The notes beneath the pieces are model-generated. The model saw nothing but the letters and a program-made list of their open reading frames with translations. It searched no databases and was not told the DNA's origin. From NCBI GenBank assembly GCA_036796695.1, contig DAIRCK010000001.1:128145-192144 (forward strand): a stretch of 64,000 nucleotides of DNA, given 5' to 3'. Made by a program: the position numbers and the translations under genes. This document shows, piece after piece, positions 1 to 64,000 of this stretch (position 1 is its first letter; the number at the start of each line of letters is the position of its first letter). Origin of the DNA: a bacterium. Lineage in GTDB: Bacteria > Hydrothermota > Tepidihabitantia > SM23-42 > JAOAFX01.

Positions 1-237
1 TCCCTCTGGTGCCAGTCCCTGGAATGTTGCACCGAATTTTAATAACAACCTTAAGACACCAAGCGGGATATCAACCTTTACCTTTGTCTTATCATTATTG
101 CGGTCATAAACACGGACCCTGAAAAAATGAGCCTTATCTTTTGTTTCCTTTAAAACCGACAAAAGACGCTCTGCTTCTTCTGGTGTTATTTTACCTTCAG
201 CAACCATATTCAAAATTTTCCTTCTCTCCTCAGACAT
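1..237 (-). CDS. Partial hypothetical protein with only the N-terminus in the window ('MSEERRKILNMVAEGKITPEEAERLL', a SHOCT-like helical motif typical of DUF2089-adjacent genes). Its 3' end lies beyond the window start.
   Basis: Reverse-complement translation from the ATG at 237. Co-oriented directly downstream of the DUF2089 gene. N-terminal motif resembles SHOCT/DUF4097-partner proteins. Confidence 0.5.
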   Translation of the reverse strand, partial: MSEERRKILNMVAEGKITPEEAERLLSVLKETKDKAHFFRVRVYDRNNDKTKVKVDIPLGVLRLLLKFGATFQGLAPEG

Positions 238-424
238 TATAACCCCCTATTTTATTTTCGTTTTTTTAAAAATATTTTAGTCAACCGGAATATTCCAAAC
301 AGAATGATTATCAAGGGCCAATCCTTATGCCAGTTTATAGGTAATATTCCAAGGTTTCCAATCCATATCAATAACCCAATTACAATTATAAAAATGGCAT
401 CTAAGGCTGGCAGCATAAAAGATT

Positions 425-793
425 TTATTTTGCACCTCCTTTTTTTCTACTCTTTAAAATGGCAATCGCTTCATCTACAGTCAATTTTCCTTCTGCAATA
501 CCATCTATTGGGTCAATTGAATCTTCATATGGTTTGAGTTTCAAACTATTCAATAGATGTTCAATCTTTGACTTTATAGTAGGATAAGAGACACCCAGTA
601 TCTTCTCAATATCAGTTATCTTTCCTTCAGTCTTTAGGAATATCTTTAAGAATTCGTAATCTTCTTCAGACAACTGGCAGAATTCGCAGGGTATAAAATC
701 CTTTTTTACCCTCAAATCACAATTTTTACATCTGAGTTCACTTATGACCATTTCTCCGCCACAAAGTGGGCATTTTTTAATTTTTTTAATCAT
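425..793 (-). CDS. DUF2089 family protein with an N-terminal Zn-ribbon (CPLCGG...CKNC) followed by a helix-turn-helix.
   Basis: 122-aa ORF. Two CxxC pairs plus the 'ILGVSYPTIKSKIEHLL' HTH, characteristic of DUF2089. Confidence 0.7.
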   Translation of the reverse strand: MIKKIKKCPLCGGEMVISELRCKNCDLRVKKDFIPCEFCQLSEEDYEFLKIFLKTEGKITDIEKILGVSYPTIKSKIEHLLNSLKLKPYEDSIDPIDGIAEGKLTVDEAIAILKSRKKGGAK

Positions 794-911
794 ACATATA
801 TATTATAATCAAATTTTTTAAAATGTCAAGGGGTAAAATGAATAAATTTTATATTTTATGGATTTACAATCAAACCTATCTGCGCTAACGTTTGATAATT
901 TTGAGCAAAAT

Positions 912-1266
912 TGGTGGAGGCGGCGGGAATCGAACCCGCGTCCAGAATGCTTCAGTGAAGAGGACTACATACTTATTCCTTTTATGAATCTCCCCTTATC
1001 TTGACCAAAGGACAGGTTGATAAGGGCAAGCCTTTTAAGAGAACCACTATCAGACCCAAAGGCTAAGGAATGATAGGGTTTTGCCCTTTATGACGCCTGT
1101 TCCGGGACGGGCAATTCCCGGGCAGACGTGACTGCATTTATTTATGCAGCCAGTGCGTATCCTGTATATGCAGGATGTTTTTTCTCATGGTCGGATTAAC
1201 GAGGTGGCCAGGACCCTCGGTATGCCCTCTTTCACCCCATTCACCCTGTCAATACCGTTCGCCCCC
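912..1266 (-). ncRNA. ssrA: tmRNA (SsrA transfer-messenger RNA).
   Basis: The minus strand begins with GGGGGCGAACGGUAUUGACAGGG (tmRNA 5' consensus) and ends with GGUUCGAUUCCCGCCGCCUCCACCA, a T-arm plus CCA. The acceptor stem pairs 5' GGGGGCG with 3' CGCCUCC and includes a G3:U70 wobble, the Ala identity element. An internal tag ORF reads ...EKKHPAYTGYALAA-UAA-AUAA, a canonical YALAA degradation tag with a double stop. Confidence 0.85.
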
Positions 1267-1339
1267 ATATGTTTAGACAACCTTTATCTTCAAATATATT
1301 ATATCTTGATTTTCATCCCTGTCAAGACCGGATATTACT

Positions 1340-2284
1340 TCATTTTCCCATTTGTAACAATGGAATAAAATTTTTATCATAGGGGGCTATAACAATAGTG
1401 TTATTGGGTGATGTGTAAAGATGTTGAAGGTTTTCAAGATACTTCCAGGATAAATATGCCCTGCCCCGATCGCCAACGAGTGATTGGGCAATTATCTGCT
1501 GTGCCTCAGAAATACCACTTGCCTCAATCTTTTTCCTCTCAGCCTCTTTCTTTTCTTTCAGTAATACAAACTCCATTTTTTGTGCTTCCTGTTCTGCCTC
1601 AAGTTTTGCTTCAATTGCATTCTTTACCTTTGGAGGCAGACTTATATTTCTCAAAAGAACTCTCTCCAGGACAATACCCCTTTTATTAAAATCATCCGCC
1701 AAATGTCTTTCAATCTCAGTCTCAAGTTCTTTTCTTTTTTCTGCATATATCTCAATTGCCTGATAATTTGCGGTGATATTTCTGATCGCAGTCCGTGCTG
1801 CAGGCCGAACAATCTTTTCTATGTAATCCGGGCCGATTTTCTGGAATACTATTGCTGCCTCATCAGGATTCAGATGATACCAGACAGTGAGGTCCATTTT
1901 AACTTCAAGGCCATCCCTGGTCAGAACAGTTATTGCATCATCACCTTTTACCTGCCCTTCTTCATATGCAATTGACATCGTATATGCCTGGGTCCTGATG
2001 CTCATAATATGGAGGTCAACAAATGGATTCACAATATTCAAACCCTCAGAAAGGGTTGCCTTTGTCAAAACCCTACCAAATAGTACCTGAACACCAACCG
2101 CACCCGGAGGAACAATCCTAAGTAAAGAAAAGAACACCAATAAACCACCAATGATACCAGCGCCCCAGGTAACATAGTTCCTTATGCGCAGTTTTTCATC
2201 AACCCTTCTGTCATCCTGGGTTATTTTATATATTGAGCGAAAGACTAACAAACTAACGATAAGTAATAGACCGAGAATGAACAT
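1340..2284 (-). CDS. SPFH/band-7 (prohibitin/HflK-like) membrane protein.
   Basis: N-terminal TM segment, an SPFH core ('VGVQVLFGRVLTK...NPFVDLHIMSIRTQ') and a C-terminal coiled coil. Confidence 0.8.
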   Translation of the reverse strand: MFILGLLLIVSLLVFRSIYKITQDDRRVDEKLRIRNYVTWGAGIIGGLLVFFSLLRIVPPGAVGVQVLFGRVLTKATLSEGLNIVNPFVDLHIMSIRTQAYTMSIAYEEGQVKGDDAITVLTRDGLEVKMDLTVWYHLNPDEAAIVFQKIGPDYIEKIVRPAARTAIRNITANYQAIEIYAEKRKELETEIERHLADDFNKRGIVLERVLLRNISLPPKVKNAIEAKLEAEQEAQKMEFVLLKEKKEAERKKIEASGISEAQQIIAQSLVGDRGRAYLSWKYLENLQHLYTSPNNTIVIAPYDKNFIPLLQMGK

Positions 2285-2380
2285 AAAAACCTCCTTTCTT
2301 TTCCAATTCTACACATTGGGACAAAATAATCAAGTGTGCAATATTCTTGCCTTTTTATTCAAGATGGGTATATTTATTTA

Positions 2381-2923
2381 ATGTCTGATGAGAATAAAGT
2401 AATTGAAGGAGTGATAAACGGTGATGAAAATTGCTGCAAAAGAATTTTAAATCTTTATAAATCAAGAATATTCAGTTATATTCTCCGTATTATAAAAAAC
2501 TATGATGATGCAGAAGAATTGACCTTTGAGACATTTATTAGATTTTTTAAATCCATAAGGTCTTTTGATAAAACAAAACCTTTATCCCCTTTTCTTTTAT
2601 CAATCGCACATAATCTGGTGATAGATTTTTTAAGAAAAAATAAAATAGATTATGAATATATTGATGAAATGCATACTACATCCGTTGATTTTGTTGAAAA
2701 ATATAAAAAAGAAAAAAGACTGCAATCCCTTGAACAGGCATTAGAAAAACTTGCACCGATTGACCGGGAGATAATCATCCTCTTTCACAAAGAAGAATTT
2801 TCGTATCAAGAAATAGGCAAAATCTTAAACCTGCCTGTAACTACAATAAAAACACGACTCCATCGTGCCAGAAACAGATTGAAAGAATTATTAAAAAAGG
2901 ATTTCAGCAAAAATGGAATCTGA
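2381..2923 (+). CDS. RNA polymerase ECF-type sigma-70 factor (sigma-24 family).
   Basis: Region 2 ('FIRFFKSIRSFD', 'AHNLVIDFLRK') and region 4 HTH ('FSYQEIGKILNLPVTTIKTRLHRAR'). The start is taken at the internal ATG (MSDENK). The ORF-track start at 2336 is also possible. Confidence 0.8.
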   Translation: MSDENKVIEGVINGDENCCKRILNLYKSRIFSYILRIIKNYDDAEELTFETFIRFFKSIRSFDKTKPLSPFLLSIAHNLVIDFLRKNKIDYEYIDEMHTTSVDFVEKYKKEKRLQSLEQALEKLAPIDREIIILFHKEEFSYQEIGKILNLPVTTIKTRLHRARNRLKELLKKDFSKNGI

Positions 2924-2960
2924 GATATTGACGATGTTGATTTTTGAGTTATAATAAATT

Positions 2961-4463
2961 ATGGAAAGCATCATAAGAAAGATTGGCAGGGAACAACTTG
3001 AGATACTTTTTGAAATGACAAGTTCCCTGAGCGCAACCCTGGAACTCTCAAAAATTCTTGATATTATCATTGAGAGTGCCAAAAACCTTTTGAAGGCAGA
3101 GGCAAGTTCTCTTTTATTGCTTGATGAGACAACAAATGAATTATATTTTGCAAGCGTTACTGGAGAGGTTTCAGAACGATTAAAAAATCTGACTGTTCCA
3201 CTTGACAAAGGGATTGCAGGTGCCTGTGTGCGCGAGGGCAAACCAAAGATTGTCAATGATACGACCAAAGATAAGGATTTCTATGGTAAGATTGATAAAT
3301 CGACCGGTTTTATCACCCGTTCTATAATTGCTGCCCCTTTGAAGATTACAGGAAAAACGATCGGAGTGGTTGAGGTATTGAACAAAAAAGATGCAAGCGA
3401 ATGGACCGAAGAAGATAAGGACCTTTTATTACTCATTGCTTATCAGGCAGCACAGGTAATACAGAATGCCCAGGTTCATTTAAAAATCAATGAATATAAA
3501 GACCTGCTCAGAAATGAGATTGATTCAAGATACGCACTCATTGGAAGGAGTGAGCAGTTTAAGAATGTGCTGAACCTTGCTGAAAAGGTTGCCCAGAGCA
3601 ATGCCTCGGTTCTCATCCTTGGTGAGAATGGAACTGGTAAGGAATTGCTTGCAAGATACATCCATCGCCTGAGTCCAAGAAGGGAAAAACCATTCATTGC
3701 GGTAAGTTGCGCAGCAATTCCTGCGACCCTGCTTGAAAGTGAATTGTTCGGTTATGAAAAGGGTGCATTCACTGGTGCCCTTACCCAGCACAAAGGCAGA
3801 TTTGAACTTGCGCATCAGGGCACAATATTTCTGGACGAGATTGGCGATTTATTACCTGAAACCCAGAGCAAATTGTTAAGGGTATTACAGGAAAAAGAGT
3901 TTGAAAGGCTTGGCGGAACAAAGACCATAAAAGTGGATGTCCGCGTGATTGCCGCAACCAATCAAAACCTTGAAGAAAAGATGAAACAGAAACTGTTTCG
4001 TGAAGACCTGTTTTATCGTCTGAATGTCTTTCCGATATATGTTCCTCCTCTGCGCGACCGTAAGGATGATATTATTATCCTTGCCGAACATTTTCTTGAT
4101 TACTATGCAAAACAGATGAATAAAGATATCAAAAAATTCTCAGACGAAGTCATTGAAAGATTAATACAATACCCCTGGCCTGGAAATGTCCGGGAACTCC
4201 AGAATGTCATTGAAAGGGCAGTGGTCTTGACCAATACTGATACAATAAAATCAGAGGCATTGATGCTTCCTTCAGAACCGATAGAATTACCGATGACCTA
4301 TGATAAAAGTTTAAAAGAGGCGGTAGAGGAATTTAAAATGAAGTATATAAAAGAAGTGATAAAGAAATGTGGGGGTAATCAAAGAAAGGCAAGCAAGATA
4401 TTAAAAATACAACCTACATACTTATCAAGGCTCTTGCACAAAAAGAATCACATTTTAGAATAA
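2961..4463 (+). CDS. Sigma-54-dependent Fis-family transcriptional activator with an N-terminal GAF sensor domain.
   Basis: GAF region, then an AAA+ sigma-54 activator core (Walker A 'GENGTGKE', GAFTGA motif 'GYEKGAFTGA', 'ESELFGYEKGAFTG'), then a C-terminal Fis-type HTH. Confidence 0.85.
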   Translation: MESIIRKIGREQLEILFEMTSSLSATLELSKILDIIIESAKNLLKAEASSLLLLDETTNELYFASVTGEVSERLKNLTVPLDKGIAGACVREGKPKIVNDTTKDKDFYGKIDKSTGFITRSIIAAPLKITGKTIGVVEVLNKKDASEWTEEDKDLLLLIAYQAAQVIQNAQVHLKINEYKDLLRNEIDSRYALIGRSEQFKNVLNLAEKVAQSNASVLILGENGTGKELLARYIHRLSPRREKPFIAVSCAAIPATLLESELFGYEKGAFTGALTQHKGRFELAHQGTIFLDEIGDLLPETQSKLLRVLQEKEFERLGGTKTIKVDVRVIAATNQNLEEKMKQKLFREDLFYRLNVFPIYVPPLRDRKDDIIILAEHFLDYYAKQMNKDIKKFSDEVIERLIQYPWPGNVRELQNVIERAVVLTNTDTIKSEALMLPSEPIELPMTYDKSLKEAVEEFKMKYIKEVIKKCGGNQRKASKILKIQPTYLSRLLHKKNHILE

Positions 4464-4470
4464 ATTCCCT

Positions 4471-4496
4471 GGAGTAGAGACTCCAATCCCATTTTT
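4471..4496 (+). terminator. Candidate intrinsic terminator/hairpin between convergent genes: ggagt-agag-actcc followed by aatcccattttt.
   Basis: 5-bp stem and 4-nt loop followed by a T-rich run, immediately after the stop of the sigma-54 activator. Confidence 0.35.
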
Positions 4497-4532
4497 CTCA
4501 CGGGACTAAAGTCCCTACTCCCAAAAATATCT

Positions 4533-6467
4533 TTATTCTGCAATCAGGATAAACTTTCCTGTCTTCAAACCATCTGAACTTTTATACATATAGAAATAAA
4601 CTCCGGATTTAACCTTGATATTTGTCTGGTCAGTTCCGTTCCACACAACCTTCTGCGTCAATCCTTCAAATCTCTTTACCAACCTTCCACTGGCATCAAA
4701 TACATTCAAAACTGCTTCAGGTTTTGGTTTCTGGGCAAATTCAAATTCAATCAGACCTTTTGCTGGATTCTGCAATAACTTAATCACTGGTTGAGTCTGA
4801 TGGCTTTTTTCAGATTCAACAATTCCCACAGGGTTATTCCCAATCGTGAGTGAAAAATTTATCCCCTGAGAGATTGTGCAGGTATCGTCCTTGAAGATCA
4901 AATTCAATCTCATTTGCTTGACTGAACCAGGTGTGGCATTCCGACTGCAACGAATAAGAAATTTTGAGGCACTGTTATTACCAGTACTCTTACGATATAT
5001 CTTGGGAAATGTCGCACTTCCACCCTGCACAACAATCTGGGTATCAAGGGAGACAAGCGTGGCTGTGATATTATATGCAGAATCGAGGGGATGGATAGCA
5101 CGGTTCCTGATACGCATCCATAGATGGGATGTCTCATTCGGGTCAAGTTGACCGGTTCCGTTACCCAGCGCAGTATCTGCAACCACTGGTTGTAGATTAT
5201 CAAAGAATACACCCGCAATCTTGGTAAAATAGATATTTACAGGTCTGCACTGATTGATGTTATTCTGTATCACTGTGTAATTGTTATAACCATCCCAGAA
5301 ATCGGTTTGATTCGTTTCTATAGTATATGCATAGGTAACAAACTTTGGCACGCCATTATGGAGCGTATCCTTCATCTCCCACTCAATACTTCCACCATTT
5401 GCTGCGTAAAGAACCCGCACAATAGGTCCTGTGCGTGCAGCTGTATAACCATTCTTTGCCCTCATTGAATCAAGAATCTCCCACTGGGTAATTGAATCCG
5501 GAATCGGCTCAGCAGTCCCACTATAACCCCAGACACAGAGATTATATGCACCATAGGAATGATAATCAATCTGGGTTCTGATCTTTTTTGGCAAGAAGAA
5601 GTCCCTTGCATTCTGGGTTTCAGGTTCACTGAAGCGCGAAGGACCCCGATATGTCTCACTCGTTACAGTAGGGCTTGAACCATAATTATCATAACCCCAT
5701 TTATAACCATAATTCCGGTTCAAATCAACACCCGCAGTAGAAGAACTCTGACCTGAATAAAAATGTCTGTTCTTACGGATATTTGCTGTTGCACCACCTG
5801 AATCTGAATTATATCTGTAACCATCAGGATTCATCACCGGAATAAAATATATCTCACGGTTATTCACAAACCAGGTAACCAGAGAATCTGTGCCATAGTT
5901 GGTCAAAAGATATTTAATATAATCAATACAGAGCGTAGTTCCCATCGGTTCCCTGGCATGGGTTGCGCCATTGAAGCAGACTGCAGGTTCCATCTCATCA
6001 ACGATTGGATTATCTGAAATCTTGAATGCGACCATTGGCAAACCCTGATAGGAATTGCCCGCACTATAGAATCTACTGATTTGTGGGAATGAATTTGCCA
6101 GGGTCTGCAATGTATCACGCATCTCCCAGTAGGTGTAGAAATAACCAAAATCGCGTAAAATCTGCGGGTCTCTGCTGCCTGCCATTTCATAAAACTTTTC
6201 TGCAATGTCTTCATAGGTGATCCTGGTCTTGAATCCTAATGCCTGAATCTTCTCAAGTTGTTCTTTGGTGGTATTTATCACGAGATAGTATTCACCATTC
6301 TCAGATTCCTGGGCCGTGCATATATCCAGTTCTCCAAAGAGTTCACCCATCTTAGAAAACAATTCATCCGCATCATTGAAATATACCCATACCTCCATCT
6401 TATTCCCGGAAAAGCCGAGCGAAAAAATGAGCACTATTAGACTTAAGCATCGTAATATTGGCTTCAT
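4533..6467 (-). CDS. M14-family zinc carboxypeptidase with a signal peptide and a T9SS C-terminal sorting domain.
   Basis: M14 motifs ('CFNGATHAREPMG', 'NPDGY'). The C-terminal ~80 aa match a T9SS type-A CTD ('...GVYFYMYKSSDGLKTGKFILI'). N-terminal signal peptide. Confidence 0.8.
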   Translation of the reverse strand: MKPILRCLSLIVLIFSLGFSGNKMEVWVYFNDADELFSKMGELFGELDICTAQESENGEYYLVINTTKEQLEKIQALGFKTRITYEDIAEKFYEMAGSRDPQILRDFGYFYTYWEMRDTLQTLANSFPQISRFYSAGNSYQGLPMVAFKISDNPIVDEMEPAVCFNGATHAREPMGTTLCIDYIKYLLTNYGTDSLVTWFVNNREIYFIPVMNPDGYRYNSDSGGATANIRKNRHFYSGQSSSTAGVDLNRNYGYKWGYDNYGSSPTVTSETYRGPSRFSEPETQNARDFFLPKKIRTQIDYHSYGAYNLCVWGYSGTAEPIPDSITQWEILDSMRAKNGYTAARTGPIVRVLYAANGGSIEWEMKDTLHNGVPKFVTYAYTIETNQTDFWDGYNNYTVIQNNINQCRPVNIYFTKIAGVFFDNLQPVVADTALGNGTGQLDPNETSHLWMRIRNRAIHPLDSAYNITATLVSLDTQIVVQGGSATFPKIYRKSTGNNSASKFLIRCSRNATPGSVKQMRLNLIFKDDTCTISQGINFSLTIGNNPVGIVESEKSHQTQPVIKLLQNPAKGLIEFEFAQKPKPEAVLNVFDASGRLVKRFEGLTQKVVWNGTDQTNIKVKSGVYFYMYKSSDGLKTGKFILIAE

Positions 6468-6546
6468 AAGCCTCCTTTCTTGATTTTATTTTAATCCAAA
6501 TTTAAAAAAAATCAAGGGGGAGGTTTAACCCTCCCCCTTTTTGATA

Positions 6547-9450
6547 CTATCTTATCAGGATTCCGCGTGTGTTATAGTTTTTATCCTCTATCTGGAGGCT
6601 GAAGAAGTAAACACCTGCTGGAACCTTTCTTCCAAGTTCATCATCGCCATTCCATCTTATATTATAAACTCCAGGTGTCTTTGTCTCATTTATCAGATTA
6701 CGAACGAGTTGTCCAAGGGTGTTATAAACCTTCAGGCTGACCTTTGCTTTATTATCAACTGTGTAATAGATATTCACAGAATTATGACTTGGATTCGGTG
6801 CAAGACTTATCCGTTTTGTGCCCGGGTCAACATAATCGCTGAATTCTTCAACCGCTATCCAGTTTAACATCCTCGGTTGCTTGGTTGTAAATTTAATTGC
6901 TCTGCCGCTTGTAAGTGGTGCCGCACCTGTATCATACATCTTGTTGAAGAGATAGCAAATACCATACTTCTTCAGGGAATCCTGTTGACCGACTGTGCAA
7001 CTTGTTGTTGGTTCGGTAACACGCTTGTACTGTATAACAATGTCGTTCTTTAGACCTGGACCAGCAGTTGTTGAATCGTAGATAATAATCTGGAAAGTAA
7101 GCCTGTTATTTGCCGAACCAGTCACTGAATCATACTGGATTATAAACCGACGATTTGTGGCATCATTATAATACCACCAGGTGCTTCCGGTAGAACCCGT
7201 ATTAAGTGTATCCCAGAATGCCGCAACCATATTTGGTGCTGAAGTCTGAGAGCCGTAATCATACACCTTAGGCAGAATGCTATTATGCTGGACTGTAAGG
7301 GTTGTATTAAGGAATGCAATCCAGCCATTGGTACAGACAGAGAGACTGTCGGTTGTCGTATATCCAAGCCTTCGGGCATAATGTCTGATTGCAAAAGGAG
7401 AACGAAGGCGGCGTGTAACCATCGGTCCACCAGCACCAATTGATGTTCCTGGTCCACCATAATTCGGATTTATCTCTATCCAATTATATACAGGCCTTTC
7501 AGTATAGAAACTATCAGTATTATCAATGACAAAATAGCCTGCACTATCAGGACCACAAACCGAACCCATCCTCAATTGATAATAGAGTTTTCTTGTATAA
7601 GTGCCAGAGGTCAGTTCAAGTTCAAATGGAACAAGTGTGCCGATTTGGATAAGGGTATCTGCCTGGAGCACAAATGGGTCTGCACCATTATGGCCCTTTG
7701 CCTTTGGATTAATGGTTCCAAAGGTCGCAGTGGAATCAAGGATTGTGATACGGGGACTGGTTGTCCGTAATTTACCGGTCACATTTGTAGCAGCCGCAGT
7801 GCCAAGGTTAATGATTGTATCCACAAGGGTAATCCGTTCTGATGGGTCAAAGAAGCCATTGTTATTGCCATTGGTTGGCGGGTCAAGGACAACAGTCCCG
7901 ATTTCAGCCAATCTCAAATCCGGAAGTGAACCAGATGCAGGTGTGAAATCAATTGCCCTCTTTGCCCGAATCCTTCCTGCACCATACATTGTATCCTTAC
8001 CCGCAGTCCCCATGTCAAGGGCAGTGAATTGCATAATACTATCAATCTGGGCAACAGTGAGATTGGGATTTTTGGAAAGCATCAAGGCAGCAAGACCAGC
8101 ACAATGGGGTGTTGCCATAGAGGTACCACTCATTGTCACATAACCACTATTATTACTATAGCTACAAGAAACTATATTTACTCCAGGTGCGGCAATATCG
8201 GGTTTTAATATTCCAGATCCAGGTCTGAATGGATAATCCCAATACCAGGGTGCATTTTCCCAGCAGGATGGACCACAAGAAGAGAAATATGCAAGGGTAT
8301 CGGGTTGAGTCGTTGCTGCAACAGAAATAGCACCAGCAAGCCTTCCCTGGACCTCTGATGGATGGTGCCAGGGTGGTGGCACATCACCAGGACACCGAAG
8401 ATTATAAGGGACTGGACAATAAGAACCTGCAGAACCACGTTCATTCCCTGCGGCAATAAAATACGGAATACCTGCAAGGGCGACATTGGTTACTGACTTA
8501 CGCCACAAACTCCTTCTTGGTGTCCAGGCAACATACCAGCCTAAGGACATTGAAACAACATCAGCACCGTGCGTTGGTGATAGTGGTGGTGATATGACAA
8601 ATTGCATCGCATCAAGGACATTTTTCTCTGAAATCGTATCTGGCATCGGATAGGCGATCGAGGTCCTTACCCTTATTGCCATTATTGAACACTGGGGTGC
8701 AACACCACAGGAATCACCAGCAGACCCATCAGAGGCGATTGTGCCTGCACAGTGTGTTCCGTGGCCATTAGCATCAATCGGATTATTATTATTCTGCTCA
8801 AAATTCCAGCCATAATACGGATAATTCGGGTCAGTCCACATATGGTTTCTTAAATCAAGGTGATTGTAATTAACACCGGTATCAATTACACCTACGATAA
8901 CTCCCTGGCCTTTATACCCTGCTGCCCAGCAGGAGTCTGCAGCAATTTTAACAATATTCCACTCTTTGGTCCTGTAATCAAGGACATCGACTGGAACAGG
9001 ATTTCCAACGGTCAAGAGAATATTTTCACTTGTAATGTATGGATAGGTAATGAATGCTACATCTTTTTGATTTGCAATCTCATTGATTATATCTGGTGTT
9101 GCCTTGCAATATATTGCATTGATAATCCACAAAGACTGGATATCAGAAACCCTGTTTGACTGGGTCTGGAGGCTGAGGTAATTTATGATTGGTGCCTGGG
9201 TCCTTGCGGAAAGTTCTTTTAGATAATTCACCACAGGATACCTTTGTTCACGACGGGGTAAGTCTGCAACAAGATTGCGCAGATAATCCTCGTCTGATTG
9301 TTCGTTTAAAACAATCAAGACTTCTATCTGGTCATTACCCTCGGTCCGGGCAATGACATCTTCGAGTTGTGGGTCAATTAATGCCTTTGCCTCAGCAAGA
9401 CCCACAAGGGAGATCGCTAAGAGACATATTGTTATATTTTTCATTTTCAT
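6547..9450 (-). CDS. S8 subtilisin-family serine peptidase with a signal peptide and a T9SS C-terminal sorting domain.
   Basis: Catalytic triad motifs 'VGVIDTGV' (Asp), 'HGTHCAGTIAS' (His) and 'GTSMATPHCAGLAAL' (Ser). C-terminal T9SS CTD ('GVYFFSLQIEDKNYNTRGILI'). Start is set at the MKMKN signal-peptide Met, which has a GGAAAGGAG RBS upstream. Confidence 0.85.
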   Translation of the reverse strand: MKMKNITICLLAISLVGLAEAKALIDPQLEDVIARTEGNDQIEVLIVLNEQSDEDYLRNLVADLPRREQRYPVVNYLKELSARTQAPIINYLSLQTQSNRVSDIQSLWIINAIYCKATPDIINEIANQKDVAFITYPYITSENILLTVGNPVPVDVLDYRTKEWNIVKIAADSCWAAGYKGQGVIVGVIDTGVNYNHLDLRNHMWTDPNYPYYGWNFEQNNNNPIDANGHGTHCAGTIASDGSAGDSCGVAPQCSIMAIRVRTSIAYPMPDTISEKNVLDAMQFVISPPLSPTHGADVVSMSLGWYVAWTPRRSLWRKSVTNVALAGIPYFIAAGNERGSAGSYCPVPYNLRCPGDVPPPWHHPSEVQGRLAGAISVAATTQPDTLAYFSSCGPSCWENAPWYWDYPFRPGSGILKPDIAAPGVNIVSCSYSNNSGYVTMSGTSMATPHCAGLAALMLSKNPNLTVAQIDSIMQFTALDMGTAGKDTMYGAGRIRAKRAIDFTPASGSLPDLRLAEIGTVVLDPPTNGNNNGFFDPSERITLVDTIINLGTAAATNVTGKLRTTSPRITILDSTATFGTINPKAKGHNGADPFVLQADTLIQIGTLVPFELELTSGTYTRKLYYQLRMGSVCGPDSAGYFVIDNTDSFYTERPVYNWIEINPNYGGPGTSIGAGGPMVTRRLRSPFAIRHYARRLGYTTTDSLSVCTNGWIAFLNTTLTVQHNSILPKVYDYGSQTSAPNMVAAFWDTLNTGSTGSTWWYYNDATNRRFIIQYDSVTGSANNRLTFQIIIYDSTTAGPGLKNDIVIQYKRVTEPTTSCTVGQQDSLKKYGICYLFNKMYDTGAAPLTSGRAIKFTTKQPRMLNWIAVEEFSDYVDPGTKRISLAPNPSHNSVNIYYTVDNKAKVSLKVYNTLGQLVRNLINETKTPGVYNIRWNGDDELGRKVPAGVYFFSLQIEDKNYNTRGILIR

Positions 9451-9608
9451 CTCCTTTCCTGATTGCTCACATATAGAACCCTCTTCTCTCCCTTTCTCAT
9501 ATTTTTTTATTTTTTGCACCACCCCCTTTCACACTTAAGTCCTATTACTATATTATATTTAGAAATTTTATTTAGTCAAGGGTAAAAACACATTTATAAA
9601 TTGTGGCA

Positions 9609-9636
9609 TTGACTTTGCCAATTTTTATTATATAAT
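9609..9636 (+). promoter_or_regulatory. Sigma-70-like promoter for folD: TTGACT, 16-nt spacer, TATAAT.
   Basis: Near-consensus -35 and -10 hexamers about 45 nt upstream of the folD ATG. Confidence 0.5.
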
Positions 9637-9679
9637 CCATTAACCTAATCTGAATTATCTTTTATTGAAAGGAGAAAAA

Positions 9680-10567
9680 ATGGCAAAAATTTTGAGTGGA
9701 ACAGAACTCGCTGAAAAGATGCGTGAAGAAATGAAACAGGAAATTGCCAGATTAAAGGAAGAACAAGGCATTGTTCCTGGTCTTGCAGTCATACTCGTCG
9801 GTGATAACCCTGCCTCAATCTCTTATGTGAAGGGAAAAGAAAAAGCCTGTGCTGAAATAGGAATTATATCCAGAGAATATAAATTCGATGCGGACTATGG
9901 GGAAGAAAAACTTTTAAAACTCATTGAGGACCTAAATAACGATTCTGCTATACATGGGATATTAGTGCAACTTCCTCTTCCTGACCACATAAATGAAGAA
10001 AAGGTTCTCTATGCAATAGACCCGAACAAGGATGTTGATGGATTCCATCCTGTGAATGTGGGGAAATTAATGATAGGTGTTGATTGTTTTCTACCCTGCA
10101 CACCCCATGGAATACAGCAATTATTGATCCGCAATGGTATTGAAATTTCAGGAAAGCATGTCGTAATTGTTGGAAGGAGTAATATCGTTGGCAAACCACT
10201 GGCAATGATGCTTGTCCAGAAAAAACCAGGGGCAAATGCCACAGTTACAATGTGCCATACAGGGACAAAGAATATGGGAGAATACACAAAACAGGCAGAT
10301 ATACTCATTGTTGCGGCAGGTAGACCCCATACAGTAAATGGCGATATGGTGAAAGAAGGTGCAGTCGTGATAGATGTAGGCGTGAATAGGATAGAAGATC
10401 CAACAAAGAAGAGTGGATTCAGATTAATCGGTGATGTAGAATTTGAAGAGGTCAGTAAAAAGGCGAGCGCAATATCACCTGTCCCTGGTGGGGTCGGTCC
10501 TATGACGATAACGATGTTATTATATAATACAATACTTTCGGCAAAAAGGCATTCAGGGATTGCATAA
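9680..10567 (+). CDS. folD: Bifunctional 5,10-methylene-THF dehydrogenase / methenyl-THF cyclohydrolase.
   Basis: Begins 'MAKILSGTELAEKMREE', with 'YVKGKEKAC', 'VGRSNIVGKPLAMML' and 'PVPGGVGPMTI'. An AGGAGA RBS lies 6 nt upstream of the ATG at 9680. Confidence 0.9.
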   Translation: MAKILSGTELAEKMREEMKQEIARLKEEQGIVPGLAVILVGDNPASISYVKGKEKACAEIGIISREYKFDADYGEEKLLKLIEDLNNDSAIHGILVQLPLPDHINEEKVLYAIDPNKDVDGFHPVNVGKLMIGVDCFLPCTPHGIQQLLIRNGIEISGKHVVIVGRSNIVGKPLAMMLVQKKPGANATVTMCHTGTKNMGEYTKQADILIVAAGRPHTVNGDMVKEGAVVIDVGVNRIEDPTKKSGFRLIGDVEFEEVSKKASAISPVPGGVGPMTITMLLYNTILSAKRHSGIA

Positions 10568-11587
10568 ATGCTCAATTTCAAAACCATAGAATATGATTCA
10601 AAGAAAAATGAAATAGTAATACTTGACCAGACAAGGCTCCCTGAAAAAGAAGTTTATCTCCGTCTCAAAAATATAAAAGATGTTTATAATGCAATAAAAA
10701 CATTGAAGGTGCGAGGTGCACCATTGATTGGAGTTGTGGCTGGATATGGTTTGGTTCTTTCTGCATACACAAACTCTTATAAAAAAGTAATCCAGGATGC
10801 GGAATATTTAAAATCTGCCCGACCCACTGCAGTCAATCTTTCCTGGGCAGTTGAAAGAATGAAGAAATGTATAGAAAAAAATAGAAATGATATATACACC
10901 AATCTCTTGAAAGAAGCAAGGGTAATTGAGAAAGAAGACAAAGATTCCTGCAAAAAAATAGGACTTTTTGGTGCAAAAATCATAAAAAATTCCAGTAAAA
11001 TAATGGTCCATTGCAATGCAGGTGCCCTGGCAACGAGTGGAATAGGAACTGCACTGGGCATACTTTATACTGCAAAGGAAATGGGAAAGAAATTTACTGT
11101 CTATTCCTGTGAAACAAGACCGCTTTTACAGGGTGCAAGGCTCACAACCTGGGAATTAACCAAAAATGGTATAGAAACATACGCAATCTGTGATAATATG
11201 GCAGCCACTTATATGCCTGAAATGGATTTGGTCCTTGTGGGTGCTGACCGTATTGCCCAGAATGGAGACACTGCCAACAAAATTGGAACCAGGGGTCTGG
11301 CGATCATTGCAAAATATTATAGAGTGCCATTCTATGTTGCTGCTCCAATCTCCACTTTTGATTTTGGCATAAAATCCGGCGGTGAAATACCAATTGAATT
11401 TCGCTGTGCAGATGAAATATATTATTTTAACAACAGATGTATTGTGTCAAAAAAAGCAAAGGTCTGGAATCCTGCCTTTGATGTCACACCAGCGGAATTG
11501 ATCACAGGGATTATAACAGAAATGGGTATAGTGAAAAGACCATTGAACAAAAATATAAGGTTACTAAAACAAAATATAAAAAACTGA
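10568..11587 (+). CDS. mtnA: S-methyl-5-thioribose-1-phosphate isomerase (MtnA, eIF-2B alpha/beta/delta family).
   Basis: Family motifs 'LDQTRLP', 'VRGAPLIGVVAGYG', 'ARPTAVNL' and 'TRPLLQGARLT'. Confidence 0.7.
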   Translation: MLNFKTIEYDSKKNEIVILDQTRLPEKEVYLRLKNIKDVYNAIKTLKVRGAPLIGVVAGYGLVLSAYTNSYKKVIQDAEYLKSARPTAVNLSWAVERMKKCIEKNRNDIYTNLLKEARVIEKEDKDSCKKIGLFGAKIIKNSSKIMVHCNAGALATSGIGTALGILYTAKEMGKKFTVYSCETRPLLQGARLTTWELTKNGIETYAICDNMAATYMPEMDLVLVGADRIAQNGDTANKIGTRGLAIIAKYYRVPFYVAAPISTFDFGIKSGGEIPIEFRCADEIYYFNNRCIVSKKAKVWNPAFDVTPAELITGIITEMGIVKRPLNKNIRLLKQNIKN

Positions 11588-12370
11588 TCAATTTTTCTTG
11601 TTCAGGACTTCCATCATCTGCCTGTGTATATAGCCATTCGTTCCCAGAACCTCTTTACCATATATATCAAATGGTTTACCTTTAAAATCGGTTATCTTCC
11701 CGCCTGCCTCTTTTAAAATTAGATAACCTGCTGCCTGATCCCAGGGTGAGAGTTTGATCTCCCAGTAACCATCAAATCTTCCACAGGCTGTATAACATAG
11801 ATCGAGTGCTGCTGAACCAAGCCTTCTCACTGCCTGGGCAGTTACACAGAATCGTGCAAAATAATCAAGATTATTCTCTTTGCTCACCCGGATATCATAA
11901 GGGAATCCAGTCACAAGTAGGCTCTTACCGAGTTTCTTTGTCTTTGATACATATATTTTTTTTCCATTTAAAAATGAACCCCTGCCTTTGATTGCTGAAA
12001 ATAACTCCTTTCTTGATGGGTCATAAACAATACCGAGCACAATCTCAGTTTCTACCTCAAGTCCAATAGATATTGCCCATATTGGTAGATTATGGGCAAA
12101 ATTTGTCGTTCCATCAAGTGGATCAAGAAGCCATTTTATTTTTTTGTGGGTATCATAACTGATATTTTCTTCACTTAAAATACCGTAATCCGGAAACTCT
12201 TTTTTCAAATAATTCACAATATTCTTCTGGGCAATATTATCAAACTGTGTGACAAGATTTACTGCACCCTTGTAAGATATTCTTTTTTTCCGATTTGAAA
12301 GATGATAGATGTAATCTCCAGTCTCTACAATAATCTTTATTGTCTTTACAAGTATTTTATTCAGGTCCAT
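11588..12370 (-). CDS. suhB: Inositol monophosphatase-family protein (SuhB/ImpA-like).
   Basis: 'WLLDPLDGTTNFAHNLPIWAISIGL' and 'WDQAAG' metal-binding motifs. Confidence 0.8.
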   Translation of the reverse strand: MDLNKILVKTIKIIVETGDYIYHLSNRKKRISYKGAVNLVTQFDNIAQKNIVNYLKKEFPDYGILSEENISYDTHKKIKWLLDPLDGTTNFAHNLPIWAISIGLEVETEIVLGIVYDPSRKELFSAIKGRGSFLNGKKIYVSKTKKLGKSLLVTGFPYDIRVSKENNLDYFARFCVTAQAVRRLGSAALDLCYTACGRFDGYWEIKLSPWDQAAGYLILKEAGGKITDFKGKPFDIYGKEVLGTNGYIHRQMMEVLNKKN

Positions 12371-13229
12371 TTTTGTTCTGCTTTTTTAAAATCCTTTCCG
12401 GCTCAATTATCGGCTTTATCTTTTCTGCTTCTTCAAAAGCAAGTTTTCCATATTTTGAGTCTTTATCAATCTTTATACATTTTTCAAAATCTTCAACTGC
12501 CTTGCGAAATTCGTATCTTTTTAATTCCGCAAGTCCTAAATAATAGTATGCTTCCTGGAGATTGGGTCCAAGTTTTAACGCCTCTTCAAAAAATCTTACG
12601 GCATCTGTAACCATTCCCCGCTCATAATATACCAATCCTAAATAAAAATTGGCATAGAGCCTTGCCATTCTATCTTTGGTCTGTTTTGTGACCTTGCTCA
12701 AATGCTCAATCGCCTCACCCCAGATTCCCTTTTTATAACATATAAATCCAAGATTGTTTAAGGCAAATGGATTCCCTGGTTCAATCAACAAAACCTTCTG
12801 GAAATAGAGCATAGCCTCGTCATAGAGTTCTTTATTCATCAGCACCAGGCCACTCAATCCAAGTGCCCGGGTGTTTTTCGGGTCAATTTCAAGCGCCTTT
12901 TTCAAAAAACCCATTGCCTCATCATAATCTTCCATAACAATCAGATTCCAGGCACGGTCAAGGAGTGTAGCAAGGTCAAGTTCTGGTGAGGTGCGTGCCT
13001 TTATAAATGAATAGAATCTATCCATATCTACCTTACTCGTCTTACGGTTCCGGAAATTCTGGGCAATCTGTCTCAATTCATCCTGTGCCTGATTTAGATA
13101 TTTAATATTATTAGCGATTTCAATATACACATTTTTTATCATATCTTTTATCATCTGCTCTTTATCCGGGGTGTATTCCTTTATCAGATTTTTCAATTCT
13201 TCAAGTTTCTTCTTAATTTCATCCATCAT
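12357..13229 (-). CDS. TPR-repeat protein.
   Basis: Multiple 34-aa TPR units (W-LG-Y...A...F...A). Overlaps suhB by 14 nt and cheB by 4 nt, indicating an operon. Confidence 0.65.
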   Translation of the reverse strand: MMDEIKKKLEELKNLIKEYTPDKEQMIKDMIKNVYIEIANNIKYLNQAQDELRQIAQNFRNRKTSKVDMDRFYSFIKARTSPELDLATLLDRAWNLIVMEDYDEAMGFLKKALEIDPKNTRALGLSGLVLMNKELYDEAMLYFQKVLLIEPGNPFALNNLGFICYKKGIWGEAIEHLSKVTKQTKDRMARLYANFYLGLVYYERGMVTDAVRFFEEALKLGPNLQEAYYYLGLAELKRYEFRKAVEDFEKCIKIDKDSKYGKLAFEEAEKIKPIIEPERILKKQNKNGPE

Positions 13230-14236
13230 AATACCGCCATTTCAGTCAATTTTTTTAAAATGAGATGCAGGGGTAAAACATAATCAACAGCACCTGCATC
13301 AATTGCAGATTGAGGCATACTTGCGATCGTTGCTTCTGCAGGTTCCTGGGCAATAGTTATACCACCAAATTGTTTTATCTTCAATAACCCCTTTGTTCCA
13401 TCATGCCCCATTCCGGTGAGAACAATTCCCATTGCCTTATCTTTAAATACATCCGCCATTGATTCAAAAAGATAATCCGCACAGGGTTTTAATCCATACC
13501 TTGGAGATTCATCAGTTAATATAACTGATTTACCAGAAGGATGTATCTTTATATGACTACCCCCGGGTGCAATCAAAACTGTGTCGGGCAATATCTGATC
13601 GTTTTGTGCTGCTTCTTTAATATTAAGAATTGATTTTTCATTTAGGTGCAGTGCCAGACTCGCAGTAAAGAATTTTGGCATATGCTGGACAACGATAATT
13701 TTATAACCTGAATCTTTTCTTAAAGATGAGAGTAAAAAATTCAAAGCCTTCACACCACCTGTGGACGATGCAATTCCGATTATAAAATCAACTTTTTTTA
13801 AACCAGGGGTTACTTGAGGAATGGATACAAATGAACGGAGATTTGCCTGTGCAACATATCTCAATTTTTGGATCAATTCTTCTTTAAAATCATAAAGATC
13901 AATAGAGATAGGACCTGATGGTTTTGGGAAAAAATCGACTGCACCGAGATTAAGGGAATTTATGGTAACTTCTGCGCCTTTGTGTGTATGTGCAGAGAGC
14001 ATCAGAACCGGTGTCGGTCTAATCGACATAATCCTTTGAAGAAATACAAGGCCATTCTCTCCGGGCAGTTCATAATCCAGGGTAATGACATCGGGTTTGG
14101 ATTTATTAAACTTTGCCCATGCCTCATCAACATTTCTTGCATATCCACAGATTTCAAATTCACCAGAAGATTGAATAATATCTCCTATCACCCTTTGCAT
14201 CAATACAGAATCTTCAACAATCAATACCTTCTTCAT
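13226..14236 (-). CDS. cheB: Chemotaxis response regulator protein-glutamate methylesterase.
   Basis: N-terminal REC domain ('VLIVEDSVLMQRVI...DVITLDYELPGENGL') and a C-terminal CheB methylesterase domain ('IGIASSTGG', 'HMPKFFT', 'VLTGMGHDG'). Confidence 0.85.
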   Translation of the reverse strand: MKKVLIVEDSVLMQRVIGDIIQSSGEFEICGYARNVDEAWAKFNKSKPDVITLDYELPGENGLVFLQRIMSIRPTPVLMLSAHTHKGAEVTINSLNLGAVDFFPKPSGPISIDLYDFKEELIQKLRYVAQANLRSFVSIPQVTPGLKKVDFIIGIASSTGGVKALNFLLSSLRKDSGYKIIVVQHMPKFFTASLALHLNEKSILNIKEAAQNDQILPDTVLIAPGGSHIKIHPSGKSVILTDESPRYGLKPCADYLFESMADVFKDKAMGIVLTGMGHDGTKGLLKIKQFGGITIAQEPAEATIASMPQSAIDAGAVDYVLPLHLILKKLTEMAVL

Positions 14237-14239
14237 ACC

Positions 14240-14701
14240 CTATATCTTCTTTTCCCCATGGCGATAAGATTTTATCAAAACCTCACCGGTGCTGACATCA
14301 AAGAAAATTGTTCTTCCCCAGTTTCCGTGCACATCCTCACCAACAATTGGTATTGAATGTCTTCGCAGTTGCTCCTTTGTTTCAATGACATTCCTTTCAC
14401 CGATTGAAGTTTGTAATAATTCACCAAACATTGTTGAACCACCTGCTATCTTTGCAACAATCTGATTTTGTTCAATACCCATCTCAGAAAAATGTCTGAG
14501 TAATTCCTCAATCGCACCCTTAGGATGTTTGAAACTACCATCTGCACCATGGGGCAAAAGAATGTGTGCTAATCCACCGGTGCGGGTTTTTGGTTCATAT
14601 AGTGCAAGAACCACACAGGAACCAACACCATATGCAGAAAGTATTGCCTCTCCCCTGACAACCTTTACTTCACCAATACCAACCTTGATTTCAGTCGCCA
14701 T
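14240..14701 (-). CDS. cheD: Chemoreceptor glutamine deamidase.
   Basis: 'LSAYGVGSCVVLALYEPKTRTGGLAHILLP' is the CheD signature, with the catalytic Cys in the GSC motif. Confidence 0.8.
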   Translation of the reverse strand: MATEIKVGIGEVKVVRGEAILSAYGVGSCVVLALYEPKTRTGGLAHILLPHGADGSFKHPKGAIEELLRHFSEMGIEQNQIVAKIAGGSTMFGELLQTSIGERNVIETKEQLRRHSIPIVGEDVHGNWGRTIFFDVSTGEVLIKSYRHGEKKI

Positions 14702-14724
14702 AATTTATAATCTCTAATGTATTA

Positions 14725-15510
14725 TCATAAGGCAATCTTCTTGTACACACGTTCTGTCCTATTCACAATATTAAAAAATTTTGCCTCAGGAATACCAAGG
14801 AGCAATTCAACCTTACCGATAACGAGATAACCACCGGGTCTGAGAGTTTCGTAAAACCTGTGGACAAGTTCAGATTGAGCATCCCTGCTCATATAGATCA
14901 AGACATTACGGCACATAATCAGATCACAGGGTCCGTGCGGAAAATTATCAAACAAATCAAGATGGAAGAACTTTACAATTGATTTTATATTATCCTTAAT
15001 TCTATAATCTCCATTATATTTTACAAAATATTTTTTTAGATATTCTGATGGTGTATATTGGAATGCGGTTATTGGATAGATCCCCTGTTCAGCCTTATTT
15101 AGCGCATCATCATCAATATCGGTTGCATAAATTATCGTCTTTTCTATAATAGCTGTTTCAGAGGCCATCATTGCCAGAGAATATGCCTCTTCACCCTGGG
15201 CACAACCCGCACTCCATAAAATCACTTTTTCATTTTTAGCAAATTCAGGCAAAATATCCGTCTTTATATACTCAAATGTCTCAAAGTTTCTAAAAAAATA
15301 TGAAAGGTTTATCGTAATGGTACTGAGTAGTTTTTTAAGTTCTTCAGGATTTTTATTGAGATAGTCATAATACTGAGAAAATTCATTCAATCCAAGTGCA
15401 CGCATCCTCACCCTTATTCGTCTGGTCAGAGGTCTTTCTTTATAACTGTGACATTTAAAACCTGTCTTCTCCTCAATTAATTTTATCAAATTCTGGAAAT
15501 TATGTTCCAC
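14725..15510 (-). CDS. cheR: Chemotaxis protein-glutamate O-methyltransferase.
   Basis: CheR N-terminal helical domain ('TGFKCHSYKERPLTRRI', 'FFRNFETFE') and SAM-methyltransferase domain ('ILWSAGCAQGEEAYSLAM', 'IMCRNVLIY'). Confidence 0.85.
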   Translation of the reverse strand: MEHNFQNLIKLIEEKTGFKCHSYKERPLTRRIRVRMRALGLNEFSQYYDYLNKNPEELKKLLSTITINLSYFFRNFETFEYIKTDILPEFAKNEKVILWSAGCAQGEEAYSLAMMASETAIIEKTIIYATDIDDDALNKAEQGIYPITAFQYTPSEYLKKYFVKYNGDYRIKDNIKSIVKFFHLDLFDNFPHGPCDLIMCRNVLIYMSRDAQSELVHRFYETLRPGGYLVIGKVELLLGIPEAKFFNIVNRTERVYKKIAL

Positions 15511-17086
15511 GAGACTTTTTCAGCAATTCAATGTTCTGGGTAATTATGGTATTGGTGGGGTTTAAATCTTTTGCCTTTTCCCAGTTATTTAAGGCACCAT
15601 CAGCATCACCGAGTCTCATCAATATATTTCCTAATTTAAATAATACTTCCCAGTCCTTTTCTTCTTCTGGAATTTTCTCGTAGAACTCCTTTGCCGCGCC
15701 AAGAATCTGGGATTCATAATAGAAATCAGCAAGGTTTCTGCAGATCTTATTATTCTGTGGTTCATCGTTTATTGCCTGACGATAAAGACGCTCCGCTTCT
15801 TCAGGTAAATCGAGTGATTCATAAATGACTGCAAGATTATTTTTAAAAAGGGCAAGGCGTGGAAATTTATCAATACATTCCTTGAGAAAATCAACCGCTT
15901 TCTTTACATCATTTAATTTTATGTATATTAAAGGCAGATAAATGTAAGGGGTGATAAATTCCGGTTTTTTTTCAATTACTCTTTTAAATAAACTCTGTGC
16001 CCCATCTAAATCATTCTGGTTGAACAAGACAATACCTAAATTACAATTTATCCGCGGATCATCCGGCGACAACTCAAGGGCTTGATTAAGATAGATCTTT
16101 GCCTGTTCAAAAATTCCCAATTTATTATACAAATAACCTAAATTGTTTAATATGGCTGGATTTTTTTCTACTTCTCCTGCCTTTTTCAAAAACTCCTCAG
16201 CCTTTTCAGGATAATTCCTTCTCAATTCAATGAGACCACAATACATTAAAGACTCTGCGTTATCAGGCGCTATCTCCAATACCTTCCTGAATTCCCGTTC
16301 GGCTTCATCATACATCCCGGTTTTGAAAAAGGCGAATCCAAGATTTTTATATTCATTTACATCACCAATTGCCTTTTTTGCAATCTCGGTCTTTTCGGGT
16401 TTTTCGACAATACCGGCTGAAATCAAAGCATATATTGTGCGACAGGTCTCAAAAAAATCAAATTCGGATAACTTCAAAATATCATCAATGGTGCGATTTC
16501 CATCAATCAATTGAAGTATCTTCAATTCTTCTTCAGTCAGTGGAATCTCGCTGTAATCCTTTTTTACTGCAAGAATTGACTCAAATGAAGGTAATCTTTT
16601 TTCAAGTTTACGCCATTCATCAATTCGCCTCGCACCTTCAAGTAAGAGTTCCTGGGGTGATAACTGCACAAGAAATTCTTCGCTTCCGGGTAATAAATCA
16701 GCCTCAAAATTGAAATATCCTGTCTCCCAGGTAAGCATCGTAAATATCGTTTCTGCTATTTGATTTGCAAGTTCTTTCTCAAGGATTTCTTTTGTAATAT
16801 ATCCATTTTCAACCAGGATTTCTCCTATCCTCTTATTTGTCTTCTTCTGTTCTTCAAGTGCTGATTTCAAAATAGATTCTTCAATCACCTGTTTGCGTAA
16901 AAGAATATCACCCAGGCGGTCCTTTCTATTCAATAATGTAGCATAGATAATCTTCCCATCTTTGATAAAGATATTCCCAAAATTCTTTCCATCAGTAACA
17001 GAAAGACAACCCGACCTCAAAGAAAAACTCAAAAGCTGAATGACATCAGGCAGGCTGGCTTCGCTTAATGAACCTTTTATAGCCAT
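15500..17086 (-). CDS. DUF4388 (PatA-N-terminal/PATAN-like) domain protein with C-terminal TPR repeats.
   Basis: The N-terminal ~100 aa ('GSLSEASLPDVIQLLSFSLRSGCLSVTDGKNFGNIFIKDGKIIYATLLNRKDRLGDILLRK') fit the DUF4388 pattern. The C-terminal half contains about 7 TPR units. Confidence 0.6.
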   Translation of the reverse strand: MAIKGSLSEASLPDVIQLLSFSLRSGCLSVTDGKNFGNIFIKDGKIIYATLLNRKDRLGDILLRKQVIEESILKSALEEQKKTNKRIGEILVENGYITKEILEKELANQIAETIFTMLTWETGYFNFEADLLPGSEEFLVQLSPQELLLEGARRIDEWRKLEKRLPSFESILAVKKDYSEIPLTEEELKILQLIDGNRTIDDILKLSEFDFFETCRTIYALISAGIVEKPEKTEIAKKAIGDVNEYKNLGFAFFKTGMYDEAEREFRKVLEIAPDNAESLMYCGLIELRRNYPEKAEEFLKKAGEVEKNPAILNNLGYLYNKLGIFEQAKIYLNQALELSPDDPRINCNLGIVLFNQNDLDGAQSLFKRVIEKKPEFITPYIYLPLIYIKLNDVKKAVDFLKECIDKFPRLALFKNNLAVIYESLDLPEEAERLYRQAINDEPQNNKICRNLADFYYESQILGAAKEFYEKIPEEEKDWEVLFKLGNILMRLGDADGALNNWEKAKDLNPTNTIITQNIELLKKSRGT

Positions 17087-18985
17087 TTATTCGCTCCTGG
17101 TCAAGGGCACATAATTTTCTTCAAGGAGTTCATCAGACATTTCCTGAATTATCAGGCGCTCTTCCTTTAATTTTTTAAACGGGGTTTCAACAGGCTGGGG
17201 TTGAGATTCTACCGCTGGTTCAATAACCTGAGTTATCTCCTCCTGTGGTTCTATTTTTGCAATAACTTTTTCTTCAATAACCGGCTGGATAACTTCTTCA
17301 CCCGGTAGTCCCAAACTTATGATTTCTTCTAATGGTTTTTCCTCAGAAGGGATCTGCGGCTTTCTTGAATCAATAATGAATGAATCGATTTCATTGAAAT
17401 TTTTGAACTGTGGTATCCCCTTTGTTTTCAGCAGATCATATTCTTCAGGAGAAATTTTTGATTTAAGATAAAGTTCGGTTATCTCCGGATCCGGCTCTTT
17501 TAAAATTACTTCTACGCCGAGTTGGAATATCATCTTTTCATTTTCATCAAGCACAATATCATCACCAAATGGTTCGGAAAAAATAAATACACCTTTTTCC
17601 TGTCTAATGTATTCAACAATATTCTCAATCACCCTGTTACGTAAGTCATTATCCAAAAGAAAAATCTTATGAAAATTATCAATCAATAAAACATCTTTTT
17701 CATCTTTTGCTTCAGGAAGATTCTGTATATCTTTTTCAAAATCCCATATCACTGGATTATATCCACGAAATCTTAAATCCTCTGAGATCGCCTGACAGAG
17801 GAATGTCTTTCCAGTCCCTGCACTGCCCAAAATTATATATGGATTGAATTCTTTGCCTAAGGAAGGAATTATTGTCTTTTCATAAAGTTCAACCGCGGTC
17901 CTGTTGCAATCGGTGATCCAGTAATTCTCAAAAAATTTCCTCTCCGCACCCTTCAATTTCTCTTTTATTGAATTCAGCAATGACTCAATTTCATCTATTT
18001 TGTCGGGTGAAAAAAGCATGGTCTCAATCTTCATTCCATCTTCAGGGAATTTTGAAACATCCAGGGCACCAAATTCTTTCTGTAATTCAATCAATCTTTC
18101 TACTTTTTTGATAAAAACATTATAGGCGCTGGCAAGTGTATCAATATCAGCATCAAGCAGTGGTTTTAATGCTGATGTATCAAAGCCCTTCATTTCCCAG
18201 ATATAAATTTTTTCTTTGTATTCTGTGCGTGGATCCTTGACCTCTGTGATCTCGGTGATTGCTTCATCCGCACTTTTTTTCAACTCCTCAACAAGAGAAG
18301 CAACCGGACTATATATACCCCGCGGATAAAATTCTTTTAATATCAAACGGATTGTATTTAAATCAAAAGTGATATTACCGAGTGATGCATAGGCAACCAA
18401 TCTATTCAACATTCCATCTATTGTTCTCAAAGAACCACCGGACAATTGAGTGAGTTCAAGGGCGATTTCGTCTGGAACAATAATTCCCCTTTCTTCAGAT
18501 TTCTTTTTTATAAACTCTACCAGTGCCATTTCACGGGGTGCCTGAAGATCACATACCAGACCACCTTCAATACGCGATATGACCTTCTGACCCAAATTCT
18601 TCAACTCACGGGGTGGTGCATTCCCGCTGAAGCATAATTGTTTATTTTTCGTGATTAAAATATCAATCATTGTAAGTATAGAATCCTGGAATTTTTCGCT
18701 AACCCGGTTTATATCATCAACAAATACCGCTGTATCAAACTGGGAATTTTTTTGCAAATATTCTTCAAATTCCTTAGGTGTAAAAATCAAAATATTTTCT
18801 TTTTTACTTAATTCAGTGTAAAGGGTCCATAAAAAATGGGTTTTACCATAACTACCTGTAGCATAAATATAAAGGGGATTGAATACTTCTCCCGGAAACT
18901 GGACAACCTTCTGGGCTGCCATAAATGCAACCTTATTTCCTTCATAAACATAAAAATTGTCAAAATTAAAATTCTTTTTAATCAT
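17087..18985 (-). CDS. Tandem DnaA/Hda-like AAA+ ATPase (two P-loop modules) with a C-terminal acidic Pro/Glu-rich low-complexity tail. It has no DnaA domain I or domain IV.
   Basis: Module 1 has 'FDNFYVYEGNKVAFMAAQ...NPLYIYATGSYGKTHFLWTL', 'VFVDDIN', 'LCFSGNAPPREL' and a sensor-2-like 'GSLRTIDGMLNRL'. Module 2 has 'NPYIILGSAGTGKTFLCQAI' and 'VLLIDNFHKI'. The tail is 'PQIPSEEKPLEEI...PQEEITQVIEPAVESQPQPVETP'. Confidence 0.6.
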   Translation of the reverse strand: MIKKNFNFDNFYVYEGNKVAFMAAQKVVQFPGEVFNPLYIYATGSYGKTHFLWTLYTELSKKENILIFTPKEFEEYLQKNSQFDTAVFVDDINRVSEKFQDSILTMIDILITKNKQLCFSGNAPPRELKNLGQKVISRIEGGLVCDLQAPREMALVEFIKKKSEERGIIVPDEIALELTQLSGGSLRTIDGMLNRLVAYASLGNITFDLNTIRLILKEFYPRGIYSPVASLVEELKKSADEAITEITEVKDPRTEYKEKIYIWEMKGFDTSALKPLLDADIDTLASAYNVFIKKVERLIELQKEFGALDVSKFPEDGMKIETMLFSPDKIDEIESLLNSIKEKLKGAERKFFENYWITDCNRTAVELYEKTIIPSLGKEFNPYIILGSAGTGKTFLCQAISEDLRFRGYNPVIWDFEKDIQNLPEAKDEKDVLLIDNFHKIFLLDNDLRNRVIENIVEYIRQEKGVFIFSEPFGDDIVLDENEKMIFQLGVEVILKEPDPEITELYLKSKISPEEYDLLKTKGIPQFKNFNEIDSFIIDSRKPQIPSEEKPLEEIISLGLPGEEVIQPVIEEKVIAKIEPQEEITQVIEPAVESQPQPVETPFKKLKEERLIIQEMSDELLEENYVPLTRSE

Positions 18986-19389
18986 ATCATCCTCAAGATA
19001 TTTTTCACATTCTTTGTAAATTCTTCGGAAGCGACCTTAACCACACCGGGTATTGTTCGATCATCAAATAATGAAACGAGCAGGTAATTCCCATCGAGTG
19101 CCACATAGTATAGACTCGCCCTGCCCCCTTCCTGTAACAATTCAAAAAAATTTTTTTCTCCTATAATATGAGCCAGTTCCATTGTAGAATTAAATATATT
19201 ACAAGTAAGGGCAGCAATGGCCAAAACATCAAAGGATCTTGTAAAACCCCGCTGAACCAAAAGGTGCCCCGAACTTGTTATCAACATTGACCATATCACA
19301 TTGGTCTGACTATAAAAATCACCCAGCAATTTTTCCAATTTCTCAATCTGGGCATCGGTTAAGGTAATCGTCGCAAAATTTCCCTTCAC
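18982..19389 (-). CDS. Roadblock/LC7 (MglB-like) domain protein.
   Basis: 135 aa with a roadblock-fold pattern ('VIWSMLITSSGHLLVQRG', 'LAIAALTCNIFNSTMELAHIIG', 'YYVALDGNYLLVSLFDD'). 4-nt overlap with the downstream ATPase gene. Confidence 0.6.
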   Translation of the reverse strand: MKGNFATITLTDAQIEKLEKLLGDFYSQTNVIWSMLITSSGHLLVQRGFTRSFDVLAIAALTCNIFNSTMELAHIIGEKNFFELLQEGGRASLYYVALDGNYLLVSLFDDRTIPGVVKVASEEFTKNVKNILRMI

Positions 19390-19436
19390 ATAAAATTATA
19401 ATAAATTTTTTTAAAAAAGTCAATACAGAATTAAGG

Positions 19437-20693
19437 TTATTTTATCCTTTTCAATCTTGCGGCAAATACCCCATCTGTATTATAAAAACCAGGAAGAATT
19501 TTTAAATATGAATCTGCGCTCGGAATAAATTCCTTTGCAGATTCTAATTCAAAATTTTTATTTTCATTTAAAAACTTTTCTATTAACTCTTCATTTTCCC
19601 GGGGCAAAATACTGCAGGTTGAATATACTATAGAACCACCCACCCTTAAAAAGGATGCGGCATTGGATAAAAGATTAAACTGGAGATTGGATAACCTTGC
19701 GAGCACCTTTTTATTCACCCTTTCCTTAACCTCTGGTCTTTTGGCGATAACCCCTGAATTTGTGCAGGGCGCATCCACCAGAACTTTATCAAAGTCTTTT
19801 ATTTGATAGCGACGGCCATCAGCGAGGATATATTTTATGATATTGAGCCCCAATCTTTCGGCATTTTCTACAACAAGTTTCAAACGTGCACTGCTCACTT
19901 CACTCGCAATGATTATGCCCTGATTATTCATCAATTCAGCAATATAAGTCGTCTTGCTTCCAGGTGCTGAACAGACATCTACAATCCTTTCTTTAGGTTT
20001 GGGGTCAAGAAGTTTACATATCATACCCTGTGCCTCATCATGGATAGAGATAAATCCCTGCTTTAATAATGAATTATTGATCAGGGTTCCAAGGCGGTTT
20101 ATCTTACGAAAATCTTCAAGCCAGTTTGCAGGACGATATTCTATTCCCATCTCCTTTAACTTCTCTTCAATCATTTCAGGCTTTGCCTTCAATCTATTTA
20201 TCCTGATATAGGGTGTGGGTCGATTCTTGAATGATTCAATTATCCTCTCACCTTCAACTGGATAGGCTTCAAGTATCTTTCTCAAAACCCAGACCTGGGG
20301 TTCGCGCATTGACTGGACTTTCTTATTACGAATCACACCCCTGAGAACCGCATTTATCAGTGATTTTTCCTTGACACTCCTGCCCAGATTTACTGCTTCA
20401 TTCACGACTGCATAAACAGGAATTCGATCAAGGAAAAGATATTGATAAACTGCAAGGCGCAAAATATTTTTCAATATCGAATCAGCAGCATTAAAATCAC
20501 CGATAAATGTCTCTTTGATTATCTGGTCTATCTCTTCACGATGACGCAGGGTGCCAAAGGCTATCTCATTTGCCAGGGCACGGTCATCATCTGAAAGTTC
20601 ATCTCTTTCAAATATGAGACCCAGGGCAACCTTCAAATTTGTGCCCTGATCAACCTCACAGAGCGCATTTAATGCTGCCTCCCTTGCATTCAT
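19437..20693 (-). CDS. rsmB: 16S rRNA (cytosine967-C5)-methyltransferase.
   Basis: N-terminal NusB-like domain, and an RsmB/Sun methyltransferase core with 'DVCSAPGSKTTYIAELM', 'DAPCTNSGVIAKRPE' and 'YSTCSILPRENE'. Start is at the MNAREAAL Met, directly after the fmt stop. Confidence 0.8.
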   Translation of the reverse strand: MNAREAALNALCEVDQGTNLKVALGLIFERDELSDDDRALANEIAFGTLRHREEIDQIIKETFIGDFNAADSILKNILRLAVYQYLFLDRIPVYAVVNEAVNLGRSVKEKSLINAVLRGVIRNKKVQSMREPQVWVLRKILEAYPVEGERIIESFKNRPTPYIRINRLKAKPEMIEEKLKEMGIEYRPANWLEDFRKINRLGTLINNSLLKQGFISIHDEAQGMICKLLDPKPKERIVDVCSAPGSKTTYIAELMNNQGIIIASEVSSARLKLVVENAERLGLNIIKYILADGRRYQIKDFDKVLVDAPCTNSGVIAKRPEVKERVNKKVLARLSNLQFNLLSNAASFLRVGGSIVYSTCSILPRENEELIEKFLNENKNFELESAKEFIPSADSYLKILPGFYNTDGVFAARLKRIK

Positions 20694-20694
20694 A

Positions 20695-21609
20695 TTAGAG
20701 CCTTTCTCCACTTTTAAGCCGATACCCATTTATAAAATCCAGAGCAGTCATTACCTTGCGATTTTCTGGTTTTAAAGCCTTCAATATCATTGAACCATCC
20801 TTTGTGCCGATATAAAGTTTTTTATTCTCAATATGGATGACACCGGGTTCTATCTTTTTGTCCCCTATCTCAGCCTCAAGGATAATGAGTTCGTTATTAC
20901 GAAACTGCGTGCGTGCTCCTGGGGCAGGATTCAAAGCGCGAATCAGGTTACAAATCCTTTCGCTATTATCAGCCCAATTGATAACTGTCTCTTCTTTTTT
21001 AATTTTCGGGGCATAGGTCATTTCCGACTCATTCTGTTCAATGACCTCGTATCCATTATTTTCAATCAACCTCAATGCCTCAATCACCATTTCCGCACCG
21101 AGTAAAGAAAGACGATGAGACAAACTCCCATATGTGTCATTTTTATCAATATCAATTTCCCTCTGCATAATTATCTTTCCGTGATCAATCTTCTCATCCA
21201 TAAAGAATATCGTTATTCCGGTCTTTTTTTCTCCAGCCATAATTGCCCTCTGAATCGGTGCAGCACCACGGTATTTCGGTAAGAGTGAAGGATGGATATT
21301 AATCCCGCCTTTTTTAGGAACCTTAAGTAGATCTCCACTCAAGATATGTCCGTATGCAGAGAGAACAAAAATATCGGGTGATATTAAAGCAAGACTTTCT
21401 ATAAATGAAATTTCATTGGGATTTTCAGGATCAAATAATTTTATATTATTTGCAATTGCCCATTTGCCTAATTCGGGTAAATCAACTGTTAAACCCCTGC
21501 CTTTCGGTTTTGGTTTTGAAATGACCACCCCAGCGACTCCATAATGTTCATATACCTTCTTCAAAATGGGAAGTGAAAAATCTGTTGACCCAAAGAATAT
21601 TATCTTCAT
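20695..21609 (-). CDS. fmt: Methionyl-tRNA formyltransferase.
   Basis: 'MKIIFFGSTDFSLPIL', 'INIHPSLLPKYRGAAPIQRAI' and a C-terminal Fmt domain. Confidence 0.9.
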   Translation of the reverse strand: MKIIFFGSTDFSLPILKKVYEHYGVAGVVISKPKPKGRGLTVDLPELGKWAIANNIKLFDPENPNEISFIESLALISPDIFVLSAYGHILSGDLLKVPKKGGINIHPSLLPKYRGAAPIQRAIMAGEKKTGITIFFMDEKIDHGKIIMQREIDIDKNDTYGSLSHRLSLLGAEMVIEALRLIENNGYEVIEQNESEMTYAPKIKKEETVINWADNSERICNLIRALNPAPGARTQFRNNELIILEAEIGDKKIEPGVIHIENKKLYIGTKDGSMILKALKPENRKVMTALDFINGYRLKSGERL

Positions 21610-22100
21610 ACTGATCTTAAATTTGATAAATACTCCTCAGCTTTATCTTTCTCTTTTTCATTAACATAATCAATAAAAAGAATTCCATTCAGATGGTCAT
21701 ATTCATGCTGGATTGCCCGCGCCACAAGTCCATCAGCCTCAATTACAATATTTTCATTATACAAATTCTGATAATGGAGTAGCAGACGCTTATACCTTGG
21801 AATATGGAGAAACAAACCAGGGAAACTTAGGCATCCTTCTTCATCCTCTGTTAGTTCTTCCTGTTTTATAATCTTAGGATTGATAATGACTGCCGGCTCA
21901 GGCTGGTCGTCAAGGGGTTTGAGGTTTATAACAAATAGATTCCATAAAACACCCACTTGATTTGCTGCCAATCCTATACCGTCGTTATCAAACATTGTTT
22001 TTATCATAGATTCAGCAAGATCAAAGATCTCCTTTGTAATTTTTTCCACAGGCCTTGCCTTCTGCCTTAAAACCTTATCAGGATACCTTATAATAACCAT
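21606..22100 (-). CDS. def: Peptide deformylase.
   Basis: All three motifs present: 'GIGLAANQVG', 'EGCLSFPG' and 'HEYDHLNG'. Confidence 0.9.
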   Translation of the reverse strand: MVIIRYPDKVLRQKARPVEKITKEIFDLAESMIKTMFDNDGIGLAANQVGVLWNLFVINLKPLDDQPEPAVIINPKIIKQEELTEDEEGCLSFPGLFLHIPRYKRLLLHYQNLYNENIVIEADGLVARAIQHEYDHLNGILFIDYVNEKEKDKAEEYLSNLRSV

Positions 22101-22163
22101 TTTAATTCACCTAAACTTAAGTTTGAAAAAATTATATTCCATCTTATGGTGTCCAGCCCGATA

Positions 22164-22478
22164 CTATTTACCTTCGTCTACCGAACCAATTTTGGAGACA
22201 ATATGATTTTTATCAATATCAACCTTTACACCATCAGCAATTACAAGGCTAATAATATTATCCTTCACATTTGCAATAGTTCCATATATTCCTGACGAAG
22301 TTATCACCCGATCCCCCTTTTTTAAGGAATTGAGTAATTGCTGATGCTGTTTTTGCCTTTTCTGCTGAGGAAGAATCAGCAGAAAATAGAACACAACAAA
22401 TATAAGAATCAAAGGCAAAAGACTAAATATAGGATTTGACTGATTTTGACCAGTGGTCTGTCCATAAAGAAATTCCAT
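22164..22478 (-). CDS. yajC: Preprotein translocase subunit YajC.
   Basis: Single TM segment followed by 'GDRVITSSGIYGTIANVKDNIISLVIADGVKVDIDKNHI'. Confidence 0.8.
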   Translation of the reverse strand: MEFLYGQTTGQNQSNPIFSLLPLILIFVVFYFLLILPQQKRQKQHQQLLNSLKKGDRVITSSGIYGTIANVKDNIISLVIADGVKVDIDKNHIVSKIGSVDEGK

Positions 22479-22571
22479 TATGCTCCTTTAATCAATTATA
22501 TCCAATTTTAGACAAAAGTCAACAAGTTTAAGTTTATCATTTTATTGACAATAAAGTAATTTGCTGTATAA

Positions 22572-23765
22572 TTGTTTATGGAATTGCTCTTTAACTTACG
22601 CAATAACCAATTGCTAAAAGAATTAAAAGAAATTGGGGTAGCATCTGAAGCATATCCAATATTTTTAAAAAAGTCTGAATATCAGATAATTAAAATTAAG
22701 AAAATTTCACCTGCCCAGGCTAATATCTTGAAACAGATTGCATTGATTTGTGGTGGTGATGTAGCGATACCAAAAGATGCATATTTTGGTTCAAAAAGAA
22801 AGAGATTTGACGTTCTTTTGTTTGCCAATTTAAGGGAAATTGAGAAAATGATAACCCGATTACAGGAACAACCATGGATGGAACAACTCAAAAATCAATT
22901 ATCTATGATAATCAATCCTGTTGAAAAACCAAGTTTAAAGATTGGAAATGAAGAAATAAGATTTGAACGAACTTATATAATGGGCATTATCAATATCAGC
23001 CCTGATTCTTTTTACAGTGGCAGTCGCTACACTACTTTATCAACGGTTAAAAAAGTAATAGAAGAGATGGAACAGGAAGGCGCAGACTTCATTGACATCG
23101 GTGCTGAATCAACCCGGCCCGGAGCAAAAATGCTTGGTGAAAAGGAAGAGATAGAAAGATTAAAATCTGTTTTGCCGGTTGTTGTCAAGTTTTCACGTGT
23201 TCCAGTTTCGGTTGACACATACAAAGTAGAAGTAGCAAAATATGCCCTGGACCAGGGAGTAAGAATAATAAATGATATATCCGGTTTTGGGTTTTATCAA
23301 CCCAACAAAAGACTTGCCCGCGTAATTGGACAATATAAGGCTTGTGTTGTTATAATGCATATTCAGGGGACCCCAAAAACGATGCAAATAAATCCTCAAT
23401 ACAAAAATCTCTTATCAGAAATCAAAAATTATCTTAAAGAAAGAATCGATTTTGCAGTTCAGAATGGGATCGATTTGAATAGGATCATCATTGATCCGGG
23501 TTTGGGATTTGGCAAAAGGTTAGAAGATAATTATGAAATAATTGAAAGACTTGCTGAACTCAAGATATTCAGGCGTCCGATCCTTGTTGGACACTCACGC
23601 AAGTCATTCATAGGCAATCCATTTAATTTACCACCTGAAGAAAGGTTAGAAGGCACCCTTGCTGTAGAGGCATTGTTGATAAAAAATGGCGCCTCGATCG
23701 TCCGTGTTCATGATGTTCTGGAAGCAAAAAAAGTTGCACAGTTGATTGACAAAATCACAAAATGA
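22572..23765 (+). CDS. folP: Dihydropteroate synthase with an N-terminal ~130-aa extension of unknown function.
   Basis: The pterin-binding DHPS core starts at 'IMGIINISPDSFYSG' and includes 'DFIDIGAESTRPGA', 'SVDTYK', 'IINDISG' and 'DPGLGFGK'. The preceding ~130 aa do not match a DHPS domain. Confidence 0.85.
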   Translation: MFMELLFNLRNNQLLKELKEIGVASEAYPIFLKKSEYQIIKIKKISPAQANILKQIALICGGDVAIPKDAYFGSKRKRFDVLLFANLREIEKMITRLQEQPWMEQLKNQLSMIINPVEKPSLKIGNEEIRFERTYIMGIINISPDSFYSGSRYTTLSTVKKVIEEMEQEGADFIDIGAESTRPGAKMLGEKEEIERLKSVLPVVVKFSRVPVSVDTYKVEVAKYALDQGVRIINDISGFGFYQPNKRLARVIGQYKACVVIMHIQGTPKTMQINPQYKNLLSEIKNYLKERIDFAVQNGIDLNRIIIDPGLGFGKRLEDNYEIIERLAELKIFRRPILVGHSRKSFIGNPFNLPPEERLEGTLAVEALLIKNGASIVRVHDVLEAKKVAQLIDKITK

Positions 23766-24517
23766 AGTTATTTGGATTTCTCAATCTCAACACCCTTGAT
23801 CTCATTGACATTGTAATAGTTGCAATTTTAATATATCAGTTTCTGAGGTTTATAAAAGGGACCAAGGCAACCCCAATTTTGTTCGGGATTTTAACTATAT
23901 TTGTAGTATCATTCATCGCACGCTGGTTTAACCTCAGAGCCTTGGCCTGGATAATGAATTCCATCCTTGCAGTCTGGGTTGTTGCCTTTGTCATACTCTT
24001 CCAGCCAGAGATAAGAAACGCCCTGGCATTCATTGGTAGACAACGTCCCCTGCGATTTTTTTTCAAAGTTGAGCCTTTTCCAACTGTAAGTGAAATAATT
24101 GGTGCAATAAAAAAACTTTCTGAACAGCGGCATGGTGCACTAATTGTCATTCAAAGGAATGATAGTCTTAGCGATATAATTGATTCCGGTGTGCGCATTG
24201 ATGCCTTAGTAAATTCCATTTTGATTCAAAGTCTTTTCTTCCCGGATAATCCATTACACGATGGAGCCTGTATTATTCAGGGCGATAAAATTATTGCTGC
24301 TTCCTGTGTCTTACCATTGAGCGAAAATCCTGATCTGGGCGGTAAATTTGGTTTGAGACACCGTGCTGCCCTGGGAATTGCCGAGCATACAGATGCATTC
24401 TGCATCGTAGTTTCTGAAGAAACCGGGAGAATCTCCTTTGCATACAAAGGTAAACTCATCACACGGGTCTCCGCAGATGCCCTGGCAAAAACATTAAAGA
24501 AGGTGATTAAAGAATAG
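23762..24517 (+). CDS. cdaA: Diadenylate cyclase (c-di-AMP synthase, CdaA/DacA type).
   Basis: Three N-terminal TM helices and a DAC domain ('HGALIVIQ', 'LHDGACIIQGDKIIAASCVLPLS', 'GLRHRAALGIAEHTDAFCIVVSEETGRIS'). 4-nt overlap with folP. Confidence 0.85.
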   Translation: MKLFGFLNLNTLDLIDIVIVAILIYQFLRFIKGTKATPILFGILTIFVVSFIARWFNLRALAWIMNSILAVWVVAFVILFQPEIRNALAFIGRQRPLRFFFKVEPFPTVSEIIGAIKKLSEQRHGALIVIQRNDSLSDIIDSGVRIDALVNSILIQSLFFPDNPLHDGACIIQGDKIIAASCVLPLSENPDLGGKFGLRHRAALGIAEHTDAFCIVVSEETGRISFAYKGKLITRVSADALAKTLKKVIKE

Positions 24518-24581
24518 GTTCTGGGATGCTTGACAGATTCAAATATTTGAGTATTATATACCATCAGGGAATTAAGGAGGT

Positions 24582-24881
24582 TTGATGCGATTTGTTGGAT
24601 TATTATTCGTTGTCCTTGTGATTGGTTTTATGATTGGATTTATTGTGCTCAATGCAGATGAGAAGGTTGATGTTAATATATTCGGGCAGCAATTCACAAA
24701 TATTGCCCTTTCTATGGTTTGTTTTTATTCTTTTGTTGCGGGGATGGTTTTTGTTCTGGTCTTTGCCCTTGCGGATGAAATTGTCTTAAGGAATACAATG
24801 AACAAATTGAAGAAAGAGAACAATAATATCAAAAAAGAACTGGACGCACTCCGTAATCTTCCATTCGAGGAGGAAAAATGA
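24582..24881 (+). CDS. lapA: LapA-family (DUF1049) small inner-membrane protein.
   Basis: Two TM helices followed by a coiled coil. It sits immediately upstream of the LapB-like gene with a 4-nt overlap. Confidence 0.55.
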   Translation: MMRFVGLLFVVLVIGFMIGFIVLNADEKVDVNIFGQQFTNIALSMVCFYSFVAGMVFVLVFALADEIVLRNTMNKLKKENNNIKKELDALRNLPFEEEK

Positions 24882-26005
24882 CAATCCTTATTATTATCAT
24901 TATCGCGCTCATAGCCTTTATACTATATTTTTATTTCAGACCGCGTAAAACAAAGACCTCAGCAAACATACCCTATCTTGAATCTCTGATTGCAGAACTG
25001 GAAAACAATGATGAACTTGCTATAAAAAAATTAAAGGAGGCATTAAGCATTGATACAGATTTGGTAAATGCTTATATAAGGTTGGGGAATTTATATCGTA
25101 AAAAAGGTGATATTGAAAGGGCAATAAAGATTCACCAATCCTTAACCGCGAGACCAACCCTGCGCAGGGAAGAAGAGAAAAAAGTATATTTCAGTTTAGT
25201 GCAGGATTATCTTGAATCAAACCGTCCCAACCGGGCAATAGCATTTTTAAGAGAGATCTTAAAAATTGACAAAACCGATAAAAATGCGCGTGATCTCCTT
25301 TTGAAGATTTATGAGGATATACAAAATTATCAGGATTGCATTGCGTTATGTGAGGAGTATAGCGACCTAACTGGAGAACAACGTCTTGCCTATTATTATA
25401 CAGGATTGGCTAATTTACGTCTTTCAGAATCAGGTGAAGACCAGGAAGAGAAGATAAAAGAGGCACAAAATCTTTTCAAAAAGGCATTAAAAATAAAGCC
25501 TGATTCCGTGAGCGTATTGTATTATACTGCTGAATTCTACAAAAATAATGGTGATTTAAAAAAGGCTAAGGAATATTATCTAAAACTTCTTGAGTTGCAA
25601 CCGGACTTTGCATTTTTGGTCATAAACGATTTAGAAAGAGTCGCTTATGAAACCGGGACCTTTGAACAGATAATACCGTTATACGAAAAAATCTTCAAAC
25701 AGAATCCAAAAAATTTCACTGTTGGTTTTGCCCTGGCAAATTTATATGAGAAGAAAAATGAGATTGAACAGGCAAAGGATATCTATCGTAAAATAAGCGA
25801 ATTGTATCCAGATGCTGTTCTACCAAGACTTTATATAATGAAGTTATCTGCGGATACAAAATCAATCAAAAAAGAACTTGGTGAGATTGAAAAAATATTG
25901 TCGTTGAATAATTTTGTATGTAAAAAGTGTGGAAATAAAACAAAAAAATTTACTTTTTTATGTCCAAATTGCCGCTCAATAGAATCATATCTGCCTCAGC
26001 TTTAA
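24878..26005 (+). CDS. lapB: Lipopolysaccharide assembly protein B (LapB/YciM-like).
   Basis: N-terminal TM anchor, about 7 TPR units, and a C-terminal rubredoxin-type metal-binding motif 'CKKCGNKTKKFTFLCPNCRS'. Confidence 0.75.
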   Translation: MTILIIIIIALIAFILYFYFRPRKTKTSANIPYLESLIAELENNDELAIKKLKEALSIDTDLVNAYIRLGNLYRKKGDIERAIKIHQSLTARPTLRREEEKKVYFSLVQDYLESNRPNRAIAFLREILKIDKTDKNARDLLLKIYEDIQNYQDCIALCEEYSDLTGEQRLAYYYTGLANLRLSESGEDQEEKIKEAQNLFKKALKIKPDSVSVLYYTAEFYKNNGDLKKAKEYYLKLLELQPDFAFLVINDLERVAYETGTFEQIIPLYEKIFKQNPKNFTVGFALANLYEKKNEIEQAKDIYRKISELYPDAVLPRLYIMKLSADTKSIKKELGEIEKILSLNNFVCKKCGNKTKKFTFLCPNCRSIESYLPQL

Positions 26006-26724
26006 TCGTCTCATTTATCTTTGCGCAAAACATTGATGAGGCGATTAAGTTATTCAATGCATTTCAATTTGATAAAGCCAGGGCATTGTTTGAGGACCTC
26101 GCCAGGGACGAAAACAATCCCCGCATTGCTGAAGTTTTTTATTATCTGGCGCGATTAACTGCTAATCCGGATTCTTCAATTTATTATTATCGAATGATAA
26201 TTGATAAATACCCACAGTCAAGATATGCAGATATTGCCCATCTTGAGATTGCTAAGATCTTTATTGGAAAGGAAAATTTCAAAAATGCCCTGGTTATACT
26301 GGAGCAGATGCGTAAAGACTACCCGAATTCAGAATTAAAGGATGAGGCATTATTCTGGACAGGCGTAGTTCTTATTGAAACCGGGAATAAAGAAACCGGT
26401 TACAAAACACTCCAGGAATTAATAAATACATTTCCTAAATCTATCTGGGCGAGCCGGGCAAAAAATCTAATTCCTTCAGCTATGCCGCAAAAAGAGTATT
26501 ATACAGTTCAGGTTGGTTCATTCAGAAACAAAGAGAATGCAGAGAAAAGGATTGAAGAATTGAAAGCCAAGGGATTTGATGCCCGTATCATAGAGGCAGT
26601 AGTTATGGATAAGACTTATTATCGTGTATGGGTCGGAGAATTTGAAACAATGGAACAGGCAAAATCCCTTGTTGCAAAACTTGATTCCTTAGGAATAAAA
26701 GGGAATGCGGTTAAAGGATACTAA
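25960..26724 (+). CDS. Tol-Pal-associated-like TPR protein with a C-terminal SPOR (peptidoglycan-binding) domain.
   Basis: Signal peptide, YbgF-like TPR region, and a SPOR domain ('YYTVQVGSFRNKENAEKRIEELKAKGFDARI...YRVWVGEFETMEQAKSLVAKL'). Confidence 0.7.
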   Translation: MSKLPLNRIISASALIVSFIFAQNIDEAIKLFNAFQFDKARALFEDLARDENNPRIAEVFYYLARLTANPDSSIYYYRMIIDKYPQSRYADIAHLEIAKIFIGKENFKNALVILEQMRKDYPNSELKDEALFWTGVVLIETGNKETGYKTLQELINTFPKSIWASRAKNLIPSAMPQKEYYTVQVGSFRNKENAEKRIEELKAKGFDARIIEAVVMDKTYYRVWVGEFETMEQAKSLVAKLDSLGIKGNAVKGY

Positions 26725-26878
26725 TCGTTTTAATTCCCAATCCCAAAACCCAAAAACCCCAAAAAATAAAATAACAACCAGACAGGATTTACAAAAATCC
26801 TCCTATGAAATTTTTCGGTACTCAAGAATTCTGTTTTATTCCGCTGTAAATATTAATTTTTAAGGGGTCATTTTTGCT

Positions 26879-29326
26879 ATGCACCTCACCCCCCTTTTAG
26901 AACAATATCAACAGATAAAAAATAAATATAAAGATACACTCCTTTTATTTCGGGTTGGTGATTTCTATGAATTTTACTATGACGATGCGAAAAAAGCAAG
27001 TATCCTGCTCGGTATTACACTTACTTCAAAGACAATAGGCAAGGGCACAAAAGTTCCACTTGCGGGTATTCCGGTAAAGGCAAGTGAAAATTATATTGCA
27101 AAGTTGGTAAAAAATGGATTAAAAATAGCAATATGTGAACAGCTTGAACCCCCTGATAAGGCGAAGAAACTTGTTGAGCGTGATGTAATTGAAGTAATAA
27201 CTCCAGGAACTATATTCAGACCCTCTCTCCTTGATGAAAATAAGGCATTATTTGTTGCGAGTTGTGTCCCGGATGAAAATATTGTCGGCATTGCCCTTTG
27301 CGATATTACAACGGGTGATTTTTCCTGTGGTGAAATTGAACCAGGACAATTATTGGAGATTCTTACAAGAAAGGAAGTAAAAGAACTGATTTTGCCTCAA
27401 GGTATCACATTAAAATTAGATATCCCCATTACATCGATTGACGGTTATCGCTTCATTTATGAAATTGCCTATCAACAATTAAAAGAACACTTCAATGTGA
27501 TCGCACTCGATGGTTTCGGAATTGAAGGCAAAAAACTTGCCATTTCTTCTGCTGGTGCTCTTTTATATTATCTCAAAGAAAATCAGAAATCAACATTACC
27601 CCAGATAACGAAATTGAATTATTTTGATGCGCATAAATCAGTTTATCTTGATAGTGCAACAAGAAAAAATTTAGAACTTGTTATAAATATCAGAAATGAT
27701 GAAACAAACACATTATACTGGGCAATAGATAACTGTCTCACACCTGCCGGGAAAAGAATGCTCCGCAATCAGATCCTTGAACCGTTGATTGACTGCAATA
27801 CGATAAATGAAAGACTTGATGGTGTTGCGGAATTAAAGGATAGAGAATTTTTGCGAAAACAGGTAAGGGAATTCTTAAAAAATATTCGTGATGTAGAAAG
27901 GATTACCACACGCCTGATGTGTGGCAGGATAATGCCCCGTGAGATGAATGTCCTGAAAGATTCCTTAAAACTATATCCTGAAATCAAAAGTATCCTTCTA
28001 AATTGTGATAGTCAGATATTGAAAAAAATTTACAATCAGATTGATAACTTCGATATAGTAGTGAAAAAAATAGAAAATGCCATTTCGCCCGAGCCACCAG
28101 CAACTCTTGATGAAACCGGAATAATAAAACCAGGTCACTCAAAAGAACTCGATGAATTGAGGGAAATTGCTCACAACGCAAAGGAATGGCTTAATAGATT
28201 CCAAACCCAGGAAAGGGAAAAAACCGGAATAAATTCATTAAAGGTTGCCTATAATACAATCTTTGGTTACTACATTGAAGTGAGCAAAGCAAATCTTCAT
28301 CTCATCCCGGACTATTATATTCGCAAACAAACCCTGGTCAACGCTGAAAGATTTTATACACCGGAATTAAAAGAATTTGAAGAAAAAATACTGGGTGCAG
28401 AAGAGAAGATTAAGAATTTAGAATATGAAATATTTATTAAGTTACGTGAAGAAATTGCCCGGGAAGGAAATAAAATCCTCAATAGCACAAAAGCAGTCTC
28501 TTTGCTTGATATCTTACAATCATTTGCCGAGAATGCGGTTTTATATAACTATACAAGGCCTGAAGTAAATGAAGGCGATAAAATAAACATTTCTGAAGGA
28601 AGACATCCAGTCGTTGAGAGATTGATGGAAAAAGGATCATTTATTCCAAATGATACAGAGCTGGACCGTAATCGTAACCAGATTCTAATCATAACCGGAC
28701 CAAATATGGCGGGCAAATCAACATATCTTCGCCAGGTTGCGCTCATTGTGATTATGGCTCAAATAGGCAGTTTTGTTCCGGCAAAGGAAGCCAAAATTGG
28801 TATTGTTGATAAAATATTCACGCGCATTGGTGCAAGTGACGACATTTCAAGGGGTGTCAGCACATTTCTGGCAGAAATGATGGAAACTGCGAATATTCTC
28901 AACAATGTATCAGAGAAAAGTCTTGTAATACTTGACGAAGTTGGTAGAGGGACATCAACATACGATGGACTGGCTTTAGCCTGGGCAGTGGTTGAAGAAC
29001 TGCATAATAATAAAAAACCGAGGTCTTTATTTGCAACCCATTTCCACGAACTCACGAAGATAGAAGATTTTCTGAGTGGTGTCAGAAATTATAACTTTCT
29101 GGTAAAAGAATGGGGTGATGAAATCATATTTTTGAGAAAGATCAATCCCGGACCTTCAGACCAGTCCTATGGAATACAGGTTGCCCGGCTTGCAGGATTA
29201 CCAAAGTCGGTTATTGAACGGGCAAAAGAGGTTCTGACGAAATTCGAAGAAGGTGAAGTTTTCAGTATTAGAAAACTTAAGAAAACCAAACTCTCCCAGC
29301 CAGATTTATTCGTTGATAAAAAATAA
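26879..29326 (+). CDS. mutS: DNA mismatch repair protein MutS.
   Basis: N-terminal mismatch-binding domain ('LTPLLEQYQQIKNKYKDTLLLFRVGDFYEF'), Walker A 'ITGPNMAGKSTYLRQ', 'STFLAEM' and 'LDEVGRGTSTYDGLALA'. Confidence 0.9.
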   Translation: MHLTPLLEQYQQIKNKYKDTLLLFRVGDFYEFYYDDAKKASILLGITLTSKTIGKGTKVPLAGIPVKASENYIAKLVKNGLKIAICEQLEPPDKAKKLVERDVIEVITPGTIFRPSLLDENKALFVASCVPDENIVGIALCDITTGDFSCGEIEPGQLLEILTRKEVKELILPQGITLKLDIPITSIDGYRFIYEIAYQQLKEHFNVIALDGFGIEGKKLAISSAGALLYYLKENQKSTLPQITKLNYFDAHKSVYLDSATRKNLELVINIRNDETNTLYWAIDNCLTPAGKRMLRNQILEPLIDCNTINERLDGVAELKDREFLRKQVREFLKNIRDVERITTRLMCGRIMPREMNVLKDSLKLYPEIKSILLNCDSQILKKIYNQIDNFDIVVKKIENAISPEPPATLDETGIIKPGHSKELDELREIAHNAKEWLNRFQTQEREKTGINSLKVAYNTIFGYYIEVSKANLHLIPDYYIRKQTLVNAERFYTPELKEFEEKILGAEEKIKNLEYEIFIKLREEIAREGNKILNSTKAVSLLDILQSFAENAVLYNYTRPEVNEGDKINISEGRHPVVERLMEKGSFIPNDTELDRNRNQILIITGPNMAGKSTYLRQVALIVIMAQIGSFVPAKEAKIGIVDKIFTRIGASDDISRGVSTFLAEMMETANILNNVSEKSLVILDEVGRGTSTYDGLALAWAVVEELHNNKKPRSLFATHFHELTKIEDFLSGVRNYNFLVKEWGDEIIFLRKINPGPSDQSYGIQVARLAGLPKSVIERAKEVLTKFEEGEVFSIRKLKKTKLSQPDLFVDKK

Positions 29327-29958
29327 AACAGGAGAAAAAAGGCTAAAAGGGATTTTTTTCTGATATCCGGATTCCCTGATATTCTGCTCCCTGACCACTC
29401 CTTATCACCCATTATCCCCCTTAATAAACATTGTTTATTGTTTTATGGCATGGCAACCAGTATGGTCTAAAGTTTTTGGTTGTTAGTGAATCTTTTACGG
29501 TTTGACTATACCCAATAACCATATTGGCATCTATGCCAAATAACCATCAATATCCCTTTGGAGTAGGGACTTTAGTCCCGTGATAGGATATTTGCAAGGC
29601 TGAAGCCTTGCCCTACACAGGAATTTTATTTGACAACAGTTTAGAATTTAGGATTTTGAATTTATTTCTGATTTCCTCCGCCACGCATCCGCCAAACAGT
29701 GTGGCGGTAACGGATGGTGGATTCGGATTTTGGATTGACTTAGACGCGAAACAAGTTTCGCTACTCCAACATCCATACTCACTTCCTCACTTAATAACCA
29801 ACTTCCAACTCTACGATACAGGCAGCGACACCGTCCAACGATACATTGTTCTTAATTTAACTTTAGCAGTAGGATTCATCCGACTTCCTTCATACCTTTT
29901 CAATGCAACAATAATCTTGAATTGTTAAAATGCTTTCAGTTCAATCTCTATTTACCCC

Positions 29959-29986
29959 TTGACACATCATTGTTTTTACTTATAAT
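29959..29986 (+). promoter_or_regulatory. Sigma-70-like promoter directly abutting the fur start: TTGACA, 16-nt spacer, TATAAT.
   Basis: Consensus hexamers. The -10 ends 5 nt before the fur ATG at 29992. Confidence 0.45.
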
Positions 29987-29991
29987 ATAAA

Positions 29992-30456
29992 ATGAAAATG
30001 AATTTCAAAATCAAAAATAAACATAATGATGAACAACTGGTTGAATTTTGCAAGAAACACAGATTGAAATCATCCCAGAAAAGAGAATTTATTATCAATT
30101 ATTTTTTAAACCAGGATAAACATCTCAGTGTTGAGGAGTTATATAATATGATAAAAAACAAGGTTCCAAAGATCGGTTATTCAACAGTCTACAGGACTCT
30201 AAAACTACTTGCCGAATGCGGTCTTGTTTCAATACGCAATTTTGAAAAAGGAATAACACGCTTTGAACCCGTGTATAAAAAGCAACACCACGACCATCTG
30301 ATCTGCACCAGATGTGGTGCAATTATTGAATTCGCAAATCAGGAGATTGAAAAGATTCAAAAAAGGATTGCCCGTAAATATAATTTTTCGGTCCTCGACC
30401 ATAAACTTGAAATTTACGGTTTGTGTCTAAAGTGTGCCAGAAAGGAGAAAAAGTAA
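29992..30456 (+). CDS. fur: Fur-family metal uptake transcriptional regulator.
   Basis: Winged HTH ('GYSTVYRTLKLLAECGLV'), 'HHDHLICTRCG' metal site and a C-terminal CxxC. Confidence 0.85.
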   Translation: MKMNFKIKNKHNDEQLVEFCKKHRLKSSQKREFIINYFLNQDKHLSVEELYNMIKNKVPKIGYSTVYRTLKLLAECGLVSIRNFEKGITRFEPVYKKQHHDHLICTRCGAIIEFANQEIEKIQKRIARKYNFSVLDHKLEIYGLCLKCARKEKK

Positions 30457-32414
30457 TGGCGATTATAAATCTCACAATGATGAAACCCGGGGAGATAGGA
30501 AAGGTGGTAGAAATCACTGGAGGCAAAGGACTCGTCAGCAGGCTTGAATCAATTGGTATCATTCCGGGTGCTGAAATCACAAAAATCAGTGAACAACTTA
30601 TGCATGGTCCGGTAGTAATAAAAATTGGTAATACCCAGGTTGCAATAGGTTATGGAATGGCACGGAGGGTAATGGTAAATATTGAATATAAAATAAAGAA
30701 GATTCTGCTCGTTGGTAACCCTAATGTCGGAAAGAGTGTCATTTTTTCAAGGCTCACAGGTGTTGATGTGATTGCCTCAAACTATCCTGGGACAACGATA
30801 GATTACTGCCGTGGTTGTGCCGGATCTGGCGATAAAAGGATTGAGGTTATTGATGTGCCAGGGACTTATAGTTTAGAACCCACGACCCCAGCCGAAGAAG
30901 TTGCTGTCCAGATGTTAAATAAGGCAATTGAAGAAGGCGAGAGTATTATTGTAAATGTTATAGATGCTACCAATCTTGAAAGAAATTTGAATCTTACGCT
31001 CCAGTTGCTGAAAAAAAATATTCCTATGATTATCGCATTAAATCTATGGGATGAAGCAAAACATACCGGTATTGAAATAAATGTAAAAAAACTTGAAGAA
31101 ATACTCGGGGTTTCGGTCATCCCCACGGTTGCGGTTACAGGTGAAGGCATAAGAGAACTCGTAAACCGTCTTGATGAGGCAAAAAAAGGACAACTTAAAT
31201 TTAAGGATGAAGAACGCTGGCATGTGGTCGGACAGATCATTTCACAAGTTCAGGTAATAAAACATCGCCATCATACATTCTTAGAAAGGATTGGTGACCT
31301 GACGATAAATCCCTGGTCAGGTCTTCCCATTGCTGTGATCCTGCTTTTTCTAATCTTCCAGTTGATAAGATTTATTGGTGAAGGTATAATAAATTTTTTA
31401 AGCGACCCATTCTTCAACAATATATATAAACCTGTTATGCTCTCTTTTTCTAAGATACTCGGGGGCAGTGGTATTATTCATAATATCTTGATTGGTGAGC
31501 TGATTAATGGTGATATTGATTTCGGACAATCTTTTGGTATTCTTACGACTGGTCTTTATGTAGAATTTGCACAGGTGCTGCCATATGTCCTTGCCTTTTA
31601 TTTCGTATTGAGTTTTCTTGAAGATTCTGGTTATCTACCCAGACTCGCAGTGTTGCTTGATAAATTTCTCCATTTCTTTGGACTCCATGGTATGGCGATC
31701 ATTCCTATGCTTTTGGGATTTGGTTGCAATGTGCCTGGTACATTGAGCACAAGAATCCTTGAAACAAAGCGAGAAAGATTCATCGCAGCGACCTTAATGG
31801 CGATATGTGTCCCCTGTATGGCACTGACCGCTATGATATTTGGACTGGTAGGGAAATTTGGGGCAAAAGGACTCTTCCCGGTCTTTGGAACACTATTTAT
31901 TGTCTTTGTAATAGGAGGAGTTTTATTAAAATTTATCTTCAAGGGTGAAAGTCCAGAGATCTTTACAGAAATCCCATCCTATCGGATACCATATTTACCG
32001 GCGTTGATGAAAAAACTCTGGATGCGGGTGAAATGGTTCATCATTGAGGCAACTCCTTTTGTTCTTTTGGGCGTATTTATTGCAAATCTTTTCTATTCCT
32101 TAGGTATTTTCAATTTTCTTGCCAAAATAATCGGCCCTGTTGTAGTTTATGTTCTATCGCTGCCTGCAGAAGCAACTATCGCCCTGCTTTTAGGATTTTT
32201 AAGAAAAGATATAGCGGTAGGTATGCTCGTCCCGCTCAATCTTACATTGAAACAATTGATTATTGCAAGCACAGTCTTATCAATGTATTTTCCCTGTGTT
32301 GCAACTTTTTCGGTATTCATAAAAGAATTTGGCATTCTTGATACACTCAAAGCAACCGGCATAATGCTCCTGACTGCATTTATTGTTGGTGGTATCTTAA
32401 ATATAATCCTCTGA
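30456..32414 (+). CDS. feoB: Fused FeoA-FeoB ferrous iron transporter.
   Basis: N-terminal FeoA SH3-like domain ('LTMMKPGEIGKVVEITGG'), FeoB G-domain ('LVGNPNVGKSVIFSRLTG', 'DVPGTYSL') and a polytopic permease domain. The start ATG shares its A with the fur TAA (TAATG). Confidence 0.85.
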   Translation: MAIINLTMMKPGEIGKVVEITGGKGLVSRLESIGIIPGAEITKISEQLMHGPVVIKIGNTQVAIGYGMARRVMVNIEYKIKKILLVGNPNVGKSVIFSRLTGVDVIASNYPGTTIDYCRGCAGSGDKRIEVIDVPGTYSLEPTTPAEEVAVQMLNKAIEEGESIIVNVIDATNLERNLNLTLQLLKKNIPMIIALNLWDEAKHTGIEINVKKLEEILGVSVIPTVAVTGEGIRELVNRLDEAKKGQLKFKDEERWHVVGQIISQVQVIKHRHHTFLERIGDLTINPWSGLPIAVILLFLIFQLIRFIGEGIINFLSDPFFNNIYKPVMLSFSKILGGSGIIHNILIGELINGDIDFGQSFGILTTGLYVEFAQVLPYVLAFYFVLSFLEDSGYLPRLAVLLDKFLHFFGLHGMAIIPMLLGFGCNVPGTLSTRILETKRERFIAATLMAICVPCMALTAMIFGLVGKFGAKGLFPVFGTLFIVFVIGGVLLKFIFKGESPEIFTEIPSYRIPYLPALMKKLWMRVKWFIIEATPFVLLGVFIANLFYSLGIFNFLAKIIGPVVVYVLSLPAEATIALLLGFLRKDIAVGMLVPLNLTLKQLIIASTVLSMYFPCVATFSVFIKEFGILDTLKATGIMLLTAFIVGGILNIIL

Positions 32415-32484
32415 TTAATAGTATTGAACAAATTTGAATACTATAGAAACTTGATTTATTTATTTATTTTGTTATAATTTATTT

Positions 32485-33006
32485 ATGAAGAATAATAAAA
32501 AGTTGTTTTATAGAATTGTAAATACTAAAGTCGGAAATATTGCAATCCTATGGTCAAAACAGGGGGCTAAATCACAAATAGTACAGATCATCCTGCCGAA
32601 ATTTTCAATAGGATTTATAAAAAAACAATACCCTAATATTTCATCTGGCAGCACCAGAGAAATTGATAGAGTTGCTTCAAAAATAAGTAAACATATCTCT
32701 GGAAAGGATGTAATATTTACGACAAAACTGCTGGACTTAAAACGACTTAAAAATTTTCAGAAAAAGGTCCTGAAATTGACCATTAAAATTCCAAAAGGAA
32801 ACATTAACACTTATGGTTCCATTGCAAAGAAACTCGGAATTCCCAGAGGTGCAAGGGCAGTTGGACAGGCACTTGCAAATAACCCATTTCCCATTATCAT
32901 TCCCTGCCACAGGGTTATAAGGTCAGACGGTTCAATCGGAGGCTTTGGAGATAATATTGGATTAAAAAGAAAATTATTGAGGATTGAAGGAGTTTATATA
33001 AAATGA
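32485..33006 (+). CDS. ogt: Methylated-DNA--protein-cysteine methyltransferase (Ogt/MGMT).
   Basis: C-terminal 'IPCHRVIRSDGSIGGFG' active-site motif and 'TYGSIAKKLGIPRGARAVGQALANNP'. Confidence 0.75.
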   Translation: MKNNKKLFYRIVNTKVGNIAILWSKQGAKSQIVQIILPKFSIGFIKKQYPNISSGSTREIDRVASKISKHISGKDVIFTTKLLDLKRLKNFQKKVLKLTIKIPKGNINTYGSIAKKLGIPRGARAVGQALANNPFPIIIPCHRVIRSDGSIGGFGDNIGLKRKLLRIEGVYIK

Positions 33007-33890
33007 AATTTGTATATTCCCCGGATTATTGCGTAGATCTAAAAGGGCATATCTTTCCAACAGAAAAATACAGGTTGATTTACGAAAATCTTAAAAAAGA
33101 AGGACTCGTTACCAGTGATAATCTTTATAAACCCTCGATGCCTGAGATTGATGATTTAAAAAAAATATTAACACCCGAGTATCTTGATGACCTGCTAAAT
33201 TCAAGAACGACATTTAGAACCTGGCGCTCAGAACTACCGGTTGAAAAAGATATCATAAAATGGCAGATGCTGGGATGTGGTGGTTCATATCTTGCAGGTA
33301 AACTTGCAATTGAGTATGGTGCCTGTTATCATATCGGTGGTGGACTTCATCATGCATTCTCTGACCATGCCGAAGGATTCTGTTATCTAAATGATGTTGT
33401 TTTTGCCGCAGTTAAAATCCTTGAACAGGGAATCAAAAAAATTTCTATTATTGACTGCGACCTTCATCAAGGTAATGGCACAGCAAGATTTTTTCAGAAC
33501 AATGAACAGGTATTCACATTCTCAATCCACCAGGAACACTTATATCCAGTGAAGGAAAGATCAAATTTAGATATCGGGCTCGATTTTAATGTTGGGGATG
33601 ATGAATATCTTGAAAAATTAGAATATGCAATGGAAAAGATCTTTAATGGATTCAAACCTGAATTTGTCATATATCTTGCCGGTGCTGACCCTTATATGTT
33701 TGACCAGTTAGGAAATCTCAAACTTACAATAGAAGGCTTGATGAAAAGGGATAAAATGGTGATTACTTATGCCCATAATAATAAACTACCAATGATTGTA
33801 GTGCTGGGCGGAGGTTATGCCCAGGAGCTTGATGATACTGTTGAGATTCACTGTAATACAGCAAGGATTATGCACAGAATTTATGGCTGA
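33003..33890 (+). CDS. Histone deacetylase-family (AcuC/AphA-like) deacetylase.
   Basis: 'HIGGGLHHAFSDHAEGFCYLND', 'IIDCDLHQGNGT' and 'YLAGADPY'. Confidence 0.8.
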   Translation: MKFVYSPDYCVDLKGHIFPTEKYRLIYENLKKEGLVTSDNLYKPSMPEIDDLKKILTPEYLDDLLNSRTTFRTWRSELPVEKDIIKWQMLGCGGSYLAGKLAIEYGACYHIGGGLHHAFSDHAEGFCYLNDVVFAAVKILEQGIKKISIIDCDLHQGNGTARFFQNNEQVFTFSIHQEHLYPVKERSNLDIGLDFNVGDDEYLEKLEYAMEKIFNGFKPEFVIYLAGADPYMFDQLGNLKLTIEGLMKRDKMVITYAHNNKLPMIVVLGGGYAQELDDTVEIHCNTARIMHRIYG

Positions 33891-33942
33891 AATCATCATT
33901 ATAAACTTAATTTCATTAATGCTTTTCAGCAAAGGAGGAGAA

Positions 33943-34518
33943 ATGATTGATTTACCACAACCACAATTTACAAATGCATCACTGGAAGAATGTATCTATA
34001 AAAGGCGGTCAATAAGGGATTTTGAAGACAGGGAATTGACAATCCAGCAGATTTCAAATCTTTTGTGGTCAGCCCAGGGTATTACTGATTCTATGAGGGA
34101 GTTTCGTGCAGTCCCTTCAGCAGGTGCAACCTATCCCTTAGAAGTCTTTGTTGTTAAAAAAGATGGGGTTTTTCGTTATATTCCTGAGCGCCATAAATTA
34201 AAAAAAGAATTTGACGGTGATATCAGAAAGGAAATAGCAAAGGCAGCATTACACCAGATGTTCATAACCGATGCCGGGGTTGTAATCATTATAACTGCAG
34301 TCTTCAAAAGGACTGCCTGGCGTTATGGAGAAAGGGCATATCGGTATATTAATAACGAGGTTGGACACTGTGCCCAGAATATACATCTTGAGGCAGTAGC
34401 ATTGGGTCTGGGTTCTGTGCCAATCGGTGCGTTCGATGATGATAAGTTAAAAAAACTTTTAAAATTAAAAGAGGAAGAACCGCTCTATATAATCCCAGTA
34501 GGATATATAAAAAAATAA
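33943..34518 (+). CDS. SagB-type dehydrogenase / nitroreductase-family protein.
   Basis: 'RRSIRDF', 'LLWSAQGIT', 'VPSAGATYPLEVFVV' and 'NNEVGHCAQNIHLEAVALGLGSVPIGAFDD'. Start is at the Met preceded by a GGAGGAG RBS. Confidence 0.7.
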   Translation: MIDLPQPQFTNASLEECIYKRRSIRDFEDRELTIQQISNLLWSAQGITDSMREFRAVPSAGATYPLEVFVVKKDGVFRYIPERHKLKKEFDGDIRKEIAKAALHQMFITDAGVVIIITAVFKRTAWRYGERAYRYINNEVGHCAQNIHLEAVALGLGSVPIGAFDDDKLKKLLKLKEEEPLYIIPVGYIKK

Positions 34519-34637
34519 CCAGAAATCATCGCTTTTTAACCCACAAAAGTCATTGAAAAATATCTATTCCATCATTTAAAACAAAAGGGAATATTTTTAT
34601 CCAAAATTTGTATTTATAAGTAGAAAAGGAGGTTAAA

Positions 34638-35255
34638 ATGCGCGACCATAAAAAGATGTATGGAATCTATTTGAAGGCGAGCTTCCTCATTGCAATTGTT
34701 ATAATAATCGCCTTTTTCCTAACCCTCCCCTATGCAGAACCAGAACCATATAAATTAAAACAGGAAGTCGTCGGTTTAATTAACGAAATAACAATGGAAA
34801 TTGATAAACAGATCGAACCCATTGATAACACTGTGAGACCAAAACCCCAGCCTACAGTCATAGCCGCTCAAAATCCTGACGATGGTGTCACAACAATAAA
34901 CCCTACAGACTTTGGAGAAAATATCATCCCGATCACACCAACCGGACCTGATATTGAAATCATTCCATACTACAAGGTAGAGGTCAAACCCCAGCCCATA
35001 TCAATGCCGTCACCAGTATATCCTCCGCTTGCTGCCAAAGCAGGGATTGAAGGTAAAGTTATTGTGAAAATGCTCATTGACATTGATGGCGGTGTGATTG
35101 CGGTTGAGGTAATAAAATCAAGCGGAAATCAAATGCTCGATGAATCTGCTATTGTTGCTGCAAAAAATTCTAAATTCACGCCTGCGAAACAGAGAGATAA
35201 ACTTGTGCGTGTCTGGGTGGTGAGACAGATTGAATTTAAACTCGCGGGTGGATAA
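34638..35255 (+). CDS. tonB: Energy transducer TonB.
   Basis: N-terminal TM anchor, Pro-rich linker, and a C-terminal TonB domain ('PVYPPLAAKAGIEGKVIVKMLIDIDGGVIAVEVIKSSG...LDESAIVAAKNSKFTPAKQ'). Confidence 0.75.
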   Translation: MRDHKKMYGIYLKASFLIAIVIIIAFFLTLPYAEPEPYKLKQEVVGLINEITMEIDKQIEPIDNTVRPKPQPTVIAAQNPDDGVTTINPTDFGENIIPITPTGPDIEIIPYYKVEVKPQPISMPSPVYPPLAAKAGIEGKVIVKMLIDIDGGVIAVEVIKSSGNQMLDESAIVAAKNSKFTPAKQRDKLVRVWVVRQIEFKLAGG

Positions 35256-35256
35256 T

Positions 35257-36264
35257 CTAAGATTTTGATAGACTTTTTTTCAGATAATCTATTCTTTTGA
35301 CCGGCAAAGGGTCAATACCGGTTTTCAGGGCAAGATAATACGAAAGAAAATCACCCAGCATTATTGTGGAGAAGACCTGTTCAAGCAGGTTTTCACCTGA
35401 TGGTTTGATTTCAATGAATTTCAACAGTTTAATCTCTCTCTGAATTATCTCCTTGATTATCTTAACCCTCAATCTATTCCGCTCTAATGCATTGGGGTCA
35501 TTGATAAAAATTAAAACCAGGTCTTTATTAAACCGCTCTGGCCTTCCAATCCCGACAATCTCGTTATGATTCATCTCAGGAATGATATTCGTGTGGCATA
35601 GAATCTTTGCATTCTCATTCAATTGGCACTGCCACCTTTTGGCAATGACTCCAGTCGCATTTGAATTTGCATATATGATTGGAAGTTTAGAGATAAATAA
35701 TTCAGTAAGCCCCTTAGCCCTTTTTTCAAGTTTGACTGCCTGTTTTTTTAAAAATACTGATAACTTCTTAAGTTGGTTCCGGGGTTCTCTCTTTGTCAAG
35801 CCAGTGCGATATAATAAAAGGGGTATCGGAGTAAATAAATATCCTAAGGCACCCCTTGGTGGAAGCCCGCCAGGGATCTGGATCTTAAGGGATGACCTGC
35901 TATTTAGAAGTTTCCCATTTGAGGAAATAATAACAATAGGGATACCCTTCTCATTTAAAAGATTATAGTTATTCAACGTTTCTTCTGTATTACCTGAATA
36001 ACTTACAAGTATCCCTAATGTCCTATTATCAACATAACCAGGAATTTGATAATCTTTATTTACAATGATATTCAAATCAGGATAAAGGATTGAAACGATA
36101 TCTCCGCTTATGCCCGAACCACCCATACCACATATCAATACTTTTTCAAACTTTTGGCTTAAAAATTTTTTGTTTAAACTATTACGCCATGCATAATTAA
36201 AAATTCCTATACCTTCGTCGATCTGTTCTGGTAAAGAATATATTATCTCACGCATATCTTTCAT
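35257..36264 (-). CDS. Bifunctional phosphoglucose/phosphomannose isomerase (SIS-domain PGI/PMI family).
   Basis: 'VLICGMGGSGISGDIVS', two SIS-like halves, about 330 aa. Last gene of the PTS operon with a 4-nt overlap with ptsI. Confidence 0.65.
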   Translation of the reverse strand: MKDMREIIYSLPEQIDEGIGIFNYAWRNSLNKKFLSQKFEKVLICGMGGSGISGDIVSILYPDLNIIVNKDYQIPGYVDNRTLGILVSYSGNTEETLNNYNLLNEKGIPIVIISSNGKLLNSRSSLKIQIPGGLPPRGALGYLFTPIPLLLYRTGLTKREPRNQLKKLSVFLKKQAVKLEKRAKGLTELFISKLPIIYANSNATGVIAKRWQCQLNENAKILCHTNIIPEMNHNEIVGIGRPERFNKDLVLIFINDPNALERNRLRVKIIKEIIQREIKLLKFIEIKPSGENLLEQVFSTIMLGDFLSYYLALKTGIDPLPVKRIDYLKKSLSKS

Positions 36265-38015
36265 TTCATCAGCTCTTCAATCCCCGGGAACTTCTTTCTC
36301 ACCACCCTGTTTAAAAATTTCTTCACCTCAAGGGCAGTTCTAAAATTCAATGCCTCCTGGGCAATTTCCTGACATTGTGCAACTGTGAGTGTTCTCAAGA
36401 CAAGTTTTGCCTTTGGTATTGAAGAAGGGCTCATTGACAACTCATCAATACCAAGCCCTACCAGAAGCGGTATTGCCAATGGGTCACCAGCGAGTTCTCC
36501 ACATAATCCAACCCAGATATTACTATTATGCCCGGCAGTGATTGTTTCCTTTATCAATCGCAGGACCGCAGGATGAAAATGGTCAAAGAGCTGGCTTATC
36601 CTCTCATTACCACGGTCAACCGCAAGTGTGTATTGTGTTAGATCATTTGAACCAATGCTGAAGAAATCAACTTCCCCGGCAAGAAATGAACCCATCAATG
36701 CAGCTGAAGGTGTTTCAACCATTATCCCGAGTTGGATACTGTCATCAAATTCAATCTTCTTTGATTTCAATTCTTGTTTTACTTCGTTAAATATCAGTTT
36801 GACACGTTTAATCTCTTCATAGGTGGAAATCATAGGAAACATTATCTTTATGTTCTTATTGACCGAGGCACGCAATATCGCCCTTATCTGGGTCTTAAAG
36901 AATTCTGTTTCCTGGAGACAAACCCTGATTGCCCGCCAGCCCAGAAAAGGATTTGCCTCATGGTAATCAGAAAATATCTTATCTCCACCCAGGTCATATG
37001 TCCTGATTATCACAGGATGGGGTTTGACCTTCTTTGCCAGTGCATTATATACTTTGAATTGCTCTTCCTCAGATGGAGAACCACGCCTTGCAAGATATAA
37101 AAATTCGGTTCTGAATAACCCTACCCCCACAGCACCATATTTAACTGCATGATCAACCTCAGAAAAAAATTCAATATTTGCTGAAATATCTATCCGTTTC
37201 CCATCCCTTGTTTCAGGTGATAATTCACAGGCTGGTAAGAGTGCCTTTGCTATCTGCTGGTTCTTTTTTTTCTGTTCTTCATAGAAACTTATCCTTCCTG
37301 AACTGGGATGGACGATAACAATTCCTCGTTCGCCATCAACGATTATATCATCCCCATTCTGAACCTTGTTTATAAATTCACCAATACCCAAGATTGCCGG
37401 TATTTCAAGCGCCCGTGCGGTGATCGCTGTATGGGATGTCCTTCCACCCAGTTCCATTGCAATACCAACCACATTCTTTGGATTTATAAGTGTTGCCTCT
37501 GAGGGTGGGATATCACGCGCCACTATGATTGAACCGGGCGGTGCTTCAAGCACCGATGTATGAGATACCCCTAAAAGATTTTTCAACACCCTCTCACCCA
37601 CATCATATATGTCAACAACCCTTTCCTTGAAATAGGCATTCTTACTTTCGCCAAGTTTTTTAGCATATTCACTTATGACTTCATTGTATATATACTCTAC
37701 ATTTTTCTTCTCATTGAATATACGTTGTTTAACTGATTCAAATATTGTTTCATCCTCAAGCATCATAATCTGGGCATCGAGGAACTGACCAAAATCCTCG
37801 CCAATTTCTCTATTAATCTGTTCTTTAATCTTCTTCAGTTCCTCCCTTGTTTTTTCTATTGCTTTTTCAAACCTTAAAACCTCGTCCTTAAGATAGACTG
37901 ATAGAATAGGCGTCTGGAATATCTCGGTCTTCTTTATCTCATATATAAATGCCTTTCCAACAGCAACACCCTTTGATGCAGGAACACCATGGAGTATCTT
38001 TTCTTTAGGCATCAA
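36261..38015 (-). CDS. ptsI: Phosphoenolpyruvate-protein phosphotransferase (PTS Enzyme I).
   Basis: 'GGRTSHTAITAR' (His domain), PEP-utilizing domain motifs 'RTYDLGGDK' and 'FFSIGSNDLTQY'. Confidence 0.9.
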   Translation of the reverse strand: MMPKEKILHGVPASKGVAVGKAFIYEIKKTEIFQTPILSVYLKDEVLRFEKAIEKTREELKKIKEQINREIGEDFGQFLDAQIMMLEDETIFESVKQRIFNEKKNVEYIYNEVISEYAKKLGESKNAYFKERVVDIYDVGERVLKNLLGVSHTSVLEAPPGSIIVARDIPPSEATLINPKNVVGIAMELGGRTSHTAITARALEIPAILGIGEFINKVQNGDDIIVDGERGIVIVHPSSGRISFYEEQKKKNQQIAKALLPACELSPETRDGKRIDISANIEFFSEVDHAVKYGAVGVGLFRTEFLYLARRGSPSEEEQFKVYNALAKKVKPHPVIIRTYDLGGDKIFSDYHEANPFLGWRAIRVCLQETEFFKTQIRAILRASVNKNIKIMFPMISTYEEIKRVKLIFNEVKQELKSKKIEFDDSIQLGIMVETPSAALMGSFLAGEVDFFSIGSNDLTQYTLAVDRGNERISQLFDHFHPAVLRLIKETITAGHNSNIWVGLCGELAGDPLAIPLLVGLGIDELSMSPSSIPKAKLVLRTLTVAQCQEIAQEALNFRTALEVKKFLNRVVRKKFPGIEELMK

Positions 38016-38269
38016 TCCTGCCCTTCAAGTATCTGCCTTAAGGCATTAAAGGCTTCTTCCTCATCTTCGCCATTACATACCAAAATCACCTTTGCCCCCC
38101 TTTCACAGGCTAAAGTCAATATTCCCATAATTGACTTGCCATTTACCTTCACCCCATCCTTTATCAGTTCAACCCTGCTCTTAAATTTCTCAGCAAGTTT
38201 TACAAACCTTGATGCAGGAAGGGCATGCAAGCCATTCTCATTTAAAATTGTAATCGTCTCTTTTATCAT
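38012..38269 (-). CDS. ptsH: Phosphocarrier protein HPr.
   Basis: 85 aa with 'NENGLHALPASRFV' (His-15 region) and a 'GKS' Ser-46-like region. Confidence 0.8.
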   Translation of the reverse strand: MIKETITILNENGLHALPASRFVKLAEKFKSRVELIKDGVKVNGKSIMGILTLACERGAKVILVCNGEDEEEAFNALRQILEGQD

Positions 38270-38958
38270 AAAAATATCAGATTAATTATTATCAAAATAA
38301 AGACAAAAGTCAAGATTAAAATCGGTGTCACCCTTTTCCAGAGCAGGATAATAAAAATACCAGTAAGTGGAATTAGAAATAATAGACTGAACCCCTTTTC
38401 AAGTATGATCGGTATCAAACCAATACAAAATGCACCGATCGATTCAGATATTCTCTGGAGCCAATATAGATCTTTGCCCTTTAAAATATAGATAACATCC
38501 CAGCCCATTTTATAACCTGTGATGAAACCATAAAAGCGAAAATAAATATGAATCAGGTTATATAATAATATAAAGATTAAAGGTCCAATAAGTCCATATT
38601 TCACTCCGGTGATAATTGCAATAACTAATAATGCAGGTCTTATTGTCTGCCAGAATAGGGTATCACCAAATGATGCAAATGCAGACTGACTAACCATTAT
38701 GTGTTTTTTTAAATCTTCTAAATTATTTTCTTTATCAATGGTATTTAGAACCGCGCCAATAATAAAACCCGCCATATATGGATGGGTATTGAAGAATGTG
38801 CGGCTGTGTTGAAAAAGAAATTCATTCTTTTTCTTATCGATGCCCATCATTGTAACAACCAGAAATCCAAGTGACTGCATTGAATGAAAAGACCAGGAAG
38901 CCTGCAAAAATAAACCAACAAAGAATAATTTTAAAAGACGAAATAAGCCAATGCGCAT
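38266..38958 (-). CDS. PTS mannose/fructose/sorbose-family IID component.
   Basis: 'FFNTHPYMAGFIIGA' IID signature and a polytopic membrane profile. Confidence 0.7.
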   Translation of the reverse strand: MRIGLFRLLKLFFVGLFLQASWSFHSMQSLGFLVVTMMGIDKKKNEFLFQHSRTFFNTHPYMAGFIIGAVLNTIDKENNLEDLKKHIMVSQSAFASFGDTLFWQTIRPALLVIAIITGVKYGLIGPLIFILLYNLIHIYFRFYGFITGYKMGWDVIYILKGKDLYWLQRISESIGAFCIGLIPIILEKGFSLLFLIPLTGIFIILLWKRVTPILILTFVFILIIINLIFL

Positions 38959-39575
38959 ATCACACCTATGACCAGAAAATAGAAAGAATGTCTTTTAAAA
39001 TACAGATAAATCCCATTGGCAATACCGATTGAAACAATGATTATCAATAAAAATTCTTTATTAAAGGTAGCCCCCAAAACTGGAAATCTTACAATGCTAA
39101 CCAAAAAGAACAATGGCAGGAATAAAACCACACCCCTGATAAAAGCTGTACCGATGCCGGCGAAATGGTAGATATATAATTTTTTATGGTCTCTTAAGAA
39201 CCGGTAGAAGAGACCCTCATTTATTCGACGCACAACTATATCAAGGGAACTGCCCAGGATTGATACAAGGATACCGATAAGAAAAACTATCATCAAATTT
39301 GGTTCGTTTTGATTTGAACTTTTCAATAGAAAATAAGAACCACAGCCAGCAATGCCTGCTGCCTGGGCATCAGGAGGGATATCCTTTCCAATCGGCAGAT
39401 TAGCAAGAAAGACCATCTGGAATAGTGCACCAATAAATATACCTGTCTTTGCATCCCCAAACAATGCACCAATTATTGCACAAGCGACTATGGGCTGCGA
39501 TATACCGAACTCGCCGAATGCATATTTATCAAGAAGGATTAGTGCTCCAAGCAGGGCCAAAAAAACGACCATCAT
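38931..39575 (-). CDS. PTS mannose/fructose/sorbose-family IIC component.
   Basis: 'ILLDKYAFGEFGISQPIVACAIIGALFGD' IIC(Man) signature and a hydrophobic profile. Confidence 0.7.
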   Translation of the reverse strand: MMVVFLALLGALILLDKYAFGEFGISQPIVACAIIGALFGDAKTGIFIGALFQMVFLANLPIGKDIPPDAQAAGIAGCGSYFLLKSSNQNEPNLMIVFLIGILVSILGSSLDIVVRRINEGLFYRFLRDHKKLYIYHFAGIGTAFIRGVVLFLPLFFLVSIVRFPVLGATFNKEFLLIIIVSIGIANGIYLYFKRHSFYFLVIGVICALAYFVF

Positions 39576-41488
39576 AATTCTATTTTTATCTTTGGTGGAT
39601 TTGAGAAAATCATCATCATTGAAAATCCCTGAAATATTTTTTCAAATCCTGATTCACTTGAAGAGATCGTCTCGATGGGGTATGTCAGGAGAATAAATTT
39701 TTCTGAAGCAGAAAATCTGATAGGCTGGAGTGCATTACCTTCAACCGTGAAATTATCTATTTCCGGAATCTCCTGGAGTTCGTATAGACTGTACTTACCA
39801 TTTATCTTTAAATCAGGATTAAAGATACCCAGGGAAAATTCTACACCTAAATTTTTTACCTGTCCTTCGTATATGAATTGTATCATTGGTGCGTTTTCAT
39901 CTACCTTTATAATCTTTTTCAGATTCAAATCTGGATTAAACAGAATAAATTCAAATGTCTTGTGTTCTATCAACTCGTAGTTAACAATTTCTCCGATATT
40001 TTCCTGATAATAAAAATCTTCTTTTGTTGGGCTTACTTTGAATATATGGTCAATGCCAAATGCCCTATCATATTTATCATATATGAGATATTTATCCAGG
40101 TCCTTCCCTTTTGAACGAACAACCTCGTGAATTGACTTCACTTCTTCTTCATCCCTTGACTGTGGAATCAATTCATGGTATTTTTCCCTGCGTCGGGCTA
40201 TGTAATTTAGTATATTTTTAAGACTCTTTCGGTCATCAATTTCTATGAAACTTCCTGTATCGGGTTTTAATATACAGAAAAGATGATGGGTATTCAAAAC
40301 AAACTCATCCTTTCCATCAACATCAATATCAAATCTTTCCAGCCCGACCCTGATGTTATGAGATTCTGCATTAATAAGATTCTGATAAACTGCTTCTCTC
40401 AAATGGGGAAGATAGAGCCCCCCAAAGATTCCATGCCAGTAAGCACAGGAACATTGTCCACGCCACAAACTCAATTTTGCATTAATATCATCTTTTATGT
40501 TTCTTGATACATAGAGCATTCTTTTATGCATCAAGTTCGCTTCAGGATAACGACTCAAAAAATTTTTAAAATAACCACCATGTATCAAATGATAAAATCT
40601 TTTTTCCACACTTCTCTTCAATTCAACATAATTTTTGCCTGCATTCAATGGTAAAACCCATTCACCCATCTCTTCGTAAGATGCTGTGGGTATATAAACC
40701 CTTCCCGCAGGTAGTTCTTTTTTAATAATATCTTTCAAATGGACCGTCTCAATACACTCTTCGTTGCTGAGAAAATCTAAAAATTTTTCCAGCCATTGTT
40801 CCTTATACACCCAGTTGTATGTTCCGGGCCAGACCCCGAATTTTTCTCCATCATCACCAAGAACCTTTAATATACCACTCTCTTTCCTTCCCTCTTCTTT
40901 TAAATAATTCTTTACCTCATCCACAGGGTGGAAAGGAATCAGGTATCTTAATTTCATTGAAATGGGGAATATCCTCAAAACCCTGCCTCTGTCCTCGGTA
41001 ATGAAATATGATTTCAAATCATCTTCATTTAATCCGGCATAGAGAAAATGTGTATCATCAAGCAATGTATAATCAATGCCAGAATCCACAAGTAATGGAA
41101 TCAATCCTGGTTCCCAAACCCTTTCAGTCAACCAGAGCCCACAGCTCTCCACCCCGAATAGTTTATAGATATAATCCTTAAAATACTTTATCTGTGCTAA
41201 AACATCCTCGGGAGGTATCAAAGAGAGTATCGGTTCGCTAAAAGCCGAAACCAGAATCTCAGCCTGATTATTATTTACTGCTTCTTTTAGATAATCAAAA
41301 TATTCTGGATGATTCTTTAATAACCATTCGCACAGGGTGCCTGAATTATGAATTCCGAATTTAACCTTTGGAAACCTTAAAAGTGTCTTTATCAAAGGTA
41401 AATAAGAATGCTCATAGGCAAATTGAAAAATATGGTCAAAATTGCCTACGGGCTGATGATTATGGATATATAATGCAAGTCTTATCAT
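39572..41488 (-). CDS. Glycoside hydrolase family 57 protein (alpha-glucan-active; amylase/branching-enzyme/4-alpha-glucanotransferase type). Cytoplasmic.
   Basis: N-terminal 'LALYIHNHQPVGNFD' (the H-x-HQP GH57 hallmark), then 'LWLTERVWEP' and 'GVWPGTYNWVY'. No signal peptide. Confidence 0.6.
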   Translation of the reverse strand: MIRLALYIHNHQPVGNFDHIFQFAYEHSYLPLIKTLLRFPKVKFGIHNSGTLCEWLLKNHPEYFDYLKEAVNNNQAEILVSAFSEPILSLIPPEDVLAQIKYFKDYIYKLFGVESCGLWLTERVWEPGLIPLLVDSGIDYTLLDDTHFLYAGLNEDDLKSYFITEDRGRVLRIFPISMKLRYLIPFHPVDEVKNYLKEEGRKESGILKVLGDDGEKFGVWPGTYNWVYKEQWLEKFLDFLSNEECIETVHLKDIIKKELPAGRVYIPTASYEEMGEWVLPLNAGKNYVELKRSVEKRFYHLIHGGYFKNFLSRYPEANLMHKRMLYVSRNIKDDINAKLSLWRGQCSCAYWHGIFGGLYLPHLREAVYQNLINAESHNIRVGLERFDIDVDGKDEFVLNTHHLFCILKPDTGSFIEIDDRKSLKNILNYIARRREKYHELIPQSRDEEEVKSIHEVVRSKGKDLDKYLIYDKYDRAFGIDHIFKVSPTKEDFYYQENIGEIVNYELIEHKTFEFILFNPDLNLKKIIKVDENAPMIQFIYEGQVKNLGVEFSLGIFNPDLKINGKYSLYELQEIPEIDNFTVEGNALQPIRFSASEKFILLTYPIETISSSESGFEKIFQGFSMMMIFSNPPKIKIEL

Positions 41489-41962
41489 TTAAACTCCTGT
41501 TAATTTTTTTATCACATCAACGGGCTGTGAATTGGGAAGTTGTTTACCAACAATTCTTATGCCCAGTTCATGTATTTTCACCAGAGATTCAATATCTTCA
41601 GACGTCAGATATATAAACGGCACAACCGACCTTGCACCTTCACGATAACCCAAGCCGCCGATATAAACTTCATTGACCTTAAGACCATTTTTCACAAGAT
41701 TATAGGCATCAATTGGTTTTTCCACCACGATCATAGTCCTTTTTTTATCAATCCCATTCTTCAGGTGCTGGATACAACCTTCAATGTCATAACAATGGAA
41801 TACTATATTTTCAGGCACAGCGAGCCTATAGGCATTACAGACCCAGGCATCCTTACTGATTGTATCTGATGCGATTATCAATTCTTCAATGCCCAGAGGT
41901 CTTGCCCATCCTGCGACAACCTGTCCATGAATCAAACGGTCATCAATCCTCAATATGAGCAT
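41489..41962 (-). CDS. PTS mannose/sorbose-family IIB component.
   Basis: 'LILRIDDRLIHGQVVAGWARPLGIEELIIASD', with the IIB(Man) phospho-His in the IHGQV motif. Confidence 0.75.
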   Translation of the reverse strand: MLILRIDDRLIHGQVVAGWARPLGIEELIIASDTISKDAWVCNAYRLAVPENIVFHCYDIEGCIQHLKNGIDKKRTMIVVEKPIDAYNLVKNGLKVNEVYIGGLGYREGARSVVPFIYLTSEDIESLVKIHELGIRIVGKQLPNSQPVDVIKKLTGV

Positions 41963-41963
41963 A

Positions 41964-43616
41964 TCAATCCCAGAATTCCCATTTTATTTCCATACTGAAA
42001 TTGCGCACTATCTCAGGAAAATCCTCTGGTCTTGTGTCTGTTACATTGTCAAAAATCAAACCAAGATGGAGGGTTAAAAATTTTAGACTCAAACCCGGGG
42101 AGATTGTGAAGAATGGCTCGTAGTAATTGCCTGAGGGACAATGTCTCGCATTCACATAGTTAAATCTTGTATATACATTCATAACCGAACGCTCGGTCTT
42201 TCTCTTCCAGTTCAAAGTAAAATTTGTGAAAAAATCTGGAAATGCTGATGGAAAGTCATTATATATCTGATAATTACACACACCGGTCGCAGAAAAACCT
42301 TTTATAACCGGAGAAATAAGGATACCTTCAATCCCGGTAATCTTATTATCAACATTTACCACTGAACAACTATCATTTCCTGTGGTCTGATAAATGATTT
42401 GATTTTTAATATTTGCATTATACAGATTAATCTCAGAATTCCTGAAGACCACACCGATTTCTCTATGGAAATAGGTCTCAGCCTTTATATCGGGGTTTCC
42501 TTTGATAATCAAATTTCTGTCTACGAATTCATAGTTCCCATAATGCGCAATAAAATCAGGTCTTCTGTTGAATAACCCGGACCTGGCGAATATTTTTGCT
42601 TTGTTTAAAATCTCGAAATTCAATCTTGCCTCTGGTTCAAAGTAGATTTTATCCGACCCGTAATCAACACGATAACCAATTCCAGCAATTATCTTATTGA
42701 ATTTACAATTTGTATTCTGGGAAAAGTCTACTTTATTATTTTTATATTTCCCGGGCTTAAATTGACTGGTTAAGACATCGATTTCAAATGTATTTTCTAA
42801 ATTGCCCAAATAAAATAAAAATTTATGCTGTGTGCCATAGGTCAAAAATTGATTTTCTCTTTCTTTGTTGTTTATTTTACTGGCAGTTCTAAAAAATATG
42901 AATTTATAAAAATCTTCTCCTGCTGTCAATGTGATATCACTAAAATCTAAATTTATTATTGTGTCATAAGAATTACCGGTTATAACTATGTCAAGGCGCA
43001 TCGGCATAAAATGATTGTAGTAAAAATTAGCATATCCAGCATTTGTGCGCAGATAAAGTTTCTCAGCATTTCTGTAATGGCGTGAATAAAGTCCACCAAG
43101 ATAAAAACCGGCTGAATTTGTCAGGGCACGGGTAAAATCCATATTATAGATTGTGTTTGGCCCGAATAGAGTAAAATAGAGATAAGAATAGGGCTGGTCA
43201 TAATTATTAAATTTTGTGTTTAAATCAATACTATTTACTCCTGAATTAATATATTTTTTAATAAACACAACAGATTTTATAAAATTATATGGGAAAACCG
43301 TGAAATTAAAACCTTTGGAAAAATATTGATCAAGATAATGAGAATTGATTAGAACCGTAAAAGGATACAGGCTCAGCAAATTAACAATATATCCTTTTTC
43401 CTTCATTATATAAGGAGAATTTCGGAATAGATCTGAAAATCCGGATAAAAAAATATCAGGCTCGATGACCCGTATCTGATTTAAAGCACTATCAAGTATA
43501 CCTGTGGTACTAAAACTTATTATCTCTGGAATTGCATATCTTCGAACCGGGGTTGAATCAACCACCGTCGTATCTGAAGATAATCCATTGCTCAAAAGGA
43601 ATAACCATAAAAACAC
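41964..43616 (-). CDS. Hypothetical outer-membrane protein, probable beta-barrel, heading the PTS operon.
   Basis: N-terminal hydrophobic signal-like segment. Composition is rich in Y/F/N/G with alternating hydrophobic residues, and the C-terminus is aromatic-rich ('IKWEFWD'). No recognizable family. Confidence 0.4.
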   Translation of the reverse strand: MFLWLFLLSNGLSSDTTVVDSTPVRRYAIPEIISFSTTGILDSALNQIRVIEPDIFLSGFSDLFRNSPYIMKEKGYIVNLLSLYPFTVLINSHYLDQYFSKGFNFTVFPYNFIKSVVFIKKYINSGVNSIDLNTKFNNYDQPYSYLYFTLFGPNTIYNMDFTRALTNSAGFYLGGLYSRHYRNAEKLYLRTNAGYANFYYNHFMPMRLDIVITGNSYDTIINLDFSDITLTAGEDFYKFIFFRTASKINNKERENQFLTYGTQHKFLFYLGNLENTFEIDVLTSQFKPGKYKNNKVDFSQNTNCKFNKIIAGIGYRVDYGSDKIYFEPEARLNFEILNKAKIFARSGLFNRRPDFIAHYGNYEFVDRNLIIKGNPDIKAETYFHREIGVVFRNSEINLYNANIKNQIIYQTTGNDSCSVVNVDNKITGIEGILISPVIKGFSATGVCNYQIYNDFPSAFPDFFTNFTLNWKRKTERSVMNVYTRFNYVNARHCPSGNYYEPFFTISPGLSLKFLTLHLGLIFDNVTDTRPEDFPEIVRNFSMEIKWEFWD

Positions 43617-43681
43617 GACTGATTATAGGATAAAATCAGCTTTTTGTCAAGATTATGACGATAAGATCAGCTTTTATTACG

Positions 43682-45025
43682 TTAAATAATCTTTTTCAGT
43701 ATATCTGCAAACCTGTCCAGTTCTTCTTTTGTCCTTTTCTCGGTGACCGCAATCAAGAGTTGATTTTTTGAATTATTATCAAAGATTGTTAAAGGAACAC
43801 CAGCGAATATCTTGTATTCTAAGAGTTTATCAACAATCTCCTGTGCAGGTTTATCGGTCTGGATAAGAAATTCTTTAAAGAATTCTCTATTATAAACCAG
43901 ATTTATCCCTCTTATTTCTTTCAAGCGATTATAAAGATAATGGCTCTTGGCAAGACATTGGTTACCGATTTCAATAATTCCTTGTTTACCAAGGGTGCAG
44001 AGGTATATCAATGAACTCAAAGCGCATAATGCCTCATTGGTACATATATTAGAAGTTGCCTTTTCCCTTCTTATATGCTGTTCACGGGTCTGAAGTGTGA
44101 GAACAAATCCCCTTCTTCCTTCCACATCTGTAGTCTCACCAACAACCCTTCCCGGCATAAAACGCACAAAATCCATCTTTGTAGCAAATATCCCCAATAA
44201 TGGTCCACCAAATCCCTGGGCTATTCCCATTCCCTGCCCCTCACCAACGGCAATATCTGTATTATAATCACCAGGTGGAGTGATAACACCGAGAGATAAT
44301 GGGTCAACCACGCTTATTAGTAAAGCACCCTTTTTATGTGTTATTTCCGATATCTCTTCTGTGGATTCAAGAAACCCATAAAAATTTGGGTGCTGTATTG
44401 CCACACAGGCGGTATCGTCATCAACCAGATCATTCAATTTATCAATATCTGTAATACCCTCTTTCTGGGGCGCGATTACAATCTCCACCCCACATTCTTT
44501 TGTATAGGTCCTCGTAACCTTTTGATAAAATGGATGGATGAGTTCAGAAAGGATAATCTTTTTCCTGTTGTTGATGGCACATGACATATGGCAGGCTTCA
44601 GCAAGTGCAGAACCGCCATCATACATCGATGCATTTGCAACTTCCATCTTCGTCAGTTCACATATAACGCTTTGATATTCAAAAATACTCTGGAGTGTTC
44701 CCTGTGAAACTTCTGCCTGATAAGGGGTATAAGCGGTATAGAATTCGCTCCTTAATATTATACTGTCAATGATCGCTGGTATATAATGGTCATAAACACC
44801 TGCACCAAGGAATGATATGAAATCAAATGTGTTATGGTTTTCCCCGGCAATAGAATGGAGTATTTTCCTTACCTCAAGTTCAGATACAGCAGGTGGCAGA
44901 CCTGCCTTCCCTTTGAATTGTATCTCAGGCGGGATGATTCTATCAATAAGTTCTGAAAAAGAACCGACACCGAGCCGGTTCAGTATTTTTTTCTCATCTT
45001 CGGGTGTTAATGGTAGGTAATGCAT
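43682..45025 (-). CDS. gcvPA: Glycine dehydrogenase (decarboxylating) subunit 1.
   Basis: 'MHYLPLTPEDEKKIL', 'TAYTPYQAEVSQGTLQ' and 'CTNEAL'. Confidence 0.9.
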   Translation of the reverse strand: MHYLPLTPEDEKKILNRLGVGSFSELIDRIIPPEIQFKGKAGLPPAVSELEVRKILHSIAGENHNTFDFISFLGAGVYDHYIPAIIDSIILRSEFYTAYTPYQAEVSQGTLQSIFEYQSVICELTKMEVANASMYDGGSALAEACHMSCAINNRKKIILSELIHPFYQKVTRTYTKECGVEIVIAPQKEGITDIDKLNDLVDDDTACVAIQHPNFYGFLESTEEISEITHKKGALLISVVDPLSLGVITPPGDYNTDIAVGEGQGMGIAQGFGGPLLGIFATKMDFVRFMPGRVVGETTDVEGRRGFVLTLQTREQHIRREKATSNICTNEALCALSSLIYLCTLGKQGIIEIGNQCLAKSHYLYNRLKEIRGINLVYNREFFKEFLIQTDKPAQEIVDKLLEYKIFAGVPLTIFDNNSKNQLLIAVTEKRTKEELDRFADILKKII

Positions 45026-45411
45026 CAGTGTCCTGCAATCAGTTCTTTATATTGTTCTGCTGATAAGAGATTTGCAGTCTCAGATGGATTATTCAACTTG
45101 ATTTTATATATCCAGCCTTCATTATAGGGGTCCTTGTTTATGATTGTTGGTTCTTTTACCACCTTCTCATTTACTTCAATGACCTCACCACTGAGCGGAG
45201 CAAAAAGGTCACTTACTGCCTTAACCGCCTCAATCGTTCCGACCGCATCACCTGCCTTTATCTGTGCTCCTAATTTTGGTGGCTCAACCATCACAATATC
45301 TGAGAGTTCTGACTGGGCATAATCTGTGATACCGGTGATTGCAATATCACCTTCAATCTTTGCCCATTCATGATCTCTTGTATAATTCAATCCTTCAATG
45401 ATATTTGCCAT
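45025..45411 (-). CDS. gcvH: Glycine cleavage system H protein.
   Basis: Lipoyl-lysine motif 'GTIEAVKAVSDLFAPLSGEV'. Confidence 0.9.
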   Translation of the reverse strand: MANIIEGLNYTRDHEWAKIEGDIAITGITDYAQSELSDIVMVEPPKLGAQIKAGDAVGTIEAVKAVSDLFAPLSGEVIEVNEKVVKEPTIINKDPYNEGWIYKIKLNNPSETANLLSAEQYKELIAGH

Positions 45412-45420
45412 TTAGCCTCC

Positions 45421-46509
45421 TTATTTATGCGTCCCTTTTTTGTAAAATGGTCCTTTTATTACTTCGACCAGAATTGGTTCTTTTACCATCACATAAAATT
45501 TCGTCCCTGGTTCAGCATATTGTGTTCCAACATATCCCATTCCTATACCTTTTTTCAAGGACGGTGAGAAAGTGCCGGAAGTCACAAATCCGATCTCATT
45601 ATTATCTAAATAAATCTTCTGGTGCGGTCTGGGGATTCCTTTTTCGATCACTTCAAACCCAACGAGTTTTCTTTTCAACCCGGATTCTTTTATCTTAAGC
45701 AATTCATCCCTTCCTATAAAATCGCCTTTATCAAACTTGACAACCCATCCCAGCCCTGCTTCAAGTGGATTCGTTGTCTTATCAATGTCATTTCCATATA
45801 GACAATATCTCATCTCAAAACGGAGCGTATCCCTTGCACCAAGTCCTATCGGTTTTACATTAAACTCTTTTCCGGCATCAAATATAATATCCCAGATTTT
45901 TAAACCATCCTTTGCCGACATATAAATCTCAAAACCATCCTCACCTGTATAACCGGTCCGGGAAAGTAAGACATCAATACCATTTATTTTTGTCTCAACT
46001 GCCCAATAATATTTCAGTTCTGTTAGGTTATAATCAACAATCTTTTGCATTAACATTTCTGATTTTGGTCCCTGTATTGCAAGTTGTCCAATATCATCAC
46101 TCAAATTTTTTATCTCCACATCGAATTTTTTGTTCTGCAAGATCCATTGATAATCCTTTTCTGTATTTGCCGCATTAACAACAAGGAATATCCTATCTTT
46201 TAGATTATATACCAGAAGGTCATCAACAATACCTGCATCCGGATATAACATTGCTGAATATTGAACCTGGTTTAAGGCAAGTTTTGAAACATCATTCGTT
46301 GTAATATAATTAGCAAACTTTATTCTGTCAGGACCTGTGATCTCTATCTCACCCATATGTGAGACATCAAAGACACCAACAGCAGTGCGCACAGTCTCAT
46401 GTTCAGGAATGATACCCTCAAACTGAATGGGCATAAAAAAACCTGCAAATTCAACAATTTTTCCCTTATGTTCTAAATGTTTATCATAAAAAGGAGTTTT
46501 TTTAGTCAT
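45421..46509 (-). CDS. gcvT: Glycine cleavage system T protein (aminomethyltransferase).
   Basis: '[26 protein letters not shown]', '[12 protein letters not shown]' and '[14 protein letters not shown]'. Confidence 0.9.
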
Positions 46510-46551
46510 AGGGGAATTATATTCAAAAAATTGGTTAAGTCAATAATCCGA

Positions 46552-47139
46552 TTATAATTCGTTTCTTCCTTCAAATGCACGGAGGATTGTGGTTCCGTCT
46601 GCAAGTCCAAGGTCACTTCCAGTAGGCAATCCTCTTGCTATCCTCGTCACTTTTATATTTAATGGTTTGAGTAACTTTGCAATGTATAGTGCTGTGACAT
46701 CACCTTCGGTTGTGGGATTTGTTGCTATTATAATCTCATTCACTTTATGGTTCTTTATCCTTTCTAATAGACTTTTAATCCTTATATCTTCTGGTCCAAC
46801 ATTGTCAATCGGTGATATCACACCGTGTAAAATATGGTAAAGGCCTTTATATTCACCAATCTTTTCTATAACCATCACATCCGCAGGTTGTTCAACAACA
46901 CATATAACTTCTCTATTACGATTCGGTGCAGAACATATCTCACAGGGGTCGGTCTCACCAAGATTATGGCAGTTTGAGCATTCTTTTAATTCAAGCCTTG
47001 CCCTCAGGATTGCATCAGTCAATTCTCTGACTCGCGAAACCTCCATTTTCTGAAGAAAAAATGCCAGGCGCTGGGCGGTCTTTTTCCCAATGCCAGGTAG
47101 CCACTGAAGTCTTTCAATGAGATCATCCAATAGCGGCAT
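46552..47139 (-). CDS. recR: Recombination protein RecR.
   Basis: HhH ('LPGIGKKTAQRLAF'), Zn finger 'CSNCHNLGETDPCEIC' and a Toprim domain. Start is taken at MPLLDD; the ORF-track start at 47190 is also possible. Confidence 0.85.
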   Translation of the reverse strand: MPLLDDLIERLQWLPGIGKKTAQRLAFFLQKMEVSRVRELTDAILRARLELKECSNCHNLGETDPCEICSAPNRNREVICVVEQPADVMVIEKIGEYKGLYHILHGVISPIDNVGPEDIRIKSLLERIKNHKVNEIIIATNPTTEGDVTALYIAKLLKPLNIKVTRIARGLPTGSDLGLADGTTILRAFEGRNEL

Positions 47140-47226
47140 ATTCCATTTTAACCAGAAATTTAGCCAAGTCAATGCCCACTTGATGAGCACTCCAATATTG
47201 AAATCATAAAAAATCTGGATAGAATA

Positions 47227-48003
47227 TTGATTGTGAAACTACTTTTTATCGGTGATATAATTGGAGAACCAGGGAGAAAAAAGATTGCCCAATCCGTTCC
47301 TGAATTGATTAAAAAAGAAGGCATATTCTTCACGATTGTCCAGGGAGAAAACCTTGCGGGTGGAATAGGAATAACTGAAAAGACTGCAAAAGAGGTTTTT
47401 AATTGTGGTGTTGATTGTATCACAACCGGGAATCACATCTGGAAATACAAGGAAGTTTATAAATACCTGGATTCAGAACCAAGACTCCTAAGACCTGCAA
47501 ATTATCCTGATGGTGTTCCTGGAAAAGGATATAATATCTTTGAAAAAATGGGGATAAAAATTGGCGTGCTCAATCTCGAAGGAAGGGTATTTATGAAACC
47601 GATCGAAGATCCATTCAAAACAGGAAAAAAGATTATAGAAGAGATACAAAAACAGACAAAAAATATATTTATTGATTTTCACGCTGAGGCAACGAGTGAA
47701 AAAAGGGCACTCTCTTTCTATCTCTGCGATTATGCAACAGGTATAATCGGCACCCATACCCATATTCAAACTGCGGATGAACAAATTATCAATCAAAAGT
47801 GTGCATATATAACCGATGCAGGTATGGTAGGCTCAATCGATTCAATCATCGGTATAAGAAAAGAAGAAATAATAGCGCATTTTTTGCTCCACTTACCACA
47901 AAAATTCAGTGTGGCAAAGGAAAATATAGTGGGTAATGGCGTTATTATTGAATTCGACGAAAATCAGGGTATTGCAAAAGGAATAAAGCGCATAATTTTT
48001 TAA
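47227..48003 (+). CDS. YmdB-family metallophosphoesterase (2',3'-cNMP phosphodiesterase-like, TIGR00282).
   Basis: 'KLLFIGDIIGEPGR' and 'IVQGENLAGGIGITEKTAKEVFNCGVDCITTGNHIW'. Confidence 0.8.
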   Translation: MIVKLLFIGDIIGEPGRKKIAQSVPELIKKEGIFFTIVQGENLAGGIGITEKTAKEVFNCGVDCITTGNHIWKYKEVYKYLDSEPRLLRPANYPDGVPGKGYNIFEKMGIKIGVLNLEGRVFMKPIEDPFKTGKKIIEEIQKQTKNIFIDFHAEATSEKRALSFYLCDYATGIIGTHTHIQTADEQIINQKCAYITDAGMVGSIDSIIGIRKEEIIAHFLLHLPQKFSVAKENIVGNGVIIEFDENQGIAKGIKRIIF

Positions 48004-48162
48004 ATTAAAACTATAATCCATTTTACCAAAAGATAATGTGTTATACTTTTGTGCAATATTTATTTGAAACAATAAATTAAACCCCCCAAAATTACGAGAC
48101 TTAAGTCTAATATAATTGGCACAAAAATTGCATAATAAAAATATCAGAAAAAGGAGAATAAA

Positions 48163-48711
48163 ATGAAAAAGATAATTTTATTAATTGCCCTGCCCCTTAT
48201 TCTCTCTCTGGCAGGTAGGTTCGGGGTTGGTCTGGGTGGATTTGGTGAATATGAAGAAAATTATACCCTTCAAAACTATAACCAGTTAAATAAAATGTTC
48301 TACTCTGCTGAAATTCACTTATCTGCCGAAGCCCTTCCATTTATGTTCATAGAGCCGAGTGCCTCAGTCGTGAACGATGCATTGACAAATAAAATGGTTC
48401 CTGGTGTAGGATTGAGGATAAATGTTGCGCCAAGGCTTGGTAAATTCTTTCTTGCACCTTTCTTCGGAATAGAAGGAAACATTCTATTTTATAATCCAAA
48501 AATGGAACTTAAAGATGCTGCATATTCACAGAGATTGGAAGAATATTTTGAAAACTCATCCCCAAGGGCAACCGGAACAGGATTTGGTGGTCTATCAATA
48601 TACTTTGGCAAATCTGTCTCCCTTGATTGTCATTACCGTTACCTTTATCTTGCCAAAGGAATCGGGATTGAAATGGTGGGTGGTGGTTTGACTTACTACA
48701 TCAACTGGTGA
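48163..48711 (+). CDS. Small outer-membrane beta-barrel protein (OmpW/OmpA-N-like), hypothetical.
   Basis: Signal peptide, alternating hydrophobic beta-strand pattern and an aromatic C-terminus ('LTYYINW'). Confidence 0.45.
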   Translation: MKKIILLIALPLILSLAGRFGVGLGGFGEYEENYTLQNYNQLNKMFYSAEIHLSAEALPFMFIEPSASVVNDALTNKMVPGVGLRINVAPRLGKFFLAPFFGIEGNILFYNPKMELKDAAYSQRLEEYFENSSPRATGTGFGGLSIYFGKSVSLDCHYRYLYLAKGIGIEMVGGGLTYYINW

Positions 48712-49393
48712 AGGAATCATTATCTAATCTTGATTTGCTCTGAATTTCTGCCTTTTTCAAATTACTCCTGGTCAAAAATCCCAGAGTAATTACAACGACT
48801 ATCACCAGCAGGGCAAGAAAAGTCTTCGTAAACAATAGAAAGTCGAATATTCCATGTGTTAGTATTGCAAATAATATGCCAATGGTTATCAATCCCTTCT
48901 CATTTCGTTTATCAAACTTTGCCTTCCCAATATAATAGCCCATCAATGCACCAAAAAAAGCGTGTCCAGGGACCGAGAGGAATGCCCTCAATATTCCTGT
49001 TCCTGCACCATATTCAAAGACATAAAAAATATTTTCTATTGTTGCAAAGCCAAGTGATGAGGCAACACAATATACAATTCCATCCATAACCTCATCAAAT
49101 TCAACATTTTTATAAATCGAGAATTTCACAACCAGGAATTTCAGAATTTCTTCAGTAGGTGCGACAAGGATAAATGCAAGTAAAAAAGCATTTAGCAGCG
49201 GATAAGAAGTGGAGGAAAAAATTGGTTCAAGCAATCCTTCAATTATCGTACCGGGGAGAACCATCAAGGCACCTAAAAAATAAATCTTTATGATATATCT
49301 TTTTGGTTCAGGTTCATATTTATCACGGTGGATAAAATACCAGAAAAGAAAAAGGCAGGGTGCAAGTGCAATGAGCAATAGGACGAAAAACAT
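48701..49393 (-). CDS. PrsW-family intramembrane metalloprotease.
   Basis: Polytopic, with 'EEILKFLVVKF' (the EExxK motif), 'FATIENIFY' and 'HAFFGALMGYYIG'. Confidence 0.7.
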   Translation of the reverse strand: MFFVLLLIALAPCLFLFWYFIHRDKYEPEPKRYIIKIYFLGALMVLPGTIIEGLLEPIFSSTSYPLLNAFLLAFILVAPTEEILKFLVVKFSIYKNVEFDEVMDGIVYCVASSLGFATIENIFYVFEYGAGTGILRAFLSVPGHAFFGALMGYYIGKAKFDKRNEKGLITIGILFAILTHGIFDFLLFTKTFLALLVIVVVITLGFLTRSNLKKAEIQSKSRLDNDSFTS

Positions 49394-49481
49394 TTTAAAT
49401 ATTATTCAATATAAGATCATTGTCAATATAATCACAATGTATGACTTGACTTAGTTTTATATTGGCATAAAATATAGATCT

Positions 49482-50114
49482 ATGGAATTAAATAAAATAC
49501 TTATTAGAAAAAAGGCGATACTCTTTGACCTTGATGGTGTGCTTGTTGATACATATAAGGTGTGGTTTCGGTTGTTTAATAAGACATTGAAGCATTTTGG
49601 TTACAAAACAATACCATTAAAAGTCTTTGCTCAAAACTGGGGTAAGAGCACTGAAGAAGATGTCAGAATATTTATGCCTGGGGTAAAAATAAAAGATGTC
49701 AAAAGATATTTTTCAATAAATTTTTCAGAATTTACGAAATATATGAAGGTAAATCCAGAGGCGAAAAAAATTTTGAGCAAACTAAAAGAAATGGGTTTAA
49801 AGATTGGATGTATCACCAACTCCCACCGGGATATAACAAACCGAGAAATCAAAATGGCAGGGTTAAAAAAATTTTTTGATGTCATCATTACTGCCGATGA
49901 TGTGAAAAGACCAAAACCCGAACCTGATATGTTATTAAAAGCGTGTAAAAGATTAAGGGTCAAAGTTAATGAAGTTATTTTTATAGGTGATACAAAGACT
50001 GATTTGATGACCGCAGAGAAAGCAGGATGTTTGTTCATTGGTTACAAGATGCAATCCCAATTGCGAATTAAGAAACTGAGCCAGATAGTCTCTTTAATAC
50101 ACGATATTCCTTGA
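49482..50114 (+). CDS. HAD-superfamily hydrolase (subfamily IA, beta-PGM-like).
   Basis: 'AILFDLDGVLVDT' (motif I), 'GCITNS' (motif II) and 'FIGDTKTDLMTAEKAG' (motif IV). Confidence 0.75.
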   Translation: MELNKILIRKKAILFDLDGVLVDTYKVWFRLFNKTLKHFGYKTIPLKVFAQNWGKSTEEDVRIFMPGVKIKDVKRYFSINFSEFTKYMKVNPEAKKILSKLKEMGLKIGCITNSHRDITNREIKMAGLKKFFDVIITADDVKRPKPEPDMLLKACKRLRVKVNEVIFIGDTKTDLMTAEKAGCLFIGYKMQSQLRIKKLSQIVSLIHDIP

Positions 50115-50370
50115 TTTATGATACAGGATGCAGGATACGAAATGAGACAATTCAAATTAAATACCCTTTTTCTCCATTATCTTTAAAAATCGTCTATCGT
50201 TGGACGGTTTTGCAGCCCGTATCGTGTATCAACAATAGGTTAAGTTAAAAAAATAACAAATAACGTTGCCTTTTATGACGAAACGGGCATCATAACCGTT
50301 CAACCCTATTTTTTACCATTTATTTGCAAGACTAAATCCTTGCCCTCCTTCTCTTTCCGTTTCACACATT

Positions 50371-50456
50371 ATCCCTTCTTCACCCTTATTTACCCCTCTT
50401 TACCCTTATTTACCCCCCTCTTCACCCCTCTTGTCGCCCTTTAGCCCTCTTGAGCC
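50371..50456 (+). repeat. Pyrimidine-rich degenerate tandem repeat tract (YYTTYACCC-like units) upstream of the repeat-protein gene.
   Basis: atcccttcttcaccc / ttatttaccc / ctctttaccc / ttatttaccc / ccctcttcaccc / ctcttgtcgccc / tttagccc / tcttgagcc. About 8 units of 8-12 nt, strongly C/T-biased on the + strand. Confidence 0.5.
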
Positions 50457-50555
50457 TTTTAAGAAATTAGAGATATCCTCTTGATAATAGAAGAATTTTA
50501 ATTATAATCTTAAATGAATCGAATTACAATTATTCTTCTAACAAAGGAGTAATAA

Positions 50556-52478
50556 ATGAAAAATTTTAGTCATACTATTTTGATTATCCTATTTACCAGT
50601 TCTGCCCTCTTTTCTGCTAATACAGAAATTGAGACAATCATAAAAAATGTAGCAAATAGAGTAAATGTTCCTGTATCAGATCTAAAGATTGAAAAAGATG
50701 ACCTTGAATTCTATGGGTATGGTAAATTCCGCACCAGGTTATTTGACCTGTTTATCAGAAATCCACTAAAGATTGACCCCTATATTAGAACCCTATCAAA
50801 AACCATCTTAAATAATGCTGATTCACTCTGGGCAATAAGTTATTTCTCCTGGGCAAGGATTGATGAAGGTGTGCGAAGGGGATTGATTGAGCGTCCAGAT
50901 GAAACTTTGATTAATTCGTTACCAAAAGGCGAAGAATTAAACCAGAAATTGATTATTCTATTACAAGACTCATACAATGCCGATACCACAGGGATTAAGG
51001 AATTGCCCGAGGCAATAAGAATCGGCATTTTTCTGATATTAACAGTAATAAAAAGTTCAATCGATTTGATACAAAAAGGGACTGAAGATTTATCAGTGAA
51101 TGATGCACAAAAAATTGTTCAACAACTTGCTGAATCTGGAGAAGATGGATTATCCAATCGCCATATTGAAACTTTGATTGAGCGGATTGATTTCAAGTTA
51201 ATTTCCGCAGGTGCAATAGATTTATCTTATGTTTTGCAGACTGTGATAGATTTGATGAGGAACGAAGAATTGAAGAAAAAAATTAAGATAGATACAAAAT
51301 TGGGTCCGGTTGTTCTTGGTTCAAAAGAAGATGACCGATACGAACCCTTCCCCTATCTTTTAATAATTGATTTTGGTGGTAATGATACATATATGTCAGG
51401 TGGTGTATCAGACAGGAAACATCCAGTTTCAATCATCATAGATTACTCAGGAAACGACGAATACAACGGTGAGACTGGTTGCGGGACAGGTATTGCAGGT
51501 ATTGGGTTTGTTATTGATTTTGAAGGAAATGATAGATATACCGCAGAAAGATTTGGTCTGGGAACAGGAATATTTGGCCAGGGTATCATTCTGGACCTTG
51601 ATGGTGATGATGAATACAAAACAGAGATCTATGGTATAGGTGCAGGGCTATTTGGCACAGGCGTTATCTCAGATCAATCAGGCAATGACAAATACATTGG
51701 ATTTCAGGGATGCCAGGGATTTGGATTTGTAAAAGGCTGTGGTCTGCTCATTGATAAAGAAGGGAATGATACATATATTGCCCGTGATGATACTATTAGA
51801 TTTCCATCGCCACAAACAAAAGAACATAATGCAAGCCTTTCCCAGGGGGCTGGTTTTGGTGTAAGGGCAGATTATACAGATGGGCATTCATTAGCTGGCG
51901 GTGTAGGAATGTTGATTGATGGGAATGGCGATGATAAATACTCCTGTGGTGTTTTTGGCCAGGGCTGTGCATACTGGTTTGGCGCAGGATTTTTAATTGA
52001 TTATAATGGGAATGATATATACAATGGGGCCTGGTATGTTCAGGGCGCAGGCGCACACTTTGCCCTTGGGGTCTTAATTGATTCTACAGGGAGCGATATA
52101 TATACTGCAACGCATAATATGGCACAGGGTGCAGGGCATGATTTTACAATTGGAATCCTCCTTGATTATGAGGGCAATGATTTACATAATGCCCCGAACT
52201 TGAGCCTTGGTGCAGGAAATGCGAATGGAATGGGATTATTCATTGACATAAAAGGCGATGACAGATATACCACACACAGCGGTATAACACTTGGTAATGC
52301 AAACACGGCAAGCCGTGGGACTATTAGGGATTATATGCGAACAATTGGAATCTTTATTGATTGCGAAGGGAAAGATATTTATTCTGAAAAATTTGCCGGT
52401 GATAAAAAGATCTGGCGTCAGAGGCCACCATTAGAACCACCATTAAAAACAGAAACAGGGATTGGTATTGATTTCTGA
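50556..52478 (+). CDS. Secreted hypothetical protein with a ~250-aa N-terminal region and ~12 degenerate ~23-aa repeats ending in [GD][ND]DxY. Predicted beta-solenoid.
   Basis: Signal peptide 'MKNFSHTILIILFTSSALFSA'. Repeats include 'IIDFGGNDTYMSG', 'IIDYSGNDEYNGE', 'VIDFEGNDRYTAE', 'ILDLDGDDEYKTE', 'ISDQSGNDKYIGF', 'LIDKEGNDTYIAR', 'LIDGNGDDKYSCG', 'LIDYNGNDIYNGA', 'LIDSTGSDIYTAT', 'LLDYEGNDLHNAP', 'FIDIKGDDRYTTH' and 'FIDCEGKDIYSEK'. Each is preceded by a G-x-G-rich segment. Confidence 0.6.
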   Translation: MKNFSHTILIILFTSSALFSANTEIETIIKNVANRVNVPVSDLKIEKDDLEFYGYGKFRTRLFDLFIRNPLKIDPYIRTLSKTILNNADSLWAISYFSWARIDEGVRRGLIERPDETLINSLPKGEELNQKLIILLQDSYNADTTGIKELPEAIRIGIFLILTVIKSSIDLIQKGTEDLSVNDAQKIVQQLAESGEDGLSNRHIETLIERIDFKLISAGAIDLSYVLQTVIDLMRNEELKKKIKIDTKLGPVVLGSKEDDRYEPFPYLLIIDFGGNDTYMSGGVSDRKHPVSIIIDYSGNDEYNGETGCGTGIAGIGFVIDFEGNDRYTAERFGLGTGIFGQGIILDLDGDDEYKTEIYGIGAGLFGTGVISDQSGNDKYIGFQGCQGFGFVKGCGLLIDKEGNDTYIARDDTIRFPSPQTKEHNASLSQGAGFGVRADYTDGHSLAGGVGMLIDGNGDDKYSCGVFGQGCAYWFGAGFLIDYNGNDIYNGAWYVQGAGAHFALGVLIDSTGSDIYTATHNMAQGAGHDFTIGILLDYEGNDLHNAPNLSLGAGNANGMGLFIDIKGDDRYTTHSGITLGNANTASRGTIRDYMRTIGIFIDCEGKDIYSEKFAGDKKIWRQRPPLEPPLKTETGIGIDF

Positions 52479-52554
52479 ATAACTAACTCCCAAATCCAAA
52501 ACATAACTGTGCTGACCCTTGACTTTAATTAAATTTTATGTTATATTAATAGTT

Positions 52555-54273
52555 ATGATATTATCTAAGGCATTGATTGAAACCTTAAGGGAAGACCCAA
52601 AGGATGCTGAGTTGAAAAGCCACAAACTCCTTGTGCGTGCGGGCTTTTTAAAACAGCACGGTGCTGGAATCCATACCTATCTGCCCTTAGCCTGGCGGGT
52701 ATTGCTAAAGATTGCAAATATCATTCGTGAAGAAATGGACCGAATAGGTTCACAGGAACTCTTAATGCCTGCCTTATCACCAAAGGAAATCTGGGAGGAA
52801 TCCGGAAGATGGAAGGATTTTGGAGATGATATGTTCAGGTTAAAAGACCGAAAGAACAGGGATTATTGCCTCTGCCCTACTCATGAAGAGGTTATTACTG
52901 AGATTGCCCGCAACTATATCAGGTCATATCGTGACCTACCACAGATATGGTATCAGATTCAAACAAAATTCAGGGACGAACCAAGGCCCCGGGGTGGCGT
53001 AATTCGTTCACGGCAATTTCTGATGAAAGACTCTTATAGTCTTGATATTGATGAGGAAGGACTGGACAGAAGTTTCAATCTACACAAAGAAGCATATTCG
53101 AGGATATTCACAAGATGCGGATTGAATTTTGTGATTGTTGATGCATCTGGTGGTCTGATGGGCACGGGTGAGTCAAAGGAATTTATGGCGATTGTAGAAG
53201 GTGGTGAAGATAGGATTGTAATGTGTCCAAAGTGTGGATACCGCTCAAATCTTGCAATTGCAGAAGGAATTGGTGAATATGTATCCTTTTCTGAAGGTAA
53301 TGTGGAAAAAGTAGCAACACCAGGTAAAAGAACGGTTGAGGAAGTAAGTCAATTTTTGAATGTAAAACCATCAAATTTGATAAAAAATATGTTTATGACT
53401 GCCCGGGATAAAGAGCCGGTTCTCATTCTGATCCGTGGTGATTATGAAATAAATGAAGAGAAACTGAAAAAAATTATTGGTAATGACTATCAACCTGCCA
53501 GTGCTGAAGAAATCCAGAAATATTTTCGTGCTGAACCCGGATTTATTGGACCTGTGGGAATATCAAATATCAAAATAATTGCTGATGATCTATTAAAAGA
53601 TACAAAGGGTATGGTTACCGGTGCCAATGAGAATGATTATCATATCAAGGGTGTGAGTATCAACCGGGATGTAAATGTAAAGAGTTATTATAATATCAGA
53701 CAGATAAAAAATGGTGATCGATGTATAAATTGTGGTAAAGAATTAAAAATAAATAGCGCCCTTGAGTTAGGACATATATTTAAATTAGGGACAAAGTATT
53801 CTGCAAGTATGGGTGCCTATTTTCTCGACCCCGAAGGAAAGGAAAAGCCGATTGTAATGGGAAGTTATGGGATAGGACTGGAAAGGATTATGGCATGTGC
53901 AGTTGAACAAAAAGGTGATGAAAAAGGGATTATCTGGCCTATCTCTATTGCACCATTTGATATTTATCTTTTAATCTTAAATCCCCAGGACCAAGGTATA
54001 AAGAAGATAAGCAATGCTGTAATTGGGTTCTTAAATGATGCAAATTTCTCAATGATTGTTGATGACCGCGATCTCTCTGCAGGAATAAAATTTAATGATG
54101 CTGACCTTATTGGTATTCCTTTGAGAATGACAATAGGACCAAAAGGGTTAAAAAACAATAAATTTGACATATCCATCAGGGAATCTGGTGAAAAGATTGA
54201 ATGTAGTTTAGAGCAAATCGTGGAAGTCTGTGCAAAATTAAAAGAAAGATTGATGGCGGGTTTAAATGTATAA
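52555..54273 (+). CDS. proS: Proline--tRNA ligase (bacterial type, with INS editing domain).
   Basis: 'LIETLREDPKDAELKSHKLLVRAGF', 'QIQTKFRDEPRPRGGVIRSRQFLMKDSYS' (motif 2) and 'MGSYGIGLERIMA' (motif 3). Start is at the internal Met 'MILSK'. Confidence 0.9.
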   Translation: MILSKALIETLREDPKDAELKSHKLLVRAGFLKQHGAGIHTYLPLAWRVLLKIANIIREEMDRIGSQELLMPALSPKEIWEESGRWKDFGDDMFRLKDRKNRDYCLCPTHEEVITEIARNYIRSYRDLPQIWYQIQTKFRDEPRPRGGVIRSRQFLMKDSYSLDIDEEGLDRSFNLHKEAYSRIFTRCGLNFVIVDASGGLMGTGESKEFMAIVEGGEDRIVMCPKCGYRSNLAIAEGIGEYVSFSEGNVEKVATPGKRTVEEVSQFLNVKPSNLIKNMFMTARDKEPVLILIRGDYEINEEKLKKIIGNDYQPASAEEIQKYFRAEPGFIGPVGISNIKIIADDLLKDTKGMVTGANENDYHIKGVSINRDVNVKSYYNIRQIKNGDRCINCGKELKINSALELGHIFKLGTKYSASMGAYFLDPEGKEKPIVMGSYGIGLERIMACAVEQKGDEKGIIWPISIAPFDIYLLILNPQDQGIKKISNAVIGFLNDANFSMIVDDRDLSAGIKFNDADLIGIPLRMTIGPKGLKNNKFDISIRESGEKIECSLEQIVEVCAKLKERLMAGLNV

Positions 54274-54724
54274 GATTGACTTGCAAAGAATTGAAACAAT
54301 GATAAAAGAAATAGTTGAACCACTTGATTTCAGGCTCTATGACCTTCAGTTCAATGAAGTCTCACGGACTTTAAAGGTGTTTATTGACCGTGAACAGGGC
54401 GGCATCACAATCAAAGATTGTGAAAAAGTTAGTAATGCATTATCAGAAACTCTGGACAATTCTAATATAATTGATTTTCAATATACCCTTGAGGTATCAT
54501 CACCCGGGATTGAAAGAAATCTTACCAGACCTGAACATTTCCAGTGGGCAAGGGGTAAAATGGCAGAAATAACTTTAAAGGATAAAAGAATAAAAGGTTA
54601 CATTAGAGAAGCAGACCAAAATTCTGTCAGGATTGTTCAGGCAGCAGAAGAGGTGATTATAAAATTTGATGAAATTATTAAAGCAAAAATCACCGAGGAG
54701 ATTGATTATGGCAAACGAAGATAA
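54266..54724 (+). CDS. rimP: Ribosome maturation factor RimP.
   Basis: 'LEVSSPGIERNLTRPEHFQ' signature. Positioned upstream of nusA. Confidence 0.85.
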   Translation: MYKIDLQRIETMIKEIVEPLDFRLYDLQFNEVSRTLKVFIDREQGGITIKDCEKVSNALSETLDNSNIIDFQYTLEVSSPGIERNLTRPEHFQWARGKMAEITLKDKRIKGYIREADQNSVRIVQAAEEVIIKFDEIIKAKITEEIDYGKRR

Positions 54725-56003
54725 TCTGATAATCGAAAATATCAAAACCATTGCCCGTATCCGCGGGGTAAAATTTGATTATGTAATTGATTCTCTTGCC
54801 GAGGCGATAAAGGCAGGTGTAAAAAGAAAGTTTGGTAAAGGCGTTGAATCAGAAGTAAATGTGAATAAATCAACAGGTGAGATAAAGATTAATATTGTAA
54901 AAAAAGTAGTAGAAAAAGTGAATGAACCGGATAAAGAGATTTTACTTGAAGATGCAAAAAAGATTAAAGAATGTAATATAGGTGATGAAATAAGAATACC
55001 GATACCGATAGGTGAGCTTGGTAGAACCGCAATTGAATCGGTAAAGCAGGCACTGACCCAACGTATCAGTGAGGCAGAACGAAACAGAATTATGGCTGAA
55101 TATGAAAAGAAAATTGGTGAGATTGTAAAAGGAATTGTAAAGGTAGTGAGTCGCAATGAAGTTCTGGTTGATCTGGGTCCGATTGAAGCCAGTATTCCAA
55201 GTTATGGAATGATGAGAAGCGAACATTATCGGCTTGATTCTCCAATTCGTGCCGTTGTCTTAAAGGTCGAACGTGCCCAGTGGGGGCCAAAAATCATTTT
55301 ATCAAGGACCGATCCAAAATTCCTGGAAAGATTGTTATTCTATGAAATACCGGAGATAAAAGACGGTATCATCCAGATCGTAAAAATTGTTCGTGAACCA
55401 GGGGTAAGGGCAAAAGTTGCTGTCCAGACACTTGACCCAAAGATAGATCCGATCGGTGCCTGTGTGGGCTACAAAGGAAGCAGGATACAATCAATTGTAA
55501 AAGAATTGTCTGAAGAGAAGATAGATGTTATACAATGGAGTAAAGATGTCAATCTTCTGGTTACAAGGAGTCTTTCCCCTGCCAAGGTAAAAGAAATCAA
55601 ACAAATTGGCGAAGGAAGTGTTCTGGCGATTGTTCCTGATGAAGATTATTCCAAGGCAATCGGCAAAAATGGTGTGAATGTTGACCTTGCTTCAAAACTT
55701 ACAGGACTGCACATCGAAATCAAGAAAATATCTGAATATGAAAAAGAACTGGAAGAAAAGAAATTGAAAGAGACGAAGATTGAAGACATCCCGGATTTGA
55801 GCAAAAAGATGAAAAAGATGTTGATTGATAAAGGTTATACAGATGTTTTGAGTGTTCTGAAAGCAACCCCTGATGAATTAAAGACACTTCTTTCTCTGGA
55901 TGATGAAGGCGTCAATGAATTGTTAGAAAAATTAAAACCAAAGAAAGAAGAAAAACCAGACGAAAAAGTTAAGGAGATAAAAGATGCCCCAAAAAGTCCA
56001 TGA
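54708..56003 (+). CDS. nusA: Transcription termination/antitermination factor NusA.
   Basis: N-terminal domain, S1 ('GEIVKGIVKVVSRNEVLVDLG'), KH1/KH2 ('IGACVGYKGSRIQSI', 'AIGKNGVNVDLASKLTG') and a C-terminal acidic region. Confidence 0.9.
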   Translation: MANEDNLIIENIKTIARIRGVKFDYVIDSLAEAIKAGVKRKFGKGVESEVNVNKSTGEIKINIVKKVVEKVNEPDKEILLEDAKKIKECNIGDEIRIPIPIGELGRTAIESVKQALTQRISEAERNRIMAEYEKKIGEIVKGIVKVVSRNEVLVDLGPIEASIPSYGMMRSEHYRLDSPIRAVVLKVERAQWGPKIILSRTDPKFLERLLFYEIPEIKDGIIQIVKIVREPGVRAKVAVQTLDPKIDPIGACVGYKGSRIQSIVKELSEEKIDVIQWSKDVNLLVTRSLSPAKVKEIKQIGEGSVLAIVPDEDYSKAIGKNGVNVDLASKLTGLHIEIKKISEYEKELEEKKLKETKIEDIPDLSKKMKKMLIDKGYTDVLSVLKATPDELKTLLSLDDEGVNELLEKLKPKKEEKPDEKVKEIKDAPKSP

Positions 56004-58077
56004 CCTGGCAAAAACCCTGGGTTTGTCAAGTGATGCCTTAATGAAAATGCTTGAAGAGATCGGTATCAAGGCAAAGGGGCATATGTCTGTGCTCACAGAT
56101 GAGGAAATAAAAAAAGTAAAAGAAAAAGTTGCCGAAGAAAGAAGGCGGCTTAAAAAAGAAGTAACCAGATATAAAGCCACAACCCACCCCACGGAAAAGG
56201 TAAAAAAAATAAATGAAAAGGAAGTGCGCCAGACCGTAAAAGCAACGCTTGCAAAAATAGAAAAGGGTGAAACAAAGAAACACTATAAAAAAGAAGAAAT
56301 ACAAAAACAGGTAGAAACACCAAGGGAAAGAGTAATAGAAGTCGTTGAATTTATGACTGTTGCCGAATTCGCACAGGCACTTGAAGTTCCGCCAAGTGAG
56401 GTGATTAAAAAGTGCCTGAGTTTTGGGGTAATGGCAAGTCTTAATCAGCGACTCGATCTTGATACGATCGCTGTATTATGTGATGAATTCAAATGTAAGA
56501 TGAAGATTGTAACTGTTGAAGAGCAAATAAAGAAAGAAGAGGATAAATCTTTACAGCAGGTGAAGAGGCCGCCGGTTGTCACAGTAATGGGACATGTTGA
56601 CCACGGCAAGACAACACTGCTTGATGCAATTACAAAACTCAGAGTCGCCGAATCAGAATATGGCAAGATTACACAAAAAATTGGTGCATATCAGATTTCA
56701 TATAATAACAAGTTAATAACATTCATTGATACACCGGGCCACAAAGATTTTACAACGATGCGGGCAAGGGGTGCACAGGTCACGGATATAGTCGTCCTCG
56801 TAGTTGCAGCTGATGAAGGTGTAATGCCCCAGACAATTGAGGCAATCGACCACGCTCGTGCTGCAAATGTTCCGATTATTGTAGCAATCAACAAGGTAGA
56901 TCTACCCAGGGCAAATGTCAATCTTGTAAAATCACAACTTGCGAAGGCAAATGTGATTGTTGAAGACTTTGGGGGAAAATCTATATGTGTGGAAACTTCT
57001 GCCCTTAAAAATATCGGCATTAGCGATTTACTTGATGCCATTCTTGTCAAGGCAGAAGAAATGGATCTCAAGGCACCAATAAACACAAAAGCAAAGGGTG
57101 TTGTCCTTGAGGCAAATGTTGAACATGGCAGGGGAAATGTATGCACCATACTTGTTCAGGAAGGAATATTGAAAAAAGGTGACCCATTTGTCTGTGGCTG
57201 TCAGGCAGGAAAGGTGAGAGAACTCTTGAGCGAAACGAGAAAACGAATTGATGAAGCAGGACCATCCACCCCGGTCGTTGTGCTTGGATTCGATGGTTTA
57301 CCTCAAACCGGTGAGATATTTATGGTTGTGGATGATGAACGGCAGGCAAGAGAGATTGCATACCAGCGTGAACTCATTGAAAGGTCGCGCCGGATGAAAG
57401 CAAGGAAGGCAAAAGTAACCTTACTCGATTTGCAGGAAAAGATTAAAAAAGGTGAAACCAAAGAATTGAATATAATCCTCAAGGCAGATACTGCAGGGTC
57501 ACTTGAAGTTCTGGATGAAAAATTGCAAGAGTTAAAGATTGAAGACACGCAGATCAACATCATTCACAAGAGTGTCGGCAAGATAAGCGTTTCAGATGTT
57601 CTACTTGCTGAAGTGACCGGCGCTATCTGTGTTGGTTTTCATATTGGGCCTGATGCTGATGCGCTTGAAGCTGCTGAGCGCGAAGGTGTGGAGATTCGCA
57701 CCTACAGGTTGATATATGAAGCACTTGATGATTTACGTTCAGCAATGGTGGGTCTGCTTGAACCTAAGGTTCAGGAAATTCTTATTGGAGAAGGCGAAGT
57801 CCGTGAAGTCTTTAGTATCCCGAAGATTGGTTTTATTGCCGGTTGTTATATAAAAGATGGCAAGGTTATGAGGAATGCTGTAGCAATTTTGTTAAGAAAT
57901 GGAAAAGAAATAACAAAGACAAAAATAATCTCTTTAAAAAGATTTAAAGAAGATGTAAAAGAAGTTGCTGCTGGATATGAGTGCGGTATCGGTCTTGAAA
58001 ATGTAACCGATTTACAAAAAGGTGATGTGCTACAGTTCTATAAAATAGAAGAAATAACAGAAATCGGGAATCAGTAA
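55984..58077 (+). CDS. infB: Translation initiation factor IF-2.
   Basis: G-domain 'VVTVMGHVDHGKTTLLD', 'DTPGHKDF', 'NKVD', and C-terminal beta-barrel domains. Overlaps nusA by 20 nt. Confidence 0.9.
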   Translation: MPQKVHDLAKTLGLSSDALMKMLEEIGIKAKGHMSVLTDEEIKKVKEKVAEERRRLKKEVTRYKATTHPTEKVKKINEKEVRQTVKATLAKIEKGETKKHYKKEEIQKQVETPRERVIEVVEFMTVAEFAQALEVPPSEVIKKCLSFGVMASLNQRLDLDTIAVLCDEFKCKMKIVTVEEQIKKEEDKSLQQVKRPPVVTVMGHVDHGKTTLLDAITKLRVAESEYGKITQKIGAYQISYNNKLITFIDTPGHKDFTTMRARGAQVTDIVVLVVAADEGVMPQTIEAIDHARAANVPIIVAINKVDLPRANVNLVKSQLAKANVIVEDFGGKSICVETSALKNIGISDLLDAILVKAEEMDLKAPINTKAKGVVLEANVEHGRGNVCTILVQEGILKKGDPFVCGCQAGKVRELLSETRKRIDEAGPSTPVVVLGFDGLPQTGEIFMVVDDERQAREIAYQRELIERSRRMKARKAKVTLLDLQEKIKKGETKELNIILKADTAGSLEVLDEKLQELKIEDTQINIIHKSVGKISVSDVLLAEVTGAICVGFHIGPDADALEAAEREGVEIRTYRLIYEALDDLRSAMVGLLEPKVQEILIGEGEVREVFSIPKIGFIAGCYIKDGKVMRNAVAILLRNGKEITKTKIISLKRFKEDVKEVAAGYECGIGLENVTDLQKGDVLQFYKIEEITEIGNQ

Positions 58078-58081
58078 TTAA

Positions 58082-58390
58082 ATGTCCACTACAAATAAAA
58101 AATACAGGTTTTTTGTAGGTATATGCGACATTGACCTTCACATTGAAAATTCTCATTCACTAAAAGATAGAAGGAATATTTTGCTGAGCCTTAAGGAGAA
58201 AATAAAGAATCGAATGAATGTTGCGATATGTGAATTTGGTGATTCTGACCTCTGGCAACGTTCACAACTGGCAATAGTAACCTGTAGCAATTCAAAAAAT
58301 ATCGTAGAATCAACACTGAGGGAAGTTTTAGAATTTATTGGGAATTTCCCTTCAGTGATTGTTTTGAATTCTGAATCAAGGATAATATAA
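58082..58390 (+). CDS. DUF503 (YlxP-like) protein.
   Basis: 'FVGICDIDLHIENSHSLKDRRNIL'. Conserved infB-rbfA intergenic gene position. Confidence 0.7.
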   Translation: MSTTNKKYRFFVGICDIDLHIENSHSLKDRRNILLSLKEKIKNRMNVAICEFGDSDLWQRSQLAIVTCSNSKNIVESTLREVLEFIGNFPSVIVLNSESRII

Positions 58391-58391
58391 T

Positions 58392-58730
58392 ATGCGTAGT
58401 GACCGTGTTGCATCTTTGATTGCAAGAGAAATTTCCTTGATTATAAGTCAGGAATTAAGGGACCCAAGATTGGGTATGGTCACCATTACAAAGGTTGCGC
58501 TCGCTTCGGATTTAAAAGAGGCAAAGGTATATTTTACCACATTAGGAAATAGTGTGAATGACCTGCATATTCTTGAAGGGGCAAAAGGATTTATCCGAAC
58601 AACACTTGCCCATCGTATCAGGATAAAATTCATTCCTGATTTGAAATTTATCATTGACGACAGTCAAAAATATGGAGAAAAGATTGACAGACTCCTTGAA
58701 GAGATTGATAAAAGCAATAAAAACACATAA
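58392..58730 (+). CDS. rbfA: Ribosome-binding factor A.
   Basis: 'RVASLIAREISLIISQELRDPRLGMVTITKV', the KH-like RbfA fold signature. Confidence 0.85.
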   Translation: MRSDRVASLIAREISLIISQELRDPRLGMVTITKVALASDLKEAKVYFTTLGNSVNDLHILEGAKGFIRTTLAHRIRIKFIPDLKFIIDDSQKYGEKIDRLLEEIDKSNKNT

Positions 58731-59661
58731 AGATATTCTCATTGCAACCCATATTGATCCTGATTGTGATGGAATCTGTTCCGCACTATTAATGACTCAT
58801 TTTGTATCCTCGATCAAAAAAAAAGCAAAACCATTCCTTTTCTGCCATTCTCCGATACCAGAAAAATATCAATTCCTTTTAAAAAATTTTGTATTCTCAA
58901 GATATTTAAAAAATTTTGACCTTTTGATTGCTGTTGATTCTGCTGATATTGATCGAATTTTTCCCAGAGAAAAATATAATTTAGATTTTCTGAAAGGAAA
59001 ATTTGTTATTAATATTGACCATCACCGAAGTAATAGACAATTCGGTGATATTACAATCATTGATGAGAAGGTATCTTCAGCCTGTGAAATAATATACAGA
59101 ATATATAAAAAAATCGGCGTAAATATCAACCAACACCTTGCAGAAATTTTCTATGCTGGTATTTATAATGAGACTGGTGGTTTTGTATATCCCAACACAA
59201 CTGCAGAAGCACTGTGCATCTGTTCTGAATTGATAAATTATGGTATAGAACCTGCCGAGCTGGTTAAAAAATTGAATGCCAAAACAATGGAAGGGACAAA
59301 ACTCTTGAGCAGTGTTCTGGGAACAATCAAAATTAAAAATGGTATTGGTTCTATGTATCTCACACAGAAAATGTTAAAAAAATACAATGCGCGAATATCA
59401 GAATCTGAAAATTTTATATCATTTTTACAGGCAATACAGGGTGTAAGAATTTCCGTCTTCTTTCGTGAAGAGAAAGATAGTATAAGAATAAGTCTGCGTA
59501 GCGATGGTCTGCTTGATGTGAATGAATTTGCACGCAGATTCGGTGGTGGTGGGCATAGACTTGCTGCCGGTATAAGATTAAAAGAAAATTTCTCCACAGC
59601 AAAGAAAAAAATATTGTCTGCACTTTTTTCAGAACTCAAAAATGCAGGTTTTATACAATAA
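58672..59661 (+). CDS. nrnA: DHH/DHHA1-family phosphoesterase (NrnA-like nanoRNase / pAp phosphatase).
   Basis: 'ILIATHIDPDCDGICS' (DHH motif I), 'AVDSADIDR', 'INIDHHRSN' and the DHHA1 'GGGGHRLAAG'. The start is uncertain; ATG 58672 overlaps the rbfA 3' end. Confidence 0.75.
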   Translation: MEKRLTDSLKRLIKAIKTHKDILIATHIDPDCDGICSALLMTHFVSSIKKKAKPFLFCHSPIPEKYQFLLKNFVFSRYLKNFDLLIAVDSADIDRIFPREKYNLDFLKGKFVINIDHHRSNRQFGDITIIDEKVSSACEIIYRIYKKIGVNINQHLAEIFYAGIYNETGGFVYPNTTAEALCICSELINYGIEPAELVKKLNAKTMEGTKLLSSVLGTIKIKNGIGSMYLTQKMLKKYNARISESENFISFLQAIQGVRISVFFREEKDSIRISLRSDGLLDVNEFARRFGGGGHRLAAGIRLKENFSTAKKKILSALFSELKNAGFIQ

Positions 59662-60523
59662 GACTGACCCATTTACATTCGGTTCTGTTTGTGCCCTGGG
59701 TAATTTTGACGGCATTCATCGTGCCCACCAGGAAATAATAAATAAAATAAAAAAAATAGCAAATGGTTTAAAAAAAACCGGTATTATTACCTTCAATCCT
59801 CCACCCGTATCAATTCTCCATAAGGATGGAATTTTTTTTCTTACAACAAAAGAAGAAAAGGAAGAAATCCTGAATTCACTCGGGATTGATTTTGTTTATT
59901 ATTTCGAATTTGATATAAATTTTTCTCAAAAATCTCCAGAAGAATTTGTCGAACTGATTTATACTTCAATAAAACCATCAATGGTAATCATCGGTGAGAA
60001 TTTCCATTTTGGTAAAGGACGTAAAGGAAATGCAAGTCTATTAAAAAACCTCGCTCGGAATAGATTTGATGTGGAAATAATCCCCAGGATAAAAGACCAG
60101 AATGGTGTAATATCAAGCACAAGAATCAGGGAACTTTTATTACTCGGGCATATCCCTGCTGCAAATAGACTATTAGGGCGAGAATATACAATAACCGGAG
60201 AGGTAATAAAAGGCAAGGGCAAGGGTGCAAAACTCGGTTTTCCTACAATAAATCTATCTATTAATAAAGATAAATTACTGCCACTTGATGGGGTCTATGA
60301 AGTAAAACTTGAAATTAAAGGTAAGGATTATCAGGGGGCAATGTTTTTAACACACAATGTAATTGAAGTCCATATATTAGATTTTTCAGGTAATTTATAC
60401 GGTCAGAAAATAAGTACAAAATTGGTGAAAAGATTGCGGGCGATAAAAAAATTTCCTGATGATGAATCATTAAAAAAGGCGATTGCGGATGATATAAAAA
60501 GAATCAAAGACCCTAAAATTTAA
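59642..60523 (+). CDS. ribF: Bifunctional riboflavin kinase / FMN adenylyltransferase.
   Basis: 'ALGNFDGIHRAHQ' (FAD synthetase HxGH-like) and the C-terminal riboflavin kinase region 'GRKLGFPTINL', 'GVYEV'. Confidence 0.85.
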   Translation: MQVLYNKTDPFTFGSVCALGNFDGIHRAHQEIINKIKKIANGLKKTGIITFNPPPVSILHKDGIFFLTTKEEKEEILNSLGIDFVYYFEFDINFSQKSPEEFVELIYTSIKPSMVIIGENFHFGKGRKGNASLLKNLARNRFDVEIIPRIKDQNGVISSTRIRELLLLGHIPAANRLLGREYTITGEVIKGKGKGAKLGFPTINLSINKDKLLPLDGVYEVKLEIKGKDYQGAMFLTHNVIEVHILDFSGNLYGQKISTKLVKRLRAIKKFPDDESLKKAIADDIKRIKDPKI

Positions 60524-62324
60524 ATCCCTTTTCCCTAAAAAGCCTGACACAGGCATCCACTACTTTTGAGTCATAAAGAATATCCTTGTTAGAAATGATC
60601 TCGGTTAATACCACATCAATACTCCAGGCAGGCCGGTATGGTCTGTGGGTCATCATCGCCTCAACTACATCTGCAACTGAGAGAATCTTCGCCTCAAACA
60701 AGATCTTATCAGTCCTTAAACCAAAAGGATAACCAGAACCATCAAGCCTTTCGTGGTGTTGTAATATTATCTGGGCAACAGGCCAGGGAAATTCTATGGG
60801 TTCAAGTATCTCAGCCCCTATCCTCGGATGTTCTTTTACAATATCAAACTCTGCCTGGGTCAATCTCGCTGGTTTACTCAGGATTTCAGCCGGTACATAT
60901 ATCTTACCAATGTCATGCAGTATCCCAGCAATGTTAAGACATTCAATAGCACCTTTGTCAAGATTCAATTCCCTTGCAATGGCACAGGCAAGTTTGGCAA
61001 CCCGCCTCTGATGGCCAGCAGTATAAGGGTCCCGCTTCTCAACCGCAGATGCAAGGGCATCTACTGTCCCTTCCAAAAACATCTGATTCTTCTTTAAACT
61101 CTCTACCAATCTCTCTTCAGCATTATGTTTTTCTGTTATGTCATGCACAATTCCGACACCACCGATTAAATTATCATTTTCATCATATATCGGCGCACAC
61201 TTCATCTCGGCATAGATCACAGCAGAACCTGTTGTTGACTCATAGTATCCTGTATATGCGCCTTCCATTCCTTCAAAAACACTCTTTATTGCAGACAAGA
61301 CCCTCTGGTCTTTTAATCTATTCAAATCCAGACCGAGCAATTTTTCTCTTGTGGATTGCAGGATCTCAACAAAACGGTCATTAAAATCAGTGAGTATAAG
61401 GTCCTTATTGTAATAAAACACGCCTACTGGAATATTATGAAAAAGAATTTGATAACGTGATTCACTGCTCTTTAACTCTCTTTCTGATTTTCTCAATTTA
61501 GTAATATCACGGCCAATGCCAAATCTTCCTATGAACTTGTTCCCTTCTCTAATCGTATAGAATCGCAGATTCAAATTTACAATTGAACCATTCTTCTCCA
61601 CTGCCTCAACCTCATATTCGTCCTGCGAATATTGGCTTTTTTTGGCAATCTCAAAATGCTCCCTTGCAACAATCTGGCTTTTTGGTGTAAGAAAATCAGA
61701 AAAGTGCTTGCCAATAACCTCTTCTCTTTTATAGCCATATACTTCAATCTGGTGATTTACCAAAGTGAAATGCCCATTTTCATCAAGCCAGAATATCAAA
61801 TCATCAACATACCTATCGAACATATTATACAATCTTAGAATATTTTCCAGTTCAATAGTTCGCTTTTCAAGTTTCTCGACAAGTACTCTATTGTATGAAG
61901 ACTGAATATCCTCAAGTTTCGGAAATATACCAGTCCTGACAATTTGCTTTTTCTCGTAAAAATCCTTCACTGTTTGCTTAAGTCTTATAATAAAATCATC
62001 AATATCAACCGGCTTTCTTATAAAAAGGTCAGCCCCAAGGTCCATTGCCAATTTCTCATCTTCTTCTGAGACATAAGTAGCGGTATAAAAGATAAATGGT
62101 AGATTTTTCAATCTCTGGTCACTTTTACAAATTGACAAAAGGGTATATCCATCCATAACCGGCATCAAAATATCAGCAATAATAATATCAATAGAATCCG
62201 AGTTGAGTATCTCCAGAGCCTGTTTCCCATTCTCTGCACTGACCACCTCATAGCCATTATGTGTGAGAACTGCCTCTAATAATTTTCTCCCCTCTTCTTT
62301 ATCATCTACCACAAGTATCTTCAT
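60513..62324 (-). CDS. Response regulator with REC, PAS and HD-GYP (c-di-GMP phosphodiesterase) domains.
   Basis: REC ('ILVVDDKEEGRKLL...DIIIADILMPVMDGYTLL'), two PAS-like segments, and an HD-GYP domain ('GHQRRVA', 'GILHDIGKIYVP', 'HHERLDGSGYPFGL'). Confidence 0.8.
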   Translation of the reverse strand: MKILVVDDKEEGRKLLEAVLTHNGYEVVSAENGKQALEILNSDSIDIIIADILMPVMDGYTLLSICKSDQRLKNLPFIFYTATYVSEEDEKLAMDLGADLFIRKPVDIDDFIIRLKQTVKDFYEKKQIVRTGIFPKLEDIQSSYNRVLVEKLEKRTIELENILRLYNMFDRYVDDLIFWLDENGHFTLVNHQIEVYGYKREEVIGKHFSDFLTPKSQIVAREHFEIAKKSQYSQDEYEVEAVEKNGSIVNLNLRFYTIREGNKFIGRFGIGRDITKLRKSERELKSSESRYQILFHNIPVGVFYYNKDLILTDFNDRFVEILQSTREKLLGLDLNRLKDQRVLSAIKSVFEGMEGAYTGYYESTTGSAVIYAEMKCAPIYDENDNLIGGVGIVHDITEKHNAEERLVESLKKNQMFLEGTVDALASAVEKRDPYTAGHQRRVAKLACAIARELNLDKGAIECLNIAGILHDIGKIYVPAEILSKPARLTQAEFDIVKEHPRIGAEILEPIEFPWPVAQIILQHHERLDGSGYPFGLRTDKILFEAKILSVADVVEAMMTHRPYRPAWSIDVVLTEIISNKDILYDSKVVDACVRLFREKGFKF

Positions 62325-63060
62325 AATGCCTCCATTTTTTCCTTAATTTTATTACAAACTTAGTGCCTTTTTTGGGCTGGCTCTCTACAAAAATTTCACC
62401 TTTTAACAGACTCACAATTCTTTTACAAATATAAAGACCGAGTCCGGTTCCTTCCACATCAGGACGGTGTTTAAAATGGGTTATGCCGAATGGCTCAAAC
62501 AGATATTTTAAATCTTCCTGATATATTCCGCACCCTGTATCCTGAACTACAATATCAACAAATTCCTGGGTATCAGTAAGTTCAATCCTTATACCTCCTT
62601 TTTCAGTAAATTTTATCGCATTACTCAAAAGATTAATCAGTATCTGTCTTATCCTCTTTTCATCTGAGATAATCTCAATTCTATTTGAAATGATTGTCTC
62701 TATAGATAATCCTTTTTTCTCTAATGCAGGCTTGAATGAATCTACTATTTCAGATATCAGTTTATTAAGATCCAGAATGCTCAATGAAAGTCTTTCTCGG
62801 GTCAATTCAATCCCGCCGATTTCCACGATATCATTGATCAATGAAAGCAGGTGTTTTGCATTATTTTTTACAATCGTTAGTTGTTCTGCTTGCTCACTGT
62901 TTATTGCACCTGAATATTCTTTGAGTAAAATATCCGTAAAACCAATAATTGAGTTCAAGGGTGTTCTCAATTCGTGTCCCATTGTTGAAATAAGTATATT
63001 TCTCCTTTTATCTAACTCTTTCAATTCTTCATTTTTGACCTTATCTCGAAACGCATTCAA
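62302..63060 (-). pseudogene. Cytoplasmic core (HisKA + HATPase_c) of a sensor histidine kinase, apparently separated from its membrane N-terminus by a frameshifting 58-bp insertion.
   Basis: H-box 'MGHELRTPLNSIIGF', N-box/G-boxes 'LLSNAIKFT' and 'DTGCGI', 'GTGLGL'. The ORF begins with TTG inside a coiled-coil segment, 'KNEELK', that is duplicated in the upstream ORF. Confidence 0.6.
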
Positions 63061-63355
63061 TCCGTAGATAACCGGCTTTCAATTCTTCATTTTTGATGTT
63101 TAGTTGTTCATTCAATTCTTCTGCCTTTTTTAAAAGTTTATCTACCTTTTTGAACTTATTTAGATGAGTTTGTATGCAAACATATATTAATATACCAGTA
63201 AAAACAATATATACCCAGTCTTTATATGTTTGAATCCTGATTAATGTAGCAGGTTCAGTTACAAACCTCTGGACAATCCGGTCTGAAAAAAACATATATA
63301 ATACCCCCACAATTGCATATATAAAAACTACACGGAAGGCAATATTCTTCAACAT
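63041..63355 (-). pseudogene. N-terminal two-TM sensor segment plus coiled-coil linker of the same histidine kinase. The frame is broken from the kinase core.
   Basis: Two TM helices, then a coiled coil ending '...LNEQLNIKNEELK' and 11 out-of-context residues before the stop. Deleting the 58-bp repeat unit restores one in-frame HK. Confidence 0.55.
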
Positions 63356-63434
63356 AAACCTCCAATACCTATATTTTGATTATAATTAAGAAAAACAAAA
63401 TTGTCAAGATATTTTAAAACAAAAATACAGAATC

Positions 63435-63463
63435 TTGACAATCATCAAATTCTTATTTATAAT
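63435..63463 (+). promoter_or_regulatory. Sigma-70-like promoter (TTGACA, 17-nt spacer, TATAAT) overlapped by a 10-bp inverted repeat at 63401-63410 / 63432-63441.
   Basis: Consensus hexamers. The inverted repeat ttgtcaagat ... atcttgacaa has a 21-nt spacer, and its right arm covers the -35. Confidence 0.45.
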
Positions 63464-63472
63464 CCTGTTAGA

Positions 63473-63775
63473 ATGGTTTTATTATATCTAATCACTCTAT
63501 TAATTTCATCTGATAAAATATTCAATTTGGTTGCACAGTCTGATTCAAACTTTAAATCAATCCATCAATTACAATATGAAGAATACAAAAAGGACACAGC
63601 AAAAAATGCGATAAAAGATGATAGCAATATCAAAAATTTAGAAGGCATATTTGGTCAAAAACAACCGATGCAGACAATAATCAATCTTTCATTGATAATA
63701 ATAATAATAATTGTTCTTATCATTGGTATTTCAATATTTTTGATCGCCCGGAAAATCTACTTAACAAAAAAATAA
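63473..63775 (+). CDS. Hypothetical small membrane-anchored protein.
   Basis: ORF downstream of the predicted promoter. N-terminal hydrophobic segment and a C-terminal Ile-rich TM helix. No family match. The track's start at 63401 lies upstream of the promoter. Confidence 0.3.
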   Translation: MVLLYLITLLISSDKIFNLVAQSDSNFKSIHQLQYEEYKKDTAKNAIKDDSNIKNLEGIFGQKQPMQTIINLSLIIIIIIVLIIGISIFLIARKIYLTKK

Positions 63776-63785
63776 GGAGGGGCTA

Positions 63786-64000
63786 TGCCATTTTTTGTTT
63801 TAATCAGTATTTGTCTTTATTCTGGTTCTGATTTCTCACCGATCCATCAGATAGAATATTATGCGCATTTGAATGAAGTAGAATGGACACCTGTATCATT
63901 GAGTAAATTACCTTATGCGCCATTAGAACCTAAAATAAGGGGTATGTTAAAGAATTATTATAGCTATCTTCCCTACTGGATTGATACAGTTTATTATCAA
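63786..64000 (+). CDS. Partial hypothetical protein; only the N-terminus with a hydrophobic signal-like segment is in the window.
   Basis: An AAGGAGG RBS lies 6 nt upstream of the ATG. The ORF continues past the window end. Confidence 0.4.

Follow-up and report, generated by a model that had tools for sequence, protein, structure and literature searches.

Architecture of the cluster and its gene products

The window, i.e. the whole 64-kb stretch of DNA analysed here, originates from a bacterium of the WOR-3 candidate phylum and harbours eight tightly packed, co-oriented genes which span positions 11588-19389 of the minus strand, on which all features specified below are located. The ORF list reproduces exactly the coordinates which the preliminary description had assigned to this string. 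According to these coordinates, the mglB-like gene overlaps by 4 nt with the gene of a tandem AAA+ ATPase which, in turn, abuts a PATAN-TPR gene. The latter shares 11 nt with cheR; gaps of 23 nt and 3 nt separate cheR from cheD and cheD from cheB, and overlaps of 4 nt and 14 nt exist between cheB and a second TPR gene and between this gene and an IMPase gene. No terminator-like sites are present at the gene boundaries inside the string. A sigma-70-like promoter (TTGACT-17 nt-TATAAT; 19395..19423), identified by pattern match only with 11 of 12 consensus positions matched, is placed in the 47-nt gap between rsmB and the mglB-like gene. As its -10 hexamer ends 5 nt ahead of the GTG start of the mglB-like gene, the transcript of the operon may be leaderless. 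Co-directional neighbours of the cluster include def-fmt-rsmB and suhB, which are housekeeping genes.

Pfam and NCBIfam searches on the non-Che proteins recovered the proposed DUF4388/PATAN and Bac_DnaA assignments, while the roadblock protein (135 aa; 18982..19389) yields no Pfam match at E<=0.01. It matches, however, the NCBIfam MglB family over its full length (1e-11), and a profile built from 21 sequences of this roadblock family matches, likewise over the full length, Myxococcus MglB (PDB 6h5b_B) with an E-value of 5.7e-22. This confirms the original roadblock/LC7 call and allows the protein to be placed, more specifically, in the MglB family.

The tandem DnaA-type AAA+ ATPase (632 aa; 17087..18985) was characterised by means of Pfam, NCBIfam, PDB and Foldseek comparisons and a predicted structure. 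Pfam Bac_DnaA matches it twice (E 5e-27), and a second P-loop is located near aa 383. Judged from its aligned sequence, module 1 (aa 1-217; 18335..18985) is a complete DnaA domain III-like ATPase featuring Walker A (G47-K48-T49), Walker B (D90-D91), a box VII-type arginine (R138) and a sensor-2 arginine (R195). It matches the PDB entry of DnaA, 8btg, with 1e-44 and superimposes in Foldseek on 8bv3_A with a TM score of 0.83 and an rmsd of 2.8 Å, its structure being predicted with a pLDDT of about 90. The alignment and the predicted structure further reveal a linker helix (aa 221-249; 18239..18325; ...YSPV-SSL[LV]EELKK[NS]A...) which is highly conserved and yet shows a pLDDT below 50, as expected of a motif which is bound or modified by a partner. 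This helix probably constitutes a partner-binding motif; to consider its residues E233/E234 a modification site is speculative. The same two sources delimit an all-helical inter-module domain (aa 252-346; 17948..18232) containing an invariant W-E-M-K-G-F-D motif, which is specific enough to have served as the scan pattern for retrieving the AAA+ family. In module 2 (aa 362-541; 17363..17902), delimited by nSTAND3/AAA matches at 383-469, alignment and predicted structure, the P-loop (G387..G392-K393) is present. Its Walker B motif, however, reads D436-N437, for which reason module 2 probably binds nucleotide without hydrolysing it. The acidic C-terminal tail (aa 544-632; 17090..17356) is disordered (pLDDT 25-35) and carries, in the alignment, an invariant LGLPGEE and a near-terminal EL[IL]E[ED]N[YF] motif, the latter forming the extreme C-terminus of most homologues. 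The tail probably acts as a docking peptide. Thus, the tandem architecture initially proposed holds, but the designation “Hda-like” is imprecise, since module 1 resembles DnaA domain III more closely than Hda and no Hda-type clamp-binding motif is seen upon inspection of the N-terminus by eye. In contrast to DnaA itself, the protein lacks domain IV, there being no Pfam Bac_DnaA_C match, and no DnaA domain I is seen either.

The adjoining protein (528 aa; 15500..17086) combines a PATAN domain (Pfam DUF4388, E 1.8e-34) with TPR families, just as had been assigned. Its PATAN domain accommodates an insertion (aa 57-109; 16760..16918) with a tandem MshEN-type c-di-GMP-binding motif (RLGDILLRKQVIEESILKSALEEQ ... 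KRIGEILVENGYITKEILEKELANQ), recognised by NCBIfam NF053729 with 58.2 bits versus a cutoff of 38. This motif is retained in all 33 PATAN-TPR orthologues examined. The protein is a probable c-di-GMP sensor.

CheR (261 aa; 14725..15510), a protein-glutamate methyltransferase, is identified by Pfam CheR_N and CheR (4.9e-51) as well as NCBIfam CheR, and its catalytic residues are intact. In the CheD-family deamidase (153 aa; 14240..14701) the Cys and His residues taken as catalytic pair are present (GVGSCV..., LAHILLP). The methylesterase CheB (336 aa; 13226..14236) contains a REC domain (Pfam Response_reg and CheB_methylest; 332 bits against NF001965 with a cutoff of 293), and its phospho-acceptor D54 and Ser/His/Asp triad are conserved in an alignment to E. 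coli CheB. There follow the second TPR protein (290 aa; 12357..13229; Pfam TPR) with a helical N-terminal region and a SuhB/IMPase-family phosphatase (260 aa; 11588..12370; Pfam Inositol_P, NCBIfam). Neither the cluster nor the remaining 49 ORFs of the window with a length of 100 aa or more encode MCP, CheA, CheW or CheY, and tblastn with MCP, CheA, CheW and CheC queries gives no match in the window, so that the reported absence of CheA, CheW, CheY and MCP from the cluster extends to the entire 64 kb. An MCP gene is missing from the fla/che operon of Bacillus subtilis as well, so that its lack in a che operon is by itself nothing unusual.

Conservation and modularity

The order MglB–AAA+–PATAN/TPR is found in 35 of 36 loci from WOR-3/TA06 species. 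The mglB-like gene is situated directly upstream of the AAA+ gene in these 35, the exception being TA06 DG_78 with no MglB gene at that position; the PATAN-TPR gene follows the AAA+ gene in every locus, and the 4-nt overlap of mglB-like and AAA+ gene is retained across loci. Mere compact packing is ruled out as this order is kept despite an AAA+ sequence identity of only 34-86% across the approximately 36 species, and also in contigs of Gemmatimonadota type. By tblastn (MCP, CheA, CheW, CheC), no standard che genes are seen to flank the cluster in the window or within ±10 kb of any WOR-3 locus.

Of 33 loci, 26 possess the CheR-CheD-CheB genes and seven do not. The second TPR gene accompanies them, being found in 22 of the 25 loci where CheR/D/B is complete versus none of seven without. 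Together, the four genes behave as a detachable cassette; CheRDB is carried by the closed WOR-3 chromosomes CP070664.1 and CP070834.1, and CP070705.1 lacks the cassette. Synteny of the IMPase gene with the cluster extends over all of WOR-3 and includes the loci devoid of CheR/D/B; the gene does not occur in the extended operons described below, however, and its functional membership in the system is uncertain. In clade b, a DHH/DHHA1 protein and a 142-aa membrane protein are conserved neighbours; these and the IMPase are left unexplained by our functional model.

In Gemmatimonadota and other metagenomic contigs (L051, L052, L054-L059, L133, L039) the same core is embedded in an operon of about 19 genes with the order CheW-CheY-CheA-CheC-TPR-PATAN-Rbl-Rbl-MglB-MglA-AAA+-PATAN/TPR-CheR-CheD-CheB-CheW-CheW-TPR-peptidase, which contains no MCP gene. 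The TPR protein of about 287 aa near its end occupies the same relative position as the second TPR protein of the window, the two being matched by position only. As these homologous clusters carry CheA, CheY, CheC and up to three CheW, the “adaptation-only” composition first noted turns out to be a lineage-specific reduction, and the window operon represents a pared-down version of the larger operon, uniting chemotaxis and polarity genes, which exists in these other, uncultured bacteria.

A true MglA GTPase gene lies beside mglB and directly upstream of the AAA+ gene in 13 WOR-3 loci, the MglA of these relatives matching M. xanthus MglA with an E-value of 3e-67. Likewise, an mglB-adjacent MglA precedes the AAA+ gene in all extended loci for which that sequence was recovered, except L039; in L049 the MglA gene is followed at once by the AAA+ gene with overlapping stop and start codons. 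The double AAA+ protein is therefore no substitute for the small GTPase, contrary to what had been surmised. In the clade to which the window belongs, mglA has presumably been relocated; in the organism of the window itself this gene, as well as any cheA, cheW or mcp, would be encoded elsewhere in the genome or have been lost. WOR-3 MglA harbours a Gln where the intrinsic arginine finger R53 of M. xanthus MglA stands, so that its GTPase cycle may differ from the Myxococcus model.

Proposed function and competing explanations

The genes present and their families, the intact catalytic residues and the conserved, modular organisation, all established above, lead us to favour, with moderate confidence, the view that the window contains the WOR-3 version of a conserved cytoplasmic module around the MglA/MglB switch with a Frz-like Che link, the cassette being an adaptation remnant. 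The early suggestion of adaptation enzymes coupled to an NTPase switch for polarity or motility, with the receptor encoded elsewhere, is thus kept as the most reasonable reading. The invariant core consists of an MglB-type GAP, the tandem DnaA-clade AAA+ ATPase and the PATAN-TPR protein. With its catalytic and its degenerate module and the acidic tail with docking motifs, the ATPase may form a nucleotide-dependent hub which binds MglB/MglA and whose tail recruits the TPR proteins. The PATAN-TPR protein would sense c-di-GMP via its MshEN-type insertion and relay the signal, probably to the type IV pilus or other polar machinery, as suggested by known PATAN proteins and TPR effectors of MglA. 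CheR, CheD, CheB and the second TPR protein would be what is left of a full Che pathway (CheA, CheY, CheC and three CheW), encoded around the same core in one operon in Gemmatimonadota-type relatives, by which chemosensory input would reset the polarity GTPase. Protein-protein contacts, c-di-GMP binding, output machinery and methylation substrate are those elements of this model which we infer.

MglA/MglB genes recur next to PATAN genes (PMC4316618, where Makarova et al. 2006 is cited for this adjacency), and in Myxococcus RomR mediates the action of the chemosensory Frz system on MglA (PMC4316618). The proposed system would work in the manner of Frz upon MglA/MglB, but with both parts residing in one transcription unit. 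No description of the MglB/AAA+/PATAN-TPR/Che combination was found in the searchable literature, which agrees with its initial portrayal as an undescribed system. This conserved and as yet undescribed operon joins the partner of a polarity switch, a double ATPase, a probable c-di-GMP sensor and receptor-modifying enzymes.

The substrate of the methylation enzymes could also be a component of the cluster rather than a chemoreceptor, reversible glutamate methylation of the AAA+ helix ...SSLLEELKK... or of a TPR/PATAN protein tuning the MglA/MglB hub directly. In favour of this, none of about 45 loci contains an MCP gene, including the operons of about 19 genes with every other Che component; E233/E234 within the strongly conserved linker of low pLDDT does not vary among the 26 CheRDB-containing WOR-3 loci but has degenerated (to Q, A, K or G) in five of the seven loci devoid of CheRDB; and CheR is known to methylate a non-MCP protein, PhoP, at adjacent acidic residues (PMC8546571). 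Yet the consensus of MCP methylation sites, [ASTG][ASTG]xx[EQ][EQ]xx[ASTG][ASTG], matches no cluster protein, L018 retains the EE pair despite its loss of CheRDB, and the distant Che-containing loci L039 and L047 do not conserve it. Furthermore, phylogeny confounds the correlation, because R138 and many other conserved AAA+ positions have likewise changed in the clade from which CheRDB was lost. Within the extended operons there are genes for three CheW and for a CheA P5 domain, elements which normally dock onto MCP hairpins, and it is common for MCP genes to be dispersed over the genome away from che operons. Hence, we deem direct modification of the hub rather unlikely, an MCP encoded elsewhere being the most economical assumption. 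It is also unlikely that CheR/D/B and the second TPR protein are mere neighbours of MglB/AAA+/PATAN-TPR which work for an ordinary chemotaxis system encoded elsewhere. Although the cassette is dispensable (absent from 7/33 loci), a 23-nt gap separates cheR from cheD and the housekeeping genes def-fmt-rsmB and suhB run in the same direction too, PATAN/TPR is followed by CheR-CheD-CheB in WOR-3, L039 and the Gemmatimonadota-type operons (by CheR only in L047) despite differences exceeding 60% between the AAA+ proteins. In addition, the PATAN/TPR gene of the window overlaps cheR by the 11 nt mentioned, and in the extended operons Che genes flank the Mgl/AAA+/PATAN genes on both sides.

Two further explanations start from the ATPase. 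Public annotations as “DnaA/Hda family protein”, the sequence and fold of module 1, which most resemble those of DnaA domain III, and its intact Walker A, Walker B, Arg finger and sensor 2 would suit a replication or cell-cycle regulator, the cluster then coupling replication or segregation to polarity instead of motility. We consider this quite improbable as the protein is devoid of domain IV, unlike the lower-ranking matches which are true DnaA proteins, as well as of any visible domain I or clamp motif, and as its gene invariably accompanies those of MglB and PATAN-TPR, all three forming part of a che operon in other phyla, and is not near dnaN or an origin-like region in the window. A STAND/TPR-type anti-phage conflict system is suggested by the nSTAND3 match of module 2 (35 bits versus a cutoff of 27) and by the NTPase plus TPR architecture common in defence. 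However, PADLOC reports only weak generic P-loop, TPR and methyltransferase matches, an effector domain is absent, the cluster has a GC content (0.364-0.367) inside the range of the window, and its housekeeping context is stable with a gene order conserved across a phylum, which renders a defence function highly improbable.

As to the output of the favoured Mgl-centred module, the closest relatives of the extended-operon CheA are, by sequence, CheAs of Sporomusaceae and Gemmatimonadota genomes. As most of these are expected to be flagellar, flagella could be the output in those phyla. Among P2-less CheA relatives, the closest one belongs to a PilMNOQ+MCP+CheW locus. The type IV pilus motor is a binding partner of PATAN response regulators (bioRxiv 10.1101/2021.06.11.447907). 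The link between chemosensory signalling and the MglA/MglB switch probably controls pili. The WOR-3 strain cultured first forms thin, piliated rods for which swimming was not observed (PMC12285271).

Gene order and conservation of the cluster

The eight minus-strand genes of the cluster encode, in this order, an MglB-like roadblock protein of 135 aa (18982-19389), a tandem AAA+ ATPase of 632 aa (17087-18985), a protein of 528 aa, referred to as PATAN/TPR, whose N-terminal DUF4388/PATAN domain is followed by TPRs (15500-17086), CheR (261 aa, 14725-15510), CheD (153 aa, 14240-14701), CheB (336 aa, 13226-14236), a second TPR protein, TPR2 (290 aa, 12357-13229), and an Inositol_P-family phosphatase, IMPase (260 aa, 11588-12370). 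Positions and strand, taken from the ORF table, are identical to those in the preliminary description. Five of the junctions overlap by 4, 0, 11, 4 and 14 nt, the other two being short gaps (23 and 3 nt), and the GC content of the cluster (0.364-0.367) lies inside the range of the window. Upstream, def, fmt and rsmB are co-directional with the cluster, and the 47 nt between rsmB and the first cluster gene contain a match to the sigma-70 promoter in 11 of 12 positions (TTGACT-17-TATAAT, 19423-19395). The -10 hexamer of this site ends 5 nt ahead of the GTG start codon of the MglB-like gene (19389-19400), which leaves no space for a Shine-Dalgarno leader; the site may therefore be a spurious match or give rise to a leaderless mRNA. 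Downstream, the gene string is limited by a convergent IF-2B-family gene arranged head-to-head.

About 106 full-length homologues of the AAA+ protein were found, the named ones belonging nearly all to candidate division WOR-3 and one to TA06; below this set the scores drop sharply to those of true DnaA. A scan restricted to one genome per species yielded 36 WOR-3, Stahlbacteria or TA06 loci, which were mapped by tblastn and blastp. The genes for the MglB-like protein, AAA+ and PATAN/TPR, hereafter the core, are adjacent in 35 of them, so that the neighbourhood, whose conservation the preliminary description had left to be checked, is indeed maintained; the single exception, TA06 DG_78, is devoid of the MglB gene. 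CheR-CheD-CheB follow PATAN/TPR in 26 of the 33 loci with visible downstream sequence, while in the remaining seven the IMPase gene stands directly after PATAN/TPR. Of three closed WOR-3 chromosomes, CP070664.1 and CP070834.1 contain the three Che genes and CP070705.1 does not. Since TPR2 is present in 22 of the 25 loci with complete CheR/D/B and in none of the seven without, we consider it part of the Che cassette. In two divergent WOR-3 loci (L031, 15733-17310, and L032) CheB is followed by a polytopic membrane protein of 525 aa without Pfam match, which stands where the TPR protein and IMPase would be. Upstream of the core three contexts are distinguished: def-fmt-rsmB in the clade of the window, genes for a 142-aa membrane protein, a DHH/DHHA1 protein of about 500 aa and a 198-aa GTPase in 13 loci, and other arrangements.

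Components of the core and of the adaptation cassette

Judged from its profile matches, the 135-aa roadblock protein is a member of the MglB family. A profile of 21 orthologous sequences, searched against the PDB, retrieves M. xanthus MglB (6h5b_B, E 5.7e-22, aa 6-132) and Thermus MglB (7e-11), in accordance with a full-length match to the NCBIfam MglB model (1e-11), which is yet under the equivalog cutoff. The roadblock/LC7 assignment made earlier is thereby upheld. Pfam Robl_LC7 gives no match to the window protein at E<=0.01, and it does recognise the orthologue from the soil contig L051 (29.3 bits, cutoff 23). By tblastn, neither MglA nor the DHH and 142-aa membrane proteins are present in the 64-kb window. 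In 13 WOR-3 loci, however, the 198-aa GTPase which adjoins the MglB-like gene matches M. xanthus MglA (PDB 6hjh) with an E value of 3e-67 and, by this measure, is a true MglA. In sister lineages the roadblock protein is hence accompanied by the partner expected for it, and the earlier contrast, according to which the P-loop protein accompanying it is an AAA+ module in place of a small GTPase, cannot be maintained; rather, in the clade of the window mglA and the MglB-like gene are no longer side by side.

In all 13 of these MglA proteins (L015, L016, L018, L021, L023-L027, L029, L030, L033 and L036), whose genes immediately precede the MglB-like gene, the sequence is TELDQTLFFD as against TETDRTLFFD in M. 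xanthus MglA, with Q in place of the intrinsic arginine finger R53. At this position R is retained in MglA of the extended operons described below (L049, L051, L052). The GTPase cycle of WOR-3 MglA may, as the exchange suggests, need an arginine provided in trans or be slow. Immediately upstream of mglA in this WOR-3 clade, the conserved 142-aa protein, predicted to reside in the membrane, and the DHH/DHHA1 (RecJ/NrnA-like) protein form a pair (L016, 6920-8846, and the corresponding sites of 12 further WOR-3 loci) which may be connected with the turnover of nucleotides or second messengers.

The anatomy of the AAA+ protein was drawn from an alignment (A1), an AlphaFold model (mean pLDDT 73), PDB sequence and fold searches and the comparison of homologues. 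Pfam recognises two Bac_DnaA-type AAA+ segments. Module 1 (aa 1-217) resembles a complete DnaA domain III ATPase featuring GKT, DD, a box VII-type Arg138 and the sensor-2 Arg195; it matches DnaA in the PDB with E 1e-44, and Foldseek aligns its model with domain III of B. subtilis DnaA (8bv3_A) at a TM score of 0.83. The full set of domain III hallmarks (Walker A and B, box VII Arg and sensor 2 Arg) is found in module 1 alone. It is followed by a highly conserved stretch (aa 221-249), modelled as an isolated helix with pLDDT <50, and by a helical, family-specific domain (aa 252-346) in which a WEMKGFD motif is invariant. In module 2 (aa 362-541) the P-loop is kept but Walker B reads 'DN', so that this module probably binds nucleotide without hydrolysing it. 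The tail (aa 544-632) is disordered and acidic and contains an invariant LGLPGEE motif, present in up to about four repeats in homologues; a second motif, EL[IL]E[ED]N[YF], constitutes the extreme C-terminus of most homologues, to which the clade of the window adds 7-8 residues. By analogy with EEVD-type tails, which are bound by TPR clamps, we infer that the protein might act as a nucleotide-dependent hub and recruit TPR domains through its tail.

In PATAN/TPR, the Pfam check requested for the DUF4388/PATAN-plus-TPR assignment returned a TPR match and, at the N-terminus, DUF4388 (PF14332, E 1.8e-34). The latter extends over aa 4-159 although the model has only 122 positions, which reveals an insertion; the match is split by an inserted helical segment. 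This segment (aa 57-109) consists of two copies of an MshEN-type c-di-GMP-binding motif, RLGDILLRKQVIEESILKSALEEQ and KRIGEILVENGYITKEILEKELANQ, both of which are visible as tandem 24-residue units of the form RLGxx[LVI][LVI]xxG[LVI][LVI]xxxxLxxxLxxQ and are recognised by NCBIfam NF053729 (58.2 bits, cutoff 38). The motif is kept in all 33 orthologues examined, with the central Gly of the first copy replaced by K or Q. PATAN/TPR is therewith a predicted c-di-GMP receptor of the MshEN type. Elsewhere in the window (60513-63060, minus strand), a gene for a REC-PAS-PAS-HD-GYP (HD_5) protein overlaps that of a small HisKA-HATPase kinase. The two are likely a c-di-GMP phosphodiesterase pair under phospho-regulation and could provide input to the MshEN-type motif of PATAN/TPR.

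The Che enzymes bear the domains of their families: CheR_N and the SAM-dependent CheR domain in CheR (E 5e-51), the CheD family domain (E 3e-24), and a receiver joined to a methylesterase domain in CheB (NF001965, 332 bits, over its cutoff). Read from an alignment with an E. coli CheB sequence, CheB possesses both the Asp that accepts the phosphoryl group (D54) and the Ser/His/Asp triad, and CheD has kept its Cys/His pair. With family domains and catalytic residues in place, CheR, CheD and CheB look active, and CheB looks still regulated by phosphorylation.

The signalling core, in contrast, is missing, as the preliminary description had noted for the cluster. Pfam finds no MCPsignal, Hpt/H-kinase_dim, CheW or stand-alone CheY among the remaining 49 ORFs of the window (>=100 aa), and tblastn of the window gives no match to MCP, Tsr signalling-domain (E. 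coli), CheW, CheC or either of two CheA queries. A flanking standard che core, which by the preliminary description would have refuted its proposal, is not found in the 64-kb window, nor is such a core present within ±10 kb at any of the 36 WOR-3/TA06 loci. Che operons free of MCP genes are common, the B. subtilis fla/che operon being an example. The papers searched on WOR-3 genomes and isolates contain nothing on che, mcp or other chemotaxis or motility genes, beyond the observation of pili without motility. A protein database search with CheA of L039, a distant Che-containing locus of a MAG labelled 'bacterium', retrieved no entry labelled WOR-3 among the best 120 matches, of which the labelled ones are mostly from Sporomusaceae and Gemmatimonadota; this is no evidence that WOR-3 lacks CheA.

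The core within extended Che operons

Distant relatives of the AAA+ protein sit in a conserved co-directional operon of about 19 genes, represented, among others, by L039, L051, L052, the metagenome loci L054-L059 and L133, a contig of 178 kb from a Gemmatimonadetes MAG. In its first half, the operon encodes CheW, CheY, CheA, CheC, a TPR protein of about 900 aa, a PATAN/TPR protein of about 380 aa, a TPR-Roadblock protein, a Roadblock protein and an MglB-like protein. Then follow MglA, the tandem AAA+ protein, a PATAN/TPR protein of about 540 aa, CheR, CheD, CheB, two CheW, a TPR protein of about 287 aa and Peptidase_MA_2. One distant tandem AAA+ relative (P0242) shares its protein cluster with a member labelled Gemmatimonadota, and in L133 housekeeping genes (ileS, lspA, rluD) lie upstream of the first CheW. 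The 'adaptation-only' set of the preliminary description consequently holds for the cluster of the window; it does not extend to these homologous operons, which, unlike the cluster, encode CheA, CheW, CheY and CheC. An MCP is encoded in none of the loci examined. Since the same core recurs within the extended Che operons of distant relatives, it is ancient and sited within a Che pathway, next to which the WOR-3 loci have kept adaptation enzymes alone or no Che genes at all; the cluster of the window is thus a reduced version of the larger operon.

Individual loci deviate from this order. MglA, which otherwise adjoins in the extended operons as well, is absent from L039, whose AAA+ protein is single-module; in L049 MglA is followed directly by AAA+ without MglB between them, and the distant locus L047 keeps CheR alone of the Che genes. 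L055 contains a third CheW upstream of CheY and an extra AAA_22 ATPase gene between those of CheB and CheW (15913-16713). The Peptidase_MA_2 gene closing the operon is conserved in L051 (16841-17662), L054-L057 and L059. In L134, from a second Gemmatimonadetes MAG, one site (8563-12653) comprises only PilZ-CheW-CheY-CheA-CheC, followed by gatB, which indicates that the extended operon can be split; a PilZ c-di-GMP receptor is here placed ahead of the Che genes.

A probable Frz-like arrangement and its alternatives

The reading best supported by these data likens the system to Frz: a chemosensory pathway would feed a polarity GTPase switch. Its core would comprise MglB (and MglA), the putative AAA+ hub and the PATAN/TPR protein as predicted c-di-GMP sensor, with CheR, CheD, CheB and TPR2 as an optional adaptation cassette whose default substrate would be an MCP encoded elsewhere. 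As in the Frz-MglA/MglB system of M. xanthus, a Che-type pathway with CheR and CheB is tied to the GTPase MglA and its GAP MglB, and TPR domains go with the methyltransferase: FrzF is a CheR-TPR fusion, while the TPR protein that accompanies CheR/D/B in the present loci is a separate one. The output is likely surface-motility polarity in both cases. To our knowledge, chemosensory control of MglA/MglB is known in detail only from Myxococcus, where genetic work established the connection between two unlinked sets of genes. Whereas frz and mgl genes lie apart in Myxococcus (PMC4316618), Che and Mgl genes share one operon here. Furthermore, Frz owns a cytoplasmic MCP (FrzCD), the R53 arginine finger is missing from WOR-3 MglA, and the cluster of the window has no CheA, CheW or CheY and nothing like RomR/RomX, in place of which the tandem DnaA-type AAA+ and PATAN/TPR proteins are encountered. 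With no MCP in any locus and no RomR-like REC protein in the cluster, we regard the system as working like Frz rather than as belonging to it.

A connection with polarity and pili is supported by several observations. PATAN genes recur beside mglA/mglB according to PMC4316618, PilB1, the motor of type IV pili, is a binding partner of PATAN response regulators (bioRxiv 10.1101/2021.06.11.447907), the sole cultured WOR-3 strain is a thin, piliated rod in which swimming was not observed (PMC12285271), and the nearest P2-less relative of L039 CheA is encoded in a locus of the order PilMNOQ-CheW-MCP-CheY-CheB-CheA-CheC. The PatA-type (PATAN-REC) regulators of the cyanobacterial Tax/Pix systems likewise place a PATAN protein inside a chemosensory operon, with PATAN binding PilB1; there, however, PATAN is fused to a receiver domain instead of TPRs, and MCP, CheA and CheW are present while CheR/CheB are not, which is the opposite complement to that of the window cluster. 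A polar hub of MglA, a TPR protein and a c-di-GMP receptor is said to have been described in Bdellovibrio by Milner and colleagues in 2014. This complex (MglA, the TPR protein Bd2492 and CdgA/RomR) is similarly centred on MglA, but its components are unrelated in sequence, its c-di-GMP receptor is a degenerate GGDEF protein as opposed to a PATAN/MshEN motif, and AAA+ and Che enzymes are absent. Also related are the neighbourhoods in which mglB (here joined by mglA in relatives) stands beside a PATAN gene (Makarova et al. 2006; Wuichet and Sogaard-Andersen 2014), yet in their accessible portions these descriptions mention occasional PATAN neighbours only, and neither AAA+, Che enzymes nor a fixed multi-gene order.

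A different nature of the AAA+ protein was considered as well. As a replication-related DnaA/Hda paralogue it would account for the fold and motifs which module 1 shares with DnaA domain III; the protein differs, however, in its tandem build with a degenerate module 2, its family-specific helical domain and its acidic tail, and its genomic context is signalling, not replication. It shows no match to the DNA-binding domain IV (Bac_DnaA_C, PF08299), which true DnaA matches from the same searches contain, no DnaA domain I is discernible on reading its N-terminus, and the latter (MIKKNFNFDNFYVYEG) contains nothing like the Hda clamp-binding motif. Its scores stay under the family cutoffs (TIGR00362, 153 versus 344 bits; Hda model, 82 versus 195). 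In the earlier term 'tandem Hda-like ATPase', 'tandem' is upheld and 'Hda-like' is imprecise. Classification as a STAND-type (STAND/TPR) anti-phage defence system was rejected, since PADLOC returns weak generic matches only, with neither a known family nor an effector. Mere synteny, without functional tie, was also considered, as an improbable rival.

For the cassette, the Frz-like reading with its remote MCP has to be weighed against the idea that a cluster protein itself is the methylation substrate of CheR/D/B, which we deem improbable. Methylation of a non-MCP protein by CheR has a precedent in PhoP (PMC8546571), and a Glu pair in the linker helix of AAA+ (E233/E234; mostly EE with few Q, K or H across 107 homologues) is invariant in WOR-3 loci with CheR/D/B and degenerate in most of those without. 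This correlation, however, is confounded by phylogeny, the pair is not conserved in L039 or L047, and a scan of the eight cluster proteins gave no strict match to the MCP methylation consensus. E233/E234 was thus dismissed as an MCP-like E/Q methylation pair except as an idea of low probability. Two further candidates, encoded after CheR or CheB, were discarded, a 605-aa protein of L047, which is beta-rich and lacks MCP features, and the 525-aa protein of L031, which is a polytopic membrane protein. Carried further, a receptor-less chemosensory system can be envisaged in which the MglB/MglA-AAA+-PATAN/TPR assembly replaces the MCP array, CheA and CheW dock on this assembly, and CheR, CheD and CheB act on one of its proteins by reversible methylation or deamidation, for example at the conserved EE helix of AAA+. 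Such a system, to which we give little credence, would cover both the cluster and its relatives with about 19 genes, which encode every Che protein except the receptor, and would endow the polarity GTPase switch with a methylation-based memory of its own.

While the association of MglA/MglB with PATAN and signalling from Frz to Mgl are already known, none of the searchable papers contains a fixed operon joining Che proteins with MglA/MglB, a tandem DnaA-clade AAA+ protein as obligatory partner, or the 'adaptation-only' and 'no-Che' derivatives of WOR-3; the earlier statement that the combination is not a described system agrees with this. The Che-Mgl connection is here written into a conserved operon, in no fewer than two lineages that branch deeply and are largely uncultured (WOR-3/TA06 and Gemmatimonadota-type). 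To this operon unstudied parts are added, namely a tandem DnaA-clade AAA+ protein always following mglB/mglA and PATAN-TPR proteins with a c-di-GMP-binding motif. This provides a defined parts list for the wiring of Ras-like polarity switches to sensory pathways and second messengers outside myxobacteria, natural variants to compare (full operon, adaptation enzymes alone, no Che genes) and the testable question of whether Che adaptation enzymes always depend on MCPs.

Some features of the window lie apart from the cluster. Two ORFs, one of 550 aa (41964-43616, minus strand) within a PTS-mannose/GH57 sugar cluster and one of 640 aa (50556-52478, plus strand), match no Pfam family at E<=1e-6. 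Directly after a pterin-binding (FolP-like) gene lies that of a c-di-AMP synthase, a diadenylate cyclase of the CdaA type (23762-24517, plus strand). Finally, a 991-aa subtilase (6547-9522, minus strand) carries a C-terminal FlgD_ig/CHU_C-like domain, which is a T9SS-type sorting signal and suggests that the organism may have a secretion route resembling type IX.

Follow-up and report, generated by a model that had tools for sequence, protein, structure and literature searches.

The locus analyzed here raises the question of what a protein built from two DnaA-type ATPase modules might be doing in an operon of signalling genes. The gene lies at positions 17087..18985 on the minus strand of the window (the whole stretch of bacterial DNA that was analyzed, 64,000 nucleotides in length), with its stop codon at 17087-17089, and encodes a protein of 632 aa, which was recognized from the list of open reading frames and from DnaA matches in both Pfam and NCBIfam. 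All of the features described below are on the same, minus strand. To our knowledge, DnaA-type AAA+ modules are known only from replication initiation and helicase loading (DnaA, Hda and DnaC/IstB). In a preliminary description of this DNA, the protein was read as two DnaA/Hda-type AAA+ modules in tandem that fit neither the replication proteins DnaA and Hda nor the known chemotaxis components. The tandem architecture was borne out by our analysis, as both modules are AAA+ units of the DnaA domain III type in one 632-aa chain, and an assignment of the two halves to an unrelated P-loop family was ruled out, both belonging to the DnaA clade of AAA+. The suggested misfit with replication and chemotaxis proteins was also supported, and it is refined below with respect to the partners and the tail of the protein.

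Module 1 (residues 1-221; 18323..18985) is a DnaA-type AAA+ core with its lid. It matched the Pfam family Bac_DnaA (PF00308) at 5e-27 and the TIGR00362 DnaA model at 1e-44, in the latter case over profile positions 104-339, which correspond to domain III. The top PDB sequence match was B. subtilis DnaA (8btg, 3e-23), and the top fold match found by Foldseek was 8bv3, with a TM score of 0.82 and an rmsd of 2.9 A; the AF2 pLDDT of this module is ~90. The 'FDNF' lead-in is retained, as had been proposed: the N-terminus reads MIKKNFNFDNF, and the chain begins 7 residues before the F-D-N-F of domain III. Every catalytic residue is kept in module 1, namely the Walker A Lys (in GSYGKT, residues 44-49; 18839-18856), the Walker B Asp-Asp (in VFVDD, residues 87-91; 18713-18727), the Box VII Arg finger (in ISRIEGG; 18560-18580) and the sensor-2 Arg (in SLRTIDG; 18413-18433). 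In the alignment of 101 family members, K48, D90 and D91 are invariant (101/101), and the Arg finger R138 and the sensor-2 R187 are conserved in 97 and 96 members, respectively. Module 1 is predicted to be catalytically competent.

Module 2 (residues 346-545; 17351..17950) is a degenerate DnaA-type AAA+ module. The Walker motifs quoted in the preliminary description were found here as well as in module 1, with Walker A as GTGKT (residues 390-394; 17804-17818) and Walker B as LLIDNF (residues 433-438; 17672-17689), the latter with D-N at its catalytic positions. Phe takes the place of the Arg finger (in IFQLG; 17516-17530), and no sensor-2 Arg was found in the alignment of the 101 members. The same state prevails across the family: D436 is present in 100 and N437 in 95 of the 101 members, position 393 is K in 92 and R in 9, and position 487, the Arg-finger site, is F in 86 and L in 14. 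Thus, the Arg finger and sensor 2, the two features from which a prediction of the catalytic site had been anticipated, are both lost in module 2, whereas module 1 keeps both. Because of these losses and of the D-N Walker B of module 2, module 1 is the predicted catalytic site.

When module 2 of the window protein was searched singly, it appeared only weakly DnaA-like. The family profile was considerably more informative: the top five PDB matches were all DnaA (6e-22 to 5e-18), with DnaC (3e-7) and Hda (2e-3) at lower ranks, and Bac_DnaA was matched by module 2 in 19/19 members. Models of DnaC/DnaI/IstB gave matches of 17-23 bits that were confined to module 2; the DnaC/IstB helicase-loader clade was nevertheless ruled out for this module, given the profile values of 6e-22 for DnaA vs 3e-7 for DnaC. 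The homology of the two modules was confirmed by hhalign (probability 99.5%, E 3.5e-23, 186 columns), which also aligned module 2 with DnaA domain III at an E of 1.3e-26. The hhalign scores of modules 1 and 2 against DnaA domain III were 310.6 and 170.3, and that of module against module was 147.5. A recent internal duplication is not established by these values, each module being nearer to canonical DnaA domain III than to its partner module.

The two modules share with DnaA domain III the fold and the sequence clade, including the F-[DE]-N-[FY] lead-in and the NP...GxGKTH Walker A, and module 1 additionally shares the DD Walker B, the SRxxxG Box VII arginine and the sensor-2 arginine. DnaA differs, however, in having domains I, II and IV. 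The window protein lacks these, carries two cores per chain together with an added helical domain (here named the X-domain) and an acidic tail, and is encoded in a signalling operon rather than beside dnaN. The absence of domains I and IV claimed in the preliminary description was confirmed by the Pfam search, in which neither PF11638 (domain I, DnaB loading and self-interaction) nor PF08299 (domain IV, the HTH that binds DnaA boxes; E up to 1) matched the 632-aa protein, whereas true DnaAs retrieved in the same homologue search carry both. Moreover, the region of the initiator-specific helices showed gaps of ~15 residues in the alignment with B. subtilis and E. coli DnaA, and the AF2 model has one helix (70-79) in this region of module 1 and none in module 2; the two-helix insert region of DnaA is thus ~15 aa shorter in our protein, as judged by the alignment and the AF2 model and not by a solved structure. 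The shortened stretch covers the position of E. coli DnaA V211, a residue with a role in single-strand binding.

Owing to the lack of domains I and IV, the ~15-aa-shorter initiator helices and scores that lie far under the DnaA and Hda cutoffs, the protein is classified, on sequence grounds, as derived from the DnaA AAA+ core (domain III) and not as an initiator. The scores in question are 153.2 bits for TIGR00362 DnaA (cutoff 343.9) and 82.5 bits for TIGR03420 Hda (cutoff 194.8). The database names of the family are generic ('DnaA/Hda family protein', 'DnaA ATPase domain-containing protein' or 'hypothetical'), and with the curated cutoffs out of reach, membership of a common annotated family with known function was ruled out as well. 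The family comprises about 100 full-length protein clusters of 34-97% identity and is present in 41 reference genomes, all of which are assigned to WOR-3, Stahlbacteria or "TA06". Relatives outside WOR-3 are represented by forms such as P0162, which has a single module; this form was rare in the homologue search.

The region between the two modules contains two further conserved elements. The first is a segment (residues 222-246; 18248..18322) with the consensus GIYSPVSSLLEELKKNAxEV, in which P227, V228, S230, L231, E234, K236, K237 and A239 are conserved at >=90%. It is near-invariant in the WOR-3 family and missing from non-WOR-3 relatives such as P0162, and its AF2 pLDDT in the full model is 41-46; we consider it a candidate partner-binding motif. 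The second is the X-domain (residues ~247-345; 17951..18247), a conserved, all-helical and previously undescribed domain of ~100 aa that had been overlooked in the preliminary description. Its core, EYKEKIYIWEMKGFDTS, includes YIWEMKGFD (18179-18205), followed by RLIELQKEF and MLFSPD, and W263, G267 and Y288 are invariant. The AF2 model of the full-length protein has unreliable inter-domain geometry (pTM 0.39); the X-domain modelled separately reached a pLDDT >90 and a pTM of 0.70.

No Pfam family matched the X-domain, a PDB sequence search returned noise, and the lowest E value obtained when the PDB was searched by Foldseek with the confident model was ~4. A spectrin-like repeat, as might be suggested by the ~100-aa helical unit, the conserved Trp and the occurrence of tandem copies, was likewise unsupported by Foldseek against the PDB. 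A profile search with the X-domain retrieved 275 proteins, among them giant ones in which as many as 25 copies stand in tandem. The X-domain proteins of Thermoplasmata are repeats of 10-25 copies encoded beside archaellin and FlaC/D/E genes, and one of these repeat proteins is fused to a KaiC/ArlH-type ATPase. The domain is thus linked to DnaA-like ATPases in bacteria and to giant archaellum-locus repeat proteins in archaea.

The C-terminal part of the protein (residues 546-632; 17090..17350) is an acidic tail with 23% Glu, 12% Pro and a net charge of -12, and its AF2 pLDDT of <50 predicts disorder. The acidic, Pro/Glu-rich and disordered character described previously is therefore upheld, but the proposed PxxE/QxxP periodicity is not: PxxE was observed 6 times vs 2.4 times in shuffled sequences (p about 0.013), which is a mild enrichment, QxxP was not enriched relative to the shuffles, and the prolines are irregularly spaced. 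Nor is the tail a plain low-complexity tract, as it contains two conserved linear motifs. One is LGLPGEE (17294-17314), which is found as LG[LIVM]PGE in 72/100 members. The other is the C-terminal peptide EERLIIQEMSDELLEENY (17111-17164). In 71/100 members the chain ends exactly at E[ED]N[YFW]-COOH, with ...EL[IL]E[ED]N[YF]-COOH as the fuller form, while two members (from loci L035 and L036) end in ...E[VT]WEEY. A free carboxylate at the motif is not universal, because the clade of the window protein has 7 extra residues beyond it. The peptide is kept in a WOR-3 clade that lacks Che genes and in non-WOR-3 relatives, always together with a TPR partner. On sequence evidence, a spacer with a conserved C-terminal docking peptide is the best description of the tail.

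A similar layout, in which a variable disordered spacer is followed by a conserved acidic and aromatic peptide at the extreme C-terminus, is found in Hsp70/Hsp90, whose EEVD docks onto TPR domains, and in MCPs, whose NWETF docks onto CheR/CheB. The analogy extends to the neighbouring genes, as a TPR protein and CheR/CheB are encoded beside our gene; the motif ELxE[EDN][YF] itself, however, fits neither the EEVD nor the xWxxF consensus.

The question of function was addressed through the gene neighbourhood. The gene immediately upstream (18982..19389) encodes a 135-aa MglB homologue of the Roadblock/LC7 fold, and its TGA overlaps the ATG of the ATPase gene by 4 nt (ATGA), as read from the junction sequence. 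The profile of this family matched the M. xanthus MglB structures 6h5b, 6izw and 6hjm over the full length at 4e-18, a firm assignment, and the protein matched NF052242 at 1e-11. Immediately downstream, with its ATG directly after the TAA of the ATPase gene, lies the gene for a 528-aa PATAN/TPR protein (15500..17086), which is composed of a PATAN domain (PatA_N/DUF4388; PF14332, 1.8e-34), an MshEN-like c-di-GMP-binding insert (NF053729, 5e-16 on residues 57-109) and a TPR domain that matched several TPR families. It is followed by the genes of three receptor-modification enzymes, CheR (14725-15510), CheD (14240-14701) and CheB (13226-14236). Next come two further conserved genes whose ends overlap, one for a TPR protein (12357-13229) and one for an inositol monophosphatase (IMPase; 11588-12370). 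All five were identified by Pfam.

The order MglB homologue, tandem ATPase, PATAN/TPR protein was found in 38/40 WOR-3 loci, at identities down to 34%, and the PATAN/TPR gene was present in every locus having downstream sequence. Full-length orthologues of the PATAN/TPR protein (4e-115 and 3e-105) also adjoin the non-WOR-3 relatives, one of which lies within a CheY-CheA-CheC...Roadblock cluster. An MglA gene is located directly upstream of the mglB-like gene in 16/40 related loci. The IMPase gene is found downstream in most loci, and an orthologue of the TPR protein was identified in locus L059 at 3e-63. CheR-CheD-CheB follow the PATAN gene in about 27/40 WOR-3 loci and in two non-WOR-3 loci, and one WOR-3 clade has lost the trio. 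The setting in a signalling operon that the preliminary description reported is therefore correct, but the near-invariant partners are the MglB homologue and the PATAN/TPR protein rather than the Che genes. These were downgraded as the defining context because some WOR-3 clades lack them, and were then partly reinstated because the non-WOR-3 relatives also adjoin CheR-CheD-CheB. No mglA, pilus, MCP, cheA or cheW genes were found in the 64-kb window, and probes for MCP, CheA and CheW over 42 loci (746 kb) yielded one MCP-like ORF and one CheA.

The same parts, namely MglB, often MglA, PATAN and Che enzymes, are known from the MglA/MglB and Frz systems of Myxococcus and from the PATAN systems of cyanobacterial PixG/PixE, where they control pilus polarity and reversals. 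The described systems have no DnaA-like ATPase or X-domain; in addition, PATAN is combined with a receiver domain there and is fused to TPR repeats here, and MCP, CheA and CheW are absent locally from our locus. PATAN has been reported to bind the pilus motor proteins PilB1 and PilC (bioRxiv 10.1101/2021.06.11.447907), and mglA and mglB regularly adjoin PATAN genes (PMC4316618). The sole cultured WOR-3 strain is described as a piliated rod, with flagella unmentioned (PMC12285271).

Because its gene sits between MglB-type and PATAN/TPR genes, the ATPase most likely has a signalling role in cell polarity or pilus motility and not in replication. The more specific proposal, to which we give an even chance of being correct, is that the protein serves as a core subunit in a conserved polarity or surface-motility module, together with (MglA)-MglB, a c-di-GMP-type PATAN/TPR adaptor and, in most cases, CheR/CheD/CheB. 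From the identified domains, the condition of their catalytic residues, the predicted disorder, the conserved motifs and the linked genes, we infer the oligomerization, the partner contacts and the cellular output as follows. Module 1 would bind and hydrolyze ATP with the Box VII arginine given in trans, which by our proposal would result in ATP-driven head-to-tail association, as in DnaA and Hda. Module 2 would bind nucleotide and hydrolyze it poorly and, as it has no arginine to donate, could represent a regulatory or 'capping' half. The net result would be an asymmetric two-site switch, similar to two-module AAA+ proteins with one degenerate ring. The X-domain and the tail motifs could serve as protein-docking elements, and the C-terminal ...ELxE[EDN][YF]-COOH, on its flexible acidic spacer, would most likely find its docking site on the neighbouring PATAN/TPR protein, in the TPR domain. 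The MglB homologue, whose gene is translationally coupled to that of the ATPase, may bind or regulate the ATPase, or connect it to MglA. As its output, the module would probably control the polarity of type IV pili by way of the PATAN domain.

The two-site switch has an architectural parallel in the two-module (type II) AAA+ proteins of the NSF, p97 and ClpB type, which belong to the classic clade, form closed hexamers and have one degenerate module. They resemble our protein in having two modules per chain, one of them without catalytic residues, and by this analogy one site might be devoted to catalysis and the other to regulation or assembly. The modules studied here, however, belong to the DnaA/initiator clade, and the Foldseek matches to ClpA, ClpC and p97 were weak (TM 0.2-0.3).

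A replication-linked role has to be weighed because both modules have true DnaAs as their nearest relatives and the conserved Arg finger is the tool that Hda uses on DnaA-ATP (RIDA). According to this explanation, the protein would be an Hda-type regulator of the replication cycle, the Arg finger of module 1 stimulating ATP hydrolysis by DnaA or capping DnaA filaments, so that initiation or segregation would be coupled to polarity signals from MglB/PATAN. Hda is likewise a derivative of DnaA that retains domain III only. It keeps the Arg finger, which together with sensor 2 is conserved in module 1, its ID-N Walker B (E. coli) is shared by module 2, the insert region is short in both proteins, and Hda structures were good fold matches (Foldseek TM 0.72-0.77). 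Both modules are also nearer to DnaA domain III than to any other family. In 8 loci, parA and parB are the genes directly upstream, with the same orientation; this linkage is, however, limited to one WOR-3 clade. Hda is also a single module of ~230-250 aa with an N-terminal beta-clamp motif (...AQLSLPLYLP in E. coli), whereas our protein is a 632-aa tandem in which no clamp motif of the QL[SP]LPL type was found at the N-terminus, and the DnaA domain I needed for DnaA-DnaA contacts is absent. Moreover, the Hda model was matched far below its cutoff, the near-invariant neighbours are all of the signalling or motility type, and the X-domain goes with archaellum loci and not with replication loci. 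We therefore regard an Hda-type regulator as unlikely, though as the best of the alternatives to the polarity or motility module.

The presence of CheR, CheD and CheB in the same operons points to another explanation, in which the Glu-rich protein would be a receptor surrogate, that is, a substrate or tether of these 'orphan' enzymes that resembles a cytoplasmic MCP and recruits them by its aromatic C-terminal peptide, as NWETF does on Tar/Tsr. The recurrence of the trio downstream in WOR-3 and non-WOR-3 loci is consistent with this, as are the near-absence of MCP-like ORFs and CheA from the flanking sequences, the long flexible acidic spacer with its aromatic end, and the ...E[VT]WEEY termini noted above, which resemble the xWxxF pentapeptide. 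On the other hand, the peptide is equally conserved in the WOR-3 clade without CheR/D/B, and a role as CheR/CheB tether is disfavoured by this persistence; the Trp of xWxxF is missing in most members, no similarity to an MCP signalling domain was found with Pfam or with the MCP probes, and MCP genes may lie elsewhere in the genome. Taken together, these observations make a receptor surrogate improbable. A related and quite improbable idea would combine it with the polarity or motility module, the DnaA-derived ATPase being the missing 'receptor', a cytoplasmic, ATP-dependent self-assembling scaffold that would be methylated by CheR, demethylated by CheB and deamidated by CheD, and whose state of assembly would be read by MglB/MglA and PATAN/TPR for the control of pilus polarity, with the X-domain as a motility-apparatus docking module shared with the archaellum-locus proteins. 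If true, the substrate of chemosensory adaptation would here be not an MCP but a protein with the fold of a replication initiator.

Finally, we considered whether the protein might belong to an anti-phage defence or conflict system, as a STAND-like or AAA+ NTPase placed beside signalling genes by chance, because module 2 had weak matches to nSTAND3 (1e-8), nSTAND_NTPase5 and PADLOC mad8 (3e-6). This reading was rejected as exceedingly improbable, since these matches are limited to the P-loop region and lie far below the DnaA matches, effector domains are absent, the synteny is stable across the phylum and appears vertically inherited with housekeeping genes nearby, unlike a defence island, the MglB-like neighbour has no PADLOC match, and that of the PATAN/TPR neighbour is weak and involves the TPR region alone.

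In the open-access literature, we found no DnaA-like ATPase tied to MglB, PATAN, Roadblock, chemosensory, motility or polarity clusters. The present family is a two-module DnaA derivative that is conserved phylum-wide, has relatives elsewhere, and is tied into an operon with MglB, PATAN/TPR and Che enzymes. If the polarity or motility module exists as proposed, the fold of a replication initiator would have been co-opted, as a nucleotide switch or scaffold, to control cell polarity or pili, and the ATPase would be a new core component of MglAB-type systems. Through the X-domain, unknown proteins of the motility apparatus become accessible to testing in bacteria and archaea alike, and experiments are becoming feasible with the cultured WOR-3 strain.

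It is also worth mentioning that the 47-nt gap before the mglB-like gene contains a sigma-70-like promoter match (TTGACT-17-TATAAT, 19395..19423), in which 11/12 positions agree with the consensus and whose -10 element ends 6 nt ahead of the GTG start. Identified by consensus match alone, it may delimit the module on its 5' side.

The minus-strand ORF at 17087-18985, read in the preliminary description as two DnaA/Hda-type AAA+ modules followed by an acidic tail, was borne out by the ORF list and encodes a 632-residue protein that is clearly a member of the DnaA clade of AAA+ proteins. The G+C content of the window is ~37%, and nearly all near homologues of the protein (<=97% identity) carry the label candidate division WOR-3, which makes a WOR-3 bacterium the very probable source. 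Databases give the family generic domain-based names only, and literature searches of open-access text retrieved no paper describing it; the building blocks and the type of signalling module are already known, and the architecture, the domain and the association are new. Module 1 (residues 1-221) is a well-preserved DnaA domain III, matched by Pfam Bac_DnaA (5e-27), by TIGR00362 at profile positions 104-339 (1e-44) and by B. subtilis DnaA 8btg (3e-23), with 8bv3 as a Foldseek fold match (TM 0.82, rmsd 2.9 Å). Across the 101 aligned family sequences, the Walker A lysine (K48) and both Walker B aspartates (D90 and D91) do not vary; R138 of Box VII is kept in 97 sequences and R187, the sensor-2 arginine, in 96.

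Module 2 (residues ~346-545) is a degenerate DnaA-type AAA+ domain, and the window's sequence by itself resembles a generic P-loop domain. The five best PDB matches of a profile of 19 family members were DnaA (6e-22 to 5e-18), followed by DnaC (3e-7) and Hda (2e-3); Bac_DnaA was matched by all 19 members, and profile-profile comparison of the two modules gave 99.5% probability (E 3.5e-23, 186 columns). At the level of sequence profiles, this family evidence shows that module 2 is DnaA-derived. The hhalign scores were 310.6 and 170.3 for the modules against DnaA and 147.5 for module against module; on profile comparison each module resembles canonical DnaA domain III more closely than it resembles its partner, and the pair could have arisen either by an old internal duplication or by two separate recruitments. 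Walker A is retained in module 2 (position 393 is Lys in 92 members and Arg in 9), and its Walker B reads D436-N437, with N in 95/101. As to whether this module keeps an arginine finger and sensor-2, a point raised in the preliminary description, the family alignment shows that both are lost, with Phe or Leu at the finger position and no sensor-2 arginine.

The linker between the modules (residues ~247-345), which we named the X-domain, is one of the protein's best-conserved regions, with W263, G267 and Y288 invariant. Modelled on its own, it forms a confident all-helical unit (pLDDT >90, pTM 0.70), for which no Pfam family, PDB sequence relative or significant PDB fold match was found. Searched with its profile, 1.84 billion representatives yielded 275 proteins with the X-domain. 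The best matches were giant proteins in which the domain is repeated in tandem up to 25 times, the named examples being hypothetical proteins of Thermoplasmata archaea; the same search found non-WOR-3 bacterial proteins in which X lies between two DnaA-III modules, together with one limited to DnaA-III and X. In the Thermoplasmata archaeon GCA_038851035.1 (L061:1231-10547), archaellin and FlaC/D/E genes are directly preceded by a run of three genes. One product (1588 aa) joins a KaiC/ArlH-type ATPase to ~10 X-domain repeats, another (1237 aa) has 11 such repeats, and the third is a further KaiC-type ATPase. No Pfam family matches any of the repeat regions, and the trio may represent an undescribed archaellum-associated scaffold. 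Just before the X-domain, residues 222-246 are nearly invariant in WOR-3 and modelled with low confidence, a pattern typical of a candidate binding motif.

The gene belongs to a minus-strand string comprising def, fmt and rsmB and, as a separate group, an mglB-like gene, the tandem DnaA gene, a PATAN/MshEN-like/TPR gene, cheR, cheD, cheB, a TPR gene and an inositol monophosphatase gene, whose junctions abut or overlap. The mglB-like product (18982-19389) is a true MglB homologue that matched the M. xanthus MglB structures at 4e-18. A near-consensus promoter-like match, TTGACT-17-TATAAT (19395-19423, minus strand), precedes this gene; its -10 element stops 6 nt ahead of the GTG start, so that the transcript would be leaderless or nearly so if the match is functional. 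Of 40 loci from WOR-3, Stahlbacteria and "TA06", a set that includes five complete chromosomes, 38 had the order mglB-like, tandem DnaA, PATAN/TPR, the exceptions (L032 and L052) having little upstream sequence. The genes farther upstream are def-fmt-rsmB in the window's clade, DHH-mglA in 16/40 loci and parA-parB in 8/40, and cheR-cheD-cheB follows the PATAN gene in ~27/40. Non-WOR-3 relatives have a full-length PATAN/TPR orthologue (4e-115, 3e-105) and then cheR-cheD-cheB; one sits in a cluster of cheY, cheA, cheC, TPR, PATAN and three Roadblock-type proteins, the third being the MglB-like orthologue. An insert in the PATAN domain (residues 57-109; 16760-16918, minus strand) matches an MshEN-related c-di-GMP-binding motif (NF053729, 5e-16; RLGDILL...RIGEILV repeats), and the adaptor may thus be a c-di-GMP receptor.

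This signalling gene context weighs against an Hda-like replication regulator, a reading that we consider unlikely. Its DnaA affinity, its retained Arg finger, an Hda-type Walker B (the ID-N of module 2 is that of E. coli Hda) and, in one clade, linkage to parAB would favour it; in that WOR-3 clade (L037, L039-L041 and L043-L045, 34-39% identity) parA-parB immediately precedes the mglB-like gene in the same orientation, and cheR/D/B are absent. However, domain searches detected no DnaA domain I, and the clamp motif of Hda is absent. DnaA domain IV was likewise not detected. Both modules lack ~15 residues in the region of DnaA's initiator-specific helical insert, where the AF2 model places a single helix in module 1 but no helix in module 2 (full-length pTM 0.39, with unreliable inter-domain geometry). 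Lacking domains I and IV, with a truncated insert and a score below the cutoff, the protein falls outside DnaA; it falls outside Hda as well, having no clamp motif, a different architecture and again a score below the cutoff.

Residues 546-632 are acidic and predicted to be disordered; the PxxE/QxxP periodicity previously ascribed to them was not supported when the tail sequence was tested. Within the variable spacer, LG[LIVM]PGE occurs in 72/100 members, and 71/100 end in the peptide ...[RK]F[IL]Ix[ED]IxxEL[IL]E[ED]N[YF]-COOH, past which the window's clade adds 7 residues. Non-WOR-3 relatives also have the peptide (...LMDEY, ...IVEDY). In one of them (P0158, 865 aa) the C-terminal ~140 residues are near-perfect tandem repeats of EEEVAPPEQVG[VI]EELPAPAEEE... 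followed by ...LMDEY-COOH, which shows that repeat expansion drives the evolution of the spacer and leaves the peptide in place. The orthologues in loci L035 and L036 end in ...E[VT]WEEY-COOH, resembling the xWxxF pentapeptide that tethers CheR/CheB to MCPs, and the protein might accordingly stand in for an MCP serving the orphan cheR-cheD-cheB trio (13226-15510, minus strand). No MCP, cheA or cheW gene occurs anywhere in the 64-kb window, nor within ~10 kb in 41/42 related loci; 746 kb of related loci contain one CheA and one MCP-like ORF, the latter, in L035, being the sole one near any family member. We regard such a surrogate as improbable, however, since the peptide persists (...ELIEEKF) in a WOR-3 clade without Che genes. 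A defence NTPase is most improbable and was effectively excluded.

An intact and a degenerate site, no DNA-recognition domain, a motility-tied X-domain, a flexible tail with a terminal peptide and near-invariant, translationally coupled neighbours of the polarity and motility signalling type point to an ATP-dependent switch or scaffold in a polarity/motility signalling module, a role to which we give about even credence from sequences and models. Module 1 would hydrolyse ATP, with R138 donated in trans; module 2 would sense nucleotide and could accept, not donate, an arginine; and the X-domain and tail motifs would recruit partners. The terminal peptide would most plausibly bind the TPR domain of the adjacent PATAN/TPR protein (15500-17086, minus strand), because its conservation tracks that gene and not cheR and cheB. 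The literature supports the logic of the surrounding module: the pilus motor proteins PilB1 and PilC are binding partners of PATAN domains (bioRxiv 10.1101/2021.06.11.447907), PATAN genes are regular neighbours of mglA and mglB (bioRxiv 10.1101/2021.06.11.447907; PMC4316618), and the sole cultured WOR-3 strain is described as a piliated rod with no mention of flagella (PMC12285271).

Outside this gene string, the window is housekeeping. Two long ORFs, at 41964-43616 (minus strand, 550 aa) and 50556-52478 (plus strand, 640 aa), have no Pfam match at E <=1e-5, and a sigma-54 enhancer-binding protein with GAF, Sigma54_activat and HTH_8 (2961-4463, plus strand) is unrelated to the present finding. 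An M14 carboxypeptidase (4533-6467) and an S8 subtilase (6547-9522), both on the minus strand, have sorting domains for type IX secretion (Por_Secre_tail/CHU_C) at their C-termini. A T9SS, which in Bacteroidota is tied to gliding motility, is therefore probable in this organism. A CdaA-type diadenylate cyclase, with a DAC domain and a CdaA_N membrane domain, is encoded at 23762-24517 (plus strand), indicating c-di-AMP signalling near the module.

Follow-up and report, generated by a model that had tools for sequence, protein, structure and literature searches.

Does a mannose-family phosphotransferase system (PTS) that is headed by an outer membrane protein, split by a glycoside hydrolase and found with no IIA(Man) gene at its side serve to take up sugar, and if so, how would phosphate reach its IIB component? 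The question was raised by one operon in a 64-kb stretch of DNA (the window), for which a sequence-only reading had guessed an FCB-type lineage. The guess was sound: the source organism is a candidate division WOR-3 bacterium, a member of an uncultured bacterial phylum.

Organization of the operon

A check of ORFs and families confirmed that all eight genes called in the sequence-only reading are present on the minus strand from 43616 to 35257 and belong to the families proposed for them (Table 1). In order, they encode a TonB-dependent transporter, IIB(Man), a GH57 enzyme, IIC, IID, HPr, Enzyme I (EI) and a phosphoglucose/phosphomannose isomerase (PGI/PMI). Every boundary had been put at 4 nt or less, which is true of all junctions but one: a 1-nt gap, 0 nt and a 4-nt overlap are followed by a 28-nt overlap of IIC and IID, also kept in relatives, and then by three 4-nt overlaps.

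Table 1. Features of the operon, with positions in the window
Feature	Position	Strand	Length	Support
Sigma-70-type promoter, TTGACA-17 nt-TATAAT	43622..43650	-		12/12 match
Small divergent TonB-dependent outer-membrane transporter	41964..43616	-	550 aa	Profile and Foldseek matches
Stand-alone IIB(Man)	41489..41962	-	157 aa	PF03830, E 9e-39
Cytoplasmic GH57, Thermococcus-litoralis-type (T. litoralis) 4-alpha-glucanotransferase (TLGT), three domains	39572..41488	-	638 aa	PF03065 + PF09094 + PF09095
Short IIC(Man) membrane subunit	38931..39575	-	214 aa	PF03609, E 1.4e-19
Short IID(Man) membrane subunit	38266..38958	-	230 aa	PF03613, E 4.4e-26
HPr	38012..38269	-	85 aa	PF00381, E 2.2e-27
Enzyme I (PEP-protein phosphotransferase)	36261..38015	-	584 aa	TIGR01417, 623.7 bits (cutoff 341.7)
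Bifunctional PGI/PMI, SIS type	35257..36264	-	335 aa	PF10432, E 2.1e-46

The promoter is the sole 12/12 match within 34.5-44.2 kb, and its -10 hexamer ends 5 nt before the GTG at which the first gene begins, which would make the transcript leaderless or nearly so. When 39 locus rows were scanned upstream of the transporter gene, 35 had a 12/12 promoter at that position; in most of 31 aligned loci the -10 hexamer ended 5-6 nt ahead of the start, which was GTG in nearly all. The cluster is no chance juxtaposition, as the same eight-gene order recurs between unrelated flanks in dozens of WOR-3 species, in closed genomes and in many MAGs. Reading frames stay intact and translational coupling is kept among proteins whose identity has fallen to 40-65%.

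The permease and the phosphate relay

The phosphorylatable His12 of IIB lies within RIDDRLIHGQV, a motif that aligns with the active-site motif of E. coli ManX IIB, and is invariant across 38 WOR-3 sequences, as is the active-site His of EI in GGRTSHTAI. HPr has His15 and Ser46 and an atypical active-site motif, GLHALPASRF, with Leu17 and Arg21 in place of Arg17. This motif was invariant in 41 WOR-3 HPr sequences and absent from every outgroup examined; all outgroup HPrs examined have Arg17, as do 146 of the 150 HPr representatives that scored best. The invariance of IIB His12, HPr His15 and Ser46 and the EI His (38-41 species-level sequences) indicates that the relay is under selection. The lack of a near-universal Arg17 could mean an altered, non-canonical phosphotransfer, which counts against uptake.

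IIC and IID scored far below the NCBIfam equivalog cutoffs, which marks IIC as a divergent subfamily; with subunits so short and low-scoring, the substrate is not readable from sequence. The IID family profile matched E. coli ManZ (6k1h_Z, E 2.7e-31, over 11-187). IID homologues of at least 40% identity came from WOR-3 only, and against the relatives compared from outside WOR-3, the identity of WOR-3 IIC and IID was only about 27-35%.

PGI/PMI, which also matched NF006426 (298.7 bits, cutoff 295), was found wherever WOR-3 sequence reaches far enough, the exceptions being two closed genomes with an operon that stops short. The gene also follows EI at four other loci (L086, L064, L054 and L081), a placement that fits a hexose-6-phosphate product.

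The GH57 enzyme and the outer membrane transporter

The GH57 assignment held up: along with its PF03065 domain, the protein aligned at full length with the T. litoralis enzyme (PDB 1K1W, E 8.4e-133, residues 5-629), sharing its three-domain architecture and both catalytic residues. These are Glu122 and Asp213, whose WLTERVW and DDGEKFG motifs align with Glu123 and Asp214 of TLGT. The WOR-3 enzyme differs in being bacterial and encoded inside a PTS operon, and its 4-alpha-glucanotransferase activity is predicted. Among 42 loci of other WOR-3 species, 27 carry GH57, in addition to L002 and the window; ten have the same order without it, and the rest are either truncated or without the upstream genes. 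Its absence from those ten, which nest among GH57-bearing loci in a rough tree, makes GH57 dispensable for the core system, a point against the pathway proposed below.

The leading gene had been read as an outer membrane protein of generic barrel type; the location stands, and the protein proved to be a TonB-dependent transporter. Searched singly, the ORF gave no Pfam match. The N-terminus is hydrophobic and the C-terminus reads KWEFWD, and the protein also has a DTTVVDS that resembles a TonB box, a degenerate plug and a beta-barrel. A profile built from 20 orthologues in WOR-3 matched 8bmx/8p97/8p98, which are BtuB-like transporters of Bacteroides, with E about 1e-18, through the plug (profile 52-125) and the barrel (380-578); PF00593 and PF07715 were each found in 4 of the 20, and the top Foldseek matches of a low-confidence model were all TonB-dependent transporters. 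Homologues occurred in WOR-3 only. Transporters of the TonB-dependent class usually take larger molecules than the monosaccharides on which Man-family PTSs typically act, a further point against uptake.

Carbohydrate loci with such transporters are familiar from the Xanthomonas CUT loci, Caulobacter MalA/NagA and the Bacteroidota PULs, where, as in WOR-3, the transporter gene shares its transcript with genes for a glycoside hydrolase, a sugar transporter of the inner membrane and a catabolic enzyme. The WOR-3 operon differs from them in using a Man-family PTS for the inner-membrane step, in a transporter that is very divergent and, at 550-583 aa, unusually small, and in having no SusD-like partner, regulator or secreted or periplasmic glycanase; the want of a periplasmic glycanase also speaks against uptake.

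Relatives and origin

With the mannose-family PTS (TC 4.A.6, E. coli ManXYZ) the operon shares the IIB phospho-His motif, IIC, a ManZ-like IID, EI and HPr. In contrast to ManXYZ, its IIB is a separate protein with IIA(Man) neither fused nor adjacent, its IIC and IID are shorter, EI and HPr lie in the same operon, GH57 splits IIB from IIC, and a TonB-dependent transporter comes first.

The nearest IIC, IID, HPr and EI homologues lie in rpoN-linked clusters (rpoN-hpf-ptsN-hprK-rapZ-IIA-IIB-IIC-IID-HPr-EI) of Desulfuromonadales, D. vulgaris and Elusimicrobiota, the "EI-R" type of PMC2405797, which include the glucose PTS of Endomicrobiaceae (PMC11257099). They share the short IIC and IID and the order IIB-IIC-IID-HPr-EI. 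Unlike WOR-3, they have an IIA(Man) gene just ahead of IIB, an HPr that keeps Arg17, and lptCAB, hpf and ptsN alongside, with hprK and/or rapZ, and with rpoN in loci of the Desulfuromonadales type; none of these neighbors is near the WOR-3 loci, which have the TonB-dependent transporter instead. Three Elusimicrobiota loci (L086, L087 and L090) read IIA-IIB-GH57-IIC-IID-HPr-EI, the first with PGI/PMI after EI. The IIB-GH57-IIC adjacency, rightly taken to be undescribed, is therefore recurrent and not confined to the window, being kept across WOR-3 and present, together with IIA, in Elusimicrobiota.

We propose that the WOR-3 operon descends from an rpoN-linked Man-type cluster, IIA-IIB-IIC-IID-HPr-EI, a direction of change suggested by sequence comparison. 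The Elusimicrobiota version already carries GH57 at the junction of IIB with IIC; WOR-3 loci lack the ptsN/hprK/rapZ/IIA segment before IIB and have in its place the transporter gene with a consensus promoter of its own.

The missing IIA

IIA(Man) had been reported absent locally, and so it is. No EIIA of any Pfam family was present among the 62 window ORFs of at least 80 aa, no IIA(Man) was found by tblastn or a custom HMM in six frames of the 64 kb, and the gene immediately upstream of 43616, where one might have lain, is gcvPA. Nor did any of 45 WOR-3 loci have IIA(Man) within 10 kb, which leaves the canonical relay unproven; at outgroup loci with IIB, it is directly upstream of IIB in every case. 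Since the IIB active-site His is invariant, some phosphate donor must exist.

One explanation, which we consider rather unlikely, is that WOR-3 lost the IIA step and the remodelled HPr (Leu17/Arg21) hands phosphate on to IIB His12 without an intermediary, with uptake otherwise unchanged. The HPr change specific to WOR-3, the kept IIB His and the consistent absence of IIA where outgroups have it all fit. However, the change in HPr may be drift within the lineage that Arg21 makes up for, clusters split freely in other lineages (L017, L054, L053), and an IIA gene may stand alone beyond the loci searched, for instance as a leftover next to rpoN/hpf; the window encodes a sigma-54 activator, so the rpoN region is probably elsewhere in the genome. 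We also know of no Man-family IIB shown to take phosphate straight from HPr. For the HPr-to-IIB step, we think an IIA(Man) gene at another genomic site, one of the readings first offered, somewhat more likely than a bypass.

A less likely regulatory or sensory role

Instead of being the main uptake route, the IIB/IIC/IID/HPr/EI set might chiefly signal how much sugar is available, or the PEP:pyruvate ratio, and control carbon storage, GH57 included, through its state of phosphorylation. In E. coli, glycogen phosphorylase is bound and regulated by HPr. HPr Ser46 is invariant with no HprK nearby, shortened versions (IIC-IID-HPr-EI, or just IID-HPr-EI) occur elsewhere, and the rpoN-linked EI/HPr/IIA(Man) cluster, described along with the D. 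vulgaris Man-class transporter, was held to be mainly regulatory (PMC2405797). Ancestry in such a cluster leaves a sensory role possible. Yet the WOR-3 operon is detached from all the rpoN-region regulators and joined instead to an uptake protein and a catabolic enzyme; IIB, IIC and IID are all kept at every WOR-3 locus extending far enough upstream, with L017 the sole exception; and GH57, aligned end to end with TLGT, has no sign of a phosphorylatable regulatory domain. Control of GH57 by phosphorylation, also among the readings first offered, found no direct support, and a mainly regulatory PTS is improbable. Decay after the loss of IIA, with genes persisting through other roles of EI, HPr or PGI, would suit the missing IIA and the shortened loci (L003/L025 and L035, which stop after HPr or IID, and L017, without IIB), but is already disfavoured, and very improbable, given invariant phospho-sites, intact and coupled frames and a perfect promoter despite such divergence.

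A proposed route for hexose and alpha-glucan

The cluster is probably a functional, strongly expressed carbohydrate-uptake operon characteristic of phylum WOR-3, for hexose/alpha-glucan uptake and phosphorylation, with IIA elsewhere or bypassed. Phosphorylation-coupled hexose uptake with isomerization by PGI/PMI, one of the readings first offered, fits best, given the invariant IIB, HPr and EI phospho-sites, the co-conserved PGI/PMI and a parallel in Endomicrobiaceae, where a related, GH57-containing mannose-type PTS is reported to take up glucose and so to offset the loss of glucokinase (PMC11257099). Substrate would enter through the small TonB-dependent transporter, and the permease (IIC/IID with soluble IIB) would take a hexose, most likely glucose and/or mannose, across the inner membrane and phosphorylate it, with phosphate passing from PEP to the EI His, HPr His15 and, presumably, IIB His12. 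PGI/PMI would then convert glucose-6-phosphate or mannose-6-phosphate to fructose-6-phosphate. In the cytoplasm, the GH57 enzyme may disproportionate alpha-1,4-glucan chains, either imported maltodextrin or the cell's own glycogen, and its action would tie free glucose and the alpha-glucan pool to the same phosphorylation route.

Organization of the Operon

The operon comprises eight tightly packed ORFs on the minus strand, which encode, in order, a putative TonB-dependent transporter (TBDT), the mannose-family PTS subunit IIB, a GH57 enzyme, subunits IIC and IID, the general phosphocarriers HPr and EI, and a SIS-type isomerase, PGI/PMI. Seven of the eight were identified directly by Pfam and NCBIfam. 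The junctions are, in the same order, a 1-nt gap, a direct abutment, a 4-nt overlap, a 28-nt overlap between IIC and IID, and three 4-nt overlaps. A sequence-only reading of this DNA had put every boundary at 4 nt or less; this holds at all junctions but IIC/IID, whose long overlap is also kept in relatives.

Features of the operon, its surroundings and some compared loci
Feature	Position (strand)	Length	Identification or content
Operon	43616–35257 (−)		Eight ORFs
Transporter	41964–43616 (−)		
IIB(Man)		157 aa	PF03830, E 9e-39
GH57 enzyme		638 aa	Three-domain; PF03065, PF09094 and PF09095, each above cutoff
IIC(Man)		214 aa	PF03609, E 1.4e-19, 70.9 bits against a cutoff of 26.3
IID(Man)		230 aa	PF03613, E 4.4e-26
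HPr	38012–38269 (−)	85 aa	
EI		584 aa	TIGR01417, 624 bits
Bifunctional PGI/PMI		335 aa	NF006426, score above cutoff
Operon promoter	43650–43622 (−)		TTGACA-17-TATAAT, sigma-70
Further consensus promoters	46543–46516 (−); 22545–22572 (+); 29959–29986 (+); 829–802 (−)		
gcvT-gcvH-gcvPA	43682–46509 (−)		Glycine-cleavage operon with its own promoter
tonB	34638–35255 (+)		PF03544
Context genes	2961–4463 (+); 6547–9522 (−); 13226–15510 (−); 23762–24517 (+)		GAF/sigma-54 activator; 991-aa subtilase with type IX secretion C-terminal sorting domain; cheB-cheD-cheR; CdaA-type diadenylate cyclase
Unassigned ORF	50556–52478 (+)	640 aa	No Pfam match at E up to 0.01
L017, WOR-3-type locus	9384–13711		IIC-IID-HPr-EI-PGI only
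L003/L025, closed WOR-3 genome CP070795.1	10697–10842		Operon ends early
L054, L078, L081, unclassified bacteria	~7.6–12.5 kb		IIC-IID-HPr-EI(-PGI) behind a polyprenyl synthetase gene, no IIA/IIB nearby
L053, L056, L062, Syntrophales-type MAGs	~9.9–12.8 kb		IID-HPr-EI only

The upstream neighbours are gcvT-gcvH-gcvPA. The gene for P-protein subunit 2, gcvPB, was found nowhere within the 64-kb window, and the PTS operon begins at the spot where it would usually stand. At the other end, tonB is convergent with the operon and lies 1 nt from the PGI/PMI stop.

A sigma-70 promoter within the 65 nt that precede the first ORF is the sole 12/12 consensus match in the operon region, and 5 nt separate its −10 hexamer from the GTG start. 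A 12/12 promoter is kept in 35 of the 39 WOR-3 locus rows scanned; in most of 31 aligned loci the −10 hexamer lies 5–6 nt from the start, which is GTG in nearly all. The perfect promoter was considered as a trait specific to the operon and rejected, as similar consensus promoters stand 4–7 nt before starts throughout the window. The genome has many near-perfect sigma-70 promoters (TTGAC[AT]-N16-18-TATAAT), and the short distances at which they often precede start codons suggest widespread leaderless or near-leaderless mRNAs.

The Transporter and the GH57 Enzyme

The window's transporter protein alone gave no match in Pfam. When a profile was built from an alignment of 20 orthologues taken from related loci, it matched solved TonB-dependent transporters (E 1e-18 to 1e-7) over the C-terminal barrel, at about profile positions 330–580, with the Bacteroides BtuB-like structures 8bmx, 8p97 and 8p98 the best at E ~1e-18; in these the matched barrel stretch spans profile positions 380–578. 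In the plug region, profile positions 52–125 align to 65–139 of the 8bmx plug and 40–111 of the plug of E. coli BtuB. Among the 20 orthologues, four match the barrel family PF00593 (best E 1.2e-16), in agreement with precomputed Pfam marks at related loci, and just four match the plug family PF07715 (best E 7.2e-5). A hydrophobic N-terminus is followed by a putative TonB box, DTTVVDS, beginning at D15 and with D15 and D20 invariant in the 20 orthologues; we take it to resemble the TonB boxes of BtuB (DTLVVTA) and FepA. An AlphaFold2 model made from 11 homologues was of poor quality, averaging a pLDDT of 48 and staying under 50 across residues 1–270, the plug half, and every top Foldseek match to it was a TonB-dependent transporter, at a TM score of about 0.35. 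On the profile matches, the Pfam families found in orthologues, the DTTVVDS motif and the Foldseek result, the leading ORF is here called a small, divergent, predicted TonB-dependent transporter, which gives a more specific identity to what had been read from the sequence as an outer membrane protein. Its homologues were found in WOR-3 only. The family ends in a conserved KWEFWD, with Asp or Asn as the final residue; in outer-membrane barrels this last position is usually aromatic.

Residues 5–629 of the GH57 enzyme align with the Thermococcus litoralis 4-alpha-glucanotransferase TLGT (PDB 1K1W; E 8.4e-133), and all three TLGT-type domains are present, namely the GH57 catalytic, AmyA middle and AmyA C-terminal domains. 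Glu122 (in WLTERVW) and Asp213 (in DDGEKFG) align with positions 123 and 214 of 1K1W, which we take to be the catalytic nucleophile Glu123 and the acid/base Asp214 of TLGT. The GH57 identity proposed earlier thus extends to the catalytic residues, and with these and the same architecture a TLGT-type activity is predicted. The catalytic domain begins at the N-terminus, residue 5 aligning with TLGT residue 7, which leaves no room for a signal peptide and points to a cytoplasmic enzyme. A protein identical to the window's GH57 enzyme exists (P0001), and the best GH57 homologues come from candidate division WOR-3.

Conservation in WOR-3 and Origin

The eight-gene order was first met again in the closed genome CP070834.1 and also on a 260-kb JGI contig, both with unrelated flanks and with GH57 enzymes 56% and 60% identical, respectively. 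Relatives of the 230-aa type of IID with 40% identity or above were confined to WOR-3, Stahlbacteria and genomes labelled TA06, the next ones standing no higher than about 31%. A scan with an IID profile over one genome per GTDB species, with genes classified by phmmer, yielded 42 WOR-3-type loci. The full order from transporter to PGI was present in 27 of these, as well as in the WOR-3 locus L002 and the window, so that the IIB-GH57-IIC adjacency noticed in the window is indeed kept by relatives. Ten of the 42 have the same order without GH57, four are cut by contig ends, and one (L017) lacks the transporter, IIB and GH57, its remaining genes standing behind an unrelated Band-7 gene. In a rough neighbour-joining tree of IIC, IID and EI, WOR-3 is monophyletic and the loci without GH57 are nested inside it; this crude tree suggests, as a lead, that GH57 was present in the WOR-3 ancestor and has since been lost one or more times. 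In two closed WOR-3 genomes, CP070795.1 (L003/L025) and CP070705.1 (L035), the operon ends early, with HPr called at 49 aa and no EI or PGI; neighbouring genes in L003 are fragmented too, which suggests either frameshifts in the assemblies or genuine decay in these lineages.

Outside WOR-3, the nearest relatives of IID sit in clusters of the form (lptCAB)-(rpoN)-hpf-ptsN-hprK-rapZ-IIA(Man)-IIB-IIC-IID-HPr-EI in Desulfuromonadales-type and Elusimicrobiota genomes, and IIC, IID and EI have their closest relatives by sequence in such rpoN-linked clusters, which were discussed by Comas et al. (PMC2405797). In contrast to these, the WOR-3 operon adjoins none of their regulatory genes: no ptsN, hprK, rapZ, rpoN or hpf was found in the window, nor within 10 kb at any of 45 WOR-3 loci. 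The WOR-3 operon is a phylum-specific derivative of the rpoN-linked mannose PTS. Partial sets of the same genes were also seen in unclassified bacteria and in Syntrophales-type MAGs (see the table).

Three Elusimicrobiota-type loci also have GH57 between IIB and IIC, and in all three IIA stands directly upstream of IIB. The order is ...ptsN-rapZ-yvcK-IIA-IIB-GH57-IIC-IID-HPr-EI in L087, from Endomicrobia, and in L090, and ptsN-hprK-IIA-IIB-GH57-IIC-IID-HPr-EI-PGI in L086. The IIB-GH57-IIC adjacency is therefore recurrent in two phyla. It was also considered as a general trait of this clade of GH57 enzymes and rejected, since the homologues from L088, a Deltaproteobacterium, and L089, an Omnitrophota MAG, have no PTS linkage. 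A neighbour-joining tree of GH57 did not distinguish a common origin of the PTS-embedded enzymes of WOR-3 and Elusimicrobiota from separate origins. No description of the arrangement was found in the literature searched; a 2024 study of Endomicrobiaceae, which treats the mannose-type PTS as glucose uptake compensating for the loss of glucokinase, does not mention the GH57 gene (PMC11257099).

The Missing IIA and the Phosphorelay

A PTS of this family would be expected to draw on a IIA, and none is encoded locally. No EIIA of any Pfam family was found in the 62 ORFs of at least 80 aa in the 64-kb window, none adjoins the operon upstream of 43616, where the gcv operon stands, and tblastn with three IIA(Man) queries drew a blank both in the window and in the first three WOR-3 loci. 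An HMM of 26 IIA(Man) sequences was run unfiltered against the window and 45 WOR-3 loci, in all frames and down to ORFs of 40 aa; it reached no better than E 1.3 (8 bits), and the same search rejected the idea that a IIA is concealed in the over-long IIB ORFs of some loci. That EIIA(Man) is lacking, fused or free, had been noted from the sequence alone; the local absence proves solid and phylum-wide.

We consider it somewhat more probable than the contrary that phosphate reaches IIB through a IIA encoded elsewhere. Because the window encodes a sigma-54-dependent activator, an rpoN region probably exists elsewhere in the genome, and this would be a natural place for an orphan IIA.

The relay proteins of WOR-3 have themselves diverged to 48–75% identity, and IIB His12, HPr His15 and Ser46, and the active-site His of EI are invariant in 38–41 WOR-3 sequences. 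IIB His12 lies in RIDDRLIHGQV, which aligns with the IIB motif of ManX and in which the histidine is invariant in 38 sequences. The motif GLHALPASRF, with Leu17 and Arg21, is present in all 41 WOR-3 HPr sequences (the window, L002 and L008–L049). Position 17 is Arg in every outgroup HPr, whether IIA is adjacent or not, and also in E. coli HPr and NPr and in B. subtilis HPr. In an exhaustive HMMER search over 1.84 billion representatives, Arg17 was present in 146 of the best 150 HPr relatives listed and Leu17 in one other among those. A single turn of helix A separates positions 17 and 21, so that Arg21 could in part replace Arg17. In WOR-3 the altered motif goes together with the loss of the neighbouring IIA, and this is suggestive of, not evidence for, a rewired HPr partner interface.

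Direct transfer of phosphate from HPr to IIB is rather unlikely in our estimate, and the remaining probability falls to other donors. The fuller proposal, of a PTS without any IIA in which the Leu17/Arg21 HPr phosphorylates IIB(Man) directly and the permease is functionally coupled to the miniature transporter and GH57, is unlikely. The most striking reading, that there is no IIA at all, is unproven.

A Possible Role in Carbohydrate Utilization

The IID family PF03613 is unique to the mannose-family PTS (TC 4.A.6), and the WOR-3 IID profile matches E. coli ManZ (6k1h_Z) at E 2.7e-31. The operon thus has the IIB, IIC and IID of this family and differs in lacking the IIA(Man) family PF03610 locally. 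With a TonB-dependent transporter, GH57 and an inner-membrane sugar transporter joined by close junctions behind one promoter, it also resembles PUL/CUT loci, which unlike the WOR-3 operon have a SusD-like partner and/or a secreted glycanase. Judged by its genes, the operon would work like a mannose-family PTS inside a carbohydrate-utilization locus led by a TonB-dependent transporter. The transporter would admit a sugar or oligosaccharide, IIC/IID with phosphorylated IIB would import and phosphorylate a hexose, and PGI/PMI would lead to fructose-6-P. The GH57 enzyme may disproportionate alpha-1,4-glucans, either imported maltodextrin or the cell's own glycogen, and would thereby exchange glucose with the pool activated by the PTS.

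The chief functional alternative is that the PTS serves mainly in regulation, as a legacy of its rpoN-linked ancestor. Against this speak the separation of the operon from all regulators of the rpoN region and the union of the PTS with an uptake protein and an isomerase, and it appears quite improbable beside the uptake role. That the operon is a decaying remnant is ruled out by the invariant phospho-sites and the conserved 12/12 promoter.

To our knowledge, WOR-3 has no cultured members, and bacteria of the FCB group are generally thought to be without sugar PTSs. A whole candidate phylum nevertheless keeps one highly conserved PTS operon that holds its EI and HPr, and no second copy was found in the window or in the flanks examined. 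It unites three modules not normally found together, a TonB-dependent outer-membrane transporter, a mannose-family PTS and a GH57 alpha-glucan enzyme. Its unusual traits are the leading transporter, the GH57 gene embedded between IIB and IIC, a recurrent architecture common to WOR-3 and Elusimicrobiota, and the absence of a neighbouring IIA combined with an HPr without Arg17. Each component belongs to a known family, and the architecture is apparently undescribed. Were the reading without IIA true, the operon would carry a three-protein phosphorelay, shortened relative to the canonical one; we know of none in the mannose-family PTS. If IIA is merely encoded elsewhere, the operon would still provide a concrete, testable model of sugar uptake and activation in WOR-3.
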